64,000 bases of DNA from a bacterium. Lineage in GTDB: Bacteria > Electryoneota > JAOADG01. Made by a program: the position numbers and the translations under genes. Location of the stretch: assembly GCA_963681965.1 (NCBI GenBank), contig OY820579.1, positions 3,584,001 through 3,648,000 of the forward strand. Reading direction: 5' to 3'. This document shows, one piece after another, positions 1 to 64,000 of this stretch; within the stretch, counting starts at the first letter, position 1, and every line of letters begins with the position of its first letter. The notes below the pieces were generated by a model. The model ran no database searches. It saw nothing but the letters and a program-made list of their open reading frames with translations, and was not told the origin of the DNA.

Positions 1-299
1 CGATGCAATCGACCATGTTCGCGTTTCTCGCATTCTATGTCGCCAGTGCCAGTTATCGCGCATTCCGCGTCCGGAACTGGATGGCGACGCTGCTGTTTAT
101 CTCGGCGGTGATTGTGATGATCGGATCGGTACCGGTCGGCGAAGCGCTCTGGTCGAAGACGGCAACGATTGCCCAGTGGATTTTGAATGTCCCGTCATTG
201 GCGGCTCAACGTGCGTTGCTGATCGGTTCGGCACTCGGTATGGTAGCAACCGGTTTGAAGACGCTGCTCGGAATTGAACGATCATGGTTGGGGCGCTAA
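1..299 (+). CDS. Membrane protein of unknown function, C-terminal part (5' truncated by window edge)
   Basis: Open frame from the window edge with about 3 hydrophobic segments; stop at 299 is followed 1 nt later by the next ATG. Confidence 0.75.
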   Translation, partial: MQSTMFAFLAFYVASASYRAFRVRNWMATLLFISAVIVMIGSVPVGEALWSKTATIAQWILNVPSLAAQRALLIGSALGMVATGLKTLLGIERSWLGR

Positions 300-300
300 G

Positions 301-1137
301 ATGACAAAATTCCTTGAAAAACTCGGTTCGCTTCCGCGCTGGTTCGTTTATATCACACTGAGTCTCGGTGTGGCACTTCCTTTGATCTTCCCGTTGAAAT
401 TGCCGGTGATCGTGAGTCCAAACAGTAAAGCGATCTACGACTATATCGAAGCGCTACCCGATTCGGCAGCAGTGCTGATCGCATTCGATTTCGATCCGAC
501 CTCGATTCCGGAATGTCAACCGATGGCGGAAGCGTTAGTCCGTCACGTGATGAAACGCAATCTCGCCTTGATCGCCTACACGAATATGCCGCAAAGCGGA
601 CCGATCACCGACCGCGTGATCACGCCACTGGCGAAGGAATTCAATAAAGTCAGTGGGAAAGATTATGTCAATCTCGGGTACAAACCGGGTAATACGATCC
701 TTCTGATGTCCCTCGGCAATTCGTGGACGAATTCGTTCCCCACCGACCAGAATGGGAACCCTACCCCAGAGATGCCGATTATCAAACGCTACTCGAGCTT
801 CCGGAAACTGTCGTTTATGGTTGATATTGCCCACGGCGCGACAGTCGACGACTTCATCAGTATCGGTCGAGCGCAATACGGTGTGCCGATGGCGTGCGGT
901 GTCACCGCCGTCAGTATTCCCGGATACAAAGCCTATATTCAATCCGGTCAATTGGTCGGTATGCTGGGTGGATTGAAAGGTGCAGCCGAATACGAGAAGA
1001 TGGTCGGAGCACCGGGAAAAGCCACCATCGGTATGGATGCACAATCGATGGCACATATCGTCATTGTGGGATTTATTTTGTTGGGCAACCTTGCGTTGAT
1101 CCCCAAGTGGTTGAATCGTCGGCGGGGAGGAAACTGA
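301..1137 (+). CDS. Membrane-anchored protein of unknown function (N- and C-terminal TM, alpha/beta middle)
   Basis: Long ORF; ATG at 301 directly after the upstream TAA; hydrophobic ends; coupled to neighbours. Confidence 0.8.
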   Translation: MTKFLEKLGSLPRWFVYITLSLGVALPLIFPLKLPVIVSPNSKAIYDYIEALPDSAAVLIAFDFDPTSIPECQPMAEALVRHVMKRNLALIAYTNMPQSGPITDRVITPLAKEFNKVSGKDYVNLGYKPGNTILLMSLGNSWTNSFPTDQNGNPTPEMPIIKRYSSFRKLSFMVDIAHGATVDDFISIGRAQYGVPMACGVTAVSIPGYKAYIQSGQLVGMLGGLKGAAEYEKMVGAPGKATIGMDAQSMAHIVIVGFILLGNLALIPKWLNRRRGGN

Positions 1138-1138
1138 T

Positions 1139-1732
1139 ATGAATATGTTCGGCACTTGGATTGGTGCAATTTTAACGCTGATTTTGTTCAGCTTCCTCTA
1201 TAAAGACAATCCGCTGTATCGATTGGCGGAAAATATCTTCGTCGGAATTTCCACCGGTTACTTTATCGCGCTGGAATGGCAGAATGTTCTGAAGCCAAAC
1301 GTCGTCGAGAAAGTGATGGCGGGTAACTGGGTACCGATTATACCGGCGATATTGGGTGTAGTGTTGTTGCTGCAGCTATCGCAGAAATACGGCTGGATCG
1401 CCCGCTATTCGATCGCGTTGTATATCGGTGTCGGTGCCGCGTTGAATATGGTGTTGTACACTCAGGGGCAGCTCATTCCGCAGATTCAAGGCACGATGCT
1501 GAAGTTGAACAGCATCTCGAATATCATCATCATCGTTGGAACGATCACTTCGCTAGCGTATTTCTTCTTTGCGATCGAGAACAAGACGTTGGGGCGGGTT
1601 TCGAAGATCGGGATAGGGTTCCTGATGATCAGTTTCGGTGCGGCGTACGGCACTACTGTGATGGGGCGTGTCTCACTGCTCATCGCTCGATTCGACTTCC
1701 TGATCAACGACTGGATCCGCGCGATGTTTTAG
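1139..1732 (+). CDS. Polytopic membrane protein of unknown function
   Basis: 197 aa with about 6 hydrophobic segments; GGAGG RBS upstream. Confidence 0.8.
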   Translation: MNMFGTWIGAILTLILFSFLYKDNPLYRLAENIFVGISTGYFIALEWQNVLKPNVVEKVMAGNWVPIIPAILGVVLLLQLSQKYGWIARYSIALYIGVGAALNMVLYTQGQLIPQIQGTMLKLNSISNIIIIVGTITSLAYFFFAIENKTLGRVSKIGIGFLMISFGAAYGTTVMGRVSLLIARFDFLINDWIRAMF

Positions 1733-1765
1733 ATTTCTAGCTTCTCGGAATGTTTTTGATTTCAA

Positions 1766-2055
1766 GTAGGGGCGGACCCCCGTGTCCGCCCGTTTTTTTT
1801 ATCTTATTTTTATCCTTTCCCTTCTTTTTTTATTCTTATTCTTTTCATTTCTTTCTTACATCTTTCATTCTTTCCCCAATTTCCATTCCCTATCCCCTAA
1901 TCCCTATCTTGTTCGTAGGGGCGTATGGCATACGCCCAATCTTGTATCTTGTTCAGTCATTGCGAGGAATGCGCCGAAAGGCGCATGACGTGGCAACCGC
2001 GCAGCGCTCACCGAAGGCAATCTCTCTTTTTCGTAGGGGCGTATGGCATGCGCCC
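1766..2055 (+). repeat. Cluster of GTAG-type REP-like palindromes
   Basis: GTAG+GGGCGGAC..GTCCGCCC (1766-1791), GTAG+GGGCGTATG..ATACGCCC (1915-1937), a third copy at 2033-2055, plus a GTCATTGCGAG..GCGCCGAAAGGCGC..GGCAACC palindrome (~1956-1998). The first also has a T-tract and may terminate the upstream operon. Confidence 0.75.
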
Positions 2056-2067
2056 AATCTTTTTTCA

Positions 2068-2441
2068 GTACTGCCGATCTCCGAATCGGCGCTTTTATCA
2101 TTTCCAGCTAGCTTTGAAAGAAATCCAAACAAACAAAAGAATGCCCAATCGGAGTTGGGCAGTACTGCCGATCTCCGAATCGGCTCTTTTATCGGTTTCA
2201 GTTGGCTATTAAATGAAAACAAACAAAAGAAAAAGATGCCCAATCGGAGTTGGGAAGTACTGCCGATCTCCGAATCGGCTCTTTTATCGTTTTCAGTTGG
2301 CTTTTAAATGAAAACAAACAAAAGAATGCCCAATCGGAGTTGGGAAGTACTGCCGATCTCCGAATCGGCTCTTTTGTCGTTTTCAGTTAGCTTTAAAAAG
2401 AAAACAAAAAAAAAAAACGCCCAATCGGAGTTGGGCAGTAC
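2068..2441. repeat. Tandem array of four ~90-95 bp REPIN/MITE-like units
   Basis: Each unit is GTAC-TGCCGATCTCCGAATCGGC...GCCCAATCGGAGTTGGG(C/A)A-GTAC; shared GTAC at 2068, 2162, 2257, 2347, 2438; the two ends are imperfect inverted copies and each is itself a hairpin. Confidence 0.85.
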
Positions 2442-2718
2442 TGCGGAAGCGGCTTTTGTATCCTTTTTGATGTCGCAACAATATCAACCATTCACTCTTC
2501 TCGGCGAGACAAATACAGAACCCTTCACAAACAATATTTATTCTTATTTAATAATATATTATAACAAACTCTCACACGATGTTTATTTTTTCACAATACT
2601 TCCGATTCCGATTTATTTTCGTTTCTTGCTGGTTCGCACTTGCATCTCTTTTTTTTTACTACTTTGTAAGTAGCCGTATCAAATTGCACTGCTTCAGCAG
2701 CACGGTATTCCAGAATTT

Positions 2719-2737
2719 GATAATGATAATGATTTCA
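2719..2737 (+). promoter_or_regulatory. Putative Fur box upstream of cassette-1 lipoprotein
   Basis: GATAATGATAATGATTTCA, 15/19 match to the classical GATAATGATAATCATTATC. Confidence 0.5.
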
Positions 2738-2880
2738 AAGTTGTTTCGCGGCTACCGAACTGCACCGAACGGCACATCCGATACGTGTCTTCGACGAACC
2801 ATGAACTGAAACCGGGGTTTTGCTTCGCGCACTGCAACAGTACAGAATCAATACCTTCCTACTCTCGAAAGGAATGAATC

Positions 2881-3783
2881 ATGAAAAAGCATCTGATCTG
2901 GATTACGCTTCTCCTCGCGTCGATTTTTGTGTATTTTGGTTGCTATAGCACCGACAATTCGAACAAGAACGGAATGAGTCCGAAAAACCATTCCGGCAAG
3001 GGTGGTGCTCAAATTGCTTCGGTTGGATTGCCGGAAGGTTGGGATGCAGTTGGCATTATTCACAACTGTGTGATGGAGTATGTAGACAGCGCACTATGCG
3101 TAGATTATAAAAACAACTGGAATGATTCAATATTGTCTTCAAATATCCGTAATTATGTAAATACATATATTAAAAATAACATAACTTTTGATACTATATT
3201 TTACACTTGTATGGATACAATGAATCTAAAATCATTGCACTCAAAACAAGAATTTATTGATTTAATAGATTATTATCGATCACAAAATTATATTACTCAA
3301 CAAGAATCTTTGTATAGTCACAGGTTTATTGACATGCTATTTAATGAAAAAATGAATGATACCTTATTTGACGACAGTCTTTTAGTCTTTAAAAATGATC
3401 TAGAGAAATTATCTTGGAAAGATGATGAGTTATTTCTCCCAACTATATTATCAGTCGCAATGCATAGTTGGGAATATGCAAAACATCGCGGTAAATTTAA
3501 CCCGCAACCAGTTGAAGATACTGTTATTATTCCCATTTCATTAGATCCTGGTTTATTAAGTTCGGATCTTTGGGGAGCAGCAGCTGGCTTTGCAGCTGGT
3601 AGAACCTTTGGATGGATTGGAGAACAAATTATCATTAATAAAGGTTTGGCTGCAATACCTGGTTTTGGACAAGGAATGGTTATAATCGGTTCAGCATGGG
3701 GTGCTGGCTATAATTCAGCCAAATACAATGCTTGGTCAATAACGACAGGTCAATGGTTAATCTGGCCACTCGTAATCTGGTAA
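2881..3783 (+). CDS. Lipoprotein with C-terminal glycine-zipper/hydrophobic tail (putative toxin, cassette 1)
   Basis: Signal peptide ending VYFG-C21; AAGGA RBS; AT-rich body; tail DLWGAAAGFAAG...GSAWGAG; first 55 aa identical to 6092..6898. Confidence 0.75.
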   Translation: MKKHLIWITLLLASIFVYFGCYSTDNSNKNGMSPKNHSGKGGAQIASVGLPEGWDAVGIIHNCVMEYVDSALCVDYKNNWNDSILSSNIRNYVNTYIKNNITFDTIFYTCMDTMNLKSLHSKQEFIDLIDYYRSQNYITQQESLYSHRFIDMLFNEKMNDTLFDDSLLVFKNDLEKLSWKDDELFLPTILSVAMHSWEYAKHRGKFNPQPVEDTVIIPISLDPGLLSSDLWGAAAGFAAGRTFGWIGEQIIINKGLAAIPGFGQGMVIIGSAWGAGYNSAKYNAWSITTGQWLIWPLVIW

Positions 3784-3927
3784 TTTCTTTACTTTCTACA
3801 ATAGTGATTTGCTTGATAATGTGCAAGAAGATTCTATCATTTAGTGCTGAAGATTCTTTTTGTCCAGAAGTCAAGTTTATTCTTCCTGAAACTTTTCTCA
3901 ATTTCTTCGAATGGAAGCAAGTGAAAT

Positions 3928-4227
3928 ATGAGCACAATCTTCATTTATGCTATTACTGTACTGTTTATTTCTGTTGCTATTCTATTAACATTTCACTTTT
4001 TTATGAGAAATAAACGTACATCTTATTCAGTCGAAGCATTATTACATAGCAATAAAGTAAATACTTTTATTCTATTATATATTGCTTTATGGCTAATAAT
4101 TGCATCCGATCATGTTGATATCGGCGTTTTCGGCTTTCGGTATCATGGATTATTTTACGTTTGTTGCCTTGGTTTATTGATTGGAATTGCTGATCTTATC
4201 TATAAGTATATCAATAAAAATAAATGA
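3928..4227 (+). CDS. Small membrane protein (putative immunity protein)
   Basis: 99 aa, about 3 TM; clear paralog of 5003..5311 (shared KVNTFILL, SDHVD, FGFxxHG). Confidence 0.75.
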   Translation: MSTIFIYAITVLFISVAILLTFHFFMRNKRTSYSVEALLHSNKVNTFILLYIALWLIIASDHVDIGVFGFRYHGLFYVCCLGLLIGIADLIYKYINKNK

Positions 4228-4286
4228 TCCTCAATCGATCATTCTGACCAAGAGTTTGTATTCAATTTCAGTAACTGATCGATATC

Positions 4287-4310
4287 GGCGGAACACACGA
4301 TTCGCCTTGA
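4287..4310. repeat. Degenerate copy of the cassette-end hairpin
   Basis: GGCGGAACACACGATTCGCCTTGA resembles GGCGGACCATTCGATCCGCCTTGA. Confidence 0.5.
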
Positions 4311-4400
4311 TCAAATTCCAGTCCCGGAAATTAATCGTAATATTTCCGGATTGATAGGCATACAAGAGGAGGGGCAACTCGAGCTACCTCTGAGGACACC

Positions 4401-4733
4401 ATGTTGTCGATCAATCTCAGTTCATTTGAAATTAGCTTGATAGCTGGAATTTTTGTGCTATTTTTGAATTTTCTTAAAATTCTGACGGTCGAGCTGCATC
4501 AAAATGAAGGATTCAAAATACTTCCAATTTTTGGCATATCGTTTACGATTGGAGGGTATTTCAGTCTTATCTTTCTTGTTCTTACAACAATGACATCACA
4601 AAAGGTAATGATCGAAGATTTATTTTTAGCTACCTTTTGCGTAGTCACATTATGTTTCATAGTCAATGGAATTAGATCCTTAGTACATTTTAAACAAACC
4701 ATTAAGGCTTCACATTCTCTTAAATCGAATTGA
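4401..4733 (+). CDS. Small membrane protein (putative orphan immunity protein)
   Basis: 110 aa, about 3 TM, GAGGA RBS, followed by the shared hairpin. Confidence 0.65.
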   Translation: MLSINLSSFEISLIAGIFVLFLNFLKILTVELHQNEGFKILPIFGISFTIGGYFSLIFLVLTTMTSQKVMIEDLFLATFCVVTLCFIVNGIRSLVHFKQTIKASHSLKSN

Positions 4734-4763
4734 AGAGGATTTATTCAAAGTCGAAATAATGAA

Positions 4764-4789
4764 CAAGGCGGACCATTCGATCCGCCTTG
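4764..4789. terminator. Cassette-end hairpin / intrinsic terminator copy
   Basis: CAAGGCGGA-CCATTCGA-TCCGCCTTG followed by a T-rich stretch. Confidence 0.65.
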
Positions 4790-5002
4790 ATCCATTTTTC
4801 AATTTCTCGTTCCTCTATTACCGATATAGATATTGAATTGGAGATATCTAAAAACAATTTTACTTGACCCAAAAATATACTATCTTAACAACACAGTTGT
4901 TTTTTAACAAGACATCTTAACACCAAGTTAATGATTTATTATCTGAAGTAGCAGATTATGTATCCAAAGGCAATTTACTAAGATCGGTAGCTCGGAGATA
5001 CG

Positions 5003-5311
5003 ATGAATTCATTCACAATATATATCTACGCATTCGGGGTACTACTTCTTTCTGTTCCATTGTTGTTTGTATTCCATATTCTCACAAGAAATGTGCATTC
5101 AGCCTTCTCAACCGAAGTTCTGTTGCATCGATACAAAGTAAATACTTTTATTCTTCTGTTTATAATATTATGGTTGAGCCTCGTTTCCGATCATGTCGAC
5201 ATGAATTCGTTCGGTTTTCAATTTCACGGTTTCTATTACATCTGTTTTCTTGGATTCTTAATTGCACTGGCTGATCTATTTTTAAAACATTTCAATAAAA
5301 AACGGGATTAA
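5003..5311 (+). CDS. Small membrane protein, paralog of 3928..4227 (putative orphan immunity protein)
   Basis: 102 aa; colinear with 3928..4227; GGAG RBS. Confidence 0.75.
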   Translation: MNSFTIYIYAFGVLLLSVPLLFVFHILTRNVHSAFSTEVLLHRYKVNTFILLFIILWLSLVSDHVDMNSFGFQFHGFYYICFLGFLIALADLFLKHFNKKRD

Positions 5312-5374
5312 TCAACAGTCTATCTTAAATCTAAGGTGAAAGATCTTACGAAATCTACGAGTCTGGAAAACTCA

Positions 5375-5503
5375 AACAAGGCGGACCATTCGATCCGCCT
5401 TGTTCATTTTTCCCACGATCGAAGTTGTTCGCTACCGCTTATGGCACTCGACACAACTCATGTTCTTGTGGCAGGCAAAGCAATTTTCGTGCAGCGCAAC
5501 CTT
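5375..5503. repeat. Direct-repeat copy of the hairpin plus the 3' end of the cytochrome c gene (11505-11628)
   Basis: Near-identical to 11505-11628; minus strand reads KVALHENCFACHKNMSCVECHKR*. Confidence 0.9.
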
Positions 5504-5513
5504 GACCCCAGCT

Positions 5514-6255
5514 TCTTTTCGGAGGGGCGTCTGGCATATGCCCGATCTTTTTTCAGTACTGCCGATCTCCGAATCGGCTCTTTTGTCGTTTTCAGTTAGC
5601 TTTAAAAAGAAAACAAAAAAAAAAAACGCCCAATCGGAGTTGGGCAGTATTGCGGAAGCGGCTTTTGTATCCTTTTTGATGTCGCAACAATATCAACCAT
5701 TCACTCTTCTCGGCGAGACAAATACAGAACCCTTCACAAATAATTATTTATTCTTATTTAATAATATATTATAACAAACTCTCACACGATGTTTATTTTT
5801 TCACAATACTTCCGAATCCGATTTATTTTCATTTCTTGCTGGTTCACACTTGCATCTCTTTTTTTTTTACTACTTTGTAAGTAGCCGTATCAAATTGCAC
5901 TGCTTCAGCAGCACGGTATTCCAGAATTTGATAATGATAATGATTTCAAAGTTGTTTCGCGGCGACCGAACTGCACCGAACGGCACATCCGATAGGAGTC
6001 TTCGACGAACCATGAACTGAAACCGGGGTTTTGCTTCGCGCACTGCAACAGTACAGAATCAATACCTTCCTACTCTCGAAAGGAATGAATCATGAAAAAG
6101 CATCTGATCTGGATTACGCTTCTCCTCGCGTCGATTTTTGTGTATTTTGGTTGCTATAGTACCGACAATTCAAACAAGAACGGGATGAGTCCGAAAAACC
6201 ATTCCGGCAAGGGTGGAGCTCAAATTGCTTCGGTAGGATTGCCGGAAGGATGGGA
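5514..6255 (+). repeat. Cassette-2 constant region: decayed REP, one REPIN unit, leader and first 55 codons
   Basis: From 5556 on it is near-identical to 2347-3045; identity stops abruptly after the codons for LPEGWD. Confidence 0.9.
5930..5948 (+). promoter_or_regulatory. Putative Fur box upstream of cassette-2 lipoprotein
   Basis: Same GATAATGATAATGATTTCA as 2719-2737. Confidence 0.5.
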
Positions 6256-6898
6256 TAAAGCTGGGATCGATCACAACAAAGCAATGGAATATGCATATAA
6301 TTTTTTTAAAGACAAAATAGATTCAACATGGATAAATGATTCAATAATAAATGTAACGAAAAATATTATGATGAGATATTTTATTGATTCATTAAAATAC
6401 GATTCAAATAATTTATATTTCAAATTCGACAATATATTATTCAACAAATACACACTTGATACAGTAATAAATAATTTAAATATATTACTAGATAGCAATT
6501 TAATGACAACACGAGAGTATAATTATTCTTTGAGAATGTTTAATTTTTTATTCGATAGCTCGGTTACTGATAGTATACTTGGAGATAGTATTAATTTATT
6601 TATAAATGACTTAAACAAAATCGAATGGAACAACGATGAAAAATTATTATTTGTTTTTTCAAGTATAATGAAATATAGCTATGAATTTCACACTTCACAT
6701 AATAAAGACGGTAAATTGGATCGATTCAGTGTCAAAGAGTTAATAATAGCTGACATTCTTGGTGGTGTCGTTGGCGCGGTAATAGGAATTCGCGGTGGCT
6801 GGGTTGCAATGCTTGGATGTGGTGCGTTTTTTGCTTTCTTTTTTTCATTCCTAGATTTTGCTTTGCAAGTAATACGGGATAATGGATTGTTTTGGTAA
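6092..6898 (+). CDS. Lipoprotein with C-terminal glycine-zipper/hydrophobic tail (putative toxin, cassette 2)
   Basis: Same lipoprotein leader as 2881..3783; diverged homologous middle (GxxHNxxMEY; NDLxKxxWxxDE); tail ADILGGVVGAVIGIRGGWVAMLGCG. Confidence 0.75.
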   Translation: MKKHLIWITLLLASIFVYFGCYSTDNSNKNGMSPKNHSGKGGAQIASVGLPEGWDKAGIDHNKAMEYAYNFFKDKIDSTWINDSIINVTKNIMMRYFIDSLKYDSNNLYFKFDNILFNKYTLDTVINNLNILLDSNLMTTREYNYSLRMFNFLFDSSVTDSILGDSINLFINDLNKIEWNNDEKLLFVFSSIMKYSYEFHTSHNKDGKLDRFSVKELIIADILGGVVGAVIGIRGGWVAMLGCGAFFAFFFSFLDFALQVIRDNGLFW

Positions 6899-6913
6899 CT
6901 GATAGAGGCAAAT

Positions 6914-7273
6914 ATGAACTGGACTATAATATTCTGGGTATTTATTACGATCCAATCAATCTTATTACTATTTATCGTTTACTTCATCGATAAAATCATC
7001 TCGTTGCCGAAGTACTTTCCCTTTTTCAAAACTAAGATAACAAAAAGCTTAGTGAAAAATCGGGAGTCAAACGATTCGATCCAAAAAGATCGAAATGTTT
7101 ATCGATTTACTTGGTTATATACAACACTCTGGTTCGGTGCGTTCTCGCCAGCACATTTACTTCCGAAATGGGGAGAAAACGCTGGAATTTTCGTGATGCT
7201 TTTTTCTCTATGTGTTTATTTATTTGCACTTTTCATATATCGAAAGAAAACAAATACCGCTCAAACGGAGTAA
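6914..7273 (+). CDS. Small membrane protein (putative cognate immunity, cassette 2)
   Basis: 119 aa, about 3 TM, starts 15 nt after the lipoprotein stop, GAGG RBS. Confidence 0.7.
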   Translation: MNWTIIFWVFITIQSILLLFIVYFIDKIISLPKYFPFFKTKITKSLVKNRESNDSIQKDRNVYRFTWLYTTLWFGAFSPAHLLPKWGENAGIFVMLFSLCVYLFALFIYRKKTNTAQTE

Positions 7274-7311
7274 TCAGTCACTTTCCAAATCCAATTTTTT
7301 TTTAAAAACTA

Positions 7312-7610
7312 AAGGCGGACCATTCGATCCGCCTTGTTCAATTTTCCCACGATGGAAGTCGTTCGCTACCGCTTATGGCACTCGACGCAACTCATGTTCT
7401 TGTGGCAGGCAAAGCAATTTTCGTGCAGCGCAACCTTGACCCCAGCTTCTTTTCGGAGGGGCGTCTGGCATATGCCCGATTTTTTTTCAGTACTGCCGAT
7501 CTCCGAATCGGCTCTTTTGTCGTTTTCAGTTAGCTTTAAAAAAAGAAAACAAAAAAAAAAAACGCCCAATCGGAGTTGGGCAGTACTGCGGAAGCGGCTT
7601 TTGTATCCTT
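7312..7610. repeat. Second copy of hairpin + cytochrome c 3' end + REP/REPIN (cassette 2/3 junction)
   Basis: Near-identical to ~5378-5674, including the same junction GCAACCTT|GACCCCAGC. Confidence 0.9.
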
Positions 7611-8830
7611 TGAAACCTCTGATTTAATCCCACGTTTTTGATGATTATCTCGTATTGCCGTTAGAGCCTATAACGGAGTTTACAATGTCCCTCGTTCCCT
7701 CTACCCGCGAATGGATTACCTTCGGTGAACTAGACGATCAGTGTCGCCGTCACAAGAAGAGCATGCTTGATGAGATCGATCGGTTGATCGATTTTCGTCC
7801 GATCGAGTCGCTGCTAATGCGGATGTACCGCGGCACCCGCGGTCGCCCCCCGATCCCGCCGTTGATGTTGTTCAAAGCGTTGCTGTTGGAACAATGGTAC
7901 GGTCTGTCGGATGTACAAGTGGTGCAGGAGATCCACGACCGACGCAGCTTCGAACGGTTTATCGGTTTTACCGTTCGCGATTATCTGTTGGACGATTCGA
8001 CCCTGGTTCGGTTCCGTCAACGGTTGCGCGACTTTCGTTACGAGAAGGAATTGTTCAATGAATTGAACCGTCAGTTGGCTTCGTTCGGTCTATTCGTTCG
8101 CAGTTGTACACTGGTCGACGCGACATTGGTCAAGGGTGCCACGACTGCGGGCTCCACCCGTGCCGACGGTACTCCGGTCGACCCCGATGTAACCATCACG
8201 GTCCGCAAAGATAAACCGGTCGACGGGATGAAAGTGCATGTTTCGATGGATCATGAAAGCGAGCTGATCGAAGCAGTCGACTTGACATCGAATATTGTTC
8301 ACGACTCGCAGGTGTTCGAGGCATTGCTTCCCGACGACACCGGTGGCGTGTTTGCCGACAAGGCGTACGATTCGACGGCACACCGCAACTTGATTCACGC
8401 CCGCCACTGGTACGACGGCATTCTTCACAAGGCAAGACGCAATCGTCGCTTGACGGAACATGAGCGATGCCGCAATCGATCCAACTCACGGATCCGAAGC
8501 CGGATCGAAGCCAAGATGAACGACTTGAAGCGGTGGGGACACCTCGCGCGTTTGCGCTATTACGGTATCGAACGGAATCTGACACAAGTCTACTTTACCG
8601 CCATGGCAGTGAACTTGAAACGGGCCTGCAAACTGGTGCTGGTAACCTGAAAAACGATAAATCGGAGAGTGAACTCTGCCCAAGCAGCAGAAATCACCGA
8701 AAATCATCAAAAAATCCAACCAAAATCGACCCCAATTACACTAAAATTTGCAATTCATTTCGAAAATCGTCGAAATCAGACTGATGAGGCAAAAGAGAGT
8801 GATACAAAAGTGATTTTTTCAGAGGTTTCA
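7611..8830 (+). mobile_element. IS5-family insertion sequence
   Basis: Perfect 12-bp terminal inverted repeats TGAAACCTCTGA/TCAGAGGTTTCA; flanking CTT duplicated relative to the empty sites at ~2463 and ~5672. Confidence 0.9.
7685..8650 (+). CDS. IS5-family DDE transposase
   Basis: GRPPIPPLMLFKALLLEQWYGLSD N-domain; LVDAT / ADKAYD / RSRIE..DLK DDE motifs; GGAG before ATG 7685. Confidence 0.92.
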   Translation: MSLVPSTREWITFGELDDQCRRHKKSMLDEIDRLIDFRPIESLLMRMYRGTRGRPPIPPLMLFKALLLEQWYGLSDVQVVQEIHDRRSFERFIGFTVRDYLLDDSTLVRFRQRLRDFRYEKELFNELNRQLASFGLFVRSCTLVDATLVKGATTAGSTRADGTPVDPDVTITVRKDKPVDGMKVHVSMDHESELIEAVDLTSNIVHDSQVFEALLPDDTGGVFADKAYDSTAHRNLIHARHWYDGILHKARRNRRLTEHERCRNRSNSRIRSRIEAKMNDLKRWGHLARLRYYGIERNLTQVYFTAMAVNLKRACKLVLVT

Positions 8831-9030
8831 CTTTTTGATGTCGCAACAATATCAACCATTCACTCTTCTCGGCGAGACAAATACAGAACCCTTCACAAAT
8901 AATTATTTATTCTTATTTAATAATATATTATAACAAACTCTCACACGATGTTTATTTTTTCACAATACTTCAGAATCCGATTTATTTTCGTTTCTTGCTG
9001 GTTCGCACTTGCATCTCTTTTTTTTTACTA
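8831..9030 (+). repeat. Continuation of the cassette constant leader after IS5
   Basis: Matches ~2463-2660 and ~5672-5872; diverges at ~9030, before the Fur-box-like site. Confidence 0.88.
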
Positions 9031-9485
9031 GTTTAGGAATAATTTCAATAATCATCTTTAATTATATACTCAATTATTCACTTATCAGGAGTGTGTTATG
9101 GTAAAGAATATTAACACCAATGCAATTTCTGCATTATCGATTGGATCATTCGCACAGGTTGCATCTTGGTTTGATTATTTAGCCGGTCCGAAAATTGATG
9201 ATTTCGGTCTATGGAAATCTGGTAACTTTCTTGTGGATCACTTCGAAACTATTTACGAAACAATCGAGGATTTTGTTCTTTTAAAATCAATTAAACTTTA
9301 CGACTGCAATCAAAATAGTGCTACTATTTCTTATTTAGCAGACGTTCCATCCAATACTTCGTATGCAGAATTTCAATTCAACGGAGTATTAGAAGCTACT
9401 ATGTCTGAAGTGGTCCCGTTTTCCTGGACAGTTTGTTAGTTAGATTGCTTTGCCCGATATTTTGATAGCAAGTATGGAGTTGAAG

Positions 9486-9788
9486 ATGTCGGGAATACGA
9501 CGGACATTATCGCCTGATTTCAAGGCGAAGGTAGCATTAGCCGCACTCAAGGGTGATAAGACAGTATCTGAACTATCAAGTCTATATCAAGTTCATCCGA
9601 ACCAGATCAGTCAGTGGAAGAAGCAGCTTTTGGATCATGCTGCATCGGTATTTGGCAAAACTGAATCGTCAGGAAGTGAAGAAGTAGATCTTAAGGAGCT
9701 GCGCGCCAAGATCGGCCAGTTAACGATGGAAAACGATTTTTTAGCAAAGGGGCTCAGTCGCTTGGGCGTTCTGAGCGTGAAGCGCTGA
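9486..9788 (+). CDS. IS3 transposase OrfA (HTH)
   Basis: FKAKVALAALKGDKTVSELSSLYQVHPNQISQWKK; overlaps the OrfB frame at -1, candidate slip site GATTTTTTAG near 9737. Confidence 0.88.
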   Translation: MSGIRRTLSPDFKAKVALAALKGDKTVSELSSLYQVHPNQISQWKKQLLDHAASVFGKTESSGSEEVDLKELRAKIGQLTMENDFLAKGLSRLGVLSVKR

Positions 9789-9811
9789 TCGATCCGGGTG
9801 CCCGTTTACCG

Positions 9812-10621
9812 TTGGTTCAGCAGTGTTCTTTAATCAAGGTTCCACGCAGCAGTTACTACTATCGCCCTGTTCCGCTTGATTCGAACAATTTGATGCTGTT
9901 GCGAACGCTGGATGAGCTTCACCTGAAGGTTCCGTTCTACGGTGCCCGTAAACTGGTGGTGGAGTTATCGAAGCAGGGTATCGATGTTGGTCGGAAAAAG
10001 GTTCGTTCCTTGCTACGCATCCTCGGTCTGGAAGCATTGTACCGCAAGCCGCGTACGACGGTTCCTGACAAGGAACACAAGATTTATCCGTACTTGCTTC
10101 GCGACTTGACGGTTGATCGCGCGAATCAAGTATGGGCGACCGACATCACGTACATCCCACTGGCAAAGGGTTTTGTGTACCTGGTGGCGGTGATCGACTG
10201 GTTCAGTCGCAAGGTGTTGTCGTGGCGGTTGTCGAATACGCTGGATACGCATTCCTGTGTGGAAGCATTGAAGGATGCGTTGTCGAAGTATGGGAAGCCT
10301 GAGATCTTCAACAGCGATCAAGGGTGTCAGTTTACCAGCGTCGCATTTACGGATGTTTTGAAAGAGGCAGGCGTTCGGATCAGTATGGATGGTAAAGGTC
10401 GGTGGATGGATAACCGTTTTGTCGAACGATTGTGGAAGTCGTTGAAGTACGAGGAAGTATACTTGAAAGGGTACGATTCAGTTCGCATTGCAGAGCGCAG
10501 TATCGGTGAATATTTTTTGTTTTACAATGCGGAGCGTTCCCATCAAGCTTTGGACTGTCGCACCCCAGATGAGGTCTACATCGATAGTCTTAGCAAATTT
10601 TCTTGTCAGGCAGCTGCCTGA
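9812..10621 (+). CDS. IS3 transposase OrfB (rve/DDE)
   Basis: [31 protein letters not shown]. Confidence 0.92.
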
Positions 10622-11229
10622 CAAGAAACAGCAGAAAGTGGGCAGTGCAATCTAACTAAGATTCGCACAAAACTGTCCAAACGGAGGGTACCACCTCAGT
10701 CTGAAAGCTGGGATGATGTTATCAATACTATGTCCGTTAAACTAACATCACCACAAGACATAAACGCTGATTTAACAATTATAATGTCAAATTATTCCAA
10801 ACAATCGAGTGATGTTACGATCTACTTTGCAAACAATGTATATTCATTTACAATGAATTTCGCTAACCCAGCTGTAAATACCGAACTACTTGCATGGAAA
10901 CAAGCAATCATGAATTACCATTCTCAAATAGTTGTTAATTCTATTACATTGGAAGCTTGTATGCCAAGCTTGGGCACTATGGGGAATACTGGTTGTACTG
11001 TGGATAATATAAGTCCGAAAGATTGTGCATGTCTTGCTGCGTCTTGTTTAGTTGGAGCAGGAGTTGGCACTGGTGTTTTGATTATTACAAATGGATTAGC
11101 AGCAGGTTGGGGACAATTAGTTGGAGCTGTGGGTGGCTTCTCTGCGATTGGCGCTGCCAACTGGGCAGCTCAAAAAGCATATGATATCAATGTTGGGCGA
11201 GTAAGACTAATCCAGCATTAGGAGTCGTT

Positions 11230-11439
11230 ATGAAAAAAAAATCTGTAGTACTATATCTCTTAGCTTCATTGATTCTCTCTGTTTATTTTCTTTTTTCGGG
11301 AGCGAATCAATGTTTTAAATCGGGTATGGACTTCGCAGTGTTAACTGCTATCACGATGTATATTTGTGGATTCGCTGGTACAATATTGAGTGCTGCATCA
11401 CTGTTTAATTTTGTTCTCAAGAAAAATAGTAGTAAGTAA
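11230..11439 (+). CDS. Small 2-TM membrane protein (putative cognate immunity, cassette 3)
   Basis: 69 aa, AGGAG RBS overlapping the upstream stop, two hydrophobic segments. Confidence 0.65.
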   Translation: MKKKSVVLYLLASLILSVYFLFSGANQCFKSGMDFAVLTAITMYICGFAGTILSAASLFNFVLKKNSSK

Positions 11440-11504
11440 AGCCGAATCCTAAATTCATCGCGAAAATATCAAATCAAGTCTATTTACTCTGATAATTTTA
11501 CTAC

Positions 11505-11530
11505 AGGCGGACCGTTCGGTCCGCCTTGTT
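11505..11530. terminator. Hairpin between the convergent cassette locus and cytochrome c gene
   Basis: AGGCGGACCG-TT-CGGTCCGCCT. Confidence 0.65.
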
Positions 11531-11556
11531 CATTTTCCCACGATGGAAGTCGTTCG

Positions 11557-11964
11557 CTACCGCTTATGGCACTCGACGCAACTCATGTTCTTGTGGCAGG
11601 CAAAGCAATTTTCGTGCAGCGCAACCTTCGATTCCGAGATGTCGATCGGTTTCACTTCCTTCTGATGGCAATGCTTGCAACTCTCCACATGGTGGCAACG
11701 AATACATTCCAATTTAAAATCGGTGACGTGTTTCTTGTGATTGAAGATGATCTGCGTTCCGCCAAGATACTTCGTCTGGAAAACATATTCATCGGGAATC
11801 GGTCGTACCCGATTCTGCCAGTCGTATAGAATCGACGTCGAATCGAGTTTCTCTTTGACTTCCCCGGTCGAGCCGTGTTTCGATTCGGCGGGGGTCGATG
11901 GACTGGTTTCGGCAATCGCAATCACGAACATTGCCAATAGAACAAACAGAATAATGCGTTTCAT
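11557..11964 (-). CDS. Periplasmic tetraheme c-type cytochrome (c3/c7-like)
   Basis: Sec signal; FNHKKH; four CxxCH (CIRCH, CKHCH, CFACH, CVECH). Confidence 0.88.
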   Translation of the reverse strand: MKRIILFVLLAMFVIAIAETSPSTPAESKHGSTGEVKEKLDSTSILYDWQNRVRPIPDEYVFQTKYLGGTQIIFNHKKHVTDFKLECIRCHHVESCKHCHQKEVKPIDISESKVALHENCFACHKNMSCVECHKR

Positions 11965-11984
11965 TGTATCCTCACACTCTTCGA

Positions 11985-13193
11985 TTAATGCGTTGTCTCA
12001 TGCGTCAAATGCGCGTCCAGCACGTCCGCTTCGATCCCTTCGTGTTCGCTAAGTTCCGGGAACACCGGGAAGAATCGGGCAATAAAGTAAAATACCAGCA
12101 TCCCGCAGGTGAGCAGGAACAGCGAAATGGAAACTTCCGTATAGGCAGGATAGTAGTTCCAGTGCGAATTGCGCAACATCCCTATCCAACTGACATTGAA
12201 CCGGTTATAGAGAATGCCGGCAACGACCATGAAACTGGCAGTGAACAACCATTTGGGATTCATGCGCAATTTCTTGATTGCGATAATGCCAATCGGAATG
12301 ATCAGCAGCGCCATTTCTAAAATGAAGTGGATGCTTTCGAATTCGCCGGAAAATACTTTATTCGCAACGCCGCGAACGAACAGGTCCTGAATCTTGATAC
12401 CGGTATAGACGATCAAAGCGACTTGGAGAAAATACGCGAGTTCGATCAAAATCGGCGTCTCGAGACCGCGCTTGAAAACCCTCGCGCTGAATGTCGATTC
12501 GACAATCACCATCGCCGGACCGACTGTCACTGCCGACAAGAAGAATAGCAGCGGAATGATCGGCGTGTACCATAATGGATGCAGTTTTTCCGGGACAATC
12601 AAGAAAACCGATCCGAGTGACGACTGGTGCAATGTCGAAAGCAACACACCGGCAATAACCAGCGGAATCGTAATTCGCCGAAGAATTTTCAGCGGCTTCA
12701 CCAGATTGAATTTCTCGAGCACCACCGGAACGAATTCCAGAAAGAGCACGGTGAGGTATAGCATCACGCACCAGGCGACTTCAAACATCACCGAGTGTGG
12801 ATTGCCCATGATCATCGGATGCCAGACATTGAACCACTTACCAAGGTCGTACAACAATCCGACTGCCACCAGCAGATAGCCGAGAAACGCGGTCAAAACC
12901 GTTGGACGCACAATTGCATGGAATTTCTCGTAGCCGATGACATACACCAGAAAGCAAAGCGTGAACCCGCCTGCCGCCAATGCAACACCACCGACGACAT
13001 CGAAACTGATCCAGAGACCCCAGGGGAAATTGTCGGCAAGATTCGTGACCTGACCCAGTCCGAAGATGAACCGCTTGAGCGTCAGGATAGTACCTTGAAT
13101 CAGAATGAAAATAAAAATCAACCAAATAAATTTGCGCTTGAAGCTCATTCCGCGAATTTCATCGCGAATTGCAGTAAGAATCGTCTGAATCAT
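11985..13193 (-). CDS. NrfD/HybB/HmcC-family integral membrane quinone-interacting subunit
   Basis: PWGLWISFDV..GVALAAGGF, SVMFEVAWCVMLY, LSTLHQSSLG; about 10 TM. Confidence 0.9.
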   Translation of the reverse strand: MIQTILTAIRDEIRGMSFKRKFIWLIFIFILIQGTILTLKRFIFGLGQVTNLADNFPWGLWISFDVVGGVALAAGGFTLCFLVYVIGYEKFHAIVRPTVLTAFLGYLLVAVGLLYDLGKWFNVWHPMIMGNPHSVMFEVAWCVMLYLTVLFLEFVPVVLEKFNLVKPLKILRRITIPLVIAGVLLSTLHQSSLGSVFLIVPEKLHPLWYTPIIPLLFFLSAVTVGPAMVIVESTFSARVFKRGLETPILIELAYFLQVALIVYTGIKIQDLFVRGVANKVFSGEFESIHFILEMALLIIPIGIIAIKKLRMNPKWLFTASFMVVAGILYNRFNVSWIGMLRNSHWNYYPAYTEVSISLFLLTCGMLVFYFIARFFPVFPELSEHEGIEADVLDAHLTHETTH

Positions 13194-13960
13194 TTCTCGT
13201 GACCGCCTTTCTTTTTATTGCGGTCACTGTGTTCGGCGATATCTTCCGTCAGCGTAATCCGGCGATTGACGATCCATGACAGACCACCGAGCAGTAGTCC
13301 TCCGGTAATGACAATATTGGGAATCTTGCTCATCACCGTCCAAGTCAATTCCGGCAGCGACGTGTTGCCCATATCGACCCGGAAACCCATGTCGGTAAAG
13401 GGAATTCCCGAGAGCATCATGACCGAGGTACCACCGACGTCATTCTCACCGTAGATATAATCGACATATTGATTCGGGAAATTCTTGATGCGGCGTTTTG
13501 CGATCGCAAGCAATTTATCCCGATCGCCGAATCGCGTCGCTCCGGTGGGACACGCCCAGGCACAGGCAGTCTCCCCCCCCTTCTGGATCCGCTGAAAACA
13601 CATGATGCACTTGCGCACAACCGGTACAGCCTTGTCCCATTCGTACTTCGGTACTTGAAATGGACACGCCATCATACAGTACCGGCAACCGAAACACTTA
13701 TCGGCGTGATAGATAACCGGACCTTCAGGCGTCTTCTCCATTGCAGCGACCGGACATACCGAGACACAGACCGGATGTTGGCAATGCATACACATTTTGC
13801 GGAAGAATTGATTCCCGCGCTTCATCACGATGGTATAATTCTGATAATTCCATTTATCGTGAGGCGGGTTTTCGGGTAGATTGTTCTCTTCGGCACAAGC
13901 GCGCTCGCAGGCAGAACAACCAATACACTTGGTGAAATCGAGTAGAATCGACTTAGACAT
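13190..13960 (-). CDS. HybA/HmcB/FdnH-like 4x[4Fe-4S] protein with C-terminal TM
   Basis: CIGCSAC..C, CMHCQHPVCVSVCP, CFGCRYCMMACP, CIMC..CAWACP. Confidence 0.9.
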   Translation of the reverse strand: MSKSILLDFTKCIGCSACERACAEENNLPENPPHDKWNYQNYTIVMKRGNQFFRKMCMHCQHPVCVSVCPVAAMEKTPEGPVIYHADKCFGCRYCMMACPFQVPKYEWDKAVPVVRKCIMCFQRIQKGGETACAWACPTGATRFGDRDKLLAIAKRRIKNFPNQYVDYIYGENDVGGTSVMMLSGIPFTDMGFRVDMGNTSLPELTWTVMSKIPNIVITGGLLLGGLSWIVNRRITLTEDIAEHSDRNKKKGGHEK

Positions 13961-14450
13961 ACTATCCCCCCATGATTGCCAAAATGAGTCCCCCCCATTG
14001 GCAAATCATGAATCAAACGAGTCAATCTAGTAACAAGAGGTGAGGTGGTTTTTCGATGGAAGGTGGTAAATTGTGTAAAAAAATACGGATTCTCGACGGT
14101 AAATCAAAATCTCCTGTCAAATAATTATAGTATTTTTAGGAATTTAATCATTCTATTGATATCACTAATGTTACTCCATTTGTTTTCATTAAAGCATAAT
14201 TTCACAAGGTCGAATTTGCCAAAATTCCGTGTTTGTAAGTACTCGTATCGAAATCTTAGCACTGGTCATTAACTAGTTTGTGATGAAGAGTTACGAAGTA
14301 TTTAAACGGAGTAATCGTATCTAGAGGAGCGAGAGTAAATCTCGTATGACTGAGATACGTGAAATGATAAAATATTATTCCCATGCAACCTTCTTCCCGC
14401 AGGAAGCATCATACTATGCGTTGCAATCAATCGATCTATTTGGAAGGTTT

Positions 14451-16709
14451 ATGATTCTGAAACACAAACTACGCAATACAATCTGGGTACTTACCTTATT
14501 GTTAACGATGATTCTTCCCGTCCATGCGACCATCTTGTACACGTTATCGGGAATCGTGAAAGACGCCACTTCACGCGAAACATTGCCCGGAGTGACCGTT
14601 CGGGTCGATCCGATCGAAAAGGGCGCCATCACCAATATCGGCGGATTTTATTGTATTCAATCGCTTCCTCCCGGCGATTACACCGTTCGTTTCACTTACA
14701 TCGGCTACACCACCATCACAAAGCAGATCGCTATTGTCGATAAAGATCTCATCTTGAATCAATTGCTGCAACAATCCTCAATCGAACGTAATGTGATTAC
14801 GGTCGAAGGTGAGCGAGAGAAATACCGTCAGAAAATGACCGTAGGTGAAGTAAAACTCTCGGTGAAGCAATTGATGATGGTGCCGAAGATCGCCGAACCG
14901 GATCTCTTCCGTACACTCCAGCTCTTACCCGGCGTGCTTTCCGCATCCGATTTCAGCACCGGCTTGAATGTCTGGGGCGGATCGCCGGATCAGAATTTAA
15001 TCACACTCGATGGAATCGATGTGTACAATCCATCGCATCTCGGTGGATTGTTTTCGACATTCAATATGGATGCCATCAAAGAAGCCACACTGATCAAAGG
15101 GGCGTATCCTGCCGAATATGGCGGGCGGTTATCGAGTGTGTTGTCAGTATGGAATCGCGAAGGGAACCGCGAATCGTTTCAAGGCAAAGCTCAAGTCTCG
15201 GTACTATCCTCTGCGGCGACATTAGAGGGACCCATTCCGAAAGGGAGCTGGCTGTTGTCGGGTCGACGCACTTATATCGACCTATTCACCAAAGCGATGA
15301 AACAGATGAAGGCGACCGACACCGAATTTCCCTACTACTTTTACGACGCACAGACGCGTGTGAATCGCGATTTAGCAAATGGCGACCGGTTATCGGTCTC
15401 AGGCTACTTCGGACGAGATGTACTCGATTACAAAGACGACTACGACAATAAGCTCAATTTGAATTGGGGGAATCGAACTGGATCGGTGATGTACACTAAG
15501 ATCTTTTCACCCCATTTTTATTCACAGAGTTTGATTGCAATCTCGCAATACGACAGCAAACTCGATTTCGATGCCAATGGCGACAAATTCAGTTTCTCCA
15601 ACGGTATCACCGATTACACTGCCAAGATGGATGTTTTCGCCTTTCCCGGAAAAGACATTGAGCTGAAATTCGGTCACGAATCGAAATACCTGATGTTTTA
15701 CCTCCGTAGCGTAGGACAAGGAGAAGAATTCGCGAATGTGAAGGAACAATCGTATCTCGGTGCGCTATACCTGCAGACGAAATATACCCCTACTCCTCTG
15801 CTCTCGATCCAACCCGGAATTCGATACAACTATTTCCAGCGCGGCAATTACAGTGCAATCGAACCGCGAATTTCAATCAAATATCGAACTTCTGTAAACA
15901 GCTCGATTACTGCGGCTTTCGGTCACTATCAACAATTCATCAATCTCGCCAGTATCGGTGGTGGGTCGGGTTTCTTATCTGTGATGGATATTTGGGCACC
16001 GGTGGATAAGACGCTGAAACCGGGAAAAGCCGAGCATTACACCATGGCTTACGAGACCGAATTGACCAACGATATCCGCTTCGAGACGGAAGCATATTAC
16101 AAGAACTATAACCACATGGTCGAATTTAAAAATATTGCGACCGAAGAATCCGATCTCAAATCGCAATTCTACGAAGGACGTGGGTGGGCATGGGGTTTGG
16201 ATATCACTTTGCGGAAGGATTACGGCGACTGGACGGGATGGATCGGTTACGGTTTGGGTTTCTCGAAACGACAATTTCCGGCAATTGATAGTGGTCGCGC
16301 CTTCTATCCCAAGTGGGACAAACGCAACACCTTCAATTTGGTGAATACCTATCGAACGTCGAAACGCGGCGAATTGAGCGTGCGCTGGACTTATAGCACC
16401 GGTCAACCGTATACGCTGGCAGCGGGATATTACCGCTCCGCGATGCCGAATGACGCCGATCCCAACCGGTTAATTCCGGGTCGAAAAAACAACGCACGGC
16501 TTGCACCGTATCATCGACTCGATGTCGGATACACGATCAAATACGAGAAATCGTGGGGAACGATCTCACCCTACTTTGAAGTCATCAATCTCTATAATCG
16601 CGCCAACGTGTTTACCGTCGATTATGATTTCAAAAATCAACCCCCGAAGAAGGTTGAGATCAATCAATTCCCATTCTTACCGACATTCGGTGTCACGGCA
16701 ACCTTTTAA
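14451..16709 (+). CDS. TonB-dependent receptor with N-terminal CarboxypepD_reg-like domain
   Basis: LSGIVKDATSRETLPGVTV; plug motifs LQLLPGV, GGSPDQNLITLDG, YPAEYGGRLSSV; YHRLD; terminal Phe. Confidence 0.92.
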   Translation: MILKHKLRNTIWVLTLLLTMILPVHATILYTLSGIVKDATSRETLPGVTVRVDPIEKGAITNIGGFYCIQSLPPGDYTVRFTYIGYTTITKQIAIVDKDLILNQLLQQSSIERNVITVEGEREKYRQKMTVGEVKLSVKQLMMVPKIAEPDLFRTLQLLPGVLSASDFSTGLNVWGGSPDQNLITLDGIDVYNPSHLGGLFSTFNMDAIKEATLIKGAYPAEYGGRLSSVLSVWNREGNRESFQGKAQVSVLSSAATLEGPIPKGSWLLSGRRTYIDLFTKAMKQMKATDTEFPYYFYDAQTRVNRDLANGDRLSVSGYFGRDVLDYKDDYDNKLNLNWGNRTGSVMYTKIFSPHFYSQSLIAISQYDSKLDFDANGDKFSFSNGITDYTAKMDVFAFPGKDIELKFGHESKYLMFYLRSVGQGEEFANVKEQSYLGALYLQTKYTPTPLLSIQPGIRYNYFQRGNYSAIEPRISIKYRTSVNSSITAAFGHYQQFINLASIGGGSGFLSVMDIWAPVDKTLKPGKAEHYTMAYETELTNDIRFETEAYYKNYNHMVEFKNIATEESDLKSQFYEGRGWAWGLDITLRKDYGDWTGWIGYGLGFSKRQFPAIDSGRAFYPKWDKRNTFNLVNTYRTSKRGELSVRWTYSTGQPYTLAAGYYRSAMPNDADPNRLIPGRKNNARLAPYHRLDVGYTIKYEKSWGTISPYFEVINLYNRANVFTVDYDFKNQPPKKVEINQFPFLPTFGVTATF

Positions 16710-16724
16710 GCGATCGAGTACAAT

Positions 16725-17591
16725 ATGAAAAAGATAATTCTCATTCTAAGTTTATTACTGATCGGATTACTAACGATTACTGGCTGCGAGAATCCATCCG
16801 ATCCCGAGCAATTCGATCCGCGAATCGTACTCGATGCCTATCTGTCGATCGGCGATACCGTAGCCGCGAATTTATCGTGGTCGCAATCTGTGATGGATGT
16901 TTACGATCCGTTAGTAACTGCGATTCCGGATGCGCGGGTGATTGCTTATATCGACAATGTTCCCGACACGTTGCAATATCGCTTCGAAAGCAGACCGACA
17001 TACACCATCATCCACGGCGATACAGTGCGTGATACTCTTCGATACAGTCGATATTATTCCCGGACACAGATCGTGCACTCAACCACAAGTTATCGACTCG
17101 TTGCCACTTTACCCGATGGCAGAGCTGCCTACGGTGAAACCCGATCACCCTCTCCATTCCGAATGATCAGCGATTCAACTACTGTTCGCTCCGGAGATAC
17201 GATCTCATTCGGTCACGGCTATGGCGCACGTATGAAATTGAAATGGCAACCGGATGCGCTCGCTCAACAATATTGGTTAGTGGCGGTATGCCACGATACG
17301 ACTGCACCGAAGCTGCGAACGGAATCGGGAATGGGTCACGGAGAAGATCCTGATCGAACGTCGTATTGGACACAAGATGCTTCTGACGCGTTTGTACCGT
17401 GGTTCTTTTTTAACTATACCGGTTGGCATACCGTTTTAGTTTACAATATCGATCAAGCGTTCAAACGCTATCTTTGGACACTAAACCGTAATCTAGATCA
17501 AGCCGATAAGACCGAAATGAATGTGGTAGGTGGGTTGGGAGTGGTAACAGCATTCGGCTGCGATTCAGTTCGAGTATTTATTAAACCTTAA
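16725..17591 (+). CDS. Lipoprotein partner of the TBDR (DUF4249-like)
   Basis: Lipobox ITG-C; C-terminal NVVGGLGVV; directly downstream of the TBDR. Confidence 0.75.
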   Translation: MKKIILILSLLLIGLLTITGCENPSDPEQFDPRIVLDAYLSIGDTVAANLSWSQSVMDVYDPLVTAIPDARVIAYIDNVPDTLQYRFESRPTYTIIHGDTVRDTLRYSRYYSRTQIVHSTTSYRLVATLPDGRAAYGETRSPSPFRMISDSTTVRSGDTISFGHGYGARMKLKWQPDALAQQYWLVAVCHDTTAPKLRTESGMGHGEDPDRTSYWTQDASDAFVPWFFFNYTGWHTVLVYNIDQAFKRYLWTLNRNLDQADKTEMNVVGGLGVVTAFGCDSVRVFIKP

Positions 17592-17603
17592 GCTGCTATA
17601 AAA

Positions 17604-17635
17604 AAAATCCCCCATCCAGCAAGATGGGGGATTTT
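17604..17635. terminator. Bidirectional intrinsic terminator
   Basis: AAAATCCCCCATC-cagcaa-GATGGGGGATTTT between convergent genes. Confidence 0.85.
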
Positions 17636-17648
17636 CCATTTTAGAGTT

Positions 17649-18998
17649 CTACTTGATCAGTAACATGCGTCCAGTCAAAGATCGGTTGTCGGCAGTTAAG
17701 CGATAAAAATAGATACCGGAAGTATGATTGCTGGCATCCCAAGTCACTGAGTATGAACCTGCACTCTGACGTCCGTTTGCTAATGTCGCTACGATATTTC
17801 CGGTAAGATCGAACACCTGCAATGTGACATTACTTGGATGTGCGATCGAGTAACGAATCGTCGTTGTCGGATTGAAGGGGTTGGGATATGCCTTCGCTAA
17901 ATCCATTTCGACTGGAAGTGCGGGTGAAATTTCAGTCACGCCATTCACCGTGGTCTTGGTGAAGCTCCAAATCGGTCCGGTAACGGTTCCCCACGAAAAT
18001 ACCGGATCGACTCGCCAGTAATATGTACCGTCACCATTTCGAAGCGAGTCCAAGAGACTACGGGCTGTTCCACTAGCAGTAGAAAGCATCGGTGGTGGAT
18101 TCTGATTACCGGCATACACATTGAAACCCATCGGAGCGGGAGTCGACGGATATTGCCACTCAAGCAGAACAGATGCAGTCTGAACAGTGTCGCCATCGCG
18201 CGGAGCGGGAGTGCTCGGCAATGCTGCAGTCAGCGTCGTGAATGACCACACTGTACCGGTCGTGGCACCGGTTGCGTTCCGCTCATCGATCCGCCAATAG
18301 TAAGTCGTTCCCTGCGTTAAAGCCGAGGTTGTGTAAGAAGTTGTCGTCCGATTTCCAATCGATGCCGGAGGATTAGTTGTTCCGAAAAATACATCGCGCG
18401 ATGTAGCACCGGTTCCGGCAGTCCAAGTCAACGTATTGACACCGGGAGTGACTCCTGTAGCACTGTTTGCTGGAGAAGGATTGGTTGCGGCAGTCGGTAA
18501 CGGAGTTGATTGCTCATTACTCACAATCACTGTGGAATAGTTCTGACCACTGCTCTGCGACGAACCTTGATACCCTGCCAGATACATTCTAATCGTTCCG
18601 GTTCCGGCAGTTGGTGCTGTCCAACTGAATCGAACTGAATCCAGATTATATGTCGTCATGTGAATACCACCGGTTTCACCAGTTGCATTATAGGTTGCAG
18701 TACCGGTTCCGGCGGTAAATGAACCCGCATAACTACTGCCGGTACCGATGCGAACCGAAGCGTTGAAATTGCGGATGGTGGATCCGGAACTATGTCACAG
18801 CGTCAACTGATATACCTGACCGGGAACATAAGTCGTCGGAAAACCGACCAATACTAACGTACCCCCGCTGACGCCATGACAGCTACTGGCGCAAGTACCG
18901 CGAGAACCCGGAGCACCAGAATAGCCGGTACGCGAAGTAGTAGCCATGACTTGAACTGATAAAAGAAGGATGAAAAGAAAGCTTAGCAATTTCCGCAT
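17649..18998 (-). pseudogene. T9SS-sorting-domain protein (Reeler-like N-domain, FnIII-like repeats) with in-frame TGA at 18795-18797
   Basis: ORFs 18795..18998 and 17649..18659 share a frame and together are colinear with 19293..20636 (YQLTL*HSSGSTIRNFNAS vs YLLTVKHASGSVIRNFNAS). Confidence 0.8.
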
Positions 18999-19026
18999 TG
19001 TGATATCCTTTATGATTTGTTAATGG

Positions 19027-19041
19027 TGATAGCGATTATCA
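19027..19041 (-). promoter_or_regulatory. Putative Fur box
   Basis: TGATAATCGCTATCA on the minus strand vs the 7-1-7 consensus TGATAATnATTATCA, ~30 nt upstream of ATG 18998. Confidence 0.5.
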
Positions 19042-19292
19042 TTCAGGTTATCCTGATAGACAAAACGCTGCCCCCCCCCCGCATTAATTAAGAGTACGAA
19101 CAATCCTCTTCGACTGTGAAAGATTTCTCGTGGAGAATTGCATTACGACCCGAGTCACAATTTCCAAAATAATTGAATAAGTATTTACAATAAGTTGGGT
19201 TTGAATACGATTGCTGTAAAACAGTGCGTTATATGTACAAAAAAAAACCGGAAACTTCAAGAGAAGTTTCCGGCAGATATTCGAACAATTGA

Positions 19293-20636
19293 TCACTTAA
19301 TGAGTAGCATTCGACCGGTGAAAGACTGGTTATCGGCAGTCAACCGATAGAAATAGATACCGGAATTAAGTTTGCTGGCATCCCACATCACTTCATACGA
19401 TCCAGTGCTCTGACGACCGTTGGCGAGTGTCGCGACGACTTTTCCTGTAAGATCGAAGACCTGCAGGGTCACATTACTAGGATGAGCAATCGAGTACCGA
19501 ATGGTTGTCGTTGGATTGAACGGGTTTGGATACGCAGAGGCAATATTTGTGCTTATTGGTAATGCTCGCGAAATATCAGTTACACCATTGACGGTGGTTT
19601 TGGTGAAACTCCATACCGGACCATTCACCGTACCCCACCCAAATACCTGATTGACTTGCCAATAGTAAACACCATCGCCATCACGCAACGTATCGGAAAA
19701 ACTAGTTGACGTTCCCGAAATCGAAGTTACAAATGGAGGAGGATTCGTTCGACCGGAATTGATCCAAATACTGACTGGCGTTTGCGATCCAGTAAGTTGC
19801 CATGACAACTGCACCGGGGTCGATTGAATCGTAGAATCGCCGGTAATAGGTAATGGATTCGTCGGAAGCGGCGGAGTATAAGTCGTAAACGACCAGATCG
19901 GACCCGTCGTAGTTCCGGTACCGTTCGTTTCATTCACGCGCCAGTAATAAGTAGTGCTATGGACAACCTGTACCGCATTCGATGTATCGGTGCGAGTTCC
20001 CAATGATGGCGGTGGGGTAGTCGTGCCGAAGAAAAATTCCTGCGATGTAGCACCGGTACCTCGCGACCAATGGAGTGTAATCGTTCCCGGAATCACACCG
20101 GTTGCACTATTCACTGGACTGGGATTGCTCGCGGCAGTCGGTGCCGATCCTGCAGCTTCATTGCTCACTGCGGTGAATGTGGAATTGGTACCATTGGCAC
20201 TAGATCCTTGCAATCCACCTAAATAAATTCTCACGGCTCCAGTTCCTGCTGCGGGAGCAGTCCAATTAAATTGACCGGAATCGTGTGTCACCGAAGTAAA
20301 ATGCACACCGCTGGTTTCACCTGTCGCATTATAAATGGACGTATTTAATGCGGCTGCGAGTGTACCGGCAATCGTCGATCCGGTTCCAACGCGAACGGAT
20401 GCATTGAAATTACGGATGACACTACCCGAAGCATGCTTTACTGTCAATAAATATACTTGACCGGGTGTGTAAGTTGCAGGAAAACCCGTGATCGTAATCG
20501 AACCACCCGAAGAACCATGACACGAACTAGCACAAGTACCTCTCGTACCCGGAGCACCGGAATAACCGGTATAAGTACCATGAGCCCAGACTAACGATGA
20601 AATTAGAATCGAAATTGAAAACAATAGCGTACGCAT
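19293..20636 (-). CDS. Secreted Ser/Thr/Gly-rich protein: CxxxCH/Reeler-like N-domain, two FnIII-like YYWRV repeats, T9SS type A C-terminal domain
   Basis: Signal peptide; GAPG..TCASSCH; WTAPAAGTGAVRIY; YPNPFNPTTTIRY...SGIYFYRL...MLLIK. Confidence 0.88.
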   Translation of the reverse strand: MRTLLFSISILISSLVWAHGTYTGYSGAPGTRGTCASSCHGSSGGSITITGFPATYTPGQVYLLTVKHASGSVIRNFNASVRVGTGSTIAGTLAAALNTSIYNATGETSGVHFTSVTHDSGQFNWTAPAAGTGAVRIYLGGLQGSSANGTNSTFTAVSNEAAGSAPTAASNPSPVNSATGVIPGTITLHWSRGTGATSQEFFFGTTTPPPSLGTRTDTSNAVQVVHSTTYYWRVNETNGTGTTTGPIWSFTTYTPPLPTNPLPITGDSTIQSTPVQLSWQLTGSQTPVSIWINSGRTNPPPFVTSISGTSTSFSDTLRDGDGVYYWQVNQVFGWGTVNGPVWSFTKTTVNGVTDISRALPISTNIASAYPNPFNPTTTIRYSIAHPSNVTLQVFDLTGKVVATLANGRQSTGSYEVMWDASKLNSGIYFYRLTADNQSFTGRMLLIK

Positions 20637-21131
20637 AGAAGATCCCCTACCACTGCATGAAACACGTAAATTGAACTGGAATTCGAAATACGATCAGATT
20701 GGCAACTGCTTCTCTTATTAGTAAATCGTGAAGATATCCACGATCTCTATATGCCCCCCGACAGATCGGTATTTGAAATATGTAATTCGTTGTACGAAGG
20801 ATTTAGGTAGATGGTTGGCGTGAATTATTTCGCAAACTCGCGCCAAATGCCACTTGCAGAGTTGCATAGTATAGTGGTTCACAATAGCAAGTTGTTATCG
20901 ATAATAAGAGGGGACTCTCATGCTCATCGGATAAGATCGTAAGTCCAGACACTCCTATCGCGCACAATAATGTTGTAGGTACAGACACTCCTGTCTGTAC
21001 AAGTTCGGCGAAGTCGAACATCGAATCAAAACGAGTTCTTTTCTGGAGCCACGATATCAATCTTTCAGGAGAAGACGGATTGCGGGTATTTAAATAAAGC
21101 AGAAATGGAATGAATAATATTTATTGAAGCA

Positions 21132-22904
21132 TCAATAACCGAGTGCGAATTTCACCGATGCATTCGCTTGCAATTGCGGTAATCGTATCGATACGACATT
21201 TCCCGATATCGTTGAGTGATTGCGAAGATAGCTACCAAAGGGAATCAATAAATTAGCTGAGACACTTTTTGGAGGAATGAAAGTTAGAGTCATACCGTCG
21301 ACGTTGTCGGAACCGGTATTGGTAATTTTGATATAGTGCCGTTTCTTCTCGGCGATCAGTTCGACTTTAACTTTTGCCCGAGCGCGTATCCATTGGGCAA
21401 CTTGTCGCTCAGTCGTAATCCAATAATTTTCAGTAAACTTCAATCGATCGAGAAATTTCTCGAAACCCGCAGTCAATATCCGATTGTTGAGATTGTCGCT
21501 GTGGATTCGGAATTGGTATAATCCGCCGATATCTAGATTGTAATTCAATTCGCGTTCAAATAATGTGCTCAAAGAATCGAGATTATATGTGTTTCCGTAG
21601 GCAATCCACAAGCTGTCATCGAGGTCGGAATTGGAAAAGACAACAAACCCTTTCCATCGGTTCTCACGGGTTTCATCCGGGATCCATTCGGGATAACGAA
21701 ACGGTTCGCGCGATTCGGAAAAATAATACTCGATCTGGTTTTTCCGCATTGCTATTAAAGTATTGTTGTCGAATGCCGATCTAGGAGGATGAAGTCCAGT
21801 CGGTCGTTTGACAAATTGCATCATAAAATCGAGACCCAATCCAACTCGCTGAGTTTGAACTTCTGCGGGTTGTCCCCACAACAATCCGGGGTGATTGGCT
21901 ATCAGTGAGAAGTCGCTATTCTTTGCGAGAACTTTTAAGATATCGGGATCGGATAACAGCGCCGAAGTACATACATTGTAGGTTATTTTACCGGGATACC
22001 GTGAAAGTACTCGATTGAGTTGTTTCAACTGGTTGAGATTACTCTCGACATCGCAATTTAGAATAACCACAGCCTGTTTTCGCGATTGCCATGGATCGAT
22101 CGAAAGCGACGGTTCTCCCGCAATCCATTTCCAAATAGCGTTCATCGATGTTGCAACGTTATTCTTACCATTGCGGGCATATCCCAGATCGGCTAGATCG
22201 GCAGCACACCAGACAAATCGACCGCCAGTTGGATAAACTCTAGCAGCTACAGCGATTCGATGCACTCCGGTAAGATAGGAAGACGAATTACGATCATTTA
22301 ACCAGTATCCCAATGGGAGGAGATTATCGGATTTCGGTATGGTCAGTTTCTGATGAGATGAATGTACCAAAATTGTTTGCGCCGGTGATACTTCCTTCAA
22401 TGCCGTGACATTGCCGGAAAATTGGATCGCATTGGTCGCATTGGTGGAATCGATCCATTCAGTCGGATCCACTCCGAATACATCGCGCAAATTCGCGTAG
22501 CCAATCCATTCGCCACTGCCATTGAATGCGCCAAATTCGGAACTGGCAAAAACGCCGCCACCGGTATGGAGATACCCTTTCAAACGCAACCAAAGCGCAT
22601 TATCCAACGCCAACACACCAGGAAGGATAATCAAATCGAATTTGGATAAATCCTGCGGCAGAGCGACATCGATCGTTTCGGTTACAACATAGTTCGAGTC
22701 CAGCCCAAGTAAATTTCGAGCTGCAAAATATTGCGATAAATAATTGCGTTCAGGATCTTTCTGTTCGAACGATTGTGCGGTTGCAGAAGGTTTAACCAGC
22801 AAAACCCGAACGGCACTCGCCTCCGTCACGAACAGCACGGTCGCTATCAGAATGGTTATCCAAAATGCATATTTAACTATAGAACGCACTGCATTTATCC
22901 TCAA
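21132..22904 (-). CDS. GATase-like + NodB/polysaccharide-deacetylase-like protein (paralog 3)
   Basis: Signal peptide; DLSKFDLIILPG..YLHTGG; PWQ..AVVILNCDVE; IGGLYQFRIH; YWITT..VAQW. Confidence 0.7.
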   Translation of the reverse strand: MRINAVRSIVKYAFWITILIATVLFVTEASAVRVLLVKPSATAQSFEQKDPERNYLSQYFAARNLLGLDSNYVVTETIDVALPQDLSKFDLIILPGVLALDNALWLRLKGYLHTGGGVFASSEFGAFNGSGEWIGYANLRDVFGVDPTEWIDSTNATNAIQFSGNVTALKEVSPAQTILVHSSHQKLTIPKSDNLLPLGYWLNDRNSSSYLTGVHRIAVAARVYPTGGRFVWCAADLADLGYARNGKNNVATSMNAIWKWIAGEPSLSIDPWQSRKQAVVILNCDVESNLNQLKQLNRVLSRYPGKITYNVCTSALLSDPDILKVLAKNSDFSLIANHPGLLWGQPAEVQTQRVGLGLDFMMQFVKRPTGLHPPRSAFDNNTLIAMRKNQIEYYFSESREPFRYPEWIPDETRENRWKGFVVFSNSDLDDSLWIAYGNTYNLDSLSTLFERELNYNLDIGGLYQFRIHSDNLNNRILTAGFEKFLDRLKFTENYWITTERQVAQWIRARAKVKVELIAEKKRHYIKITNTGSDNVDGMTLTFIPPKSVSANLLIPFGSYLRNHSTISGNVVSIRLPQLQANASVKFALGY

Positions 22905-25900
22905 AATCGAATCGCTATTGAACCCGTTACACGCTCGCCTTCAAAACGTGTTTGTTCGCGTTGAATCCGGAATACTTCGTAGGAACCACTCAGATCGACA
23001 ACATTGCTGAGGTGATACTGAAGCTTGCACTGACCTAAACCATAACCAGTTGCCGAATGCGAAACGGTGCCGACGTCGGCTCGCAATGAGTATGCGATCC
23101 GCGCATTATCGCGCTTATACATAAACCAGGCACCTACCGCATACCAGTGATCCGGTGTCCAATACTCCATTCGTCGTTTCGTGGCGTGATTGATTTCTCC
23201 GCGCAGTCCTAAATACAATTTAGGTTTGGCTTCGATCGACGGTTCCAATACGGCACGATACACAACAGTCGTATCGCTGACGGAAATCACCGAAGCATCG
23301 ACATCGACAAAACCAACATGCTGGTAATCGTAATGACCTTGGATTCGACCCGTTCTCGATTGTAATTGACCGGTCAATACTTTCAGACTATCGCTCGATG
23401 CGACATCGAAAATCGCATCCCGACCACCAACCGAAACCGACCAAGTTGCCAGATGTATTGAATCAGGCGTAGCATATGTTCCTGAGTACGTGATCGATCC
23501 TGCACCGGTTTTTTTCTTTGCCCACTGGATATATCTTCCCTCGACCGATACTTCATTCATTGGATCGATCTGATAGTGATACCGTAGTAATCCGTAATTA
23601 CCAGTCTCGGAATTTTCGTGCTGCTCAAGTCCCAATGAACCACCGCCAAACTGTAGTTCATGATCGATTAAGATGATACTACCAATCGTACCGCCGATAT
23701 CCCGGATCCACAAATCGGAATTATCGCGATACTGCTCGAAGGTGCCTAAAAAGTAAGTCTTGCGCGGCTTTGACATTAAACCGATTGCATCCATCGCTTC
23801 GCGATTGTTCGGATCGAAATGCAATGCTTGACGATAACAGTACAATGCGGTGGAATAATTCCCTTTTTTCCGTTCGATATTTCCTAGTCCGACAAGACAA
23901 GGAACTGAAGAGCTATCGTTTGCCAGAATATCGGAAAATTCGAATTTAGCGGTAGTCTCGCGACCGGATTTATACAACATTTCAGCATAACCAACCCGGT
24001 ACTTCAACTTCGATGGATACTTCGTCGCTAATAATCGATATATCTCGACAGCATCTTTCTGACGATTCATCCGTTTTAACAGTTCGGCATATTCGCACAC
24101 AATCGCTTCGCTATCGGGTACAATTCGCGACAGCAAATAATACTGAATCAGACCCAGTGAATCTTTTCCAAACGATACCAGCATCGATGCAAATTTGTGT
24201 CGCAATTGAATATCGCCGGGATTATCGCTCAAGGAATGTTCCAATCGCTCGACTTCGAAAGACAATGAATCGTAAGGTTCTGCTGGTTTCGAATCCATCG
24301 TGGGAGTGGGGCTTGGTTGCGGAATCGCTACCGGTACATTCAACGTTGGATTCTGAATACGCGGTGGATTCGATTGTCCATAATTCAGTGTGGATACAAC
24401 GGAAAGTGAAGAATCGATCGATAGAATTGCCGGAACAAATTCACTCTGTGTCTGTCGATGTAAATCGAACAACCGGATCGTTGCCGAATTTGCAATCGGA
24501 TCGAAAGTAGAAATCGGATCGCCCCTAGTCTTATCGAGTACATTGCGATATTGTGCTCTGGCTTCATCGACTCGATTCATTTTCAACAGTAAATCGCCGA
24601 GTAACAGGATCGTCTGACGATCTCGCGGATTATCCACGAGGTCGGCTCGCAGCAGCAATTCAGCACTCTCCAGATCGCGACCCGATGCAATCGTGGTTTG
24701 CGCAATTCCGATCGAAGCTTCGCGCAGTTCGGGATGTTCCGCTTTTACTTCACGATAATCTGCCAAAGCATCGGCAAAGTTGCCGACTTCGCGACTGGCT
24801 TTTGCCCGTTCCAAGCGAATTATGTAATCATCCGGTCGCAAAGCTAAATATGCGCTACAGATCGTCTTCGTCTGACGAAAATCTTTGATTGAGTTGTAAA
24901 AACGAATCGTCTCAAGTAACACGGTAGTATCGGTCGGATTTGATTGTAGTATCGACAAATTCACACGCATCCGATTGCGATCGGAATCATCGCGGGTAGC
25001 AAGAATCTCTTCGGCGACATGAAGGGCAGAAGAATCCATTTGATCGGTTGCAAGTGATATTTGGTTAAGCGAATCGGCAGCCTGAATCCGGTTTAAATCA
25101 AGGTATAGTCGTGCAAGTGCCGAGCGAGTTGCCGATGTCCGATCTTGTGGCAGATATCGAAGAAGTGCCGTTTCGAAATAATCCCGAGCTGTTTCGGCTT
25201 CGGCAATCCGACGCGTCGCATCAACACTGTTTGGCGATTTCGAATAAACTGCACGATACGACTCGATCGCATCGATAAAATGACCCTGCCATAATTCGTG
25301 ATCGCCTTTTAGCAGAAGTGCATCGGTATATCCCGGTGCTTTCGCCAGAAGAGTACTTAATTCGCTGGTAGCTGCGTCAAATCTACGATTCCAACCGAGC
25401 ATCCGCGCCAATTCCATACGAATTTTCAAATCGGCTGGGTGTTGCTGTAAGTATATCCGATAGGCATCGACACTACGATCAATTTCGCCGTTGGCTTCGA
25501 ATGCCCTTGCCGTTTCAAGTAGCGACACCGGCTTCCGCTTTGTCAGGACGGGTATTCGCGATTTGTAAGAAGTCAATCGCGGATCTTTCGATACATTGCT
25601 TCTAAGATAAATTAAATTCGTGTCAAGCGCAGAAGTGTGTTCGAGTTTTTCTAATAATGCTACCAATTCGAACCGCGCATCGATATCGTCCGGCTTTATT
25701 TTCAGGTAGGATTGATATTCGGAGATCGCACCTAAGATCAAGCCGCGGTTTTGAAAAAAATGCGCACGATCAACCTGTTTCGGAACCGGTGTTGCCGACC
25801 AGACCACAACCGGTATCACCCAGAGCAGCATTGCGATCAGGGTTAGCTGCCGGATGAACAAGCCGGAAATGCGATTTGTAACGCTGTTCCGAACTGAACG

Positions 25901-25921
25901 TAATGTCGTGGCGTAGTTCAT
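22901..25921 (-). CDS. TPR-repeat protein with C-terminal outer-membrane beta-barrel (PgaA/BcsC/PelB-like exporter 2)
   Basis: Many TPR-like repeats (ELARMLGWNRRFDAA); alternating beta-strand C-terminus, YWTPD motif, terminal Phe. Confidence 0.78.
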   Translation of the reverse strand: MNYATTLRSVRNSVTNRISGLFIRQLTLIAMLLWVIPVVVWSATPVPKQVDRAHFFQNRGLILGAISEYQSYLKIKPDDIDARFELVALLEKLEHTSALDTNLIYLRSNVSKDPRLTSYKSRIPVLTKRKPVSLLETARAFEANGEIDRSVDAYRIYLQQHPADLKIRMELARMLGWNRRFDAATSELSTLLAKAPGYTDALLLKGDHELWQGHFIDAIESYRAVYSKSPNSVDATRRIAEAETARDYFETALLRYLPQDRTSATRSALARLYLDLNRIQAADSLNQISLATDQMDSSALHVAEEILATRDDSDRNRMRVNLSILQSNPTDTTVLLETIRFYNSIKDFRQTKTICSAYLALRPDDYIIRLERAKASREVGNFADALADYREVKAEHPELREASIGIAQTTIASGRDLESAELLLRADLVDNPRDRQTILLLGDLLLKMNRVDEARAQYRNVLDKTRGDPISTFDPIANSATIRLFDLHRQTQSEFVPAILSIDSSLSVVSTLNYGQSNPPRIQNPTLNVPVAIPQPSPTPTMDSKPAEPYDSLSFEVERLEHSLSDNPGDIQLRHKFASMLVSFGKDSLGLIQYYLLSRIVPDSEAIVCEYAELLKRMNRQKDAVEIYRLLATKYPSKLKYRVGYAEMLYKSGRETTAKFEFSDILANDSSSVPCLVGLGNIERKKGNYSTALYCYRQALHFDPNNREAMDAIGLMSKPRKTYFLGTFEQYRDNSDLWIRDIGGTIGSIILIDHELQFGGGSLGLEQHENSETGNYGLLRYHYQIDPMNEVSVEGRYIQWAKKKTGAGSITYSGTYATPDSIHLATWSVSVGGRDAIFDVASSDSLKVLTGQLQSRTGRIQGHYDYQHVGFVDVDASVISVSDTTVVYRAVLEPSIEAKPKLYLGLRGEINHATKRRMEYWTPDHWYAVGAWFMYKRDNARIAYSLRADVGTVSHSATGYGLGQCKLQYHLSNVVDLSGSYEVFRIQREQTRFEGERVTGSIAIRF

Positions 25922-25925
25922 TGGG

Positions 25926-27773
25926 TCACGGATTCGTTACTACGAAATTGTCGAAAAACGCGGCACCGGTATTCATCGTGCCATTTACTGCCACACCAAA
26001 ACTGGCATTGGTCGAGATTCCGTTTTGCACATTGACCAAAAACATCTGTTGATTGTTGAGATAACAGGTAATCTGCGATCCGGTTTTGACAACTTTCAAG
26101 TTGTAATATGTATTAAGCGAAAATGTCGTACCAGTCGGAGGATAGTATGGTCCTACTCCCATCCAATCGAGTGACCCGTCTTGTCTACCGATATCCGACA
26201 CCACGAAGACACTACCTCGAACCCAATCGAATCCGAAGTAAACCCAGTGGCGTTCGTCGACAAAGATCGGTAACAAACCGACATAATTGAACTCTACATT
26301 CGTTACCATCACATCTGCCGAGATGGTAGCATCGTTTAGCGTCGTGCTGACTTTCTTGAACGCGAAACAACCCCAATTACTTCGACCGGTGACTGCCATC
26401 GCCTGCCGGGTCTGATCCCAGACAATCGATTGCGGTCCGGAATTGCCACCCAATCCGCTCATCATACCGGCATAGATCCATTGATTGCGCACTTCGTCGG
26501 AACTGAAGTTAGCATAATAGACGATATTCTGACGCGCCTGCACCGTTACATAGATCTGAGCAGTCGTGTCCAGCAGTCCATCGGAGGCGGTACAGCGTAT
26601 TACATAATCGCCGGCAGCACCGGGTGCTATCCAGCGCATGAGATAAGGAACACTCATGGTTTGCTGAATACCGCGCATGTCGGTGTCCCAAGTATAGCGA
26701 ATGGAATCGCGGTTGGGATCGATCGCATAGCACTCGACCACCGTCGTATCGAGAATGTAAATCGATTGTGGAGTGGCGAATAACCGGATGATAACCGGTT
26801 TTCGATTGACCGAACCTGTCGGTACAACACTCATATACACACTGTCGCGAACCGGCGAGCTGCTGTTGGCGGAATCGGATACGGCAATTCGACAAATATA
26901 TGTTCCAGCTACTGTGGGAAGATTCCAGATCATCCGCTGACCGTTGACCGTCGATCCCACTGTTCCGACAGTACCACCCGACACCGACCAGGAATAGGAA
27001 AGATTCGAAACAGGAGTATCGGTGTCGCGAACATACACATTGACCCCTACAGTACCAGATACTTCGGCAATCGGCACATCGGTTCGCATCGAATCGATCG
27101 AAGGTGGTATCGCCCCTCGTGGTCGAACTAACACCGAATCGGTTCGCGTATCGGATCGGAATCCATTACTGGCAATAACGACGAATTTCGTATAGCGATT
27201 AAGTGCACTAGAGGGAGCTTTCCATCTTATCGAAGCGCCGGTGTCGCTGATCAAACCGGTCGACGAACAGGTCCAATAGTAGCGTAGCGTCAAACCCGAT
27301 GTATCGCTGGCAACGCAGGTAACAGTGACAGTATCGCCAATCGCAACACCTGAAGGTGAATGTGTCACCGAAGTGATTTTGGGAGTCCCGTGAGGATTCA
27401 CGGCAACCGAATCGGAATCGGAAGAGGAATGCCATCGATCCGATACAGTTACGTAAATCATGTACTTTTGATCGCGCGAGAGTTGTGCCAACCACCGTAC
27501 TTTATAACCCACGGTATCCAATAGACCACCGCTCGGACAACTCCATTTGTAGGCAATCGTTTCGTGACTTTCGCTGTTTGCGTTGCATTGAAACGTCACG
27601 GTATCGCCTTCATTGACCGGATACGGCCAGTACTGAATCGAAAAGATCTGGGGTGGTGCTATTTTATCGCCGGGATTGGTACTCTCGGTAGTGCACGATC
27701 CTAATAACATTGCAACGATGGCACAAATTAAGATGACAATTGTCAATCGATTGTGCGACGCGACGTTACTCAT
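25926..27773 (-). CDS. Lipoprotein with four Ig/PKD-like repeats and a C-terminal beta-sandwich (ConA/LamG-like) domain
   Basis: Lipobox LLGS-C; repeats PxI..GDTV..C.A.D..Y.W..W.AP; C-terminal YNLKV..GSQITCYLN..FFDNFVVT. Confidence 0.75.
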   Translation of the reverse strand: MSNVASHNRLTIVILICAIVAMLLGSCTTESTNPGDKIAPPQIFSIQYWPYPVNEGDTVTFQCNANSESHETIAYKWSCPSGGLLDTVGYKVRWLAQLSRDQKYMIYVTVSDRWHSSSDSDSVAVNPHGTPKITSVTHSPSGVAIGDTVTVTCVASDTSGLTLRYYWTCSSTGLISDTGASIRWKAPSSALNRYTKFVVIASNGFRSDTRTDSVLVRPRGAIPPSIDSMRTDVPIAEVSGTVGVNVYVRDTDTPVSNLSYSWSVSGGTVGTVGSTVNGQRMIWNLPTVAGTYICRIAVSDSANSSSPVRDSVYMSVVPTGSVNRKPVIIRLFATPQSIYILDTTVVECYAIDPNRDSIRYTWDTDMRGIQQTMSVPYLMRWIAPGAAGDYVIRCTASDGLLDTTAQIYVTVQARQNIVYYANFSSDEVRNQWIYAGMMSGLGGNSGPQSIVWDQTRQAMAVTGRSNWGCFAFKKVSTTLNDATISADVMVTNVEFNYVGLLPIFVDERHWVYFGFDWVRGSVFVVSDIGRQDGSLDWMGVGPYYPPTGTTFSLNTYYNLKVVKTGSQITCYLNNQQMFLVNVQNGISTNASFGVAVNGTMNTGAAFFDNFVVTNP

Positions 27774-27795
27774 AATCCAACTCGCTCTCTTTCGA

Positions 27796-29931
27796 TTATT
27801 TACCGGTTGTTACTTTATTATTTTTTTGCTCGGGCGCTTTTTCGCCAGTTGGTCCCGCAACTTGACTGTTGGTCGGTTTCGACCCGGTAACATCGATGAA
27901 CAACGTGATATTTTCTTTCGGCTTGATTTCTGCTAGAGAGAAGGTCATCTCTCCGGCATCGCGACTCCAGTTTTGAGATACTAGAACATTCCCGACCATT
28001 TCCGAACTCACTTTGACTGTTTCGAATAAACCGGTCAAATATACAGTTACCGGAACATCGCGTAGCGATAGATTTCCTTCATTACTAATGTTCAAACGAA
28101 TACGGCTTTCGGTAATGATTTTAGTCGATGCCCGCAAGTCTTGCCACGCACTGATCCGGCGAATAACTTGACTCGCCGATGCCCGCCACACTCCGGCGGA
28201 ATCCATCTTGCTGGCTAGTTTCGCAATGCCATAACCGCTTTGTAACGATGGATCTACGATCCCTAGGTACAAACCACCCGCATCGGCGATGCGATTCATG
28301 TCGCCGATCATCGCATTTGCGAGATCGTCGTCGACGGTGATTCCTTTTATCTCATAATATTCGCGTGCCGAAATTGCCGCCTTCGGAACCATGGAGATTT
28401 GAACGCGTTTTTCGAAAATCCACCATCCGCCTTTTTTGACCATCTTATTGACGGGTCCATAGTACCGGGGAAGTTTATTGCCGAGAATGAATTGGAGATC
28501 GTTCATTACCGACGCTGCCAAAGTAACATCGTCATATTTCCATCCGGCAGGCGCAATACCGATCGGCGCTTTGCCGGTCAATTGTTTGATCCGTTTCGAT
28601 TGTGCCTCGACCCAGGCAAATTGATCATCCAATTTCTGACCGAACAATTGCGTCGGCGAATTCGAACTCAGAATCAAATCGTGCGAGAATGTTTGACCCG
28701 ATGATCGCGGTGGTGCATAATCGGTATTTACCATCATGTCCAAACCGACCCCGTTACTACTGGCATCTTCGACTGCTTTCGCCAGATCCAACGCATCGCC
28801 TCGTGCGTCAAGTATCATTGTACCTCCGGCTCGGTATCCCCGCGGCCAAACACTGATATCGACCAACGGTTGACCGTGCAGCCACGAAAGACCGTTTTGA
28901 ACAATTTTACTAAACACATCGGTATTGTCCTTGCGGTCCTGAATCGTTTCCGGAGTAAACGAAAACCAGATGAATTTCCCTTCGAGATAACTACCATAAA
29001 TAATCATACTGTTGGAATGATCGTCCCACTGTTTATTCCAATAGGGTGAAAACCAAGTTGCTGCCGAACGTGCTCGGGGTTCGACCGGATCCATCGTGAC
29101 AAAACCGTTGTAGGTATAGAATTCGAGATGAGTGCCGGGTCCAACCATCGAAGTCAATGGCGATCCATCTTTGATAATCATACTGGTGCCACCGGTGGTA
29201 TCTTTCACGTCGCGCGCCGGAACGGATCCAATAATTTGGGAAAGAAAGTCGAAACCAGTCCATTCGGCGTTTTCATCGCGGCAACCGATCGACCAGCACA
29301 TCATCAATTTTCCGCCTCGACCCACAAATTTTTTGATTGCGTCGCGTTCTACGGTAGAAAGTAACAACGCACCGGGAAGGATCATCAGATCGTATCCCGG
29401 ATTTTCCGAGACTAATTCCGGTTCTTCGATGATCTTGTATTTGATGTTCTTCTGATATAACAAATCCTTCCAATAATCGATCATCAAGGCTTGCTTGGAC
29501 TTATCGCCAAATCGATTCCATGTTTCAAAATCGCTAGTCGACCGTTTATTAATCGGTCCGGCATACCAAAGAGTATCGGTCAATGGCCAAGTATCTAGAC
29601 GAGGACCATACGGCCAAATGGTATCGATTGGCAGCGAGCGCAGATACTTCTCGGTTCGACTTGGATTCACTAGGATCGCTTGTGGTTGTCCAGTCCAACC
29701 CTCCGGAACCATTGAATCGGTGGTTTTAATACCAAGGATCTCGAACCGTCCATACATCTGAGTCATAACCTGTTCGTAACCCCACCACCCGACAAATGCA
29801 AGGACAAGCAGTAGAATCCAGACCCGTAGGACGTAAAATCGGGTTTGACTCCGAAAATTGCCCTCGACTTTTTTATCGACCTTTGAGATTTTCTGTGTGT
29901 CGCTCATTTTGACACCGTCCATTAGTTCCAA
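27796..29931 (-). CDS. Membrane-anchored GATase-like + NodB-like protein (paralog 2)
   Basis: N-terminal TM; YDLMILPG..FVGRGG; WPRGYRAGGTMILD; AGGLYLGIVD; exact start uncertain. Confidence 0.7.
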   Translation of the reverse strand: MELMDGVKMSDTQKISKVDKKVEGNFRSQTRFYVLRVWILLLVLAFVGWWGYEQVMTQMYGRFEILGIKTTDSMVPEGWTGQPQAILVNPSRTEKYLRSLPIDTIWPYGPRLDTWPLTDTLWYAGPINKRSTSDFETWNRFGDKSKQALMIDYWKDLLYQKNIKYKIIEEPELVSENPGYDLMILPGALLLSTVERDAIKKFVGRGGKLMMCWSIGCRDENAEWTGFDFLSQIIGSVPARDVKDTTGGTSMIIKDGSPLTSMVGPGTHLEFYTYNGFVTMDPVEPRARSAATWFSPYWNKQWDDHSNSMIIYGSYLEGKFIWFSFTPETIQDRKDNTDVFSKIVQNGLSWLHGQPLVDISVWPRGYRAGGTMILDARGDALDLAKAVEDASSNGVGLDMMVNTDYAPPRSSGQTFSHDLILSSNSPTQLFGQKLDDQFAWVEAQSKRIKQLTGKAPIGIAPAGWKYDDVTLAASVMNDLQFILGNKLPRYYGPVNKMVKKGGWWIFEKRVQISMVPKAAISAREYYEIKGITVDDDLANAMIGDMNRIADAGGLYLGIVDPSLQSGYGIAKLASKMDSAGVWRASASQVIRRISAWQDLRASTKIITESRIRLNISNEGNLSLRDVPVTVYLTGLFETVKVSSEMVGNVLVSQNWSRDAGEMTFSLAEIKPKENITLFIDVTGSKPTNSQVAGPTGEKAPEQKNNKVTTGK

Positions 29932-32012
29932 TCGTTATTCAAAAACGGTTTATCGCCCGATTTCTTGGGATTAACCGAAGAGCGCATCGACCAACTATCC
30001 TCATCGACCGGATTCGTAATAATTTTAGGTTCTTCCGGGACCGGAGTAGACATCGGCGATGGCTCTTGTGGGGCAATAAATTCAATTGAGTTGCGCATCT
30101 GTTCTGGTTGCCCATAGATGCCGAAATCGAGAATTTGTTCTTCTGGCGATACTTTTTCAGATGCGGCAAAAATTCGCTCGCGTCGTGCAAATAGAAAATA
30201 GTAGACAACAATTACCAGAAAAATTGCAATTATCACTCCACCGACAATAAACAAAGAAGGCAGAGTCTTGATCGACATATGAAAAAATCTCGGTGTTCCC
30301 GGGATAAAATCGGCATAAAAGATCTCGTTCGGCTTTAACACCGGTAGATCGAGGTAAAGCGTTTTGAAATCTGCTTCGTAGGTGCAGTTTCGATTTAGTG
30401 AAACGATTTTTAACAATTCCGCCGAAACGCCGCGTGGCGGTAACACTGCAATTCTAGCATCGGCAATATTCCGATCGCTCAAATTCGTGACCGATAATTG
30501 CAGCGTATCGCCCGATATCGAAGTGAGCAACTGCAGGCGATTGCGATTGTCAATCCATTCCGCCAATGTCGTTGTATTTACAAACCAAATTCGATCGGAT
30601 TGTCCGAATTTATCGACCAATACCGAAAGCACGCTGCCGATTTCGGGTGAAAGTAATGTTCCGGGATGAAGTACGATTCGAAACAAACCACCGATTTTTC
30701 GGATGTTCTCATAATCGGAGAAAAATTGTTGAGGCAGTGCCGCTAAAGATTGTCTCGACTGCGTTGCAAGGATATCGTTATCATCCCGGTTGGTTTTTCC
30801 GATAACGACGAGTGGCGGTTTATTCAATCGGTACTGAGTAATGATATCGGGGTATGCCGCTACGATTGTAGAGTCAAGTACCGATACTTTCATCCGATTG
30901 AGTCGCAATGCTTCGATTGAAACGGTATCAAGCGATGAAACGCGATACGCGCATGGATCGAAGCCCAGCGACCGGAATGTGGAGAGATCCCGTTGCACGT
31001 CGATCGCCAGTTCACCAAGGGTTGGATCGGATCTTACAGAGCGATCGGAATTAGCCACGATAAAATCGATTTGCTTTCCGGCTAGCGTCTTTAACAAAGT
31101 ATTGGATGATTGAAGAATCGCTGGAGATATCGAAATTGAAAAGGGATGGGAATACTTTCGTGCGATTTCGGGCAAAAGTTGCAGTGCTTCAACCGAATCG
31201 CCGATCCATGCATCCATCGAGACCGCATGACTATATTGACTTGGCCAAGGTTGAATTGTTGCGCGCATTTCACCGCGACACCAGTGAATGATATCCTGAT
31301 AAAATAGTTTCGTGTACGCTACATTGACAGCATCGGTGTCCAGTTCGCTGGGGTTGCAACCGATCCAAGCTAATCGACCATTTTTTTGGTCGTCTAATGC
31401 AACGAATCCTGCTTCGTCCGATTGCAACCGATCGAATCGGTTTGACGAATCGATACCACCGCGATAATATCCGATGGTTTCCAATGTATCGGCTGTCCTG
31501 AAGTAATAGAGATTGCCGGTCGGTTGGAATGAAAGCAACGCACCTGCCGGTAACAAGCCCGTTCCGGGATACCCAGAACGAAATTGAATTGCGACCTTGA
31601 CACGTTCGTTGTACTGCGATAATTCGAATTTACCATGAAGCAACTTGCGGGTGAATTCGCCGATTGAGTTGAGTTTCGATTGGTTCGGGCTACCGATAAT
31701 AACCAATCCATTCCCTTCCCGTCGATATCGTTCCAGTTCTTTCGAGATATTGTCGTCAAGAATTAAATCTGAAGGAACGACAATCACTTTAGCTTGTTTC
31801 AAAGCCATGCTCAGATTTGCGGTAACAACGACGTCGCGATTGCTCCAACCGTACTCCTTCATCGCCTGCTGAACTGTCAGTAGACCCGGTTTGACGGAAA
31901 GCGTCGAATCCGGAAGAGCGGGCGATTCGATCAACGCGATCGTCATCGCTCCAGCTCCCAATGGAACGGAAAGAAACAACAGAACAACCGTTATTTCAGC
32001 AACGAGCTTCAT
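29922..32012 (-). CDS. GATase-like + NodB-like protein with C-terminal TM (paralog 1)
   Basis: Signal peptide; PWPSQYSHAVSMD; IGGLFRIVLHP; IWFVNTTTLAEW; C-terminal TM and acidic/Pro tail. Confidence 0.7.
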   Translation of the reverse strand: MKLVAEITVVLLFLSVPLGAGAMTIALIESPALPDSTLSVKPGLLTVQQAMKEYGWSNRDVVVTANLSMALKQAKVIVVPSDLILDDNISKELERYRREGNGLVIIGSPNQSKLNSIGEFTRKLLHGKFELSQYNERVKVAIQFRSGYPGTGLLPAGALLSFQPTGNLYYFRTADTLETIGYYRGGIDSSNRFDRLQSDEAGFVALDDQKNGRLAWIGCNPSELDTDAVNVAYTKLFYQDIIHWCRGEMRATIQPWPSQYSHAVSMDAWIGDSVEALQLLPEIARKYSHPFSISISPAILQSSNTLLKTLAGKQIDFIVANSDRSVRSDPTLGELAIDVQRDLSTFRSLGFDPCAYRVSSLDTVSIEALRLNRMKVSVLDSTIVAAYPDIITQYRLNKPPLVVIGKTNRDDNDILATQSRQSLAALPQQFFSDYENIRKIGGLFRIVLHPGTLLSPEIGSVLSVLVDKFGQSDRIWFVNTTTLAEWIDNRNRLQLLTSISGDTLQLSVTNLSDRNIADARIAVLPPRGVSAELLKIVSLNRNCTYEADFKTLYLDLPVLKPNEIFYADFIPGTPRFFHMSIKTLPSLFIVGGVIIAIFLVIVVYYFLFARRERIFAASEKVSPEEQILDFGIYGQPEQMRNSIEFIAPQEPSPMSTPVPEEPKIITNPVDEDSWSMRSSVNPKKSGDKPFLNNDWN

Positions 32013-32015
32013 TCC

Positions 32016-32696
32016 TTACTTCCAGCTAATATTGTTATTGTTGGAATTGGTACCGCTACGATTGATCATCTGAGCCGCTGGTTTTTGATTCGGAATCGTA
32101 AACCGTCGGGGCGACAACGCCTGCATCTGCGGATCTTGCGCTGGTTCAGCCGGTTCCTGCTGAGCAACTGGATGCGGTTCATTATCGGAATCGGTGAACG
32201 ATCGTAAAAATGCCGACTGTGCCGATGACAAACCAGCGTGATCCGGTTCCGGTTGCGAAACACGGACTTCCGGTGGTTGTGCTCGCGACATTTGCGGTTG
32301 CGGAGCGCTGACCACTGGCGCCTGCAATGGTGGCAATGTCGTCGGAAGCGTCAACATGGGTTGCGCCGACCGTGCCGGGGCTACAACTGGCGGTGGTGCC
32401 ATTTGCAACACCGGAGGTTGAGTAATCAGTTGTGGCGGAACGGGCGTATGCTGTGCCGGAGCAGGAACCGGTGCCGGAGTCGGCGTCGGAGGATGCTGCG
32501 TCGGATGCAACGACGGATGCTGCTGCGTACCCTGCGGAGAAATCGGTACTGGTCGCGTTGCTGGTTGCGTTGCCGGTGCAGCTTTGCTACTACGACGTTC
32601 TTTGATCCGGAAGATCACATACGATGCAATCGCAATAATGAATGTGATCAAGGTGATTAAAAAGATAATGGTCGAAAGCAATGGAATGAGTTCCAT
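32016..32696 (-). CDS. Single-TM protein with long Pro/Gln-rich tail
   Basis: GGAGG before ATG 32696; N-terminal hydrophobic helix then low-complexity P/Q/A/T tail. Confidence 0.75.
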   Translation of the reverse strand: MELIPLLSTIIFLITLITFIIAIASYVIFRIKERRSSKAAPATQPATRPVPISPQGTQQHPSLHPTQHPPTPTPAPVPAPAQHTPVPPQLITQPPVLQMAPPPVVAPARSAQPMLTLPTTLPPLQAPVVSAPQPQMSRAQPPEVRVSQPEPDHAGLSSAQSAFLRSFTDSDNEPHPVAQQEPAEPAQDPQMQALSPRRFTIPNQKPAAQMINRSGTNSNNNNISWK

Positions 32697-32891
32697 CAGA
32701 CCTCCAAGCTGCCGCGAAAATCTGGACAATCTTCACGAGCAAGCGATCATACATGCGAAACGAAATATTAAGGTGAATATCGGTTCAGTTACGAATCCGA
32801 ATTCTTTGAAAACTCCCGGTCACCCGGATAGTACTGATCAATGCTACAATTACAATGAACCGATGACGAAAACACTTACAAACGGATCGAT

Positions 32892-34343
32892 TTACAGACG
32901 ACCAACCCGCTCGACCTTACCCCAATTCATCTTGATGCCGAGCAGTTCTTCCACGGTCGCAAGAAGTTTGGCAAAGTCAATCAACTGAATGAAATAGAAC
33001 CGGTAGATAATTGCGAATGGAACCAGTCGTAGTTCTTCTTTCTCAACCAGCACCGAATAAAGTGCCGCTACGGTATCGAGCACGGTAAGTTGAACCCACC
33101 ACAACACGATCAATGGCGACATGCCAAACCAAACTGCGACGATTAAGAACATTCCGTTGGCTAATACGTTCATGCCCGGCCAAAGTACCGATTCGAAAAT
33201 CATCTGCCACATTGTGAAAGTTCCGCGCCATCCGGTGTGAAATGGGTTGAGAAAGGTGCGATGCTTACGCAACGATTGGAGAATGCCACGCGTCCAACGA
33301 TATCGTTGTTTCAACAATTGCAGTAACTTCTCCGGCGCTTCGGTGAAACTGATCGCATCCGGTTCGTACTCAATCCGATACTGCTTCGAAATCATTTTCA
33401 AGGTCAGGTCGCAATCCTCGGCGAAAGTATCGGCATCCCAGCCACCGACATCGATCAACGCGCTCTTGCGAAACAATCCGATCGGACCGGGAATAATGTT
33501 CACTGCCTGAATGTAAGCTTGTGCGCGGCGCACAAAATTCAACCCTTCGACATATTCGAGTGCTTGCAAGTGGGTGATCATATTCACTCGATTGATCACT
33601 TTCACGTTCCCCGCCACACCGGCGATCGATGGATCGGAAAAGTGACGCATTGCCGCTCGCAGGGTATTTCGCGCCAACTTACTGTCACCATCCATGCAGA
33701 CAACCACATCTCCGGTTGCAACGCTGGCGCCGTGATTCAATGCGTGCGATTTACCCATATTGCGCTGAGTTAGTACCCGGACAATGATTGGACCGTACAC
33801 ACCCTGATGAACACCTTCCATCTTTTTCGCGATTTCCAAGGTGTCGTCCTTGGACCCATCGTCGATGACAACGATTTCGTAGTTCGGGTAATTCATCGTC
33901 AAGAGTGATCGGATCGATTGTTCAATCACCGGACCTTCGTTGTATGCCGGGACTAACACGGTCGCACGCAACTTTTCGTATTCCGCCGAGTCCGATGCTT
34001 TTTCCCGCGACAAGTGGAAATAGGACAACAACACCAACACCAGATAACGTCCGATCAACAGGAACAAGAAGAGCAGCAACGAAATCACCGAGACGTTGAC
34101 AATAATCGTCGGAAGCGAAATGTGCGTTCGGAGCAACGTGATATACGTGTAAATCGTAATCGCTCCGAAAATCACCAGTAGAATGATAATGACAAACCAA
34201 TAACCCCATTCCCCGGTGGAAGTGTTGACCAACGATTCGCCGGCAGAAAACGTCTCCGAATGGAGTTGCGCATGCTCATCGACCTGATGCGGTTCATGAT
34301 GTTGATTCTGCTTAGCGCTAGTTACTTTTGGTTCTTCCGTCAT
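32892..34343 (-). CDS. Processive GT2 polysaccharide synthase (PgaC/IcaA-like)
   Basis: PAYNE, DDGSKD, GKSHALN, DGD, LQALEY, AED, QRYRW; N- and C-terminal TMs; no PilZ extension. Confidence 0.9.
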   Translation of the reverse strand: MTEEPKVTSAKQNQHHEPHQVDEHAQLHSETFSAGESLVNTSTGEWGYWFVIIILLVIFGAITIYTYITLLRTHISLPTIIVNVSVISLLLFLFLLIGRYLVLVLLSYFHLSREKASDSAEYEKLRATVLVPAYNEGPVIEQSIRSLLTMNYPNYEIVVIDDGSKDDTLEIAKKMEGVHQGVYGPIIVRVLTQRNMGKSHALNHGASVATGDVVVCMDGDSKLARNTLRAAMRHFSDPSIAGVAGNVKVINRVNMITHLQALEYVEGLNFVRRAQAYIQAVNIIPGPIGLFRKSALIDVGGWDADTFAEDCDLTLKMISKQYRIEYEPDAISFTEAPEKLLQLLKQRYRWTRGILQSLRKHRTFLNPFHTGWRGTFTMWQMIFESVLWPGMNVLANGMFLIVAVWFGMSPLIVLWWVQLTVLDTVAALYSVLVEKEELRLVPFAIIYRFYFIQLIDFAKLLATVEELLGIKMNWGKVERVGRL

Positions 34344-34356
34344 AACGCATCCATGG

Positions 34357-37356
34357 TTACAGATTAATCGTTACGGCACCGAATACGCCTTGATACCAGT
34401 ACTCGCCGTCGGTTCGAACGGTGCGAAGATAAGCGTAGGACAAACCTAACGAGACGCGACGCGAAAAGTGCCAATCGAAAGAACCGGCTAAATTTCGAAT
34501 CTGATCGTTTGTCTTCTGTACTTGTCCCAAGCCACCCTTCAGGTAATATGAAAACTTCTGATTCGTTCGCTTGAATTTCACCCATGCACCAATGGTCGTG
34601 TATTGATCCGGTGACCAATAACTGCTGTCTACTTTTTGAGCAGTCACGACTTCATACCGACCGCCGCAGGTGAAATACTTCGACATATCGTACCCGATTT
34701 CTCCCCAAAATTCAGTCCGGTTCTTATTATTGCTGAAGGAGAGAAAATCAAGTTGCCCTTCGATCGACCAGCGTGGCTGAAGCGAGTGGGACAACCACAG
34801 CTCGACACGCTCCGATCGCAAACGTCGAAGAAAAGTCTGTAATTCCTTCGTTGCAGCGATATCGAAAATCGCTTCCGAATTCGCGTAGGTCAATCGTGTC
34901 TTCATTCCAGATAATTCGGTAATGTCGTCGGTGATTTCGTAATTCAGATCGGCACGAATGGCTTGGGTACGTCGCTTGGCAAATTGATAACCCTTCGCCA
35001 CCAAGCTGCCGTAAGTGTGTTTGTCGAAAGTGTACTCAATCCCAGCCAGTCCAAACCAACCGATTTCGCCATACCCGTTTTGCGAGAGTTCGATATCGCC
35101 ACCGCCCAGTCGCAATCTCAATGGAAGCGTAAAGTTCATCAACAACGAACCGGTTTCTTCGCGCATTGTATAGTCTGAATTGTCGGTGAGATATTGATTG
35201 TCAATCTTTACACCGCGCAAGAATGGTCCATTCAGGTCGCGTAGCGCACGTTTTGCTTCGGTGCTCTTCGGATCAAGTCCCAAAACGCGGTTGTATGCTT
35301 CATAAGCACTGTAGGAATCACCTTTCCAGAGGTAGGCATTGGCGATTCCCAACTGGGCTTCCGTCGATTCCGGTTTCAATCGCAAAGCTCGTTCATACTC
35401 AAGTACTGCATGATCGTTGTCGCCTGCCCACGAAAGCGCCTGTGCGAACCGGAATCGGTAATCAAAGTTTCGCGGTGCCCCATCGGCAAGCTGCTGGTAA
35501 ATGCGTTGCGCTTCGTCGAATTGCTTGTCGGCAGTTAGTTCCAGTGCAAATTGGAACCGAAGTTCATCGTCGGATTGACGGCGTTCGGACGCGTAGCGAT
35601 ACTGAGCAACCGCCTCATTGTGTTTGCCGTTGGCTGAAAGTGCTTGTGCATAAGCAATTCGCAATTCGAGACTATCCGGAAATTCGGCAATACGCTGCTT
35701 CGATTGGAACAACATGATATTATTGTTTTCCAATAACTTTCGATCGATATCTTCGGCTAATGATTTGAGGTAATTGTCTTCAGGATTCTGTTCCAATAAG
35801 ATTTTGATGTGTTGGCGCGCTTCGTAGTAGCGTTTTGCATCGACATATAAACCGGCGAGGCGGCGGCGCATCGAATACGATCCCGGATCGGCTAGAACCT
35901 GTTTCTCCAAATGCATAATCAGTGGCGAAAGATCCTTGTCGAGCATCGTCATACCCTGTTTCGCTGCGGAATTGGTGGTATCGATTGCCAGGATATGAGA
36001 ATAAAGACTCTTTGCTTCGCCGTAATTACCCTGTCGCCGTTTCGCTTCCGCCAGACCATAAAGTGTACTTAAATCGGAGGGGTGGGTCAGCGAATCGAGA
36101 CGGAACAACGTTTCCGCTTCGGGAAGATTCGAATTGGAGTACATCAAAGCATTTGCCAATGCAAGATTAGCTTCGCGATTTCCCGGCAGCGCAGTATTGA
36201 CCATTCGCAATTCTTCGATCGTTTCATTGGATCGACCCATCCAATACATGACGCGCGCACGATCCAGTCGCATGTAGTTATCCTGAGGAACCAATTTCAA
36301 ATAAGTGTCGTACAGTTCCAGTGCGCCTTTGTGATCCGGAATTGTGCTGTAAACCTGTGCCAATTTTCGAATTGCCGAAGAGTCCGTCGGATTGGAAGCG
36401 ATCCGTTTGCGATAATCACCGGTCTGCTCGGTAAATAATTTCTGTTTGAAGGCAGAAATCTCTTCTTTAATTCGTTTAGCAGCAGTATCTTTTGGCGCGA
36501 CACGCAATCGGAGCGATACCAGCGAATCGGCTTCGTAAATCCGGTTTACTTTCAAATAATATTGTGCTAGTTGCGATAACGCCGGACCTTGAGGATCTTT
36601 CCTGACCGCGGTAAGGATCTGTTTCTCTTTATATCCGGGTTGATTCAGGATGTTGGCGATTTTCGAACTGGCTTTGGTATTCTTCGGTTCGATGGCGAGT
36701 ACTTTTCGGTACAATTCTACTGCGGCATCCTCTTCACCCTGCCAGAAAGTGATATCGGCGAGAAACATTCGCGCTTCGATGTTGGTCGGATTTTTTGCGA
36801 TAATCGTATTCAACTCATCGGCACTGGCTTTATAGTTTCGGCTCCAACCCAACACTTTCGCATATTCCAACCGAACGGAGTTGTCTTCCGGCTTCATCTG
36901 CAAATACTGTTCGTACACTTGTGACGCGCGGGTCGACATGCCATTACCACTTAAGTAGCGGGCAAAATCCAACACCGTAGCTGCCGGTACATTCGGTTGG
37001 CGAATTCGGGCTTCGAAATCTTCGATCCGGTTCACCTTCTTTGTCCGTTGGACGCCGGTCTCGGATGTCACCATCGAGGCGATTCGCGGATCCTTGGGAA
37101 ACTGCTGCACTAGATACTTGACGTGAGTATTGGCGCGATCTTTCTGCTTCAATTCTTGTAAGATCTGGATCAGTTGCAGTCGGGTATCGATGTCTTTCGG
37201 TACTTGCAACAAGTATTGTTCATATACCGTTGCAGCTTCCATCATAATACCGCTGTTGCGCAACCGATTGGCACGAGTCAGCAATACTTCGGGAGTATCC
37301 GCCAAGGCTACGGAGAAGAGCAGCAGTGTCAAGAGAGAAATGAGTGTCGTTCGCAT
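34357..37356 (-). CDS. TPR-repeat protein with C-terminal beta-barrel (PgaA/BcsC/PelB-like exporter 1)
   Basis: Signal peptide; many TPRs (YAKVLGWSRNY, FAQALSWAGD); beta-rich C-terminus with YWSPD; paralogous to 22901..25921. Confidence 0.8.
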   Translation of the reverse strand: MRTTLISLLTLLLFSVALADTPEVLLTRANRLRNSGIMMEAATVYEQYLLQVPKDIDTRLQLIQILQELKQKDRANTHVKYLVQQFPKDPRIASMVTSETGVQRTKKVNRIEDFEARIRQPNVPAATVLDFARYLSGNGMSTRASQVYEQYLQMKPEDNSVRLEYAKVLGWSRNYKASADELNTIIAKNPTNIEARMFLADITFWQGEEDAAVELYRKVLAIEPKNTKASSKIANILNQPGYKEKQILTAVRKDPQGPALSQLAQYYLKVNRIYEADSLVSLRLRVAPKDTAAKRIKEEISAFKQKLFTEQTGDYRKRIASNPTDSSAIRKLAQVYSTIPDHKGALELYDTYLKLVPQDNYMRLDRARVMYWMGRSNETIEELRMVNTALPGNREANLALANALMYSNSNLPEAETLFRLDSLTHPSDLSTLYGLAEAKRRQGNYGEAKSLYSHILAIDTTNSAAKQGMTMLDKDLSPLIMHLEKQVLADPGSYSMRRRLAGLYVDAKRYYEARQHIKILLEQNPEDNYLKSLAEDIDRKLLENNNIMLFQSKQRIAEFPDSLELRIAYAQALSANGKHNEAVAQYRYASERRQSDDELRFQFALELTADKQFDEAQRIYQQLADGAPRNFDYRFRFAQALSWAGDNDHAVLEYERALRLKPESTEAQLGIANAYLWKGDSYSAYEAYNRVLGLDPKSTEAKRALRDLNGPFLRGVKIDNQYLTDNSDYTMREETGSLLMNFTLPLRLRLGGGDIELSQNGYGEIGWFGLAGIEYTFDKHTYGSLVAKGYQFAKRRTQAIRADLNYEITDDITELSGMKTRLTYANSEAIFDIAATKELQTFLRRLRSERVELWLSHSLQPRWSIEGQLDFLSFSNNKNRTEFWGEIGYDMSKYFTCGGRYEVVTAQKVDSSYWSPDQYTTIGAWVKFKRTNQKFSYYLKGGLGQVQKTNDQIRNLAGSFDWHFSRRVSLGLSYAYLRTVRTDGEYWYQGVFGAVTINL

Positions 37357-37366
37357 GATTCTCTCG

Positions 37367-39028
37367 TTAGTTTAACAGAGTCATATTTCGATTGTTGTCC
37401 GAAACCTGCGAGAGCAGATCCTGCTCGTTGATCGCATCGTCCGGAAAAACCGAAATCGAAGTGAATAACATCAACTGTTTGCCAAGAAGAACGCGTTGAC
37501 CGTGCGTTCCACTCTTTAATTCATTGATTACTCTACGGATAAAGAGTTCCGAACCTTCTCGATCACATTCAGTCAACATCACCAGGATCTTGTTCATGTG
37601 CCGGCAAAGTCGGTCACCCGTATTGCGCATCGAAATCCGGATCGTATCGGCTATTTGATGAAATGCTTGAACACCGTCATGAGGGGATTGCTGTCCGGGA
37701 ACTGAAGTGGTCGTATTGACCAACCGAAATGACACTAGCGAGAAGTTGCGTTTATTCGGGTAATCGCGAATGATCTGCATATTCATGATTTCTTTGAAAA
37801 CCGGATAGGTAACGATAGTGTTGTCGATCCCTTTACCGAGTTCGTCGAATTCATTCACACCACTCGGTAATTGCTGAACGGTCATTGCAGGAGTGCGTTT
37901 CGCTACGATCGCATCGAGGGTCTCGTGTTTTACCAGCGTCTTTTCGAATGCTTTGATGATTTCAGCCTTAACGACCGGGTAAACAAATAAGCCATCGGCA
38001 CCAGCCTGCTTCACCGACTGATAATTGATACCACCGGCAAATTCAGTCGCGATCACAAAAATTGCTTGTTTACTATTGTGATCCCGGATTTGTCGAAGCA
38101 CATCAGCCCAGTTGTCGATGGTCGAAGCATTGACTACGATCAGATCGAAATCCCCAATACCGAGATGCGAAACCAATTCTTTGGCGGAACTGTATTGCTC
38201 GATCTGGCTGTCGCGATTGAAGATGTCTTCGATTTCCTCGCGGGTCTCGTCATTCCGGTCGAGAATCGCACAGTTGATCGGTACATCTTGTAGCTGCGGG
38301 GTCAGAGTATACTTACTCTCGTTACTCATCGTCGGCGCCGAGACGTTCAAAATGAAACCGCGACCATATTCGATCTGTACATTGTAGGTGATCGGCGGAA
38401 AGAACGGATTGATCATCTTGTGGATCGAGAAAGTCTTCTGGTCGGGGGAAGTTCGAAGCGGAACGTCCAGAACAAAACTTCCGACTGCGGCATCTTCCAA
38501 CAATTCGACGATACGCGCCGCGGTTGGACTATTCGGATGCCCCGTTATCAGAAGAGTTGTTACGTACAATTGTTCGAGCGATTCAGTGAGCGAGTAGACG
38601 TAATTGGACAACTGCGCCTCATTGACTCGCGCCAACAACGGCACGAAAGTATCGAATACCAGTCGCGTGCAACCGTTATTCTTTACATACTGCTCGATTT
38701 CGCCGAGGAAATGAACAACTCCGCCTAACTGGAAATTGCCACTCAAAATCTCGAAGGGATACTCGAGCAAAATGAGCTTGTTTTCCATTAGTGCAGTTTC
38801 AAGCGGGAATCCCATGGACTCGCTCTTGATAATGAGATTGTCGAGACGTTCGCTGGAGATCAATATACCCGCTTCACCCGATTCGTATCCCGCAAGCAGA
38901 TACTGTAGAGCGAAGGTGGTTCGACCTGACTGAGCGGGTCCTCGTAACAGATAGGTTCGATTTGAGTACAGTCCGCCATATGCTGCATCTATGAAATCGA
39001 AACCGGAACTAATTCTAGTGTAGATCAT
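37367..39028 (-). CDS. KaiC/RAD55-like ATPase + receiver-like + degenerate GGDEF-like protein (BcsE-like architecture)
   Basis: ISSGFDFID..GGL, Walker A variant GPAQSGRT, RLVFD; REC-like FDLIVVN..AGADGLFVYP; GGDEF-like FSLVSF..RNTGD..LVML..ISVFPDDA. Confidence 0.78.
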   Translation of the reverse strand: MIYTRISSGFDFIDAAYGGLYSNRTYLLRGPAQSGRTTFALQYLLAGYESGEAGILISSERLDNLIIKSESMGFPLETALMENKLILLEYPFEILSGNFQLGGVVHFLGEIEQYVKNNGCTRLVFDTFVPLLARVNEAQLSNYVYSLTESLEQLYVTTLLITGHPNSPTAARIVELLEDAAVGSFVLDVPLRTSPDQKTFSIHKMINPFFPPITYNVQIEYGRGFILNVSAPTMSNESKYTLTPQLQDVPINCAILDRNDETREEIEDIFNRDSQIEQYSSAKELVSHLGIGDFDLIVVNASTIDNWADVLRQIRDHNSKQAIFVIATEFAGGINYQSVKQAGADGLFVYPVVKAEIIKAFEKTLVKHETLDAIVAKRTPAMTVQQLPSGVNEFDELGKGIDNTIVTYPVFKEIMNMQIIRDYPNKRNFSLVSFRLVNTTTSVPGQQSPHDGVQAFHQIADTIRISMRNTGDRLCRHMNKILVMLTECDREGSELFIRRVINELKSGTHGQRVLLGKQLMLFTSISVFPDDAINEQDLLSQVSDNNRNMTLLN

Positions 39029-39447
39029 ACACGACTCCGTGGAGTTGCCATTTGCACGTATATAGTACACTGTGAGCGTTTTAATTAGGGTGAAGAGGGT
39101 GTTATAGAAAGCGTTTAGTTGCCGTTTTAAAAATTTAGCATTCAGTTAAGATCTTAATTAATATTAACATAGAGACCGTTACTCTCTCGGAGATTTCCAC
39201 ATTTTGAATGGAAAATGGGTGGTTCTCGACGAGGTAATTCCCCTTCTAACGATCCAATGGGATATTCAAGACCCTACTCGATCTCGGAAAAACGTGATTC
39301 ATATCACTTTAAATTGTATCTAAGGGGTGTTTTTTTTATTATTTTCAATCACTACTAAAACGTCTCATTGAATGATGGACATATATTAGTATCCAGATCG
39401 ATCGACAACTCAACTTTTGCTGGCAATGAGAAAGGCACCTCGGCGTT

Positions 39448-41190
39448 ATGTCTTCAACCTCTAATTGTATATTCTATTTTCGAATACCAACCGCCGAGGA
39501 ATGGGCTCCCTATCTAGCAAACCTGCAAAGATCCGGTCTTCCAGTCAATCTCCACTCGCTCTATAGTCAAAACTCGGGTATTCTCCCGGAACTAGTTTTA
39601 CCCTCATTATTAGAATGCCTGAAACTGTTTTGCGATAAGGAAGAACAGTACCAGAACCTTCCGATTCAACAATATGCGCTGGACTTTATTACCGACGAGA
39701 CGGTTTTATATCATACTGCGAATGTCTTGGATTACGGGTATCGGGTCACGCTCCGGCAACTAATGATGTTCGCGATGACTGCGGAATCGATCCAACAAGC
39801 CGCAGCTATTCCGACTTGGAGTCAGGAGGGAATTCGCTTTGCAACTTCTGCTGCCACTGCGATACAACAGGGCGATTGGGCGGGATTGTGGGAAGCGATT
39901 CAACTCGGATTGAAGGCAATGCCGGAAAATCCGTTCATTTCGGCATTTGCCGCAGAAGTTGCCTTTATTCGCGGCGATGGATTAGCCGATTTGAATGCCG
40001 CTGCGCTGCAACTCAATCATATCCTCGAGCTTCACCAAGCTCAAGCATTGCCGGAGAATTTGATGAAGACGGTCACTTCGTTGGGTACGATGATCGGTCT
40101 GATTCAACAAGATTATTCGGCTGCCGCGCAATTCATCGCAATCGGTCTGAAGTACGATCCTCAAAATATCAATCAATGGTTTGACAATCTTCGGATTTTA
40201 CTCGCAATCGAATCGCCCGTTAATTTGGAAAATGCTCGACTAGCAATCACCGCGACTTTAAATGGTTTTTCCGATGACCTATATTATCTGTGTATTCTGG
40301 CATTTTCGATCGAACCGCTGTTTCAAAAAATATTTATCCATCAGGACTGGTTTGCCGATTACATCGATCGCTTTACACGGGTTCTGACCGAATTGGAAAG
40401 TCTTGTCGGAACACTAACCAATTTTTACAATGCCGAAGATTCAACGCTTGCAAGCGATATCGTGCCAATTTCGAATATGCTGCAATGGTATCGTGCCGCC
40501 CTTACCACTAAGAAAGCGATCATCGGTCTTCGAGCTCTTCAATTTTATCGCGAAACGCTCAATCAGCGTCTCGGGATTATGCAAACATCGTTACGAACGG
40601 AAGGCATTGATCAGATCCACGAAGAGATCGATATCCTGCTGCAAGTGAATCAACTCGGATTGTCGATCCATATGCCCGAGCACGTTATTTCCCAAGCTCG
40701 GGAATTGTTCAGTTTCGAAACGAACGAACCAAATTCCGAGTTGCAATGGTTCAGTGAGTTGCAGTCGTTTCAGAACCAGTACCAACCATTGTTAGAAACA
40801 TGTCGCTTGGTTATTGCCGAAATTCCTGAAATCAATCAACAAATCCACGACTTGGAATTGAACATCCGTCGTGAGAAACCGAAATCCGGACACTCACTCC
40901 GCTTCGTATTCACCCAACTGTTTTATATTGCTGCAGCGTTAGTGCTCTGGTATTACGTCGGGATTGTTACGATGGAAGGCGGTGTGAAAGGTGCAGCAGT
41001 ATTTATTTCGATGTTTGCAATCGCTTTTTCCGTGCTGATTAAACCGATGGAACTCTTTCGACAACTTGGCGGTGTATCGAGCAACAAACGATTGATTCAA
41101 CAATATCAGATTGAAATATCGAAAAATCAGAGTCGCAAGAACGAACTCGTAACGATGCTTCAAAATACGATTCACCAAGTGACTCATTAA
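39448..41190 (+). CDS. Helical (TPR-like) protein with two C-terminal TM segments, unknown function
   Basis: 580-aa ORF; TPR-like stretches; two hydrophobic helices followed by a coiled-coil-like end. Confidence 0.7.
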   Translation: MSSTSNCIFYFRIPTAEEWAPYLANLQRSGLPVNLHSLYSQNSGILPELVLPSLLECLKLFCDKEEQYQNLPIQQYALDFITDETVLYHTANVLDYGYRVTLRQLMMFAMTAESIQQAAAIPTWSQEGIRFATSAATAIQQGDWAGLWEAIQLGLKAMPENPFISAFAAEVAFIRGDGLADLNAAALQLNHILELHQAQALPENLMKTVTSLGTMIGLIQQDYSAAAQFIAIGLKYDPQNINQWFDNLRILLAIESPVNLENARLAITATLNGFSDDLYYLCILAFSIEPLFQKIFIHQDWFADYIDRFTRVLTELESLVGTLTNFYNAEDSTLASDIVPISNMLQWYRAALTTKKAIIGLRALQFYRETLNQRLGIMQTSLRTEGIDQIHEEIDILLQVNQLGLSIHMPEHVISQARELFSFETNEPNSELQWFSELQSFQNQYQPLLETCRLVIAEIPEINQQIHDLELNIRREKPKSGHSLRFVFTQLFYIAAALVLWYYVGIVTMEGGVKGAAVFISMFAIAFSVLIKPMELFRQLGGVSSNKRLIQQYQIEISKNQSRKNELVTMLQNTIHQVTH

Positions 41191-41305
41191 TCACTACTTC
41201 AACTTGTTGTGGTCGTCACATCCTCGGGATCATATCACCTCGAGAGTATTTATTTAACAATTATATCTACTGTATATTGTCGAGTTTGTTAGTTATCGAT
41301 CAATT

Positions 41306-43093
41306 TTGGTCTTATCGAATTGCAGGTTCAATTTGAGTTCTGAGTACCCGTATACACCCGATCCTTTTCACACCCCGCAACAACCTGTTCAACAGACAGT
41401 TGTAAATCGTCCGCCTCCCACCGATCCGAGAATATTTCACAAACGATTTCTCATTGTATCGTCAGTATTGCTACTCGTAGCGATTGCGTTCATCGCTTAC
41501 CCCTCGCAAAAAGGGGGCGAAACCTATATCCGGATTAATCAAGTTGGGTATCTCCCCGGTGAGACAAAAACTGCAATCATAATGTCGGTCAAGGATATCT
41601 CCGGAGCGAGCTTTCAAGTTCTGAATCAAAATTTAACGGAAGCATACAGCGGTAGTTTGAGCGATGATCGCGGTCCGTATTTGGCATTTCCACACCACTT
41701 CGTCGCGGATTTCAGCGCGTTACAGGAACCCGGTCGATATACGGTGTCGGCTAACGATAATAGTTCTCCTCCTTTTCGTATTGCGAAAGCGATTTATAGC
41801 GATGTCGTCGAAACCACACTCAAATTTTTCCGGATGCAGGAGTGTGGAAACATTAATAATGAATTCCGATCTCCCTGCCACCTAAAAGACGCAACTTCGG
41901 TGATTGGTGCTCAGACAACTATATCCAAACTTGATTTGGTCGGTTCGTGGCACGATGCTGGTGACTATACCAAATACCTTATTACAACCGCATACGCCAG
42001 TTATTTTCTTTTACTTAGTTATCACCAACAACATGCACTTTTGAAAAATGGGTCGCGAAACGTAGCTCAAGAAGCTTTAAATGAAGCAAGAGTGGGCACC
42101 GATTGGTTACTCAAATTGCATTACCAACCCGACCGATTGATCGTTCAGGTTTCCGATGCGCGCGATCACGATGTTGGTTGGCGACTACCCGAAAAAGATC
42201 GATTGGAGAACAATCGCCCGGCTTATGATGAACCTTCACGCGCAGTGTGCGGCATTTACGCAGCGACGATGGCGTTAGCTGCTAAAACTTTTGCCGAGGC
42301 AGGTGATCCAGCCTATGCAGCGAGGTGTTTACAACAGGCTCGGGAAGTATTCGATCTTGCCGATACTGGTATCCCCAATTATAGTGCGGTTGCAGAGCAG
42401 ATGTATTGCGACAAATCGTATCTCGACAATCTTACGCTGGGCGCAACGGAATTGTATCGAATGACCGGTGAACAAAAATATCTTACCCGGGCAATCGGTT
42501 GGTGCGATTCGCTGGAAATCATGCAGTGGTTATCTTGGGGAGATTTAGAGGGACTGGCATTTGCCCGAATTGGTCAGTATCATCCTCCCGCTTTTCAGCG
42601 CCTACATTTAGTTCTTTCCAAATTTGACGAAATTGCCAATTCGAATCCCTTTGGCTATCCACTCGAGTCGTATCCCTGGGGTTCGCTAGGTCAACAAACT
42701 GCAGTTGCAGCGATCGCACTGTTGTATCAGGAAAGTAGCGGACACACTGAGTTTACCAATTTGATCCTGAAACAACGCGATTTTCTACTGGGCTGCAACA
42801 GCCATGGAGTATCGTTTATCGGAGCAGTTGGTACCGAATACGTTCGCAATTTTCACCATCAGATCGCGATGATCAAAGGGAGTTCGCTACCGGGTGCTGT
42901 ATCGGAAGGGTATTGCGCGAAAAGTCTGATCCGGAAATACAATATCGAATTAAAAGATCCCGACCGGTTTGCCCGCTTCCAGACGCCTGATGTGGTCTAC
43001 TACGACGATCGCAACGATTACATCAGCAACGAACCGACGATCGTGACCAATGCCCAGACCGTCTATGTCCTGACCGCGTTTGTCACCAACTGA
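41306..43093 (+). CDS. Glycoside hydrolase family 9 with N-terminal TM and Ig-like domain
   Basis: IRINQVGYLP; GSWHDAGDYTK; DFLLGCN; YYDD..DYISNEPTI; start uncertain (TTG 41306 or 41333). Confidence 0.9.
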   Translation: MVLSNCRFNLSSEYPYTPDPFHTPQQPVQQTVVNRPPPTDPRIFHKRFLIVSSVLLLVAIAFIAYPSQKGGETYIRINQVGYLPGETKTAIIMSVKDISGASFQVLNQNLTEAYSGSLSDDRGPYLAFPHHFVADFSALQEPGRYTVSANDNSSPPFRIAKAIYSDVVETTLKFFRMQECGNINNEFRSPCHLKDATSVIGAQTTISKLDLVGSWHDAGDYTKYLITTAYASYFLLLSYHQQHALLKNGSRNVAQEALNEARVGTDWLLKLHYQPDRLIVQVSDARDHDVGWRLPEKDRLENNRPAYDEPSRAVCGIYAATMALAAKTFAEAGDPAYAARCLQQAREVFDLADTGIPNYSAVAEQMYCDKSYLDNLTLGATELYRMTGEQKYLTRAIGWCDSLEIMQWLSWGDLEGLAFARIGQYHPPAFQRLHLVLSKFDEIANSNPFGYPLESYPWGSLGQQTAVAAIALLYQESSGHTEFTNLILKQRDFLLGCNSHGVSFIGAVGTEYVRNFHHQIAMIKGSSLPGAVSEGYCAKSLIRKYNIELKDPDRFARFQTPDVVYYDDRNDYISNEPTIVTNAQTVYVLTAFVTN

Positions 43094-43111
43094 GCTATTA
43101 TCCAATCCAAA

Positions 43112-43139
43112 AAAACGACGATCGCGGGATCGTCGTTTT
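43112..43139. terminator. Bidirectional intrinsic terminator
   Basis: AAAACGACGATC-gcgg-GATCGTCGTTTT between convergent genes. Confidence 0.85.
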
Positions 43140-43160
43140 CATTTTAGTCGAATTTCATGT

Positions 43161-44159
43161 CTAGGAAAAAAGTAATTGCGCAATCCGATAGGCGTTCGTT
43201 ACTGCACCGACGCGCACGTTATCTGCAACGACCCAGAGCGACACTCGTCGGCGATCTTCCCGGTCCGATCGAATTCGACCGACAAATACGTCGTCGGAAC
43301 CGACCGCTTCGAGCGGCGTTGGTAACCGGTCTCCGGCAAGTTCATCACGAACAACTAGACCGGGTTCACTGCGCAAGATTTCGATCAAATCATTTCGATC
43401 TAGCGGTTTCAGCAACTTCAGATGTACCGCTTCCCCATGACCGATTGCGACGGGAACCCGCACGCAAGTCGCTTGAACGGGAAGAGACAATAATTCGAAT
43501 ATTTTGCGCGTCTCGTTTCGCATCTTTGTTTCTTCGAAAGTATTCCCTTCTTCGTCGGGACTCGCGATCCATGGCACGACATTCGCATCGATCCGCTCGC
43601 GAAAAACCTTCACTTCATTCGATCCCGCACGCTGTGCTTCCCACTCCGCCAAACCGCCGCGCCCACTCCCCGATACCGATTGATACGTCGCCACGGAAAT
43701 CTCTTCAATCCCAATCGCTAACAGTGGTCGCAATGCACGCACCATTTGAATCGTTGAACAGTTGGGATTCGCAATCCATCCGCGATGTTGCTTTGTCGCA
43801 TGGGGGTTCACTTCCGGCACGATTAACGGTACATCCGGGTCCATCCGGTATGCCGACGAGTTGTCGATAACAATCGCACCGAGCGAATGCCACAAGTCGT
43901 GCGACTGCTTCGTGACGGCATTCGAACAGAATCCAAATAAGAGATCGAATGAGCGATCAAGTGCTGACGCATCTTTGACAATCAGCGAGGAAGCGCCATA
44001 CTGTAACGATTTTCCGGCAGAATGAGCCGTGGCAAATCCGGCGATTTTTTCGACCGGATGACCATGTTCCGCCAACAGCGCGAGCATCGCCGTACCGACT
44101 GTTCCGGTAACTCCAGCGATGGCAATCCTGCAGTCAATCAATTTTTTTACATCAGCCAT
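43161..44159 (-). CDS. asd: Aspartate-semialdehyde dehydrogenase
   Basis: GVTGTVG, DNSSAYRM..VPLIVPEVN, ANPNCST, TYQSVSG, TCVRVPV, DNVRVGA. Confidence 0.95.
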   Translation of the reverse strand: MADVKKLIDCRIAIAGVTGTVGTAMLALLAEHGHPVEKIAGFATAHSAGKSLQYGASSLIVKDASALDRSFDLLFGFCSNAVTKQSHDLWHSLGAIVIDNSSAYRMDPDVPLIVPEVNPHATKQHRGWIANPNCSTIQMVRALRPLLAIGIEEISVATYQSVSGSGRGGLAEWEAQRAGSNEVKVFRERIDANVVPWIASPDEEGNTFEETKMRNETRKIFELLSLPVQATCVRVPVAIGHGEAVHLKLLKPLDRNDLIEILRSEPGLVVRDELAGDRLPTPLEAVGSDDVFVGRIRSDREDRRRVSLWVVADNVRVGAVTNAYRIAQLLFS

Positions 44160-44225
44160 GCAGTATACTCATTTCTATCTTCTATAATATAAGTATACCG
44201 ATCCATTAGACAAGACGTTCCATCG

Positions 44226-45749
44226 CTACCGGTCAAGACACCGGTACTGGATTGCTTCGGCAATGTGAACCGCAGTAATGGTAGGCTCACCGGATAGGTC
44301 GGCAATCGTGCGCGAGACCCGCAAGATTCGATCGTGTGTTCGTGCCGATAACCCCAGTCGCGCAAAAGCTTCTCGAAGGAGTTCCATTCCTGCTGGTTCC
44401 GGTTCGCAATATTTTTGAATATCGCGTGTGCCGAGATCGGAGTTGCGGTAGACACCTTTGCGGTGCGCGTAGCGTTCCAACTGTAAGGTTCTCGCCGATT
44501 GCACTCTGACTCTTACGACAGACGATTCTTCACCCGGTTTCAATTGTGCCAATTCCTGAGGGGTTACTCCCGGCACTTCAATCTGCATGTCAATTCGATC
44601 GAGTAATGGTCCCGACAATTTCCTCCGGTAGCGCAACACTTCGGCAGGACTGCATCGGCACTCCTTGCGATGATCACCGAGAAATCCACACGGGCATGGA
44701 TTCATCGCTGCAACCAACATGAATCGTGACGGAAATGTCAGCGAAGTTTGAGCGCGGGAAATTGTAATTTTACCGTCTTCCAGCGGTTGACGGAGTAATT
44801 CCAATACGGCAGCAGAGAATTCCGGAAACTCATCCAGAAACAGCACGCCGTGATGAGCAAGCGACACTTCTCCCGGTCGAGGATAAGCGCCACCACCAAC
44901 GAGACCGGCATCGCTAATGGAGTGGTGGGGATTTCGAAACGGTCGCGCGGGCAGGATACCGGCATCCACCGGAAGCTGTCCCGAAACAGAGTGAATTCGC
45001 GTCGCTTCAAGCGCTTCTTCGAGACTCCATTCCGGTAGAATAGTCGGCAACCGTTTCGCCAACATCGTTTTTCCGGAACCGGGAGGACCGATGAAAAGAA
45101 GATTGTGTCCACCAGCCGCTGCGATCTCTAATGCCCGCTTGGCAGTGAATTGACCCTTTACATCGCTCAGATCGACATCGTAATGTCGCGAATCGGCAAA
45201 TGCTGTCCGCTTATCGACTACTACCGGCATCAATTGAGTCATCCCATTCATAAACTCTGCCGCTGTTTGCAAAGAATCGACCGAATAGACTTCGATACCA
45301 TCGATCATGGCGGCTTCACGCGCATTCTCCCTTGGTACGATTACACCGCGCATCCCCTGCTGTCGTGCCATCAATGCGATCGACAACACTCCTTGTATCG
45401 GTCGAACGGTCCCATCCAACGACAGCTCGCCCACCGTAACAAATTCATTGAGTGCTTCGCCCCGCAACTGACCCGTTGCCGCCAATACTGCCAGTGCTAT
45501 CGGTAAATCGAATCCACTCCCCTCTTTGTGTCGGTCGGCAGGCGCAAGATTGACAATGCACCGTTTCAACGGGAAGATGAAACCGGAATTTTTGATAGCA
45601 GCAGGAACACGTTCTTTCGCTTCCCGTACCCCTTGATCGGGTAAACCGACAATCACCACTGCCGGCAACACCGCTTCCAGATGTACTTCCACCGGAACGC
45701 GAATCGCGTCGATGCCATTTAATGCGGCTGAAAAGGCAAGTCCGAGCAT
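44226..45749 (-). CDS. comM: ComM/YifB Mg-chelatase-like AAA+ ATPase
   Basis: VNLAPAD..KEGSGFDLPIA; GPPGSGKTMLA; RPGEVSLAHHGVLFLDE; NPCPCG. Confidence 0.93.
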   Translation of the reverse strand: MLGLAFSAALNGIDAIRVPVEVHLEAVLPAVVIVGLPDQGVREAKERVPAAIKNSGFIFPLKRCIVNLAPADRHKEGSGFDLPIALAVLAATGQLRGEALNEFVTVGELSLDGTVRPIQGVLSIALMARQQGMRGVIVPRENAREAAMIDGIEVYSVDSLQTAAEFMNGMTQLMPVVVDKRTAFADSRHYDVDLSDVKGQFTAKRALEIAAAGGHNLLFIGPPGSGKTMLAKRLPTILPEWSLEEALEATRIHSVSGQLPVDAGILPARPFRNPHHSISDAGLVGGGAYPRPGEVSLAHHGVLFLDEFPEFSAAVLELLRQPLEDGKITISRAQTSLTFPSRFMLVAAMNPCPCGFLGDHRKECRCSPAEVLRYRRKLSGPLLDRIDMQIEVPGVTPQELAQLKPGEESSVVRVRVQSARTLQLERYAHRKGVYRNSDLGTRDIQKYCEPEPAGMELLREAFARLGLSARTHDRILRVSRTIADLSGEPTITAVHIAEAIQYRCLDR

Positions 45750-45900
45750 ATTTCACCTTGGTTGTTATTTCCGGTAAAATAATACTATCTATATAAGTTA
45801 TTCAAGAATAAATAATCTATTTATAAGATTCATCAATATAATGCATAATTCTGTAACGATAGTATCGTAATTTTAAAAATATCAGTAAACTAGGTTCAAA

Positions 45901-46665
45901 TTAGTGAGATCGTAAACCGATGAATGCCACGGCGGGATCGACGGTTGTGCGGTCGCGGCGATAGGAAGAATGGATTGGTGAGCAGCGCGAGCAAATACCC
46001 GCATCTTCGATATTCTTATCGGGTACACCTACACTCGACAACTGGTTTCGAACGGTTGCAATCAAATCGGCATACCAACTCCCGTCGCGCTGTACAACCG
46101 ATTCGGAAGGAAATTGTTCGAGAATGTCTTCACCAATCTCAAAACAATCTACTCGAATGCCAGGACCGATACCCACCTCTATTTCAGATGGTGAAATTTG
46201 ATATTGATTAACAGCATGCTCAATCATTTTCGAGGGAAGTCCGGCAACAATGCCTCGCCAGCCACAGTGCGCAACCCCTACCGCCGGAACCGTGGGTGCA
46301 TAATAATAGAGCGGTAGACAGTCGGCATGAGTCGTGCAAAGCAGTAGATTCTCTGCACTTGTCCACATTCCGTCGGTCTGCTCGATTGCATTGTGCTTTT
46401 CGAAGGCACCTCGACCTGCATCATCTTCCAATACTTCTTCGACCTTCACGCCATGCACCAGATCGCCCCAGACCGTGCGGTCGAGCTGCCAATCGAATTG
46501 CGAAAAGAGATTTTTGCGCAGAATCAGACACGCTGCCGGATCGCCACGTTTCATCGACATCCCTCCATCTTCGCGACGCGAGAAGCCGACAATTATTTCG
46601 GAATGGGATTCGAACCGATCTAATCCGGGAGCGATGATTTTCAGGAAGGAGTTCACTTCTGACAT
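45901..46665 (-). CDS. pgeF: PgeF/YfiH laccase-domain protein
   Basis: VHG, ADCLP, AHCGWRG, GPGI..CFE, SSYRR. Confidence 0.88.
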   Translation of the reverse strand: MSEVNSFLKIIAPGLDRFESHSEIIVGFSRREDGGMSMKRGDPAACLILRKNLFSQFDWQLDRTVWGDLVHGVKVEEVLEDDAGRGAFEKHNAIEQTDGMWTSAENLLLCTTHADCLPLYYYAPTVPAVGVAHCGWRGIVAGLPSKMIEHAVNQYQISPSEIEVGIGPGIRVDCFEIGEDILEQFPSESVVQRDGSWYADLIATVRNQLSSVGVPDKNIEDAGICSRCSPIHSSYRRDRTTVDPAVAFIGLRSH

Positions 46666-47453
46666 TTTGGACAGTGGTAAGTACCGCGATTGTGGTGCAT
46701 TCGTTTTTCTATGAGTGAGCCGCAATTCCGGCACGGTTTTCCAGCGCGGTCATAGACTCCAAGTTGGAGCTGGTAATTCCCCGGTTTCCCGTCGGCACCG
46801 CGAAAATCGGAGAATGTCGTCCCTTCGGCGGCAATTGCTTCCGCCATCACATCTTGGATCGCTTGATTAATTCGCTCCGCTTCGCCTTTCTTGACACGAT
46901 TCGCCGGTCGATAGGGCGATATTCCGGCACGAAAACAGATCTCGCAAGCGTAGATATTGCCAATACCGGCAAGAAATTTCTGATCGAGTAAAACATCTTT
47001 CAATGCCACCGAGCGTTGTTTAAATTTTGTAAATAGATCGGAAAAAGTGTAACGATCATTCACAGCATCAACTAAATTGGCAACGGCTTCAGGAATCGCC
47101 GGGTAACAGGCAACCCGCCCCAGAGTACGAGTATCGTCGAACCAGAGCTGCTTGCCATCGTCGAGGAGAAATTCGATCCGGGCAAATTTCGGTTGTTCGT
47201 TTCCAATCAGAAGTCGACCGGTCATGCGCAAATGAAAGTGCAGAAACTTACCGTTGTCCAATTCGTAGAAGAGATATTTACCGATTCGGTGCGAACGCAC
47301 AATTTTTCGATTAACCAGCATCGTCGAGAACTTTTTCGGTGTGGGCGTTTCGACGATACGAGGTAACAAAAGCCGCACCGATACAATGGTGCGGCTGATC
47401 AAAGACGGTTCCAATTTTCTGCGAATGGATTCGACTTCAGGCAATTCAGGCAT
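46653..47453 (-). CDS. mutM: Formamidopyrimidine-DNA glycosylase
   Basis: MPELPEVE; HLRMTG; LAGIGNIYACE; C-terminal Zn finger. Confidence 0.96.
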   Translation of the reverse strand: MPELPEVESIRRKLEPSLISRTIVSVRLLLPRIVETPTPKKFSTMLVNRKIVRSHRIGKYLFYELDNGKFLHFHLRMTGRLLIGNEQPKFARIEFLLDDGKQLWFDDTRTLGRVACYPAIPEAVANLVDAVNDRYTFSDLFTKFKQRSVALKDVLLDQKFLAGIGNIYACEICFRAGISPYRPANRVKKGEAERINQAIQDVMAEAIAAEGTTFSDFRGADGKPGNYQLQLGVYDRAGKPCRNCGSLIEKRMHHNRGTYHCPKCQK

Positions 47454-47465
47454 TCAAAATTCCGA

Positions 47466-47963
47466 CTAGTAGTGATGCGGAACGTAATTCGCCGGGCACC
47501 GTTTGCCAATCTCACAAGCGAGATATTCGAGAAATACGCGATCTTCTTCATTGAATGCGTTCAGTTGATCGCCATCGATATCGATTTCACCGATCACATC
47601 GAATTGTGGATTGCCACCCCGATAGATCGGAACCACGATTTCCGATTTCGTATCCAGAAAGCATTGGAGATAGCGCGGATCGCGGGAGACATCGGGTACA
47701 ATAATCGTTTCGCCATTGTAAGCAGCCAATCCGCAAATCCCCTGACCAACCGGAATTGCTGTGTGGTCGGTAGCGGCAGGACCTTTCCAGGCACCTAGAT
47801 ACAGAACGCCATTATAAACCCAATACATTCCAATCCAGGTGTAAGTTGGGTGGGAAATCAACATATCGGTAATAATCTGAGTATAATTGTGAAACTGATC
47901 CGGATCGCTGTTTAAAGGAAATTCCAGAACAAATTGCCACTGATTCTCATCCATATTATTCAA
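47466..47963 (-). CDS. Stand-alone GAF protein (fRMsr/MsrC-like)
   Basis: WIGMY, IPVGQGICG, VPDV..YLQC..TKSEIVVP, EIDIDG. Confidence 0.82.
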   Translation of the reverse strand: MNNMDENQWQFVLEFPLNSDPDQFHNYTQIITDMLISHPTYTWIGMYWVYNGVLYLGAWKGPAATDHTAIPVGQGICGLAAYNGETIIVPDVSRDPRYLQCFLDTKSEIVVPIYRGGNPQFDVIGEIDIDGDQLNAFNEEDRVFLEYLACEIGKRCPANYVPHHY

Positions 47964-47978
47964 AGCTCCAGTTAAACA

Positions 47979-50597
47979 TTACTGAGGTGATTCAATCTCC
48001 TCTGATAACGGTAATAAATGTAATGAAGTTCCGTCTGCGGACAAATCTACTTTCACTCCAGCCGCTTGGGCAAGTGTTCCAGAAATCAAAATATCTGCCA
48101 ATGGATCCAGCAACGAATCCTGAATAGCCCGTTTTAACGGGCGTGCGCCGTATTCGGTGGTCGTGCCGATCTGAACTAGATATTGCTTCGCAGTATCACT
48201 TACTTCCATCGTAAGTCCCATTGGCTCAATTCGTTCCCGCACGTGATTCAGTTGTAACTCTAGAATATCACTGAGGTGTTTTGCCGAAAGTGGGTGGAAA
48301 AAGACGATTTCATCCAACCGATTTAGGAACTCCGGTCGGAGGAGACGGCGTAGTTGTGAAATTACCTGCTGTTCGATGCTACTCGGCAGATCGCGTTCGG
48401 GATTTTCCCGGAGGTACTCGCCGATGATATCGCTACCGATATTCGATGTGAAAATAATCACGGTATTTTCAAAATGTGCCGTATGACCCTGATTGTCCGT
48501 CAAACGTCCATCATCCAAGACTTGCAGCAATAGATTGAATACTTGCGGGTGGGCTTTCTCGGCTTCGTCGAACAACACGACTGAATACGGTCGTCGTCGA
48601 ACCGCTTCCGTCAGTTGTCCTCCCTCGTCGTACCCAACATAACCGGGAGGTGCGCCAATCAGCCGCGCGACACTGTGTTGCTCAGTGTATTCGGACAAAT
48701 CGATCCGGATCATTGCTGATTCGTCGGTAAACAGCTCTTCCGCCAATGCCTTTGCTAATTCTGTTTTTCCTACACCCGTCGAACCGAGGAAAAAGAAACT
48801 GCCGATCGGGCGATTCTTCTCGGACAATCCCGCCCGCGAGCGCCGGATCGCATTCGACACCGCACGGATTGCTTTATCTTGACCGACTACACGGTTGTGT
48901 AAGCGTTGTTCCAATTCCAACAATCGGTGTTTTTCCGTCTCCAGCATCTTCGATATCGGAATTCCAGTCATCCGGGAAATTACCTGAGCGATATCGTCTT
49001 CACCCACTGCATCCGGCAGTAATGGTGCTTCCCGACCTTTGCTTTCAAGCCGTGCTTTCGCTTCGGTTAGTTCGGATTGTGCTTTCGGAATCAGCCCGTA
49101 TTTCAGTTCAGCCGCACGATCTAAATTGCCGGTTCGCGTCGTCTGCTCTTCCTCTATTTTCAATTTCTCGATCCGCTCGGTAACGGAGCTAATCGCGGAC
49201 AAGACTTCTTTTTCGCGCGACCAGCGCTCGGACAGATCGGCATTTTCCTGCTGTAGTTTCGCGATCTCGCGCTCGATTTCATGCATCTGATGCGTCGCTT
49301 CGGAACCTTTCCCGATCGCAGCTTTCTCGATCTCCAGTTGTCGCAATTGCCGATGTACCGAATCGATTTCTTCGGGAACGCTATCGAGTTCGATGCGCAA
49401 TCGGGCACACGCCTCATCCACCAAATCGATTGCCTTGTCCGGCAAACGGCGATCCGGTAAATAGCGGTGCGACAGCTTCGCGGCTGCTACCAGTGCTTCA
49501 TCGTGAATCGTGACACCGTGGTGGACTTCATACCGCTCCTTCAGTCCCCGCAAGATGGCGACGGTTTCAGCGACGCCCGGCTCTTCGATCAATACTGTCT
49601 GAAAACGGCGGGCGAGTGCAGGATCTTTCTCAATGTTCTTGCGGTATTCGTCGATGGTCGTTGCACCAATGCAGCGTAAATCACCGCGTGCGAGTGGCGG
49701 TTTCAAAATATCGGCGGCACCCACTGCCCCTTCGGCATTACCGGCACTCACAACCGTGTGAATTTCATCGACGAACAGTAGGATGTGACCTTTGGAATTG
49801 ACCACTTCCTTGATGACCGCTTTCAGGCGCTCTTCGAATTCGCCGCGATATTTTGCACCAGCAGTCAGCGCAGCGATATCGAGGCTGATAATTTTTCGTT
49901 TCTTCAGCGATTCCGGCACATCGCCCGTGACGATCCGATGCGCGATTCCTTCGGCGATGGCAGTCTTGCCGACCCCTGCTTCACCGATCAGCAGCGGATT
50001 GTTTTTGATCCGCTTCGACAATACTTGCAGGACGCGCCTGATCTCCTCGTCGCGTCCGATCACTGGATCGAGTTTACCGGCTGCCGCCAGTTCCGTTAAG
50101 TCGCGACCATATTTCTTCAGCGCATTGAGCTTGGCTTCCGGTTCTTCATCGACCACCCGGGCACTACCCCTTACTTTAGAAAGCGCTTCGAGGATCTTAT
50201 CAGTAGTGATTCCAAGTTCGCGTAGGATTCGCGACGCATTGCCATTCGCTTCCGCCAATGCGAGTAGCAAGTGTTCGGTGGAAACGTAGTCGTCGCTCAG
50301 TTTAGCTGCCCACGCCCCCGATTTCGGCAGGAGATCAACCAGATCGCGTCCGAGCTGAACTTCGTTTTCCCCTTGGACAATACTCTTTTTGTCGATCGCG
50401 CTGCTCAATTTCTTTGCCAGCAGTACCCGATCGACCGCCATTTGCGACAATAATTGAGTGACGATCCCCTGATCGTCGGCGAATAGCGCCGTGAGCAATT
50501 CTTCGCCATCGACGGAGGGGGTTCCCCGCTTTTTCGCAAGTGCAATGGCAGTTTCCAGCGCTTCCCGCGCTTTGGTCGTCAGTTTTTCGTTCGCCAT
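47979..50597 (-). CDS. clpB: ClpB chaperone
   Basis: Two AAA+ modules (GEAGVGKT; GSTGVGKT), long M-domain, [12 protein letters not shown]. Confidence 0.95.
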
Positions 50598-50721
50598 AGT
50601 GGTAGACTTTCGAGATATAACTCATTAACTACTATATAATACGAGTGTGTGGGGAGTTCGGGCAAGGGAACGGGCGCGGCAGTTTACTTTTGTTTTTTTA
50701 TTAAATTCTTTTTATCCTGAA

Positions 50722-50887
50722 GTAGGGGCGACCCTCCGCGGTCTCCCGCTCTTGTATCTTGTTTCTTGTGTCCTGTATCCTGATCTGTCGTTGCGAATGC
50801 GCCGAATGGCGCATGTGGCAACCTACTTGTGTTTTTTTAAAAATTCCTGTATCCTAAAGTAGTAGGGGTGGATCCCCGCATCCGCCC
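50722..50887 (+). repeat. Second cluster of GTAG-type REP-like palindromes
   Basis: GTAGGGGCGACC..GGTCTCCC (50722), GTCGTTGCGAATGCGCCGAATGGCGCATGTGGCAACC (50787), GTAGGGGTGGAT..ATCCGCCC (50862); same families as 1766-2055. Confidence 0.72.
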
Positions 50888-51035
50888 GTTTTTTTAATCT
50901 TTTTGTATCTTTTCCCATCACCCACAACCCACCACCCAATCCCCATCCTGCAGGTGGTCAGTACAAGTTCAGACCTGCGGAATTACCATTGTTAACGGGA
51001 AATTTTTCGAGTTCCGAAATGAACGAGTATTTATT

Positions 51036-51580
51036 TCAACACCGTAATTTTCGAGTCTGTATCGAAATTCCTTGTGCGAGCTGAATCAAATAAGTACCCG
51101 ACGATAGCGACCGACCATCGAAATTCAATCGATAACTTCCGGGCTGCCGGTATCCACGATAAAGTGTACCGATCTCGCGACCCTGCAGGTCGAACACCGT
51201 CAGATTGATCGCTCCGCCAGTCGGCAGAGAATACGAAATCGAAGTAGATGAATTGAACGGATTCGGATAATTCGGATGTAGAATCATGCTGCTTGGAACC
51301 GAAAGAGATTTTTTATCGTCGAAGATCAGAAAATAATTATGACTTCGTCAACAGAAATTCAGCTATCAACCCCGGCGATAAAGGCGTAACCCGATTCTAC
51401 CGCAACATTACGGTCGAAATAATATCTTGGTAACACCACTGCACCAATCCGATGCAGCCCCGGCGTGGGTTGGGCATACCCCGATTCCGCACACACGAGA
51501 TTGAGCAACAGCAACCACAGCAACAAATTTACCCGCTTGAGTGAAGAAATATATGAGTGAATGCGAAAATTTCGATTCAT
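51036..51580 (-). pseudogene. Internally deleted remnant of a T9SS-cargo protein
   Basis: Signal peptide plus an LVIVD-like start (VAVESGYAFIA) at 51359..51580, then an isolated sorting domain YPNPFNSSTSISYSLP at 51036..51287. Confidence 0.6.
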
Positions 51581-51582
51581 GA

Positions 51583-52140
51583 TTAGGGATTCAAATAGGG
51601 CAAGTCTTCATCATGCTCAAATACAATTTTTTCACAATTAATATAAAGACAGTCATTAATAATGGCAATTACTAAAACAAATATACCAACAAAAAATACA
51701 AGCAAACTATATTGACGTTGATGAAAATTTGAACAATAACCGAGTAAAAGTGCAGCAAAAATTGCCCATGACGTACAATATAGGAAATGACACTGGTCTG
51801 CCCACTCGATCATATTTACTTGAATATTATTTTTTTTTAATTTATTAACCCAGCTATCTATAGATTGTTGGTGCATCGAACTATCTATATTACAATATAT
51901 AAGACAAAATTTATGAGTAATATAAGTACCTATTGCTCTATGTATTGAATAGATCAAACTTCCAACTCCAATTATGAGAAATAGAAAACCTGAAGCTATG
52001 AATACATTATCGAGACTTTTCGTAAAGAATAAATCAGGCTCAACATCAAATGATATAAATAAAGCGACGAAATAAAACATCCCACCAAAACCATACCGCA
52101 GTAATTGATTTAGATTAAACATATTCATATTATTCTCCAA
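51583..52140 (-). CDS. AT-rich membrane protein (about 4 TM), unknown function
   Basis: 185-aa ORF with hydrophobic helices; markedly lower GC than the flanks. Confidence 0.65.
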   Translation of the reverse strand: MENNMNMFNLNQLLRYGFGGMFYFVALFISFDVEPDLFFTKSLDNVFIASGFLFLIIGVGSLIYSIHRAIGTYITHKFCLIYCNIDSSMHQQSIDSWVNKLKKNNIQVNMIEWADQCHFLYCTSWAIFAALLLGYCSNFHQRQYSLLVFFVGIFVLVIAIINDCLYINCEKIVFEHDEDLPYLNP

Positions 52141-52224
52141 TAAGTTTCTTAACGCATTTTCATTTCGTATAATTTAGTTACTTTTTGATTGTATTACAAG
52201 AATATTTTCAAATATTATTAAATA

Positions 52225-52261
52225 CATAAAAAACAGGCAGACGCACCCAAACGTCTGCCTG
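52225..52261 (-). terminator. Intrinsic terminator, duplicate of 53082-53120
   Basis: Minus strand CAGGCAGACG-TTTGGGTG-CGTCTGCCTG-T6. Confidence 0.85.
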
Positions 52262-52285
52262 ATATCATCATCCTGACTAGGGTGT

Positions 52286-53002
52286 TCATCTTGTGCAATA
52301 ATAAATGTCTTCTTTCGTACGAATCCCCAGAAGTGTCAGGATACTCGCTTCAAACAAATCAGTTGCTAAAATTACCTTTACCTGAAATCCCGTTTCGCGT
52401 AACCGATCGACATAGTCGGGACCGTAACGTCGCACATGATCGAATTGACCGAATTCGCGCTCGCGCTCTTCAGGTGTGACCAGTGCCGGATTTTCGAACG
52501 TTTGCTCGGCATACACCGGCACCTGAAGAATCGCCCATCCATCCGGTTTCAGAACCCGGTGAAACTCGCGCATCGCCTGTCGATCATCCGGTACATGTTC
52601 CAGCACATGACTGCAATAAATCACATCGAATTGATTGTCCGGAAATTGAATCGACATGATATCCATCTGCACATCGGCCTTTTTCGCGTCTAGATCGGCT
52701 GTCAAATAACCAGCACCGACACGTTCCCGCAATCGTTTTTCAAAACAGATTTCCGGAGCGACATGAAGCATTTTTCGCGGACTGCCATCGAATAGCTTGG
52801 TCAACCACTGAAAGTAAATCCACAAAAGCCGGTGTCGTTCAAGCGAGAGACAATTCGGGCACAAGGCATCGGTGCGTGCACCGAACGGTGCAAATTCTTC
52901 GAAGTGATGTTCGCAAACCGGACACCAGCGCTTCGGTTGGTCTTTGAGCACGCTTTCCTCTACGATACGATCGTCATTGTCAAACTGAATCGTCGATAAC
53001 AA
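52286..53002 (-). CDS. Class I SAM-dependent methyltransferase with N-terminal CxxC pairs
   Basis: CPVC..CPNC.SLERHR; LHVAPE; FDVIYCSHVLEHV; LKPDG; start uncertain. Confidence 0.85.
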   Translation of the reverse strand: MLSTIQFDNDDRIVEESVLKDQPKRWCPVCEHHFEEFAPFGARTDALCPNCLSLERHRLLWIYFQWLTKLFDGSPRKMLHVAPEICFEKRLRERVGAGYLTADLDAKKADVQMDIMSIQFPDNQFDVIYCSHVLEHVPDDRQAMREFHRVLKPDGWAILQVPVYAEQTFENPALVTPEEREREFGQFDHVRRYGPDYVDRLRETGFQVKVILATDLFEASILTLLGIRTKEDIYYCTR

Positions 53003-53081
53003 ATTTGCCTAATTTGATAGAATATGCTTCGGGTTCCGATCACAGTCAAGCTATTTTTTCCGAATGATATTTTCCCGATTG

Positions 53082-53120
53082 CATAAAAAAAACAGGCAGA
53101 CGCACCCAAACGTCTGCCTG
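53082..53120 (-). terminator. Intrinsic terminator downstream of ftsZ
   Basis: Minus strand CAGGCAGACG-TTTGGGTG-CGTCTGCCTG-T8. Confidence 0.85.
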
Positions 53121-53244
53121 TCGTTCTCTCTATCAGGTGCTTCGAGGAGGGGAAACACCCTTTCTACGAAGTTGAATTGGTAACCTAATCGTAATCCGAT
53201 CGATTTCTAATCGATCCATCATTTTCTTTACTAAGTACCAAGCA

Positions 53245-54453
53245 CTAGTTACTGCGCGAACGCCGCCAAATCGCCGGTACGCCCAGATTCTTCGAACCGT
53301 TACTGCCATGCTCGATCGCCGCCGGATTGATCTGCGGTACGACTGGTTGGAATGTGCGAATTGGTTCGACTACTGGAGTCGGAGCGGCTGCAATCGGCGT
53401 TACAATCGCGTTACCGTTAACCAGCGCATTGCCATTCATGAAACCGTTGTTCAGCGAAAACGTCTCCTGACGCGGCTGCACCTTGCCGTCCTGCCGCAAA
53501 CCGGTGGCAATCAAGGTGATCCGGATCTCGTCGTTGAGATCGTCGTTATATGCGATACCGGCAATCACATTCGATTCGTTGCCGGTGCGATCGGTAATGA
53601 TCTTCACCGCATTGTCGAATTCACGCAACGTGATGTCGCGCGATGCCGACACATTCACCAAAATCGAGCGCGCTCCCGCCACATCGATATCTTCGAGGAA
53701 CGGTGAGGTAATGGCTTCGGTCGCAGCCTGAATCGCCCGATCGTCGCCGCGTGCCGCGCCAAATCCAAGCAGTGCGTCGCCGCCGTTCTTCATCACGGTA
53801 TTGAGATCGTTGAAATCGAGATTAATTTCGCCAGCCGTCGTCAACAGTTCACTAATCCCCTTGGTCGCCTGCATCAAAATTGAATCGGCGCGGTAGAATG
53901 CATCGGTCAATTTCACATCGAGTGCGGTATCAATCAATTTCTGATTCGGAATCACGATCAGCGTATCGGTCACCGTGCGCAACTGCCGGATCCCCTCTTC
54001 GGCACGCATCATGCGTTGCGACCGTTCGAATTGGAACGGACGCGTCACGATCGCCACCGTCAACGCACCGATTTCACGCGCAATCGACACACAAACCGGA
54101 CCGCTGCCGGAACCGGTACCACCGCCGCCGCCGAACGTGGTAATGACGAGATCCGCACCCGAAAGCGCTTCCGCGATCTGCTCGCGATTCTCTTCCGCCG
54201 CCATCCGTCCTACTTCGGGATCGCCACCGGCACCGAGACCGCGCGTCGTCTGCAAACCGATCTGCACGATCTTCTGTCCTTCCAGTCGCTCCAATGCCTG
54301 CATATCGGTGTTGATCGCGATGAATTCAACGCCGCTGACACCTGCTTCCATCATCCGTTTGATTGCGTTTCCGCCCGCACCGCCAATACCGACTACTTTA
54401 ATTTTCGCACCGCGGGTAATTGCATCGACCAAAGAAAAACGTAAACCTGCCAT
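53245..54453 (-). CDS. ftsZ: Cell division protein FtsZ
   Basis: IKVVGIGGAGGNA, GLGAGGDP, GGGTGSG, INLDFND. Confidence 0.97.
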   Translation of the reverse strand: MAGLRFSLVDAITRGAKIKVVGIGGAGGNAIKRMMEAGVSGVEFIAINTDMQALERLEGQKIVQIGLQTTRGLGAGGDPEVGRMAAEENREQIAEALSGADLVITTFGGGGGTGSGSGPVCVSIAREIGALTVAIVTRPFQFERSQRMMRAEEGIRQLRTVTDTLIVIPNQKLIDTALDVKLTDAFYRADSILMQATKGISELLTTAGEINLDFNDLNTVMKNGGDALLGFGAARGDDRAIQAATEAITSPFLEDIDVAGARSILVNVSASRDITLREFDNAVKIITDRTGNESNVIAGIAYNDDLNDEIRITLIATGLRQDGKVQPRQETFSLNNGFMNGNALVNGNAIVTPIAAAPTPVVEPIRTFQPVVPQINPAAIEHGSNGSKNLGVPAIWRRSRSN

Positions 54454-54490
54454 TTCCTACTCCTCCTCTTTCCTCGAAAAAAAATAACTT

Positions 54491-55723
54491 TCAACCGCCG
54501 TTTACCCAGTCGTACAGCCGGGTCAGATATCCGTGCTTGCCGACCGAAGTGATTTCAAAACCGTAGAGCGCCATGCCCAAAACATTTACTGCCGCCGGTG
54601 ATGCCGCCTCACCAGCTAAATCGAAAATTCCGTTTGGATAACCGATCCGCACCTGACGCTTGGCGTAGTTGGTTGCAAAATCCTGCAATCCGGGCAACAT
54701 TGCCCCGCCACCAGTCAACACCATCGGATCGAATAAAAGTTGATTGACGATCGTCGATAAACTCGATACTGCGCGATCGATGATCTCTTCCGATCGCGCC
54801 GCGATCACATCCTGCAACAACACCGGATCGATTTCCTTATCGATACCCGCCATGACGATCGGTTCCGGAGGTACGGGATTTCCTTCTTCATCTTCGCCCA
54901 TTTTCGGTGCGATCAAACCGTATTCTTTCTTCAATCGATTCGCCATTTCCAGCGGCAATTCGAATACGGTAGCGATATCCATCGTGATGTGATTCGAACC
55001 GATCGGCATCGGAAATACGATTTGCCACAATCCATCTTTCGCATACAGCACATTCGTCGTCTCGAACCCGATATCGACGATGATCACACCGTCTTTTTTC
55101 TCCTGTGGATCGAGTACGATGCGATCGCTGGTCACCGGCGAAAAGAGCAGACTTTTAATCGCTACCGACGCTTTCTTACAGCATTCGTAAATCGTATCGA
55201 TCGTCGTCCGGTGACTGGCAATCGAGAGATAAAACGCCTGAATATGCTGTGCCGGAAGTCCTACCGGCTTCATTGTCAATTCGCCATAATCGACCGAGTA
55301 TCCGGTCGGAACCAATTCCAATTGTTGATAATCGTTGGGAATGAACACGCGATGATGCGAATTGCGCAGTTTCGTAATATCGTCGAACGTGACTGCCAGC
55401 GATTTGTTGCTCCACTTTTTCTGTCGTTGCAATTGCGAATCGGTCGGCGCCGCTTGCATATCCATTCCACCGATACCGACGATCGCCACGCGAATCATTC
55501 CGACATCGCCCAACTGCTGCTTGACCTGATAGAGCGATGCTTCCACCACTTCCGAGGCACGCTGGGTATCGGTGATCTGTCCCGCTTCAAGCCCGCGGGT
55601 ATTGACACAGCCATACGCCAGCAATCGAGTGGTTCCGTCTTCGCTTCGCCCCACAACGGCGGTTCGAACCCGATGTGTTCCGATATCGATCGCGACTGTG
55701 GCAATTGTTTCTTCTTGATTCAT
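54491..55723 (-). CDS. ftsA: Cell division protein FtsA
   Basis: IDIGT, VDIGFETT, IGSNHITMDIA, VLTGGGAMLPG; position before ftsZ. Confidence 0.9.
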   Translation of the reverse strand: MNQEETIATVAIDIGTHRVRTAVVGRSEDGTTRLLAYGCVNTRGLEAGQITDTQRASEVVEASLYQVKQQLGDVGMIRVAIVGIGGMDMQAAPTDSQLQRQKKWSNKSLAVTFDDITKLRNSHHRVFIPNDYQQLELVPTGYSVDYGELTMKPVGLPAQHIQAFYLSIASHRTTIDTIYECCKKASVAIKSLLFSPVTSDRIVLDPQEKKDGVIIVDIGFETTNVLYAKDGLWQIVFPMPIGSNHITMDIATVFELPLEMANRLKKEYGLIAPKMGEDEEGNPVPPEPIVMAGIDKEIDPVLLQDVIAARSEEIIDRAVSSLSTIVNQLLFDPMVLTGGGAMLPGLQDFATNYAKRQVRIGYPNGIFDLAGEAASPAAVNVLGMALYGFEITSVGKHGYLTRLYDWVNGG

Positions 55724-55787
55724 TCCGCAAATACTTCTTGAAATTGGTTACTGAGTTCGTTCAATTCGAATTCAAATAAATATTCGA

Positions 55788-56642
55788 TCAGGTCTTCCGA
55801 TTCGATTTCCGATCCGGCAACGGTTGTTGTTCCACTTGCGTCAACACCGATTGCAACGGTTGATTATTCAGTGCGACAAAACCCGGTGTTCGGGCATCGA
55901 TATACGCGACATCTGCCCAATTCACCGTCGCGGGAATTCGCTTCAGGAAATTGTCGACAGCGCAAATGCTCTCGCGATGTTTCTTTCCAATCATCAATTC
56001 TATTCGACCATCGTCCATGAACAACCGGTATTGATAGGGATTCACAAACCGGATCTCGCTGATTCGCGCAAACAATTTGTATTGTTTCATCTCCGCCAAT
56101 ACTGCGACCGCTTGTATAAACTGCATGTCCGGTACCTTCTGTCCATACTTCGGCAGTGTACCGACATAGTTCGTGATGACCGGCAGATTAACTACGTATC
56201 CCGATGGTGCCGGTGGCAATAGGTGCCCTTCGGAACTCACCAAATACGGTCGATCTGTCATCAATACCGCTGTGGGATTGAATTCCTCGATCTCCACATT
56301 CAGCATATCCGGCAATGACCGTGTGACTTTCGCCGATCGAACCCAAGTCATTTTTTCGATTTTGCGTTCGAGATTTCGTAGATCGACGACAAACAATCCC
56401 GTCCCATTGCGCAATCCCATCGTCTTGCGCACATCCGCCGCATCGACGCGATGATTCCCGAGCACGTGAATATGCTGCAGCGTAAATAAATTCATCGGTT
56501 CGGAATAAATCCACAGCGTCCATAACCCCGCAATACCGAGAACAACCGAAACCACCACGATCAGTCGTTTGAAGGCGAATTTCTTGCGCTTTTCTACTTG
56601 CGAGCGGAACACCACCATCGACTCATGCTTCGGCATCTTCAA
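55788..56642 (-). CDS. ftsQ: Cell division protein FtsQ/DivIB
   Basis: Single TM, POTRA-like I.V.GN..WVRSAKVTRSLP, YIDAR; dcw position. Confidence 0.85.
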   Translation of the reverse strand: MKMPKHESMVVFRSQVEKRKKFAFKRLIVVVSVVLGIAGLWTLWIYSEPMNLFTLQHIHVLGNHRVDAADVRKTMGLRNGTGLFVVDLRNLERKIEKMTWVRSAKVTRSLPDMLNVEIEEFNPTAVLMTDRPYLVSSEGHLLPPAPSGYVVNLPVITNYVGTLPKYGQKVPDMQFIQAVAVLAEMKQYKLFARISEIRFVNPYQYRLFMDDGRIELMIGKKHRESICAVDNFLKRIPATVNWADVAYIDARTPGFVALNNQPLQSVLTQVEQQPLPDRKSNRKT

Positions 56643-57564
56643 ACCCCCACAGACACTGTTCCAATTCCAAGCGGATACCGCTATTGTTCATTACTTCCGA
56701 CTGAACAAATTTGATCAATCCAAAAATGTCGGTCGCAGTCGCATTACCGCGATTGACGATGAATCCGGCATGCTGCGTGCTGACTTCGGCATCCCCTGCA
56801 CGCGCCCCTTTCAATCCGGCTACTTCAATCAGTCGACCGGCATATTCATGAGGCGGTCGCTTGAATACTGATCCTGCCGAGGGATAGTGCAACGGTTGTT
56901 TCGATCGGCGTTGTTCCAAAACATCGCGAATGATTGCAAATAGCTCTTCCCGATTTGCTCGCTGCAACTGGAAACCGGCGGCAATCACAATCATATCCTG
57001 CAATTCGGATGCCTTCCGATAACCCCATTGGATTTCATTTTTCTTCAGCGAAACAACCTTGCCACTACGATCGATACACCGAACCCACTCGATACAATCG
57101 GAAATTTCCATTCCGTAGGCACCGCAATTCATTCGAATGCCGCCACCCAGTGTGCCGGGGATCCCCGCCAATTTCTCCATTCCGGCTAGTCCGTGATAAC
57201 AAGCCATGCGGACAACCTTTAACAGCGAACAGCCCGCATCGGCAGTAACCGTCAATCCGGATACATCGATAGTGTGGAAGTATGATTTCAAATCGATTAC
57301 CAATCCGGATACACCGGAATCGCTAACTAGTAAATTCGAGCCGCCACCTAGCACGCGATGAGAAATCTTCCATTCGGTAGCGTATTTCACAGCAGCTACG
57401 ATATCGTCTTCGACATACGGCGAATAGAGCAATTGTGCCGGACCACCCACTCGATATGTCGTGCGATTGGCAAGGCTCTCCTGTTCGCGTACAACCCCGC
57501 TGTTATGCTCATACAGAGCATCGCGCAATTTGGCAATCGGGGTGAGTGACGTATCGCTTTTCAT
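56623..57564 (-). CDS. murB: UDP-N-acetylenolpyruvoylglucosamine reductase
   Basis: TTYRVGGPA, GGGSNLL, GIPGTLGG..MNCGAYG, SAGSVFK, HAGFIVN. Confidence 0.95.
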   Translation of the reverse strand: MKSDTSLTPIAKLRDALYEHNSGVVREQESLANRTTYRVGGPAQLLYSPYVEDDIVAAVKYATEWKISHRVLGGGSNLLVSDSGVSGLVIDLKSYFHTIDVSGLTVTADAGCSLLKVVRMACYHGLAGMEKLAGIPGTLGGGIRMNCGAYGMEISDCIEWVRCIDRSGKVVSLKKNEIQWGYRKASELQDMIVIAAGFQLQRANREELFAIIRDVLEQRRSKQPLHYPSAGSVFKRPPHEYAGRLIEVAGLKGARAGDAEVSTQHAGFIVNRGNATATDIFGLIKFVQSEVMNNSGIRLELEQCLWGFEDAEA

Positions 57565-58928
57565 TTTCCGACCAACTCCCGCGATACTTTCGTAATGTCA
57601 CCGGCACCCAGCGTGATCACCAGATCGCCCGGTTTCAGCATGGCGCGAATCGTATCGGCACGATGCTCGGCAGGAAGATCGAATACACCGGCGTGACCGT
57701 TTCGGCGCAATGCATCCGAAACCAATTTCCCGGTAATGCCCGCTACCGGTTGTTCGCGCGACGGGTAAACATCGGCAACCCACACGACATCGGCAACGGT
57801 CAGTGCCAATCCAAATTGCTCGTGAAATCGCGCTGTCCGGCTGAACAAATGGGGTTGAAAAATCGCTACAATGCGACCGCGATGGATCGAGCGCGCTGCT
57901 GCCAACGTTGCTGCTACTTCGGTCGGATGGTGCGCATAATCGTCGACAAACTTGATACTGTCGCGTTCGCCGACTACTTCAAACCGTCGTCCGACCCCTT
58001 TGAAGTTGTGAAGCGCGTCCGCAATTTGCTCGAATGAAACATCGATCTGCCGGCTCATTGCCACGACCGCCAAGGCGTTTCGCAAATTGTGAATTCCCGG
58101 AATCTGCAACTGCAAGCGACCCAATAATTCCGAACCATCATACACATCGGCACTCGTCTCACCGGAGCTAGTATCAATGTTGGTAGCCCGTACCCGATTC
58201 GTCTCATTCAACCCATAGGTGATCACTTTGCGTTTGAACCGCGGTTTGATCGCCATCAATCCGGCATCGTCACCGCAGATAATCAAAGAGCCGTAGAATG
58301 GAACGCGATTAGCAAATTGCACGAATGCGTCTTCCATTTCGGCATAGGTCGGATAGGTGTCGATATGTTCGTGCTCGAGATTGGTCAGGATCGCATGAAT
58401 CGGCATTAGATGCAGGAATGAGCGATCGAATTCGTCGGCTTCGGCGACCAGCCACTCCGATTCACCCGCTACCGAATTGCCGCCAGCACTTTGCAACCGT
58501 CCGCCGACAATAATCGTAGGGTCGAGTCCTGCCGCATTCAATGCCGCTCCCAGCATACTCGATGTCGTCGATTTTCCGTGAACTCCCGCTACTGCGATTC
58601 CCTGCTGCAAGCGAATCAATTCGCCGAGCATTTCCGCGCGCGAAATTACCGGAATATCCAATCGACGAGCTTCCACCAATTCGACATTATCCGGACGACA
58701 GGCGCTGGAATAAATCACCAAATCGGCATTGACCACATTTTCCGCACGATGCGAAACTGTGACAGTCGCACCCAGCATCCGCAATCGCGCTGCCACATCG
58801 TTGTCCGCCAAATCGCTACCGGTCACCGTGAAGCCGTGTCGCAGCATCAATTCGGCAATACCGCACATCCCGGTACCGTTTATGCCGACGAAGTGGAGAC
58901 GTTGAAATCGATGAAAGAAATGCTTCAC
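57561..58928 (-). CDS. murC: UDP-N-acetylmuramate--L-alanine ligase
   Basis: HFVGINGTGM, GVHGKSTT, EADEFD, DDYAHHPTE, FQPH. Confidence 0.96.
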   Translation of the reverse strand: MKHFFHRFQRLHFVGINGTGMCGIAELMLRHGFTVTGSDLADNDVAARLRMLGATVTVSHRAENVVNADLVIYSSACRPDNVELVEARRLDIPVISRAEMLGELIRLQQGIAVAGVHGKSTTSSMLGAALNAAGLDPTIIVGGRLQSAGGNSVAGESEWLVAEADEFDRSFLHLMPIHAILTNLEHEHIDTYPTYAEMEDAFVQFANRVPFYGSLIICGDDAGLMAIKPRFKRKVITYGLNETNRVRATNIDTSSGETSADVYDGSELLGRLQLQIPGIHNLRNALAVVAMSRQIDVSFEQIADALHNFKGVGRRFEVVGERDSIKFVDDYAHHPTEVAATLAAARSIHRGRIVAIFQPHLFSRTARFHEQFGLALTVADVVWVADVYPSREQPVAGITGKLVSDALRRNGHAGVFDLPAEHRADTIRAMLKPGDLVITLGAGDITKVSRELVGK

Positions 58929-58940
58929 AGTGTTTATTCC

Positions 58941-60155
58941 TTATTTCGGATATAATGGACATTTGGCTTCGGTACTGATCCGCAACAGAATTGCTGCCAG
59001 TCCGAGATTGAATACCATCGCGGTTCCGCCGTGACTGATAAACGGTAACGGCACGCCGGTCGAAGGCATCGCCGATACATTTACGAAAAAGTGAATGAAG
59101 AAATAGGTCAGGAAGTTCATAACTATTCCGAATGCCAATAGGTACTGAAATTGATCCGGCGCATATGCGGTAACACGGATTCCGCGCCACGCCAATACGC
59201 CAAACAGCGTCAGCACAACCACAATTCCCAGTGCTCCCCATTCTTCACCGATGATTGCGATGATACAATCGTTGTAAGCTTCCGGCAGAAAATATTTCTG
59301 TTTGCCGGTTCCATAACCAACGCCGAACAAGCCCCCTTCGACCATTGCAATGACACTCTGGCGCTGCTGGTAGCTAGTCTCTTTCATCACATTCGCGCCG
59401 GTCGGATCGATTGCAAGATTCTGCTCGTAATTCTGCACAGCCGCATACGGATCGATAAACACGCGACTTCTCGCATGTCGGAAACCGGTTCCAAGTGTAT
59501 AAATCGAGCCGAGGCAGATGACGCAACCGATCGCGATGTACACCCATTTCCGAGGAATTCCCGACACCCACAACATCGATCCGACGATCGCTGCCAGAAT
59601 CATGACCGTCGAAAGATTCGGTTGGAGAATAATCGGCAGTGCGATAATCGCTAGAACAAATAACGCTTTCAACACATTTTGCATAATGTGCAGTTGATTT
59701 TTTTTCCGAGCCAGAAAATCCGCCATCCAGAGCACCAGACCGAACCGCGCCACATCCGAAGGCGAAATTTGAAATCCTTTGAAGCGCAACCAGCGGCGAG
59801 CGCCGTTCACCTCCTCGCCGAAGAAATGCACCAGTACAAACAAAATCAGCGATAACACAATGATACTGAGCGGGATTCGAAATTGTCGCCAACGTTCTAC
59901 AGGCACTAAATAACAGAATATGCCGAATGCAATTCCAACCATCACTTTCATCAGATGAGAACGAAATTTCGCATAAATATCGACCTTGTATTTCACATAG
60001 CTTTGCGATCCGATGGAATTGGTATCTGCCAACCGATTCGAGGTCGCCATCAAATTCATCAGCAAACCGGCTGCGATCAGAATCAGAATCGTGATCATGA
60101 TCCATTTATCGAAGGAGAGATTGATGCGATGAAACGCCTGAACCCATTCACTCAT
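58941..60155 (-). CDS. ftsW: SEDS peptidoglycan glycosyltransferase FtsW
   Basis: VNGARRW, LPEAYND, IGEEWG, TGVPLPFISHGG; ATG 60155 overlaps the murD end. Confidence 0.92.
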   Translation of the reverse strand: MSEWVQAFHRINLSFDKWIMITILILIAAGLLMNLMATSNRLADTNSIGSQSYVKYKVDIYAKFRSHLMKVMVGIAFGIFCYLVPVERWRQFRIPLSIIVLSLILFVLVHFFGEEVNGARRWLRFKGFQISPSDVARFGLVLWMADFLARKKNQLHIMQNVLKALFVLAIIALPIILQPNLSTVMILAAIVGSMLWVSGIPRKWVYIAIGCVICLGSIYTLGTGFRHARSRVFIDPYAAVQNYEQNLAIDPTGANVMKETSYQQRQSVIAMVEGGLFGVGYGTGKQKYFLPEAYNDCIIAIIGEEWGALGIVVVLTLFGVLAWRGIRVTAYAPDQFQYLLAFGIVMNFLTYFFIHFFVNVSAMPSTGVPLPFISHGGTAMVFNLGLAAILLRISTEAKCPLYPK

Positions 60156-61533
60156 CCTGTAACTCCTCGACATAAGCGACGAATTTGCGTCCGCGGTCTT
60201 CATAATCGTTGAATTCATCGAAGCTGGCACACATCGGCGAGAGCAAAACCGCATCGCCGCGTGTTGCCAATTCCTTCGCTAACACCATCGCATCTCTCAT
60301 CCCACCAACCCGGTGTACCGGAGCGAAATCGGCGAAAGTATTCGCGACTTTTTCACCCGCCGCTCCGAATGCGATCACACACTTCACGCGTTTCGATGCC
60401 AATTTGCATAACGGCGAAAAATCCATACCCTTGTCGTATCCACCTGCGAGCCAAATCACCGGATTGGGAAATGACAACAACGCCACCCGCGCCGAGTCCG
60501 GTGTCGTTGCCTTGGAGTCATTCACCCATTGCAATCCATCGGTCGAGGGGATCATCTGCAGTCGGTGTTCCAGTCCTTTGAATGTTGTGATCGCTTCCAC
60601 AATGCTATCTTCCGGCAATTCGGCACAGGCTGCTGCGGCAATCACGGCACAGGCATTGGCGAGGTTGTGTCGACCCAGCAATTTGATTTGATTTACATTC
60701 ACCACTGGTGTTGCAGTTTCCTCAGAATCGCGATGATAGATACTGTCTTGACCCATCCATACCCCCCGCTCCAGCGGATGATTGATCGAAAATCCGAAGA
60801 TCCGGCTATTTGCTTTCGTAAACACTTCGCGAACCAAGTCGTCATCCTCATTGCGTATCAATGCCTGATGCGATTGTTGATTCTGAACGATGGCAAATTT
60901 CGATTGATAATACTCTTCGACCGAGTTGTACCGATCGAGATGATCCGGCGTCAAATTCAGAATGACTGCCACTTCCGGCGCAAACCGATCGATCCATGCC
61001 AATTGAAATGACGATACTTCCAGCACTGCCCAATGCGCTTCGGTCAAATCCAACACATATTCCGAAAAAGCGGTACCGATATTTCCCGCTACGACATGCG
61101 GAACTTTCGCACACCGGAAACATTCACCGATCCAGGTTGTTACAGTCGACTTACCATTCGTTCCCGTAATCGCAATTGTCTTGCCGGGATGCAGTCGCCA
61201 CGCCAATTCCAATTCCGTCCAAATCGGAATACTTAGTGCTTTTGCCATTTCAAACAGCGCCGAGCGTTGATCGATTCCAGGCGAGCTGATAATTAAATCG
61301 GTTCCATCAAAAATCTTGTTGCTGTGCTCTCCCAATTCGTATTCGACACCAATTTGATCCAGACTGGCGGCAATCGTTTCAGCCTTTTTTCCCGTTGCGC
61401 GATCGGAAACAAAGACTTCGACACCCAATCGGCGAAGCAAGCGTGTTGCCGCCAATCCGGAACGTACTGCACCTAAAACTGCAACTCGCTGCGGCGAATT
61501 GATGCGCGACAATAGTTGTGCTCGATCGATCAT
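60148..61533 (-). CDS. murD: UDP-MurNAc-L-Ala--D-glutamate ligase
   Basis: ITGTNGKST, LEVSSFQL, PDHLDRY, NDSKAT, LLSPMCASFD. Confidence 0.96.
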   Translation of the reverse strand: MIDRAQLLSRINSPQRVAVLGAVRSGLAATRLLRRLGVEVFVSDRATGKKAETIAASLDQIGVEYELGEHSNKIFDGTDLIISSPGIDQRSALFEMAKALSIPIWTELELAWRLHPGKTIAITGTNGKSTVTTWIGECFRCAKVPHVVAGNIGTAFSEYVLDLTEAHWAVLEVSSFQLAWIDRFAPEVAVILNLTPDHLDRYNSVEEYYQSKFAIVQNQQSHQALIRNEDDDLVREVFTKANSRIFGFSINHPLERGVWMGQDSIYHRDSEETATPVVNVNQIKLLGRHNLANACAVIAAAACAELPEDSIVEAITTFKGLEHRLQMIPSTDGLQWVNDSKATTPDSARVALLSFPNPVIWLAGGYDKGMDFSPLCKLASKRVKCVIAFGAAGEKVANTFADFAPVHRVGGMRDAMVLAKELATRGDAVLLSPMCASFDEFNDYEDRGRKFVAYVEELQDE

Positions 61534-62936
61534 TTCACTCCCGCCGTTTGCAAATGCGCAATTAAAGCTTCGCTAATTCGCTCCAGCGCCATGCCGCGCG
61601 AGCCCTTAATCAGGATCGCATCCCCTTCGCTAACCGTAGCACACAATTCGGCGATGATATCGTCGATCGTGTCGCTATGAAATACATTCCGCATCCCATC
61701 TTCAACCAATCGCTGATGCGCATACCGACACATCTCACCGGTCGTGTAAACTGCCGATAACGGTTTCTTCGCGATCGATTCACCCAGCATCTCGTGATCG
61801 ACCCGCGACCATTTGCCCAATTCGAACATATCCCCGAGGACTGCAATGCGATGCCGGACATTCGGCAATTCGCACAATAAATCGACTGCGGCAATCATTG
61901 AGTGCAACGAGGCATTGTATTCGTCGCGAATAATCCGAACCCCGCCAACATTCACGATTTGACTCCGCATCGGAATATCCTGCAATCCTGCAATCCGGTC
62001 GGCAATTCGATCGAACGATATACCCATCGCCTGACCGATTACTCCGGCAGCCAATAAATTTTCAGTTTGATGGCGTCCCGGAAGCGGCGACCGAATGATC
62101 GTTTTTTCAATCTGAATTCCATAATTCCCTTGATCATCCGGAGCAACAACTTTTGCATGAACTACTCTCCCTTTAAATCCGCTTATCTCGCCATGCAGGG
62201 TGTAACCAACGTCATTGGTTCCCGGATACGCAACTGCGAGATCGCGAATGAAGGGATCGTCGAGATTAACGATCCTCACTGCATCCGGCAACATTTCCGA
62301 AAACAATTCACCCTTCGCTTGTGCGACGCCCCATTCGCTGCCGAAAAATTCCAAATGCGCGCGTCCGATGTGCGTGATGAGTCCAAAATCGGGTCTGCAA
62401 ATACGCGTCAGTTCCGAGATTTCACCGTACCGGTTCATTCCCAATTCGAACAATCCATACTTGTGTTCCGGTACTGCTTTAGTCAAAGTGAGCGGTACAC
62501 CCAGCAAGTTGTTGAAGTTGCCACTGGTGACTAAGCCCTCGCCTAGTTCCTTCAACACTTCCGCAGTAAACGTCTTGACCGTGGTTTTGGCATAGGAACC
62601 AGTGATGGCAATCATCGGACAATGCAGAACATTGCTCCGGAACCATCGACCCAATTCCCGCAGCGCGAGATATGTATCGGGAACTTTAATCACCCGGATT
62701 TGTTCGGGAAGATGCGGCAACATTTCAAGGTGTTTACTGACGATAACCGCAATCGCTCCCTTTTCGATCGCCGCAGTGATAAAATCGTGTCCGTCGCGTT
62801 TTTCTGTCGGAAGCGCAATAAAAAGATTGCCCGGTTGCAATAATCGCGTATCGATTGCAACGCCGGTCAGGACGCCTTCCGACGACCCCTGAAGCACGAC
62901 CGCTTTCGACAATTCTTGCAACGCACGCGACAACAT
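61530..62936 (-). CDS. murF: UDP-MurNAc-tripeptide--D-Ala-D-Ala ligase
   Basis: IDTR, GNFNNLLGVPLT, ELGM, GDMFELG, KGSRGM; ATG overlaps the murE TAA. Confidence 0.93.
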   Translation of the reverse strand: MLSRALQELSKAVVLQGSSEGVLTGVAIDTRLLQPGNLFIALPTEKRDGHDFITAAIEKGAIAVIVSKHLEMLPHLPEQIRVIKVPDTYLALRELGRWFRSNVLHCPMIAITGSYAKTTVKTFTAEVLKELGEGLVTSGNFNNLLGVPLTLTKAVPEHKYGLFELGMNRYGEISELTRICRPDFGLITHIGRAHLEFFGSEWGVAQAKGELFSEMLPDAVRIVNLDDPFIRDLAVAYPGTNDVGYTLHGEISGFKGRVVHAKVVAPDDQGNYGIQIEKTIIRSPLPGRHQTENLLAAGVIGQAMGISFDRIADRIAGLQDIPMRSQIVNVGGVRIIRDEYNASLHSMIAAVDLLCELPNVRHRIAVLGDMFELGKWSRVDHEMLGESIAKKPLSAVYTTGEMCRYAHQRLVEDGMRNVFHSDTIDDIIAELCATVSEGDAILIKGSRGMALERISEALIAHLQTAGVK

Positions 62937-64000
62937 TACTGTTTCCACCCCGCATTTTCCAATGACTGCAATACTTCCTGATAATCCGAATAAGAGTACC
63001 GAATCCCTTTTATTTCGACATACTCTTCTGCCCCTTTTCCGAGCACCAGCAATACATCCCCATCGCTCAATTCTCTGCATGCATTCGCAATTGCTAATGT
63101 CCGGTCCGCTTCAATCCGGGTATTCGCCTGAGCCGATTCCAATCCCGGTAGGATATCGTGTATGATATCCATTGGCTCTTCGAATCGCGGATTGTCGGAA
63201 GTAACGGTAATAACGTCGGCGGATGTCGCTGCAGCACCCATCAAGGGTCGTTTCGCACGATCGCGATTACCACCACATCCAAATACTACATGCAATCGAC
63301 CCGGGGTAAATTCCCGTGCGGTTCGAATCACTTTCTCCATTGCATCGGGAGTGTGTGCATAATCGATAAATGCCTTCACTGCGGGATTGGAGGGAATTCG
63401 TTGCAACCGACCTGCTACCCCACGCAAGTTCACTACCCCTTCTACGATCGCTTCCGTCGGTACTCCGATACGATCCATCAATGCGGCAACACCCAGAATA
63501 TTCTGCACATTGTATTTCCCGAAGAATTGTGCTCGGAATTTTACCGGTCCACCAGTCAATCCGGTTACGCTGAATTCGAGACCCATATCGTTGTAGCGGA
63601 TATTCGAGGCTCGATAATCAGCATCCAATTGATCGATACCAAACGATTCAACACCCTTATCTGCCAGCAATCGCGCGGCATAAGGATCGTCTTTGTTCAC
63701 CAGGCGAATACGCGAAATTGCGTCGGTCAGAAACATCATCGCTTTTGCTTGAAAGTACTTTTCCATCGTTTCGTGGAAGTCGAGATGATCTTGCGTCAAA
63801 TTCGTCCACACGGCACCGGCAAACTCAATTCCATACACCCGATGAAGCGCTAGCGCGTGCGAAGAGACTTCCATTGCGACAAATTGATCGCCAGCGGCAA
63901 CCGCATCGGCAAGCAATCCCTGCAGTTCCAGCGATTCCGGGGTAGTATGGACGGCATTGCGATGTTTACCACCGATGATATAACCGATCGTACCGAATAC
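62936..64000 (-). CDS. murE: UDP-MurNAc-dipeptide--amino acid ligase (5' truncated by window edge)
   Basis: MEVSSHAL, TNLTQDHLDFH, DYAHTPD, FGCGG.RD, SDNPR (meso-DAP-type motif). Confidence 0.95.
   Translation of the reverse strand, partial: VFGTIGYIIGGKHRNAVHTTPESLELQGLLADAVAAGDQFVAMEVSSHALALHRVYGIEFAGAVWTNLTQDHLDFHETMEKYFQAKAMMFLTDAISRIRLVNKDDPYAARLLADKGVESFGIDQLDADYRASNIRYNDMGLEFSVTGLTGGPVKFRAQFFGKYNVQNILGVAALMDRIGVPTEAIVEGVVNLRGVAGRLQRIPSNPAVKAFIDYAHTPDAMEKVIRTAREFTPGRLHVVFGCGGNRDRAKRPLMGAAATSADVITVTSDNPRFEEPMDIIHDILPGLESAQANTRIEADRTLAIANACRELSDGDVLLVLGKGAEEYVEIKGIRYSYSDYQEVLQSLENAGWKQ

Follow-up and report, generated by a model that had tools for sequence, protein, structure and literature searches.

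A tandem array of putative lipoprotein genes with small membrane partners: candidate toxin/immunity cassettes

Organisation of the array

The window, by which we mean the whole stretch of 64,000 nucleotides analysed here, contains three head-to-tail units with near-identical flanks, as detected by self-BLAST and repeat finding (Table 1). The left flank common to the units consists of a REP-like repeat and a leader, and the right flank of a terminator hairpin and 97 nt of a cytochrome c 3′ end. Positions 2346-3082 match 5555-6293 at 96% over 739 nt (self-BLAST); 5378-5675 and 7312-7611 match at 97%, as do 7308-7437 and 11500-11628 (self-BLAST/repeat finding), and the segments 2463-2665, 5672-5876 and 8831-9034 match one another at 97.5%. 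The unit cores have a GC content of 30-37% compared with a genome mean of 47.4%, and just 23 of the 4,244 1-kb windows of the genome are at or below 34%. The preliminary description of a three-unit array with constant flanks and AT-rich cores is therefore confirmed by self-BLAST, repeat finding and GC content, and this AT-rich stretch with its array is best explained as foreign to the chromosome and horizontally acquired.

Table 1. Coordinates of the features of the array within the window
Feature	Position	Strand	Evidence
REP-like palindromic repeat, two copies; left border of array	1904-1948 and 2022-2066	+	repeat family D9
Tandem repeat of 90-95 nt, 4.1 copies, two short hairpins per copy	2067-2444	+	Tandem Repeats Finder; family D1/D3
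Unit 1 constant left arm: promoter-like block, 5′ leader, signal peptide, tether (first 67 codons)	2346-3082	+	
Unit 1 large gene: 300-aa putative lipoprotein, candidate membrane-active toxin	2881-3783	+	intact ORF
Unit 1 partner: 99 aa, three TM segments, candidate immunity protein	3928-4227	+	TM scan; profile E=1.1e-10
Unit 1 second small ORF: 110 aa, about three TM segments, outside partner family	4401-4733	+	
Extra bidirectional terminator hairpin within unit 1, locus-specific	4764-4789	undefined	
Unit 1 third small ORF: 102 aa, three TM segments	5003-5311	+	profile E=1.9e-7
Unit 1 right arm: terminator hairpin (5375-5404) and 97-nt cytochrome c 3′ copy (5407-5503)	5375-5503	undefined	family D6
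Unit 2 left arm: diverged REP-like repeat, one 95-nt repeat unit, leader, first 67 codons	5504-6293	+	
Unit 2 large gene: 268-aa putative lipoprotein, same family as unit 1	6092-6898	+	intact ORF
Unit 2 partner: 119 aa, partner-family member	6914-7273	+	profile E=7.1e-5
Unit 2 right arm: terminator hairpin and second 97-nt cytochrome c 3′ copy	7312-7437	undefined	
Unit 3 left arm, split (7438-7611 and 8831-9034)	7438-9034	+	
IS5-family element in unit 3 leader	7612-8829		transposase NF033581, E=4e-62
Unit 3 large gene, two pieces (9098-9405 and 10699-11221)	9098-11221	+	
IS3-family element inside unit 3 large ORF	9406-10698		transposase NF033516
Unit 3 small ORF: 69 aa, two TM segments, outside partner family	11230-11439	+	
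Terminator hairpin (11505-11526) and genuine small c3-type cytochrome gene (11557-11964)	11505-11964	-	

The 97-nt cytochrome c segment is present in three copies (5407-5503, 7341-7437 and 11532-11628) and is absent from the rest of the 4.24-Mb genome; the last 72 coding nucleotides of the genuine cytochrome gene (PF02085 at E=3.9e-4, below the cut-off) fall inside it. At both internal junctions, where this fragment meets the REP-like repeat, the sequence is the same for the 24 nt on the cytochrome c side and for roughly the next 40 nt. The terminator hairpin occurs four times in the genome, always within the locus. Other repeats are dispersed: the 23-nt REP-like palindrome has 57 matches genome-wide, two of them inside the locus, and the hairpin modules of the 90-95 nt tandem repeat, one unit of which is retained at the starts of units 2 and 3, have 70.

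The unique cores were matched by short-read contigs from four runs of two studies. The long core contigs of runs X1 and X2 showed no differences, and runs X4 and X5 gave partial core coverage only. In run X1 the cores had a depth of 16-21x versus 16.6x for the 40.7-kb flanking contig, as single-copy sequence would, with about 28x for the shared leader and about 109x for IS5. As to whether the array might be an assembly artefact, the cores are present at single-copy depth in run X1; the contigs end at the repeats, so that they do not independently bridge the order of the units.

Neither the 15 kb upstream nor the remainder of the window contains secretion, lysis or maturation genes, which bears out the earlier remark that a transporter and a maturation enzyme are absent; phage genes were likewise not found there, nor any integrase or recombinase other than the IS transposases, and there is no tRNA gene.

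Large putative lipoproteins, membrane partners and the third unit

The large proteins of units 1 and 2 are identical over residues 1-55, after which identity falls abruptly to about 25%. A profile of this family retrieved 287 matches at E≤0.001 among 1.84 billion representative proteins. The family plan comprises a lipobox Cys, conserved in at least 90% of 132 aligned members, a helical domain with the near-invariant residues His61, Asn62, Ser196 and Asp229, and a C-terminal glycine-zipper hairpin. At least five small-xxx-small-xxx-small motifs are found in the last 80 residues of 122 of the 150 family members, compared with 13 of 644 size-matched ORFs of the genome. The AlphaFold2 model of the unit 1 protein (pLDDT 70.5, pTM 0.69) is all-helical, with nine predicted helices of which the last form a hydrophobic hairpin at residues 223-288.

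Neither the large nor the partner proteins matched any family in Pfam, NCBIfam, PHROGs or PADLOC. Two tails match the glycine-zipper part of DUF6861 below threshold (19.7 and 21.2 bits, cut-off 28), and none matched the Pfam families for glycine zippers or 17-kDa-antigen lipoproteins, even with E allowed up to 10. A PDB sequence search returned nothing reaching E<0.4 and Foldseek nothing at E≤0.001; the best VIA-align Z of 5.3 is within noise for helical models, and tblastn against phage and plasmid records was empty. Neither sequence nor fold connected the proteins with microcins, Cdz, Tse4, colicins or SitA. In the ESM Atlas the nearest clusters consist of hypothetical proteins, for which Bacteroidota is the commonest known phylum. 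Judged by sequence, the large proteins of units 1 and 2 are an undescribed family of putative lipoproteins.

The partner family consists of predicted three-transmembrane-segment proteins. A profile built from the partners of other genomes only, run on the 20,188 small ORFs of this genome, picked exactly seven at E<0.001. Four of the seven lie downstream of family large genes, in the window or at a second locus, one of them being the extra copy at 5003-5311, which is 55% identical to 3928-4227 and has no large gene of its own. The genome has seven partner genes for three large genes, and four partner genes are without an adjoining large gene. The ORF at 4401-4733 gave an hhalign probability of 0.3% against the partner alignment and has no homologue among the 79 genomes of the phylum.

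Unit 3 is built differently. Its leader carries an IS5-family element, which has six copies in the genome, and its large ORF an IS3-family element across which the reading frame is preserved, so that a protein of roughly 275 aa arises only when IS3 is read out. This protein ends in a Gly/Ala-rich tail; it has no lipobox, gave no signal for the lipoprotein family of units 1 and 2, and a search for homologues found none. A genome screen for a Gly-rich tail protein followed by a small TM ORF, with thresholds set post hoc, returned two ORFs, both in these cassettes. The best explanation of unit 3 is that it holds an unrelated cassette with this architecture, which the two IS elements have inactivated.

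These results change the preliminary description in several respects. Three head-to-tail units had been described; unit 3 is broken by IS5 and IS3 and its large protein is non-homologous. Proteins of 270-300 aa with Gly/Ala-rich tails, described for every unit, are intact in units 1 and 2 but interrupted in unit 3, and the proposed lipoprotein nature agrees with the lipoboxes of the first two and not with the third, which lacks one. Sequence comparison of the three large ORFs joined units 1 and 2 in one family with a predicted zipper hairpin and left unit 3 unrelated, and neither sequence nor fold searches gave a link to a known toxin. Small TM ORFs do lie downstream of the large genes, but rather than one different 2-3 TM protein per unit there are three in unit 1, and the unit 1 and unit 2 partners are distantly homologous.

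Distribution and linkage

Of 79 genomes from the phylum of the window, 8 have the large gene and 13 the partner family. All eight are among the 13 with the partner, which occurs without the large gene in G003, G019, G069 and G076, and weakly in G036. At each of the eight phylum loci outside this genome a same-strand small membrane partner ORF lies directly downstream of the large gene, and none of six unpaired partner loci inspected has an adjoining large family gene. A search of the three nearest genomes did not find the large family. Divergence of the large proteins is correlated with that of the partners (11 pairs, Mantel r 0.578, reached by 1 of 5,000 permutations), which, at the level of sequence divergence, shows joint inheritance of both genes and says nothing on binding between the proteins. 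Within the phylum, homologues elsewhere are followed by small membrane genes, as the preliminary description would predict, but both of two distant metagenome loci stand alone, with no small membrane ORF downstream, and therefore the wider family needs no linked partner. IS elements are also found in a paralogue of the large gene at the second locus in this genome.

Toxin/immunity cassettes as a proposed explanation

The explanation that we favour, and whose chances we judge to be evenly balanced, is that each pair consists of a membrane-active toxin and an inner-membrane immunity protein, and that the array is a set of horizontally acquired, segmentally amplified antagonism cassettes. The large proteins of units 1 and 2 would be exported by Sec and signal peptidase II as lipoproteins, with a disordered tether followed by a helical bundle that ends in the glycine-zipper helical hairpin. 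In a sensitive cell this hairpin would insert into the cytoplasmic membrane, which it would depolarise or permeabilise, while the downstream three-TM inner-membrane protein would confer immunity by blocking the cognate hairpin in the membrane; the extra unpaired partners may be orphan immunity genes against the toxins of neighbours. The array may have begun with one founding duplication, whose junction brought the REP-like repeat next to the 3′ end of cytochrome c, and the cores would later have been filled or exchanged when the constant arms recombined. For these candidate proteins we infer and propose lipidation, insertion into the membrane, toxicity, protection and a route of delivery.

The foreign GC content, the failure to find the family in the three nearest genomes, the N-termini that are identical and then diverge, and the IS elements suggest the marks of a conflict locus. 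The presence in the third slot of a non-homologous protein with a Gly-rich tail and a small TM ORF supports the cassette reading. Taken together, the toxin/immunity interpretation first put forward from the sequence is strengthened by the conserved module (8/8), the subset pattern, the orphan partners, the co-divergence and the third-slot cassette, comparative support that goes beyond what the window alone showed; similarity to known toxins is missing, and the distant loci lack a partner. Since no delivery genes lie nearby, delivery to another cell is left unexplained by this interpretation, and the near-invariant residues hint at a possible function of the helical domain for which it does not account.

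Alternative explanations

A less probable but still serious alternative is a non-antagonistic envelope module, in which a structural or stress lipoprotein is held in the membrane by its glycine-zipper hairpin, as in SlyB, the three-TM protein is an assembly or anchoring partner, and the tandem copies are paralogues diversified by, for example, phages or predators that recognise surface lipoproteins. An excerpt of PMC12955049 describes such an architecture of lipid anchor and glycine-zipper α-helical hairpin for SlyB/Pcp-type lipoproteins, and notes that harmless outer-membrane lipoproteins such as SlyB bear these hairpins. The mostly stand-alone lipoproteins of the wider family, among them both distant loci, the nearest ESM Atlas clusters of hypothetical proteins (commonest known phylum Bacteroidota), the location of the near-invariant residues in the helical domain rather than in the tail, and the absence of delivery genes from the 15 kb upstream and the window all fit this explanation. 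However, it accords poorly with a patchy, accessory distribution (8 of 79 genomes, none found in the three nearest), foreign base composition, unpaired partners that are more numerous than the large genes and also present in genomes lacking these, and the non-homologous protein of like architecture in the third slot. Unlike SlyB/Pcp-type proteins, those described here have a large helical domain, a linked three-TM partner and tails without a match to the Pfam glycine-zipper or 17-kDa-antigen families.

A further alternative, unlikely in our view, concerns the origin of the array only and not protein function: tandem insertion at the 3′ end of the cytochrome c gene by a site-specific process, integron-like or that of an integrative element, instead of duplication and homologous exchange. 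A copy of a gene 3′ end at every unit border is the remnant that integrative elements leave, and at the left border, near position 2000, 9 of 10 nt agree with the end of the cytochrome c fragment. Nonetheless, the 130-nt right arm is present three times for three units and not n+1 times, neither a tRNA gene nor, in the 15 kb upstream or the window, an integrase or recombinase besides the IS transposases was found, and the identical internal junctions are those expected from amplification of one founding junction.

Least probable is an anti-phage or superinfection-exclusion module, in which a depolarising lipoprotein, checked or triggered by the small membrane protein, kills or shuts down the infected cell: an accessory AT-rich island with IS elements, two genes with one membrane-active candidate and rapid protein divergence would suit it, but PADLOC, PHROGs and the tblastn search of phage and plasmid records gave no match, no phage genes lie nearby, and partner-only genomes with surplus partners better fit immunity to an outside toxin than an abortive-infection pair.

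Comparison with known systems

If the toxin/immunity reading is true, the locus represents an undescribed toxin/immunity family without similarity to any known toxin. In the portion of PMC12955049 that deals with them, CdzC/D and Tse4 are glycine-zipper toxins with multipass inner-membrane immunity proteins, and LXG toxin clusters have the immunity gene directly downstream; an extract of PMC5380434 gives three predicted TM segments for CdzI. As far as these partial accounts go, the candidates resemble CdzC/D-CdzI of Caulobacter, Tse4-Tsi4 of Pseudomonas, and LXG-T2-Imm2 and TelE of streptococci in the repeated small-xxx-small motifs, the C-terminal helical region and the directly downstream candidate immunity gene with a small, multipass product. 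They differ in having no detectable sequence similarity to these toxins, in the lipobox and in a conserved helical domain of about 170 residues, whereas Cdz proteins have about 85 aa; the known toxins use type I, VI or VII secretion, none of which was found at the locus.

The myxobacterial SitA/SitI systems, as summarised in sections of PMC5562445 and PMC8546572, are polymorphic, with several cassettes per genome, and every SitA lipoprotein toxin has its cognate immunity gene (PMC5562445), as is proposed for the candidates here, which likewise have a constant N-terminal part and a variable remainder. SitA transfer depends on TraA/B outer-membrane exchange, and the C-terminal domains of SitA are nucleases according to part of PMC5562445, whereas the candidates here have a hydrophobic tail that contains no enzyme domain; the SitA proteins also belong to another phylum and share no sequence similarity.

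Pore-forming colicins differ in that no Pfam colicin domain was matched and no colicin chain was among the best structural matches, and the candidates have a predicted lipid anchor and no receptor or translocation domains or lysis gene. A section of PMC9558359 describes these colicins in their soluble form as amphipathic helices bundled about a hydrophobic helical hairpin, which the nine-helix model with its terminal hydrophobic hairpin resembles. The same section places the colicin immunity protein in the cytoplasmic membrane, and an inner-membrane location is likewise proposed for the small partner here.

Architecture and origin of the cassette array

Self-BLAST and repeat finding bore out the three head-to-tail units of the preliminary description; the window is G000:C1:3584001-3648000, and the source genome is a single contig of 4.24 Mb. 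The left arm of the units comprises a diverged REP-like palindrome, at least one copy of a 90-95-nt repeat, a promoter-like block and a leader. In units 1 and 2 it extends through the first 67 codons of the large ORF, and these two arms are 96% identical (2346-3082 versus 5555-6293); the part shared by unit 3 shows 97.5% identity (2463-2665, 5672-5876 and 8831-9034). The REP-like core is truly dispersed, matching 57 times across the genome; 70 matches were counted for the hairpin modules within the 95-nt repeat. The promoter-like block, in which a short G+C-containing motif leads into a run of about 10 T and then a TTTG-containing motif, precedes all four cassettes, those of the array and that of a second locus outside the window. 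It is exactly at this block, which may be a shared promoter, that unit 3 ceases to be homologous to units 1 and 2. Folding of the 5' leader was no better than that of shuffled sequence (z=0.11), and Rfam at E up to 1 returned nothing other than chance matches of microRNA models to the repeats.

The right arm consists of a G+C-rich hairpin, which scores as a terminator on both strands, and then 97 nt from the 3' end of a small cytochrome c gene. Its copies are 95-97% identical by self-BLAST, their 97-nt part 96-100% by repeat finding, and a genome-wide search found the right arm nowhere else. Both internal junctions between the cytochrome c fragment and the REP-like palindrome are identical over the stretch compared, until a single difference within the REP-like flank. 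There are three right-arm copies for three units, not n+1 as for the attachment sites of integrative-element arrays. Because of the identical junctions and the three right arms, the array reads as a single founding segmental duplication that was then amplified, rather than as site-specific insertion on three separate occasions. The latter explanation, which concerns the assembly of the array and not the function of its proteins, is improbable: the integrase expected beside an integron or integrative element was absent from the window and the 15 kb upstream, and no tRNA gene was found. To the left of unit 1, the stretch at 1996-2010 matches the last bases of the cytochrome c fragment (5489-5503) at 9 of 10 nt; it may be the microhomology behind the founding duplication, a fourth border that has degenerated, or a chance match.

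Unit 1 contains three small membrane ORFs, not one as first described, and with its extra internal terminator hairpin it looks composite. As a further correction, unit 3 is damaged by two insertion sequences. The IS5-family element has six genomic copies with 99.8-100% identity, another of which interrupts the family's third paralogue, that of the second locus, so that one IS has hit two of the four cassettes. The IS3-family element has ten genomic copies with 90.7-100% identity, and hence several diverged subfamilies. When read through with X at the break, the large protein of unit 3 gave no signal for the large-protein family described below; it has no lipobox, at odds with the earlier inference of a lipoprotein-delivered family, and no homologues of it were found. 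Membership tests rejected this protein as a member of the large family, and likewise the small ORF of unit 3 and the second small ORF of unit 1 as members of the partner family.

The array is unlikely to be an assembly artefact. Logan contigs from four sequencing runs of two studies match the unique cores, and two of the runs (X1 and X2) yielded long core contigs with no differences; in the other two (X4 and X5) the cores were covered in part. In X1 the cores have depths of 16.3x, 18x, 21x and 18.4x and a 40.7-kb flanking contig 16.6x, while the leader common to units 1 and 2 stands at about 28x and IS5 at about 109x, which fits two and six copies, respectively. Collapse or invention of units is unlikely. 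The order of the units is unbridged by these data and is that of the complete assembly, since the short-read contigs end at the repeats. In X4, a contig over the unit 1 large gene (3278-4111) reaches 47x, neighbouring parts of the locus being at about 4-8x, and departs from the window sequence after 4111; it may come from a related population that carries this gene in different surroundings.

Coordinates of features of the array and related loci (window positions unless preceded by C1, the source contig of genome G000, or by an L handle, which denotes a locus; P handles denote homologues)
Feature	Position	Strand	Remark
Unit 1 right arm	5375-5503		
Unit 2 right arm	7312-7437		
Unit 3 right arm	11505-11628		
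Small cytochrome c gene	11557-11964	minus	source of the 97-nt segment
Conserved promoter-like block	2640-2680, 5850-5890, 9010-9030; L003 about 1270-1310		
Extra internal terminator hairpin	4764-4789		unit 1
IS5-family element	7612-8829		in unit 3 leader
IS3-family element	9406-10698		splits unit 3 large ORF in frame
Partner-profile matches, window	3928-4227, 5003-5311, 6914-7273		
Second cassette locus	G000:C1:3257123-3260970		L003, L004, L053
IS5 copy, second locus	G000:C1:3257319-3258537		L003/L004
Partner-profile match, second locus			gene after the IS5-split paralogue
Unpaired partner genes	C1:3260656, C1:3741542, C1:4061311		
Long family variants	L006 691-2217; L015 1420-2769		412-515 aa; also P0009, P0011, P0022-P0024
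Other genes in or near the window	14346-20636, 53245-63916		L055

A family of putative lipoproteins with glycine-zipper-like tails

A profile built from six members of the large-protein family retrieved 287 proteins at E≤0.001 among 1.84 billion representatives, of which 46 passed E≤1e-10 and 23 passed E≤1e-30. Of the best 150 matches, 132 are 230-330 aa long and, by a crude rule, 102 have a lipobox-like N terminus. Some members without a lipobox start instead with an N-terminal extension of about 220 aa, which belongs to no known family and has a signal-peptide-like beginning. In an alignment of 132 sequences the lipobox Cys, Gly58, His61, Asn62, Ser196 and Asp229 (numbered as in the protein encoded at 2881-3783) are near-invariant (≥90%); Gly58, His61, Asn62, Ser196 and Asp229 could be a network that docks the hairpin or a hitherto unrecognised active site. 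The C-terminal tail is rich in small-xxx-small-xxx-small motifs: at least three are present in the last 80 residues of 142 of the best 150 matches, compared with 83 of 644 size-matched ORFs from the source genome, and at least five in 122/150 and 13/644, respectively.

The AlphaFold2 model, made with a six-sequence alignment (pLDDT 70.5, pTM 0.69), starts with a disordered tether (18-48), continues with seven helices (56-202) and ends in a helical hairpin (223-253 and 262-288). Foldseek found no match in the PDB at E≤0.001, and the best hit of VIA-align among 48,161 chains had a Z of 5.3, within the noise for helical models. Colicins, Bcl-2-like proteins and the diphtheria T-domain did not stand out in either search; one diphtheria-toxin homologue at Z 3.9 is also noise.

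Sequence searches gave the same picture. A profile search of the PDB yielded nothing below E=0.4, and Pfam matched no family, the colicin domain included, in 24 members (two from the window and 22 homologues). There was no whole-protein match to the glycine-zipper families of Pfam or to DUF6861; in the tails, scanned at E up to 10, DUF6861 alone appeared, at 19.7 and 21.2 bits, below its cut-off of 28. No Pfam or NCBIfam model covers the family, and PADLOC, PHROGs and NCBIfam provided nothing useful. A word-indexed protein search returned just the protein itself and its paralogue, scans of genome contigs with the homologues P0055 and P0141 gave no match, and neither did tblastn against plasmids and phages. 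The ESM Atlas neighbours of one member (a family homologue, not a protein of the window) are clusters of hypothetical proteins, in which Bacteroidota is the commonest known phylum. Seven of 20 members looked up have names, 'hypothetical protein' in all cases except one automatic label, and a full-text literature search found no description of the family, returning only the known systems compared below.

A three-TM partner family linked to the large genes

The small ORFs downstream of the large genes encode proteins of 79-126 aa, each with three segments that are hydrophobic. Both the C terminus and the loop behind segment 1 are basic; by the positive-inside rule, the N terminus would lie outside and the C terminus inside. 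A Trp in segment 2 does not vary across 12 sequences. A partner profile built exclusively from other genomes matched seven of the 20,188 small ORFs of the source genome at E<0.001, and all of these are in the cassettes or belong to unpaired partner genes (table). At the second locus, IS5 splits a lipoprotein gene of the family whose promoter-like block and signal peptide resemble those of the array; downstream come a 113-aa partner, a 292-aa ORF for a putative transposase, and an unpaired 104-aa gene of the partner family. Two further unpaired partners (C1:3741542-3741922, plus strand, and 4061311-4061673, minus strand) sit in short patches of about 38-39% GC; they lie between housekeeping genes with no adjoining large family gene.

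Within the phylum, the large family occurs in 8 and the partner family in 13 of 79 species genomes, counts that include the source genome and some incomplete ones. The partner is present in all eight genomes with the large gene, and at 8/8 loci outside the source genome it lies directly downstream on the same strand; a small membrane protein is also encoded beside the three large genes of the source genome. Partners without a large gene were found in four genomes (G003, G019, G069 and G076), to which G036 adds a weak, stop-ridden match, and extra unpaired copies in two (G043 and G018); at none of the six loci of unpaired partners inspected was there a family gene alongside. The distances among large proteins and among their partners are correlated (Mantel r=0.578 for 11 pairs, a value reached by one of 5,000 permutations), and we take this to show joint inheritance of the two genes, not binding of the proteins. 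Two distant members, both from metagenome contigs, are not followed by a small membrane ORF, which argues against a strict requirement for the partner.

Foreign composition and mixed ancestry

The cassette cores have 30-37% GC; the genome mean is 47.4%, and just 23 of its 4,244 1-kb windows have 34% or less. Searches of one genome from the same genus and two from the same family did not find the large-protein family, and the genes flanking the locus sit on different contigs in the three nearest genomes. The first 55 residues of the unit 1 and unit 2 proteins are identical, and after the motif LPEGWD their identity is about 25%, so that they are no nearer to one another than to members in the phylum's other taxonomic families. 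Judged by their sequences, the cores are therefore not recent duplicates but lineages of long standing that came together behind a 5' arm which was homogenised or exchanged.

Toxin/immunity reading and alternatives

As far as sequence and distribution go, the overall pattern is that of toxin/immunity systems: in the phylum genomes the partner always accompanies the large gene and often occurs alone or in surplus, both families evolve fast, the locus is a foreign, IS-ridden island with a constant 5' part and a variable rest, and a non-homologous cassette of like build fills the third slot. By mechanism, the closest analogues would be the glycine-zipper membrane toxins (Cdz, Tse4 and TelE/LXG-T2), with pore-forming colicins also close, and by export route SitA; no sequence relation or detectable fold relation to any of these was found. 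Glycine-zipper toxins are described as having immunity proteins that pass the inner membrane several times, and LXG toxin clusters as having the immunity gene immediately downstream (PMC12955049); CdzI is reported with three predicted TM segments (PMC5380434). Like these toxins, the family has GxxxG-like motifs in its predicted helical hairpin (223-288); unlike them, it has no linked type I, VI or VII secretion system in the window or the 15 kb upstream. Pore-forming colicins are portrayed as an amphipathic bundle around a hydrophobic hairpin, with an immunity protein in the cytoplasmic membrane (PMC9558359). Their bundle has ten helices and buries the hairpin; our model, of pLDDT only 70.5, is all-helical with the hairpin at its end. 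The likeness to SitA lies in the way of export (PMC5562445): as in the SitA/SitI toxins there is an N-terminal lipobox, its Cys near-invariant in the 132 aligned members. SitA/SitI toxins, which are delivered by TraA/TraB outer-membrane exchange, carry a C-terminal nuclease domain, whereas the family ends in a hydrophobic Gly/Ala-rich hairpin and no enzyme domain was found in it.

Since there is no kinship of sequence or detectable fold to the analogues, and since membership in each of these groups fails at least one defining feature, we give about an even chance to the reading of the large protein as a lipoprotein membrane toxin and of the partner as its inner-membrane immunity protein. The observation behind the preliminary description was real, with the corrections to units 1 and 3, and its interpretation as a toxin/immunity locus is supported in part; its statement that the locus lacks a transporter and a maturation enzyme also stands, as no secretion, lysis or maturation genes were found in the window and the 15 kb upstream. 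The main rival, a non-antagonistic envelope module, is unlikely; should the toxin/immunity reading be wrong, the two linked families would still define a new envelope module with unusually fast evolution. That the pair serves phage defence is a minor and very improbable alternative.

A broader version of the toxin/immunity reading, in which the undescribed large-protein family, widespread in this phylum and in Bacteroidota-like lineages, consists of permeabilising lipoprotein toxins without dedicated secretion, a three-TM family confers immunity and the cassettes form a swappable platform, may be true, though we lean slightly against it. The toxins would be exported by the general lipoprotein pathway, needing no dedicated secretion system, and would permeabilise a membrane while seated on the cell surface, via vesicles or upon contact; inside this membrane the dedicated three-TM protein would neutralise them. 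The locus would be a platform driven by recombination, with promoter and terminator arms that let unrelated toxin/immunity pairs stack and swap. If the toxin/immunity reading is right, it would add a new toxin and a new immunity family to the antagonism among bacteria, in a little-studied phylum that has type IX secretion substrates, and the array would show how its two arms can be an integrase-free landing pad for unrelated cassettes. It would provide a function for several hundred 'hypothetical' lipoprotein clusters, and be the second case, after myxobacterial SitA, of toxins using the ordinary lipoprotein pathway.

Neighbouring genes

The array is bordered on its right by an operon on the minus strand (11557-13960) for an HmcB-like iron-sulfur protein, an HmcC/NrfD-like membrane protein and a small c3-type cytochrome, the gene for the latter being the one whose 3' end was copied into the array. 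Other genes in and near the window encode a TonB-dependent receptor with a CarboxypepD_reg domain, a DUF4249 protein, several proteins with a type IX secretion C-terminal sorting domain, and a cell-division and cell-wall cluster (ftsZ, ftsA, ftsQ and mur genes).

Follow-up and report, generated by a model that had tools for sequence, protein, structure and literature searches.

The predicted lipoprotein genes LP1 (2881-3783, 300 aa) and LP2 (6092-6898, 268 aa), both on the + strand of the window, the 64,000-nt stretch of bacterial DNA that was analysed, are mosaics in which a common 5′ module is joined at codon 55/56 to old, distant paralogous bodies whose silent sites are saturated. The 5′ module consists of a dispersed repeat unit, a 414-nt cassette-specific upstream region and a 165-nt leader, and the bodies belong to a rare, undescribed family with a helical domain and a glycine-zipper hairpin.

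The shared 5′ block and its border

A sequence-only reading of this DNA had described residues 1-55 of LP1 and LP2 as identical, and alignment of the leader DNA indeed yields exactly six differences, all synonymous, at 2949, 2961, 2973, 3006, 3024 and 3039, in the same codons as listed there. The collapse of identity and the jump in AT content that it placed after LPEGWD are likewise seen in the DNA alignment and in GC windows: in 45-nt windows LP1 and LP2 agree at 43-45 of 45 positions within the leader, at 39 across the junction and then at 23, with approximately 50% identity onward, and GC falls from 0.42-0.45 before the junction to 0.21-0.31 after it. A codon alignment with sliding-window identity and dN/dS, suggested there as a check, gave a sharp break rather than a gradual decay, with high identity lost within a few bases past codon 55 (dS 0.195 and dN 0 in the leader, 1.8 and 0.79 in the middle, 1.9 and 0.58 in the tail). 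The recombination junction is located at 3045/3046 (+ strand), where the high-identity block ends with the D codon of GWD (codon 55) and divergence starts with the next codon, and falls inside the family-wide motif W-D-x-x-G-I-x-H-N at the start of the conserved domain of the body. Two public runs, each from a different study, have contigs that match 2976-5483 and 6187-7370 with 0 differences, so that misassembly does not account for the two bodies.

Upstream, near-identity continues for 535 nt beyond the ATG, an extension that the sequence-only reading had missed. The whole block spans 700 nt (2346-3045, corresponding to 5555-6256) with 14 substitutions and 2 indels, and its non-coding part (from 2346 and 5555, respectively) is approximately 98% identical, differing by 8 substitutions and 2 one-base indels. 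What is conserved at this tier is therefore a block of 700 nt of DNA and not a 55-aa peptide, and since the block includes such similar non-coding DNA, it reflects recent recombination or gene conversion. Its silent sites have not diverged evenly: codons 1-22 differ at 0 of 14 synonymous sites, codons 23-55 at 6 of 21, and the non-coding DNA at 8 of 535 positions, so that more than one event is needed.

The first part of the block (2346-2466, + strand) corresponds to a single unit of a dispersed repeat, about 100 nt long and rich in terminator-like hairpins, which stands in tandem at 2027-2467 and occurs at dozens of other places in the genome; blastn with 2346-2880 returned 47 matches, most of them to query positions 1-102. 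The following cassette-specific non-coding region (2467-2880, + strand), which presumably holds the promoter and 5′ UTR, is approximately 98% identical to 5676-6091 in the second copy of the non-coding block (5555-6091, + strand, by sequence comparison), and about 250 nt of it are recognisably kept 5′ of LP3, a third paralog in this genome that is disrupted by an IS element. Between the cassettes lies a further repeat (5378-5626, + strand), composed of a terminator hairpin, about 100 nt taken from the 3′ end of a cytochrome c gene (original at 11505-11628) and dispersed-repeat units, which is 96-97% identical to 7312-7560. The inter-cassette repeat and the upstream block are present a third time (7312-9034, + strand, comprising 7312-7611 and 8831-9034, the latter a recurrence of 2463-2661), here interrupted by an IS5-like element (7612-8829, 6 genome copies). 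Here the same upstream DNA precedes an unrelated gene, that of cassette 3 (9098-11221, + strand), which is without the lipoprotein leader and has an unrelated body with a glycine-zipper tail; an IS3-like element (9406-10698, 10 genome copies) interrupts this gene in frame, with a 3-bp duplication, GTC.

Selection on the leader and the origin of the bodies

Between the leaders of LP1 and LP2, 6 of 35 synonymous sites have changed versus 0 of 130 non-synonymous sites (Nei-Gojobori; Fisher p = 6e-5). LP3 carries a diverged copy of the leader, 75% identical to that of LP1, on another body. When LP1 is compared with LP3, residues 37-55 have a pN of 0.047 and a pS of 0.63, such that 18 of the 19 residues of this pre-body motif are kept while the silent sites are nearly saturated; the signal peptide is similarly constrained (pN 0.08, pS 0.43), and residues 22-36 reach a pN of 0.48. 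Purifying selection thus acts on the signal peptide and on the 19-residue pre-body motif. The earlier suggestion of a selected leader therefore stands on the ratio of silent to replacement changes and on the LP1-LP3 comparison, but not on the LP1/LP2 identity itself, which is mostly the recent common descent of a block that is three-quarters non-coding. The leader may act in delivery.

Composition changes at the same joint. GC3 drops in a step from 0.51-0.53 in the leaders, which is native-like, to 0.21-0.25 in the bodies; bodies and partner genes together lie at 0.21-0.39, compared with a genome median of about 0.50, and a GC3 of 0.26 or less is found in only 0.27% of the genome's 1844 long open frames. 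The bodies and the downstream genes are therefore compositionally foreign, and their AT-richness could be maintained rather than recent. Moreover, the trees conflict: the leader pairs LP1 with LP2, whereas the body pairs LP1 with LP3 (support 97/96), in line with middle-domain identities of 34% for LP1-LP3 and 25-29% for LP1-LP2, with the LP2 body forming a long, compositionally odd branch. Since the leader and body trees differ and GC3 drops at the junction, the genes are mosaics joined at W-D-x-x-G-I-x-H-N. Together with the sharp break and the step in dS from 0.2 to 1.8, the tree conflict supports the breakpoint that had been proposed near GWD. Recombination at the joint follows from this mosaic evidence, in that either a body-plus-partner cassette was replaced between conserved flanks or the 5′ module was converted. 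The idea that new bodies were swapped in is one of these two readings, the other being 5′ conversion between old paralogs. A search for the leader on other bodies found LP3 in the same genome, but none further in three genomes of the same taxonomic family.

The second of these readings can be taken to its limit: under pure concerted evolution, LP1-LP3 would be old paralogs of this genome whose promoter-leader region is homogenised by gene conversion, with no import or exchange of bodies. We regard this as a real possibility, if a somewhat improbable one. The upstream non-coding DNA is as conserved as the leader, synonymous sites diverge more, in steps, the nearer they lie to the joint (0/14, then 6/21), as they would with overlapping conversion tracts, a single origin of the three bodies was not rejected by the AU test (p = 0.38), and the three same-family genomes lack another leader/body combination. 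However, the GC3 of bodies and partner genes lies far below that of the genome and the leaders, which is hard to maintain in old residents unless selected, the nearest genomes yielded no member of the family, and the conserved flanks on both sides (5378-5626 and 7312-7560) also permit cassette replacement. This alternative concerns history only and is compatible with a toxin function of the bodies. A recent tandem duplication followed by very fast divergence of the bodies under positive selection, without recombination at the joint, would account for the tandem units with common flanks, but it is highly improbable given the tree conflict, the GC3 step and the roughly nine-fold difference at silent sites (dS 0.195 versus 1.8), which selection on the protein cannot yield.

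The bodies, their partner genes and a possible function

LP1 starts with a signal peptide containing the lipobox-like sequence VYFGC (Cys21), followed by the variable linker (residues 22-36) and the conserved motif HSGKGGAQIASVGLPEGWD (residues 37-55, + strand) just before the body; alignment and model then delimit a helical middle domain (about 54-222) and a tail with a glycine-zipper helical hairpin (223-289). LP2 has the same leader and a different, more hydrophobic glycine-zipper tail. The lipobox consensus is [LVI][ASTVI][GAS]C; in the leader, MKKH and a 15-residue hydrophobic core precede Y-F-G-C21, with G at -1 and Cys at +1, but Y at -3. A [GS]-C pair is present at the same place in 11 of 20 foreign relatives, whose N-termini are modular (11 lipobox-like, 5 with an N-terminal domain of about 240 aa instead, 4 N-terminally short). 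All of the middle motifs named in the sequence-only reading (GI.HN..MEY, NDL.K..W..DE and S.E[YF]), as well as the D-x-x-G start of the tails, were recovered in the LP1/LP2 protein alignment.

The AF2 model of LP1 (pLDDT 81.7, pTM 0.77) contains seven helices followed by a helical hairpin (223-253/262-289, pLDDT 83-95); modelled alone, the middle domain falls to a pLDDT of 72.8. Overlapping [GAS]xxx[GAS]xxx[GAS] matches, the glycine-zipper motif, number 6 in the tail of LP1, 3 in that of LP2 and 7 in that of the cassette 3 gene, and the LP1 tail is moderately hydrophobic (maximum KD19 1.3). The family is rare, with 24 representatives at E <= 0.001 among 1.84e9 (1.84 billion). Of 79 genomes from the phylum, 8 contain a member, as against none of 3 other genomes from the host's taxonomic family. 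LP1 and LP2 matched no Pfam, NCBIfam, PADLOC or PHROGs family, including the Pfam glycine-zipper models PF13441, PF13488, PF13436 and PF05433 at E <= 1. Among 23 family members searched against Pfam, two match PF13441 (Gly-zipper_YMGG, best 9e-7), two PF13488 and one PF13436. P0020 reached E = 0.23 with PF05433. In fold searches, no match rose above the noise level of helical bundles (best Z 5.2 with the full model, 7.2 with the middle domain; Foldseek E >= 0.1), so that a colicin- or Bcl-2-like buried hairpin is a reading of secondary structure and not a match.

At seven of eight loci examined, a same-strand ORF of about 100-125 aa with 2-3 hydrophobic segments lies directly downstream. These partner ORFs can be aligned as a weak family with a near-invariant Trp, typically about 100 aa long, with a basic C-terminus behind three hydrophobic segments. 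In the window, all on the + strand, they comprise imm1a (3928-4227, 99 aa, three hydrophobic segments, GC3 0.22), a candidate immunity or partner gene; imm1b (5003-5311, 102 aa), its paralog (54-55% identity) and a candidate orphan immunity gene; and imm2 (6914-7273, 119 aa), a candidate partner or immunity gene starting 15 nt past the LP2 stop. Two further small membrane ORFs are a 110-aa frame (4401-4733) that aligns weakly with the partner family and is possibly an orphan partner gene, and a 69-aa frame (11230-11439) directly 3′ of the cassette 3 gene. The genome carries several partner genes per toxin-like gene, in a variable locus with IS elements.

There is an even chance, in our estimation, that each unit is a cassette encoding a lipoprotein-anchored membrane toxin and a membrane immunity protein. 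The lipoprotein would leave the cytoplasm through Sec, be processed by signal peptidase II and carry a lipid anchor in the envelope of the host, which its gene content indicates to be a diderm with signal peptidase II (LspA, PF01252 match 5.8e-37; Omp85, 6 matches above the cut-off); a search for the LolA Pfam family was negative in the host, as it was in a Bacteroides control. The helical domain may pack around the amphipathic hairpin, a putative membrane-inserting warhead that would depolarise or permeabilise the cytoplasmic membrane of a target cell, and the small three-TM inner-membrane protein from the adjoining gene would neutralise the hairpin in the producer. Extra partner genes (imm1b, the ORF at 4401 and a second one at LP3) might then serve as orphan immunity genes, and the pre-body motif might direct the sorting, processing or release of every body. 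The leader, present in three copies on as many bodies, gives these proteins the common N-terminal and divergent C-terminal parts typical of polymorphic toxins, and the cassettes look swappable. The rare, accessory occurrence of the family, its modular N-termini, the GxxxG-rich tails and the adjoining membrane ORFs point the same way. Against a toxin, LP1 and LP2 match no known family, the glycine-zipper models included, the LP1 tail is only moderately hydrophobic, no delivery route for a lipid-anchored toxin was identified in the host, and glycine-zipper lipoproteins also occur as non-toxic envelope stabilisers (SlyB, YfgH).

It is conceivable, though unlikely, that LP1 and LP2 are envelope-maintenance lipoproteins resembling SlyB or YfgH, with the hairpin in the producer's own membrane, the three-TM protein assisting them in structure or regulation, and the duplicates and shared 5′ block as by-products of a repeat- and IS-rich variable locus. 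The architecture of lipobox-like leader and glycine-zipper hairpin would suit such a role, and two of the 23 family members match Gly-zipper_YMGG or Gly-zipper_Omp models, which describe outer-membrane lipoproteins; the only PDB matches of the family profile in the tail are SlyB (7ojf, E = 3, 10.3 bits, tail only) and an OmpA-family protein (E = 1.2), neither of them significant. YfgH and SlyB are presented as glycine-zipper lipoproteins that stabilise the outer membrane in bioRxiv 10.64898/2025.12.22.696046. This role fits poorly with the patchy, accessory distribution, the three very divergent paralogs with surplus partner genes, the foreign composition and the conserved small membrane partner. 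To our knowledge, no equivalent of this partner accompanies SlyB, YfgH or Pcp, and in SlyB the zipper lies ahead of the C-terminal domain, unlike in LP1/LP2. A lysis cassette of a mobile element, with a holin-like three-TM protein and a spanin-like lipoprotein, would explain the size, hydrophobic segments and basic C-terminus of the partner, the lipoprotein and the IS elements, but is barely credible, since no PHROGs match at E <= 0.05 and neither phage genes nor an endolysin were found in the island, and the gene order and a helical lipoprotein of 270-300 aa do not fit spanins.

Comparison with known systems

SlyB, YfgH and Pcp are also lipoproteins with a two-helix glycine-zipper hairpin, but they are housekeeping stress proteins, are not polymorphic and have another domain order. 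Pore-forming colicins are all-helical with a hydrophobic hairpin, and their Cai/Cei-type immunity proteins are small inner-membrane proteins with 3-4 TM segments encoded by the adjacent gene. LP1 and LP2 resemble them in the all-helical domain with a hydrophobic or amphipathic hairpin and the adjoining gene for a small membrane protein, but are predicted to be lipid-anchored and not released, and are without receptor-binding or translocation domains. The Pfam Colicin family (PF01024) matched neither LP1, LP2 nor their relatives, and no colicin chain was among the fold matches listed, the best Z scores being at noise level for helical proteins.

The CDI, Rhs and MafB-type polymorphic toxin loci have demarcation motifs and orphan modules. 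Here as there, identity breaks sharply at a short conserved motif, after which a variable toxin and immunity cassette follows (a candidate one in our case), in tandem arrays with orphan immunity genes (again candidates). Unlike in those loci, every copy has a full promoter and leader, the constant part comprises 55 residues only, and the variable parts are homologous domains that have diverged, not unrelated toxin folds.

The SitA/SitI system of myxobacteria is similar in its N-terminal lipoprotein signal, conserved N-terminal part and exchangeable C-termini, and in having several paralogs per genome, each with an adjoining immunity gene. As described in PMC8546572, SitA proteins have a C-terminal nuclease toxin domain acting in the cytoplasm, are delivered by TraAB outer-membrane exchange and are divided into families by their N-terminal escort domains. 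LP1 and LP2 contain no nuclease or other Pfam domain, and no nuclease domain was found among the family relatives searched with Pfam; instead, their C-terminus is a glycine-zipper hairpin and the candidate immunity protein an integral membrane protein.

Glycine-zipper toxins that depolarise membranes also include TelE, Tse4 and Ssp6. CdzC/CdzD-CdzI are outlined in PMC5380434 as glycine-zipper membrane toxins with a small or polytopic membrane immunity protein, and PMC12744356 describes EsxX-ExiCD as a glycine-zipper membrane toxin with membrane immunity and orphan immunity genes. No sequence similarity beyond composition was found between LP1/LP2 and toxins of the CdzC/D and EsxX type. These toxins are delivered by a T1SS, T7SS or T6SS with matching N-terminal signals (GG-type leader, LXG), whereas the family described here begins with a lipoprotein leader or (5 of 20 relatives) with a large secreted domain, and LP1/LP2 have a helical domain of about 170 residues ahead of the zipper. 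What they share with CdzC/D and EsxX is a C-terminal glycine-zipper segment, the putative warhead, and a membrane protein encoded next to it; with EsxX-ExiCD, the candidate orphan immunity genes; and with CdzC/D, which stay on the surface of the producer, the putative attachment to the producing cell.

The shared leader and the recombining junction

The neighbouring lipoprotein-like genes LP1 (2881-3783, + strand, 300 aa) and LP2 (6092-6898, + strand, 268 aa) are both real open reading frames, and their translations match over residues 1-55, the leader, as an earlier sequence-only reading had reported. A gapped DNA alignment of these 165 nt returns the six synonymous differences, with the same codon pairs, that this reading had listed (at 2949, 2961, 2973, 3006, 3024 and 3039). 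With 35 synonymous and 130 non-synonymous sites by Nei-Gojobori counting, six synonymous versus zero non-synonymous changes are not explained by chance (Fisher p = 6e-5). The collapse in DNA identity noted after LPEGWD is sharp and begins directly past codon 55, the aspartate of this motif, with the first differences at 3046, 3047, 3050, 3054 and 3057-3059, and 45-nt windows falling from 43-45/45 to 39/45 (junction window), then 23/45 and about 50% onward. At the same joint, the codon 55/56 junction (GWD), the reported rise in AT content is seen as a drop of GC from 0.42-0.45 to 0.21-0.31 in 300-nt windows, while the motifs described for the middle region and the D-x-x-G start of the tail are both present in the LP1/LP2 protein alignment. 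Two public runs, each from a different study, have contigs that match 2976-5483 and 6187-7370 with 0 differences. A small conserved hairpin lies just upstream of the two start codons (2854-2872 and 6065-6083), where it overlaps the purine-rich ribosome-binding stretch and may control translation.

The leader makes up the final quarter of a repeat of 700 nt (2346-3045 and 5555-6256), whose 535 non-coding nucleotides upstream of the ATG differ between the copies by eight substitutions and two one-base indels. In this block the first ~120 nt consist of a single unit of a hairpin-rich ~100-nt repeat, and the following 414 nt are specific to the cassettes. Silent divergence between LP1 and LP2 is uneven along the block, with 8/535 in the non-coding part, 0/14 in codons 1-22 and 6/21 in codons 23-55 (leader synonymous sites versus non-coding DNA, Fisher p = 7e-5), which indicates at least two events of different age, such as overlapping conversion tracts. 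In the bodies, comprising the helical middle domain and the glycine-zipper tail, the silent sites are saturated (middle dS 1.8, dN 0.79; tail dS 1.9, dN 0.58). As the locus illustrates, the identity of a leader peptide can be mistaken for a sign of selection when in fact it marks where a longer converted block of DNA ends.

Constraint was read from the comparison of LP1 with LP3, a third paralog in the same genome, which is free of the recent LP1/LP2 event. The signal peptide (residues 1-21) has a pN of 0.08 and a pS of 0.43, the post-cysteine linker (22-36) values of 0.48 and 0.77, and the motif HSGKGGA(Q/N)IASVGLPEGWD (37-55) values of 0.047 and 0.63, respectively. Since 18 of the 19 residues of this pre-body motif are kept although its silent sites are nearly saturated, the selection on the leader that had been proposed is confirmed; it is purifying and focused on these 19 residues ahead of the joint. 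The motif is a well-defined and testable candidate for a signal in sorting or processing.

Mosaic history of a tandem array

The genome is a single 4.24-Mb contig, and a search for the leader on other bodies found one further combination, LP3, located 327 kb away. The LP3 leader is 75% identical to that of LP1 in protein and 72% in DNA, and ~250 nt upstream of the gene are recognisably conserved; the gene is cut after ...GIDHYYVM by a copy of the IS5-like element of the window and resumes behind it. GC3 is 0.51-0.53 in the three leaders, 0.21-0.25 in the three bodies and 0.22-0.39 in the partner genes (leader versus body of LP1, Fisher p = 1.4e-4), against a genome median of 0.50 over 1844 long open frames, only 0.27% of which lie at or below 0.26. 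The leaders group LP1 with LP2, whereas the middle domains group LP1 with LP3 (34% identity versus 25% to LP2; clade support 97/96), a discordance that shows recombination between leader and body. In the body tree LP2 sits on a long branch and is odd in composition, and forcing the three bodies into one group lowers the log-likelihood by only 1.9 units (AU p = 0.38). Of the proposal that new bodies are swapped in at GWD, the recombination stands, given the discordant trees and the sharp break, but it may have come about either by replacement of the bodies or by conversion of the 5' modules.

Repeated flanks on both sides of the cassettes define the locus as a tandem array with conserved flanks and divergent cores. 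The downstream flank at 5378-5626 recurs at 7312-7560 with 96-97% identity and holds a terminator hairpin together with ~100 nt from the 3' end of a cytochrome c gene (11557-11964, - strand; true 3' end region at 11505-11628). This copied gene end lies with the hairpin after each cassette, at 5407-5503 and 7341-7437, its true copy being 11532-11628, and suggests that duplication or insertion at the end of the cytochrome c gene has enlarged the array. The terminator hairpin was rejected as a cassette-specific feature, since it has seven copies in the genome, two of them after unrelated genes. The hairpin-rich unit of ~95-110 nt (core ...GCCCAATCGGAGTTGGGCAGTACTGCCGATCTCCGAATCGGC...) is found in tandem at 2027-2467, at 5515-5675 and 7449-7611, with further copies at dozens of places elsewhere in the genome. 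In appearance it is a REP/MITE-type element, and the hairpins within it are scored as terminators in both directions; a search of Rfam over 1500-12000 gave only sub-threshold miRNA-model noise on these repeats. A third copy of the upstream part of the block (7312-7611 and 8831-9034) is split by the IS5-like element (7612-8829; six near-identical genome copies, one of them that in LP3) and leads into the gene of cassette 3, the third unit of the array (9098-11221), which has no lipoprotein leader, yet carries a glycine-zipper tail. This gene is interrupted in frame by an IS3-like element (9406-10698) with a 3-bp duplication and ten genome copies of 91-100% identity. Both element families look active, and both have inserted in cassettes of the LP system.

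Other data bear on variation at the site. Of the public runs listed for the sequence, none is of RNA. The contigs of one run (X5) have no cover over 3255-6062, in the LP1 cassette, and show an odd joint from 3133 to 6105, one side of which spans 31 nt, and a contig of another (X4) leaves the reference at 4111, inside the candidate immunity gene imm1a; these departures could be strain variants of the array, but contigs are too weak to call a cassette deletion or variant. The membrane-protein genes upstream of the array are also conserved at the corresponding locus of three same-family genomes, and different genes come after them in the two loci whose downstream ORFs were listed. The neighbouring cytochrome c and NrfD-like genes had no tblastn match in any of these three loci. 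The locus is thus variable, and a clean empty site was sought there and not found. Behind these conserved membrane-protein genes, the corresponding site of a same-genus genome holds a different lipoprotein-like ORF of 157 aa (L026:1893-2366, …FLTGCYSTRN…) with a C-terminal hydrophobic segment, which confirms the variability of the site. Elsewhere in the window, a compositionally foreign multi-TM ORF of 185 aa (51583-52140, - strand, GC 0.29) adjoins a short ORF (51036-51287, - strand) that begins ...HPNYPNPFNSS... and, judging by this motif, resembles a C-terminal sorting domain of type IX secretion that has gone astray.

The protein family and its partner gene

LP1 and LP2 had no match in Pfam, NCBIfam, PADLOC or PHROGs, and nothing meaningful was returned from these collections for the partner ORFs or the ORFs of cassette 3. 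Word-indexed protein searches found only LP1 itself and LP2 with LP1 as query, and only the query itself with the C-terminal half of the cassette 3 protein. A family profile recovered LP1, LP2 and one other protein among 8000 candidates scored, and a search for related loci in genome contigs, based on a three-sequence alignment, gave one locus, the source of an already known member. When 1.84 billion representatives were searched exhaustively with phmmer, 24 proteins reached E <= 0.001, four of them pieces from the genome itself. The family is undescribed in the sense that it has neither a Pfam or NCBIfam model nor names in the source entries. Within the phylum, a member is present in 8 of 79 genomes (6 of the 51 of high quality) and in none of the three other same-family genomes.

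In the 20 foreign members the body begins with W-[DET]-x-x-G-[IV]-x-H-N and continues into a helical region in which R148, D165-S166, W179, E183 and S196 (LP1 numbering) are invariant or nearly so; the C-terminal tail, rich in Gly and Ala, opens with an invariant aspartate (D229). At the N-terminus they fall into three groups: eleven carry a hydrophobic leader that ends in [GS]-C, four are short, and in five long forms (L019:808-2331, P0010, P0020, P0024 and P0016) the lipoprotein leader is replaced by an N-terminal domain of ~240 residues and, after it, a segment judged FN3-like by eye; another reading gives a Cys-rich domain of ~190 aa plus the FN3-like segment. The GWD joint is thus a true domain boundary for different export modules. 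The FN3-like segment of one long form starts LYPNPATNQL and gives a weak match (E = 0.16) to Por_Secre_tail, a model of T9SS sorting domains; it is odd for a sorting-like domain to lie internally, ahead of a toxin-like module.

An AlphaFold2 model of LP1 built with a 23-sequence alignment (mean pLDDT 81.7, pTM 0.77) has a disordered linker (22-45), seven helices (56-202) and a helical tail hairpin (223-253 and 262-289; block pLDDT 83-95). Modelled alone, the middle domain scores lower (pLDDT 72.8), and the hairpin may therefore pack on it. Solved structures offered no convincing relative of either model: at E <= 0.001 Foldseek matched neither the full model nor the middle domain, and the best hits of a wide VIA-align search (Z 5.2 and 7.2) are within noise for helical proteins. 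Both Foldseek lists contain Bcl-2-family chains at E ~1-3, and a homolog of diphtheria toxin appears at Z 4.0; these are leads only. From the ESM Atlas came clusters of unnamed hypothetical proteins (0.94-0.95) whose recognition falls short of the trusted level. The tails carry three to seven overlapping small-xxx-small-xxx-small motifs and reach Pfam glycine-zipper models in 2 of 23 members (best E 9e-7). Homology between the tails of LP1 and the cassette 3 protein was considered and rejected, their likeness being compositional only (BLASTP E = 0.12).

Among eight loci from seven other genomes, seven have a same-strand ORF 6-55 nt downstream that encodes ~100-125 aa, counted from an internal Met aligned across partners, with two to three strongly hydrophobic segments, while the eighth (L020) has no ORF passing the filter. 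Correspondingly, the candidate partner gene imm2 (6914-7273) starts 15 nt after LP2, LP1 is followed by imm1a (3928-4227), ORF 4401 (4401-4733) and imm1b (5003-5311), with imm1a and imm1b being 54-55% identical, and LP3 is followed by two partner-type genes. Twelve partner proteins align, sharing a near-invariant Trp in the second segment and a layout of TM, basic/charged loop, TM, short loop, TM and basic tail.

Possible function and comparison with known systems

The LP locus is a conserved two-gene module with polymorphic paralogs and surplus partner genes, of foreign composition and accessory distribution, and with a recombining junction. By analogy, the lipoprotein would be a membrane-targeting toxin acting through its glycine-zipper hairpin and the three-TM protein its immunity protein, a proposal that we consider evenly balanced. 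The analogy is with CdzC/D-CdzI, glycine-zipper proteins retained on the producer surface together with a small transmembrane immunity protein (PMC5380434), and with the glycine-zipper toxin EsxX, which the polytopic ExiCD, also found as orphan immunity genes, neutralises from the outside (PMC12744356). The hairpin would insert into the cytoplasmic membrane of the target cell, and the three-TM partner would give protection against it. The host, a diderm, has both Omp85 proteins and signal peptidase II. Vesicles, contact or cleavage at the conserved motif (HSGKGGAQIASVGLPEGWD) are candidate routes by which a lipid-anchored toxin might reach another cell.

A more elaborate scheme, possible if on balance doubtful, would make the proteins a hitherto undescribed family of lipid-anchored glycine-zipper pore-formers, in which the promoter and leader act as a handle for export and release and the motif doubles as a recombination hotspot at G-W-D for the exchange of foreign toxin-immunity cassettes. 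A single resident promoter-plus-leader module ending in the strongly conserved 19-residue motif would then serve all bodies, and the exchanged cassettes of toxin and immunity gene would be AT-rich and derive from a foreign pool, as a lipoprotein counterpart of the CdiA/Rhs tip-swapping system. The main rival, that LP1 and its relatives are envelope lipoproteins like SlyB/YfgH, draws only on the likeness in architecture and on a non-significant profile match; we regard it as unlikely.

If the toxin-immunity reading holds, the glycine-zipper membrane toxins would gain a new effector family from a poorly studied phylum and a new delivery format, by a lipoprotein leader or, in relatives, by a large secreted N-terminal domain, along with a clear-cut natural case of cassettes exchanged at one defined joint. 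The locus resembles a polymorphic toxin locus with a demarcation motif and could be assigned to none of the named families that were testable, and SitA is a precedent for a modular lipoprotein toxin (PMC8546572). Set against these systems, what is new is the protein family itself, with no Pfam or NCBIfam model, the combination of lipoprotein leader, helical domain, glycine-zipper tail and three-TM partner, and the unusually short constant module, with 5' homology that extends through the promoter.
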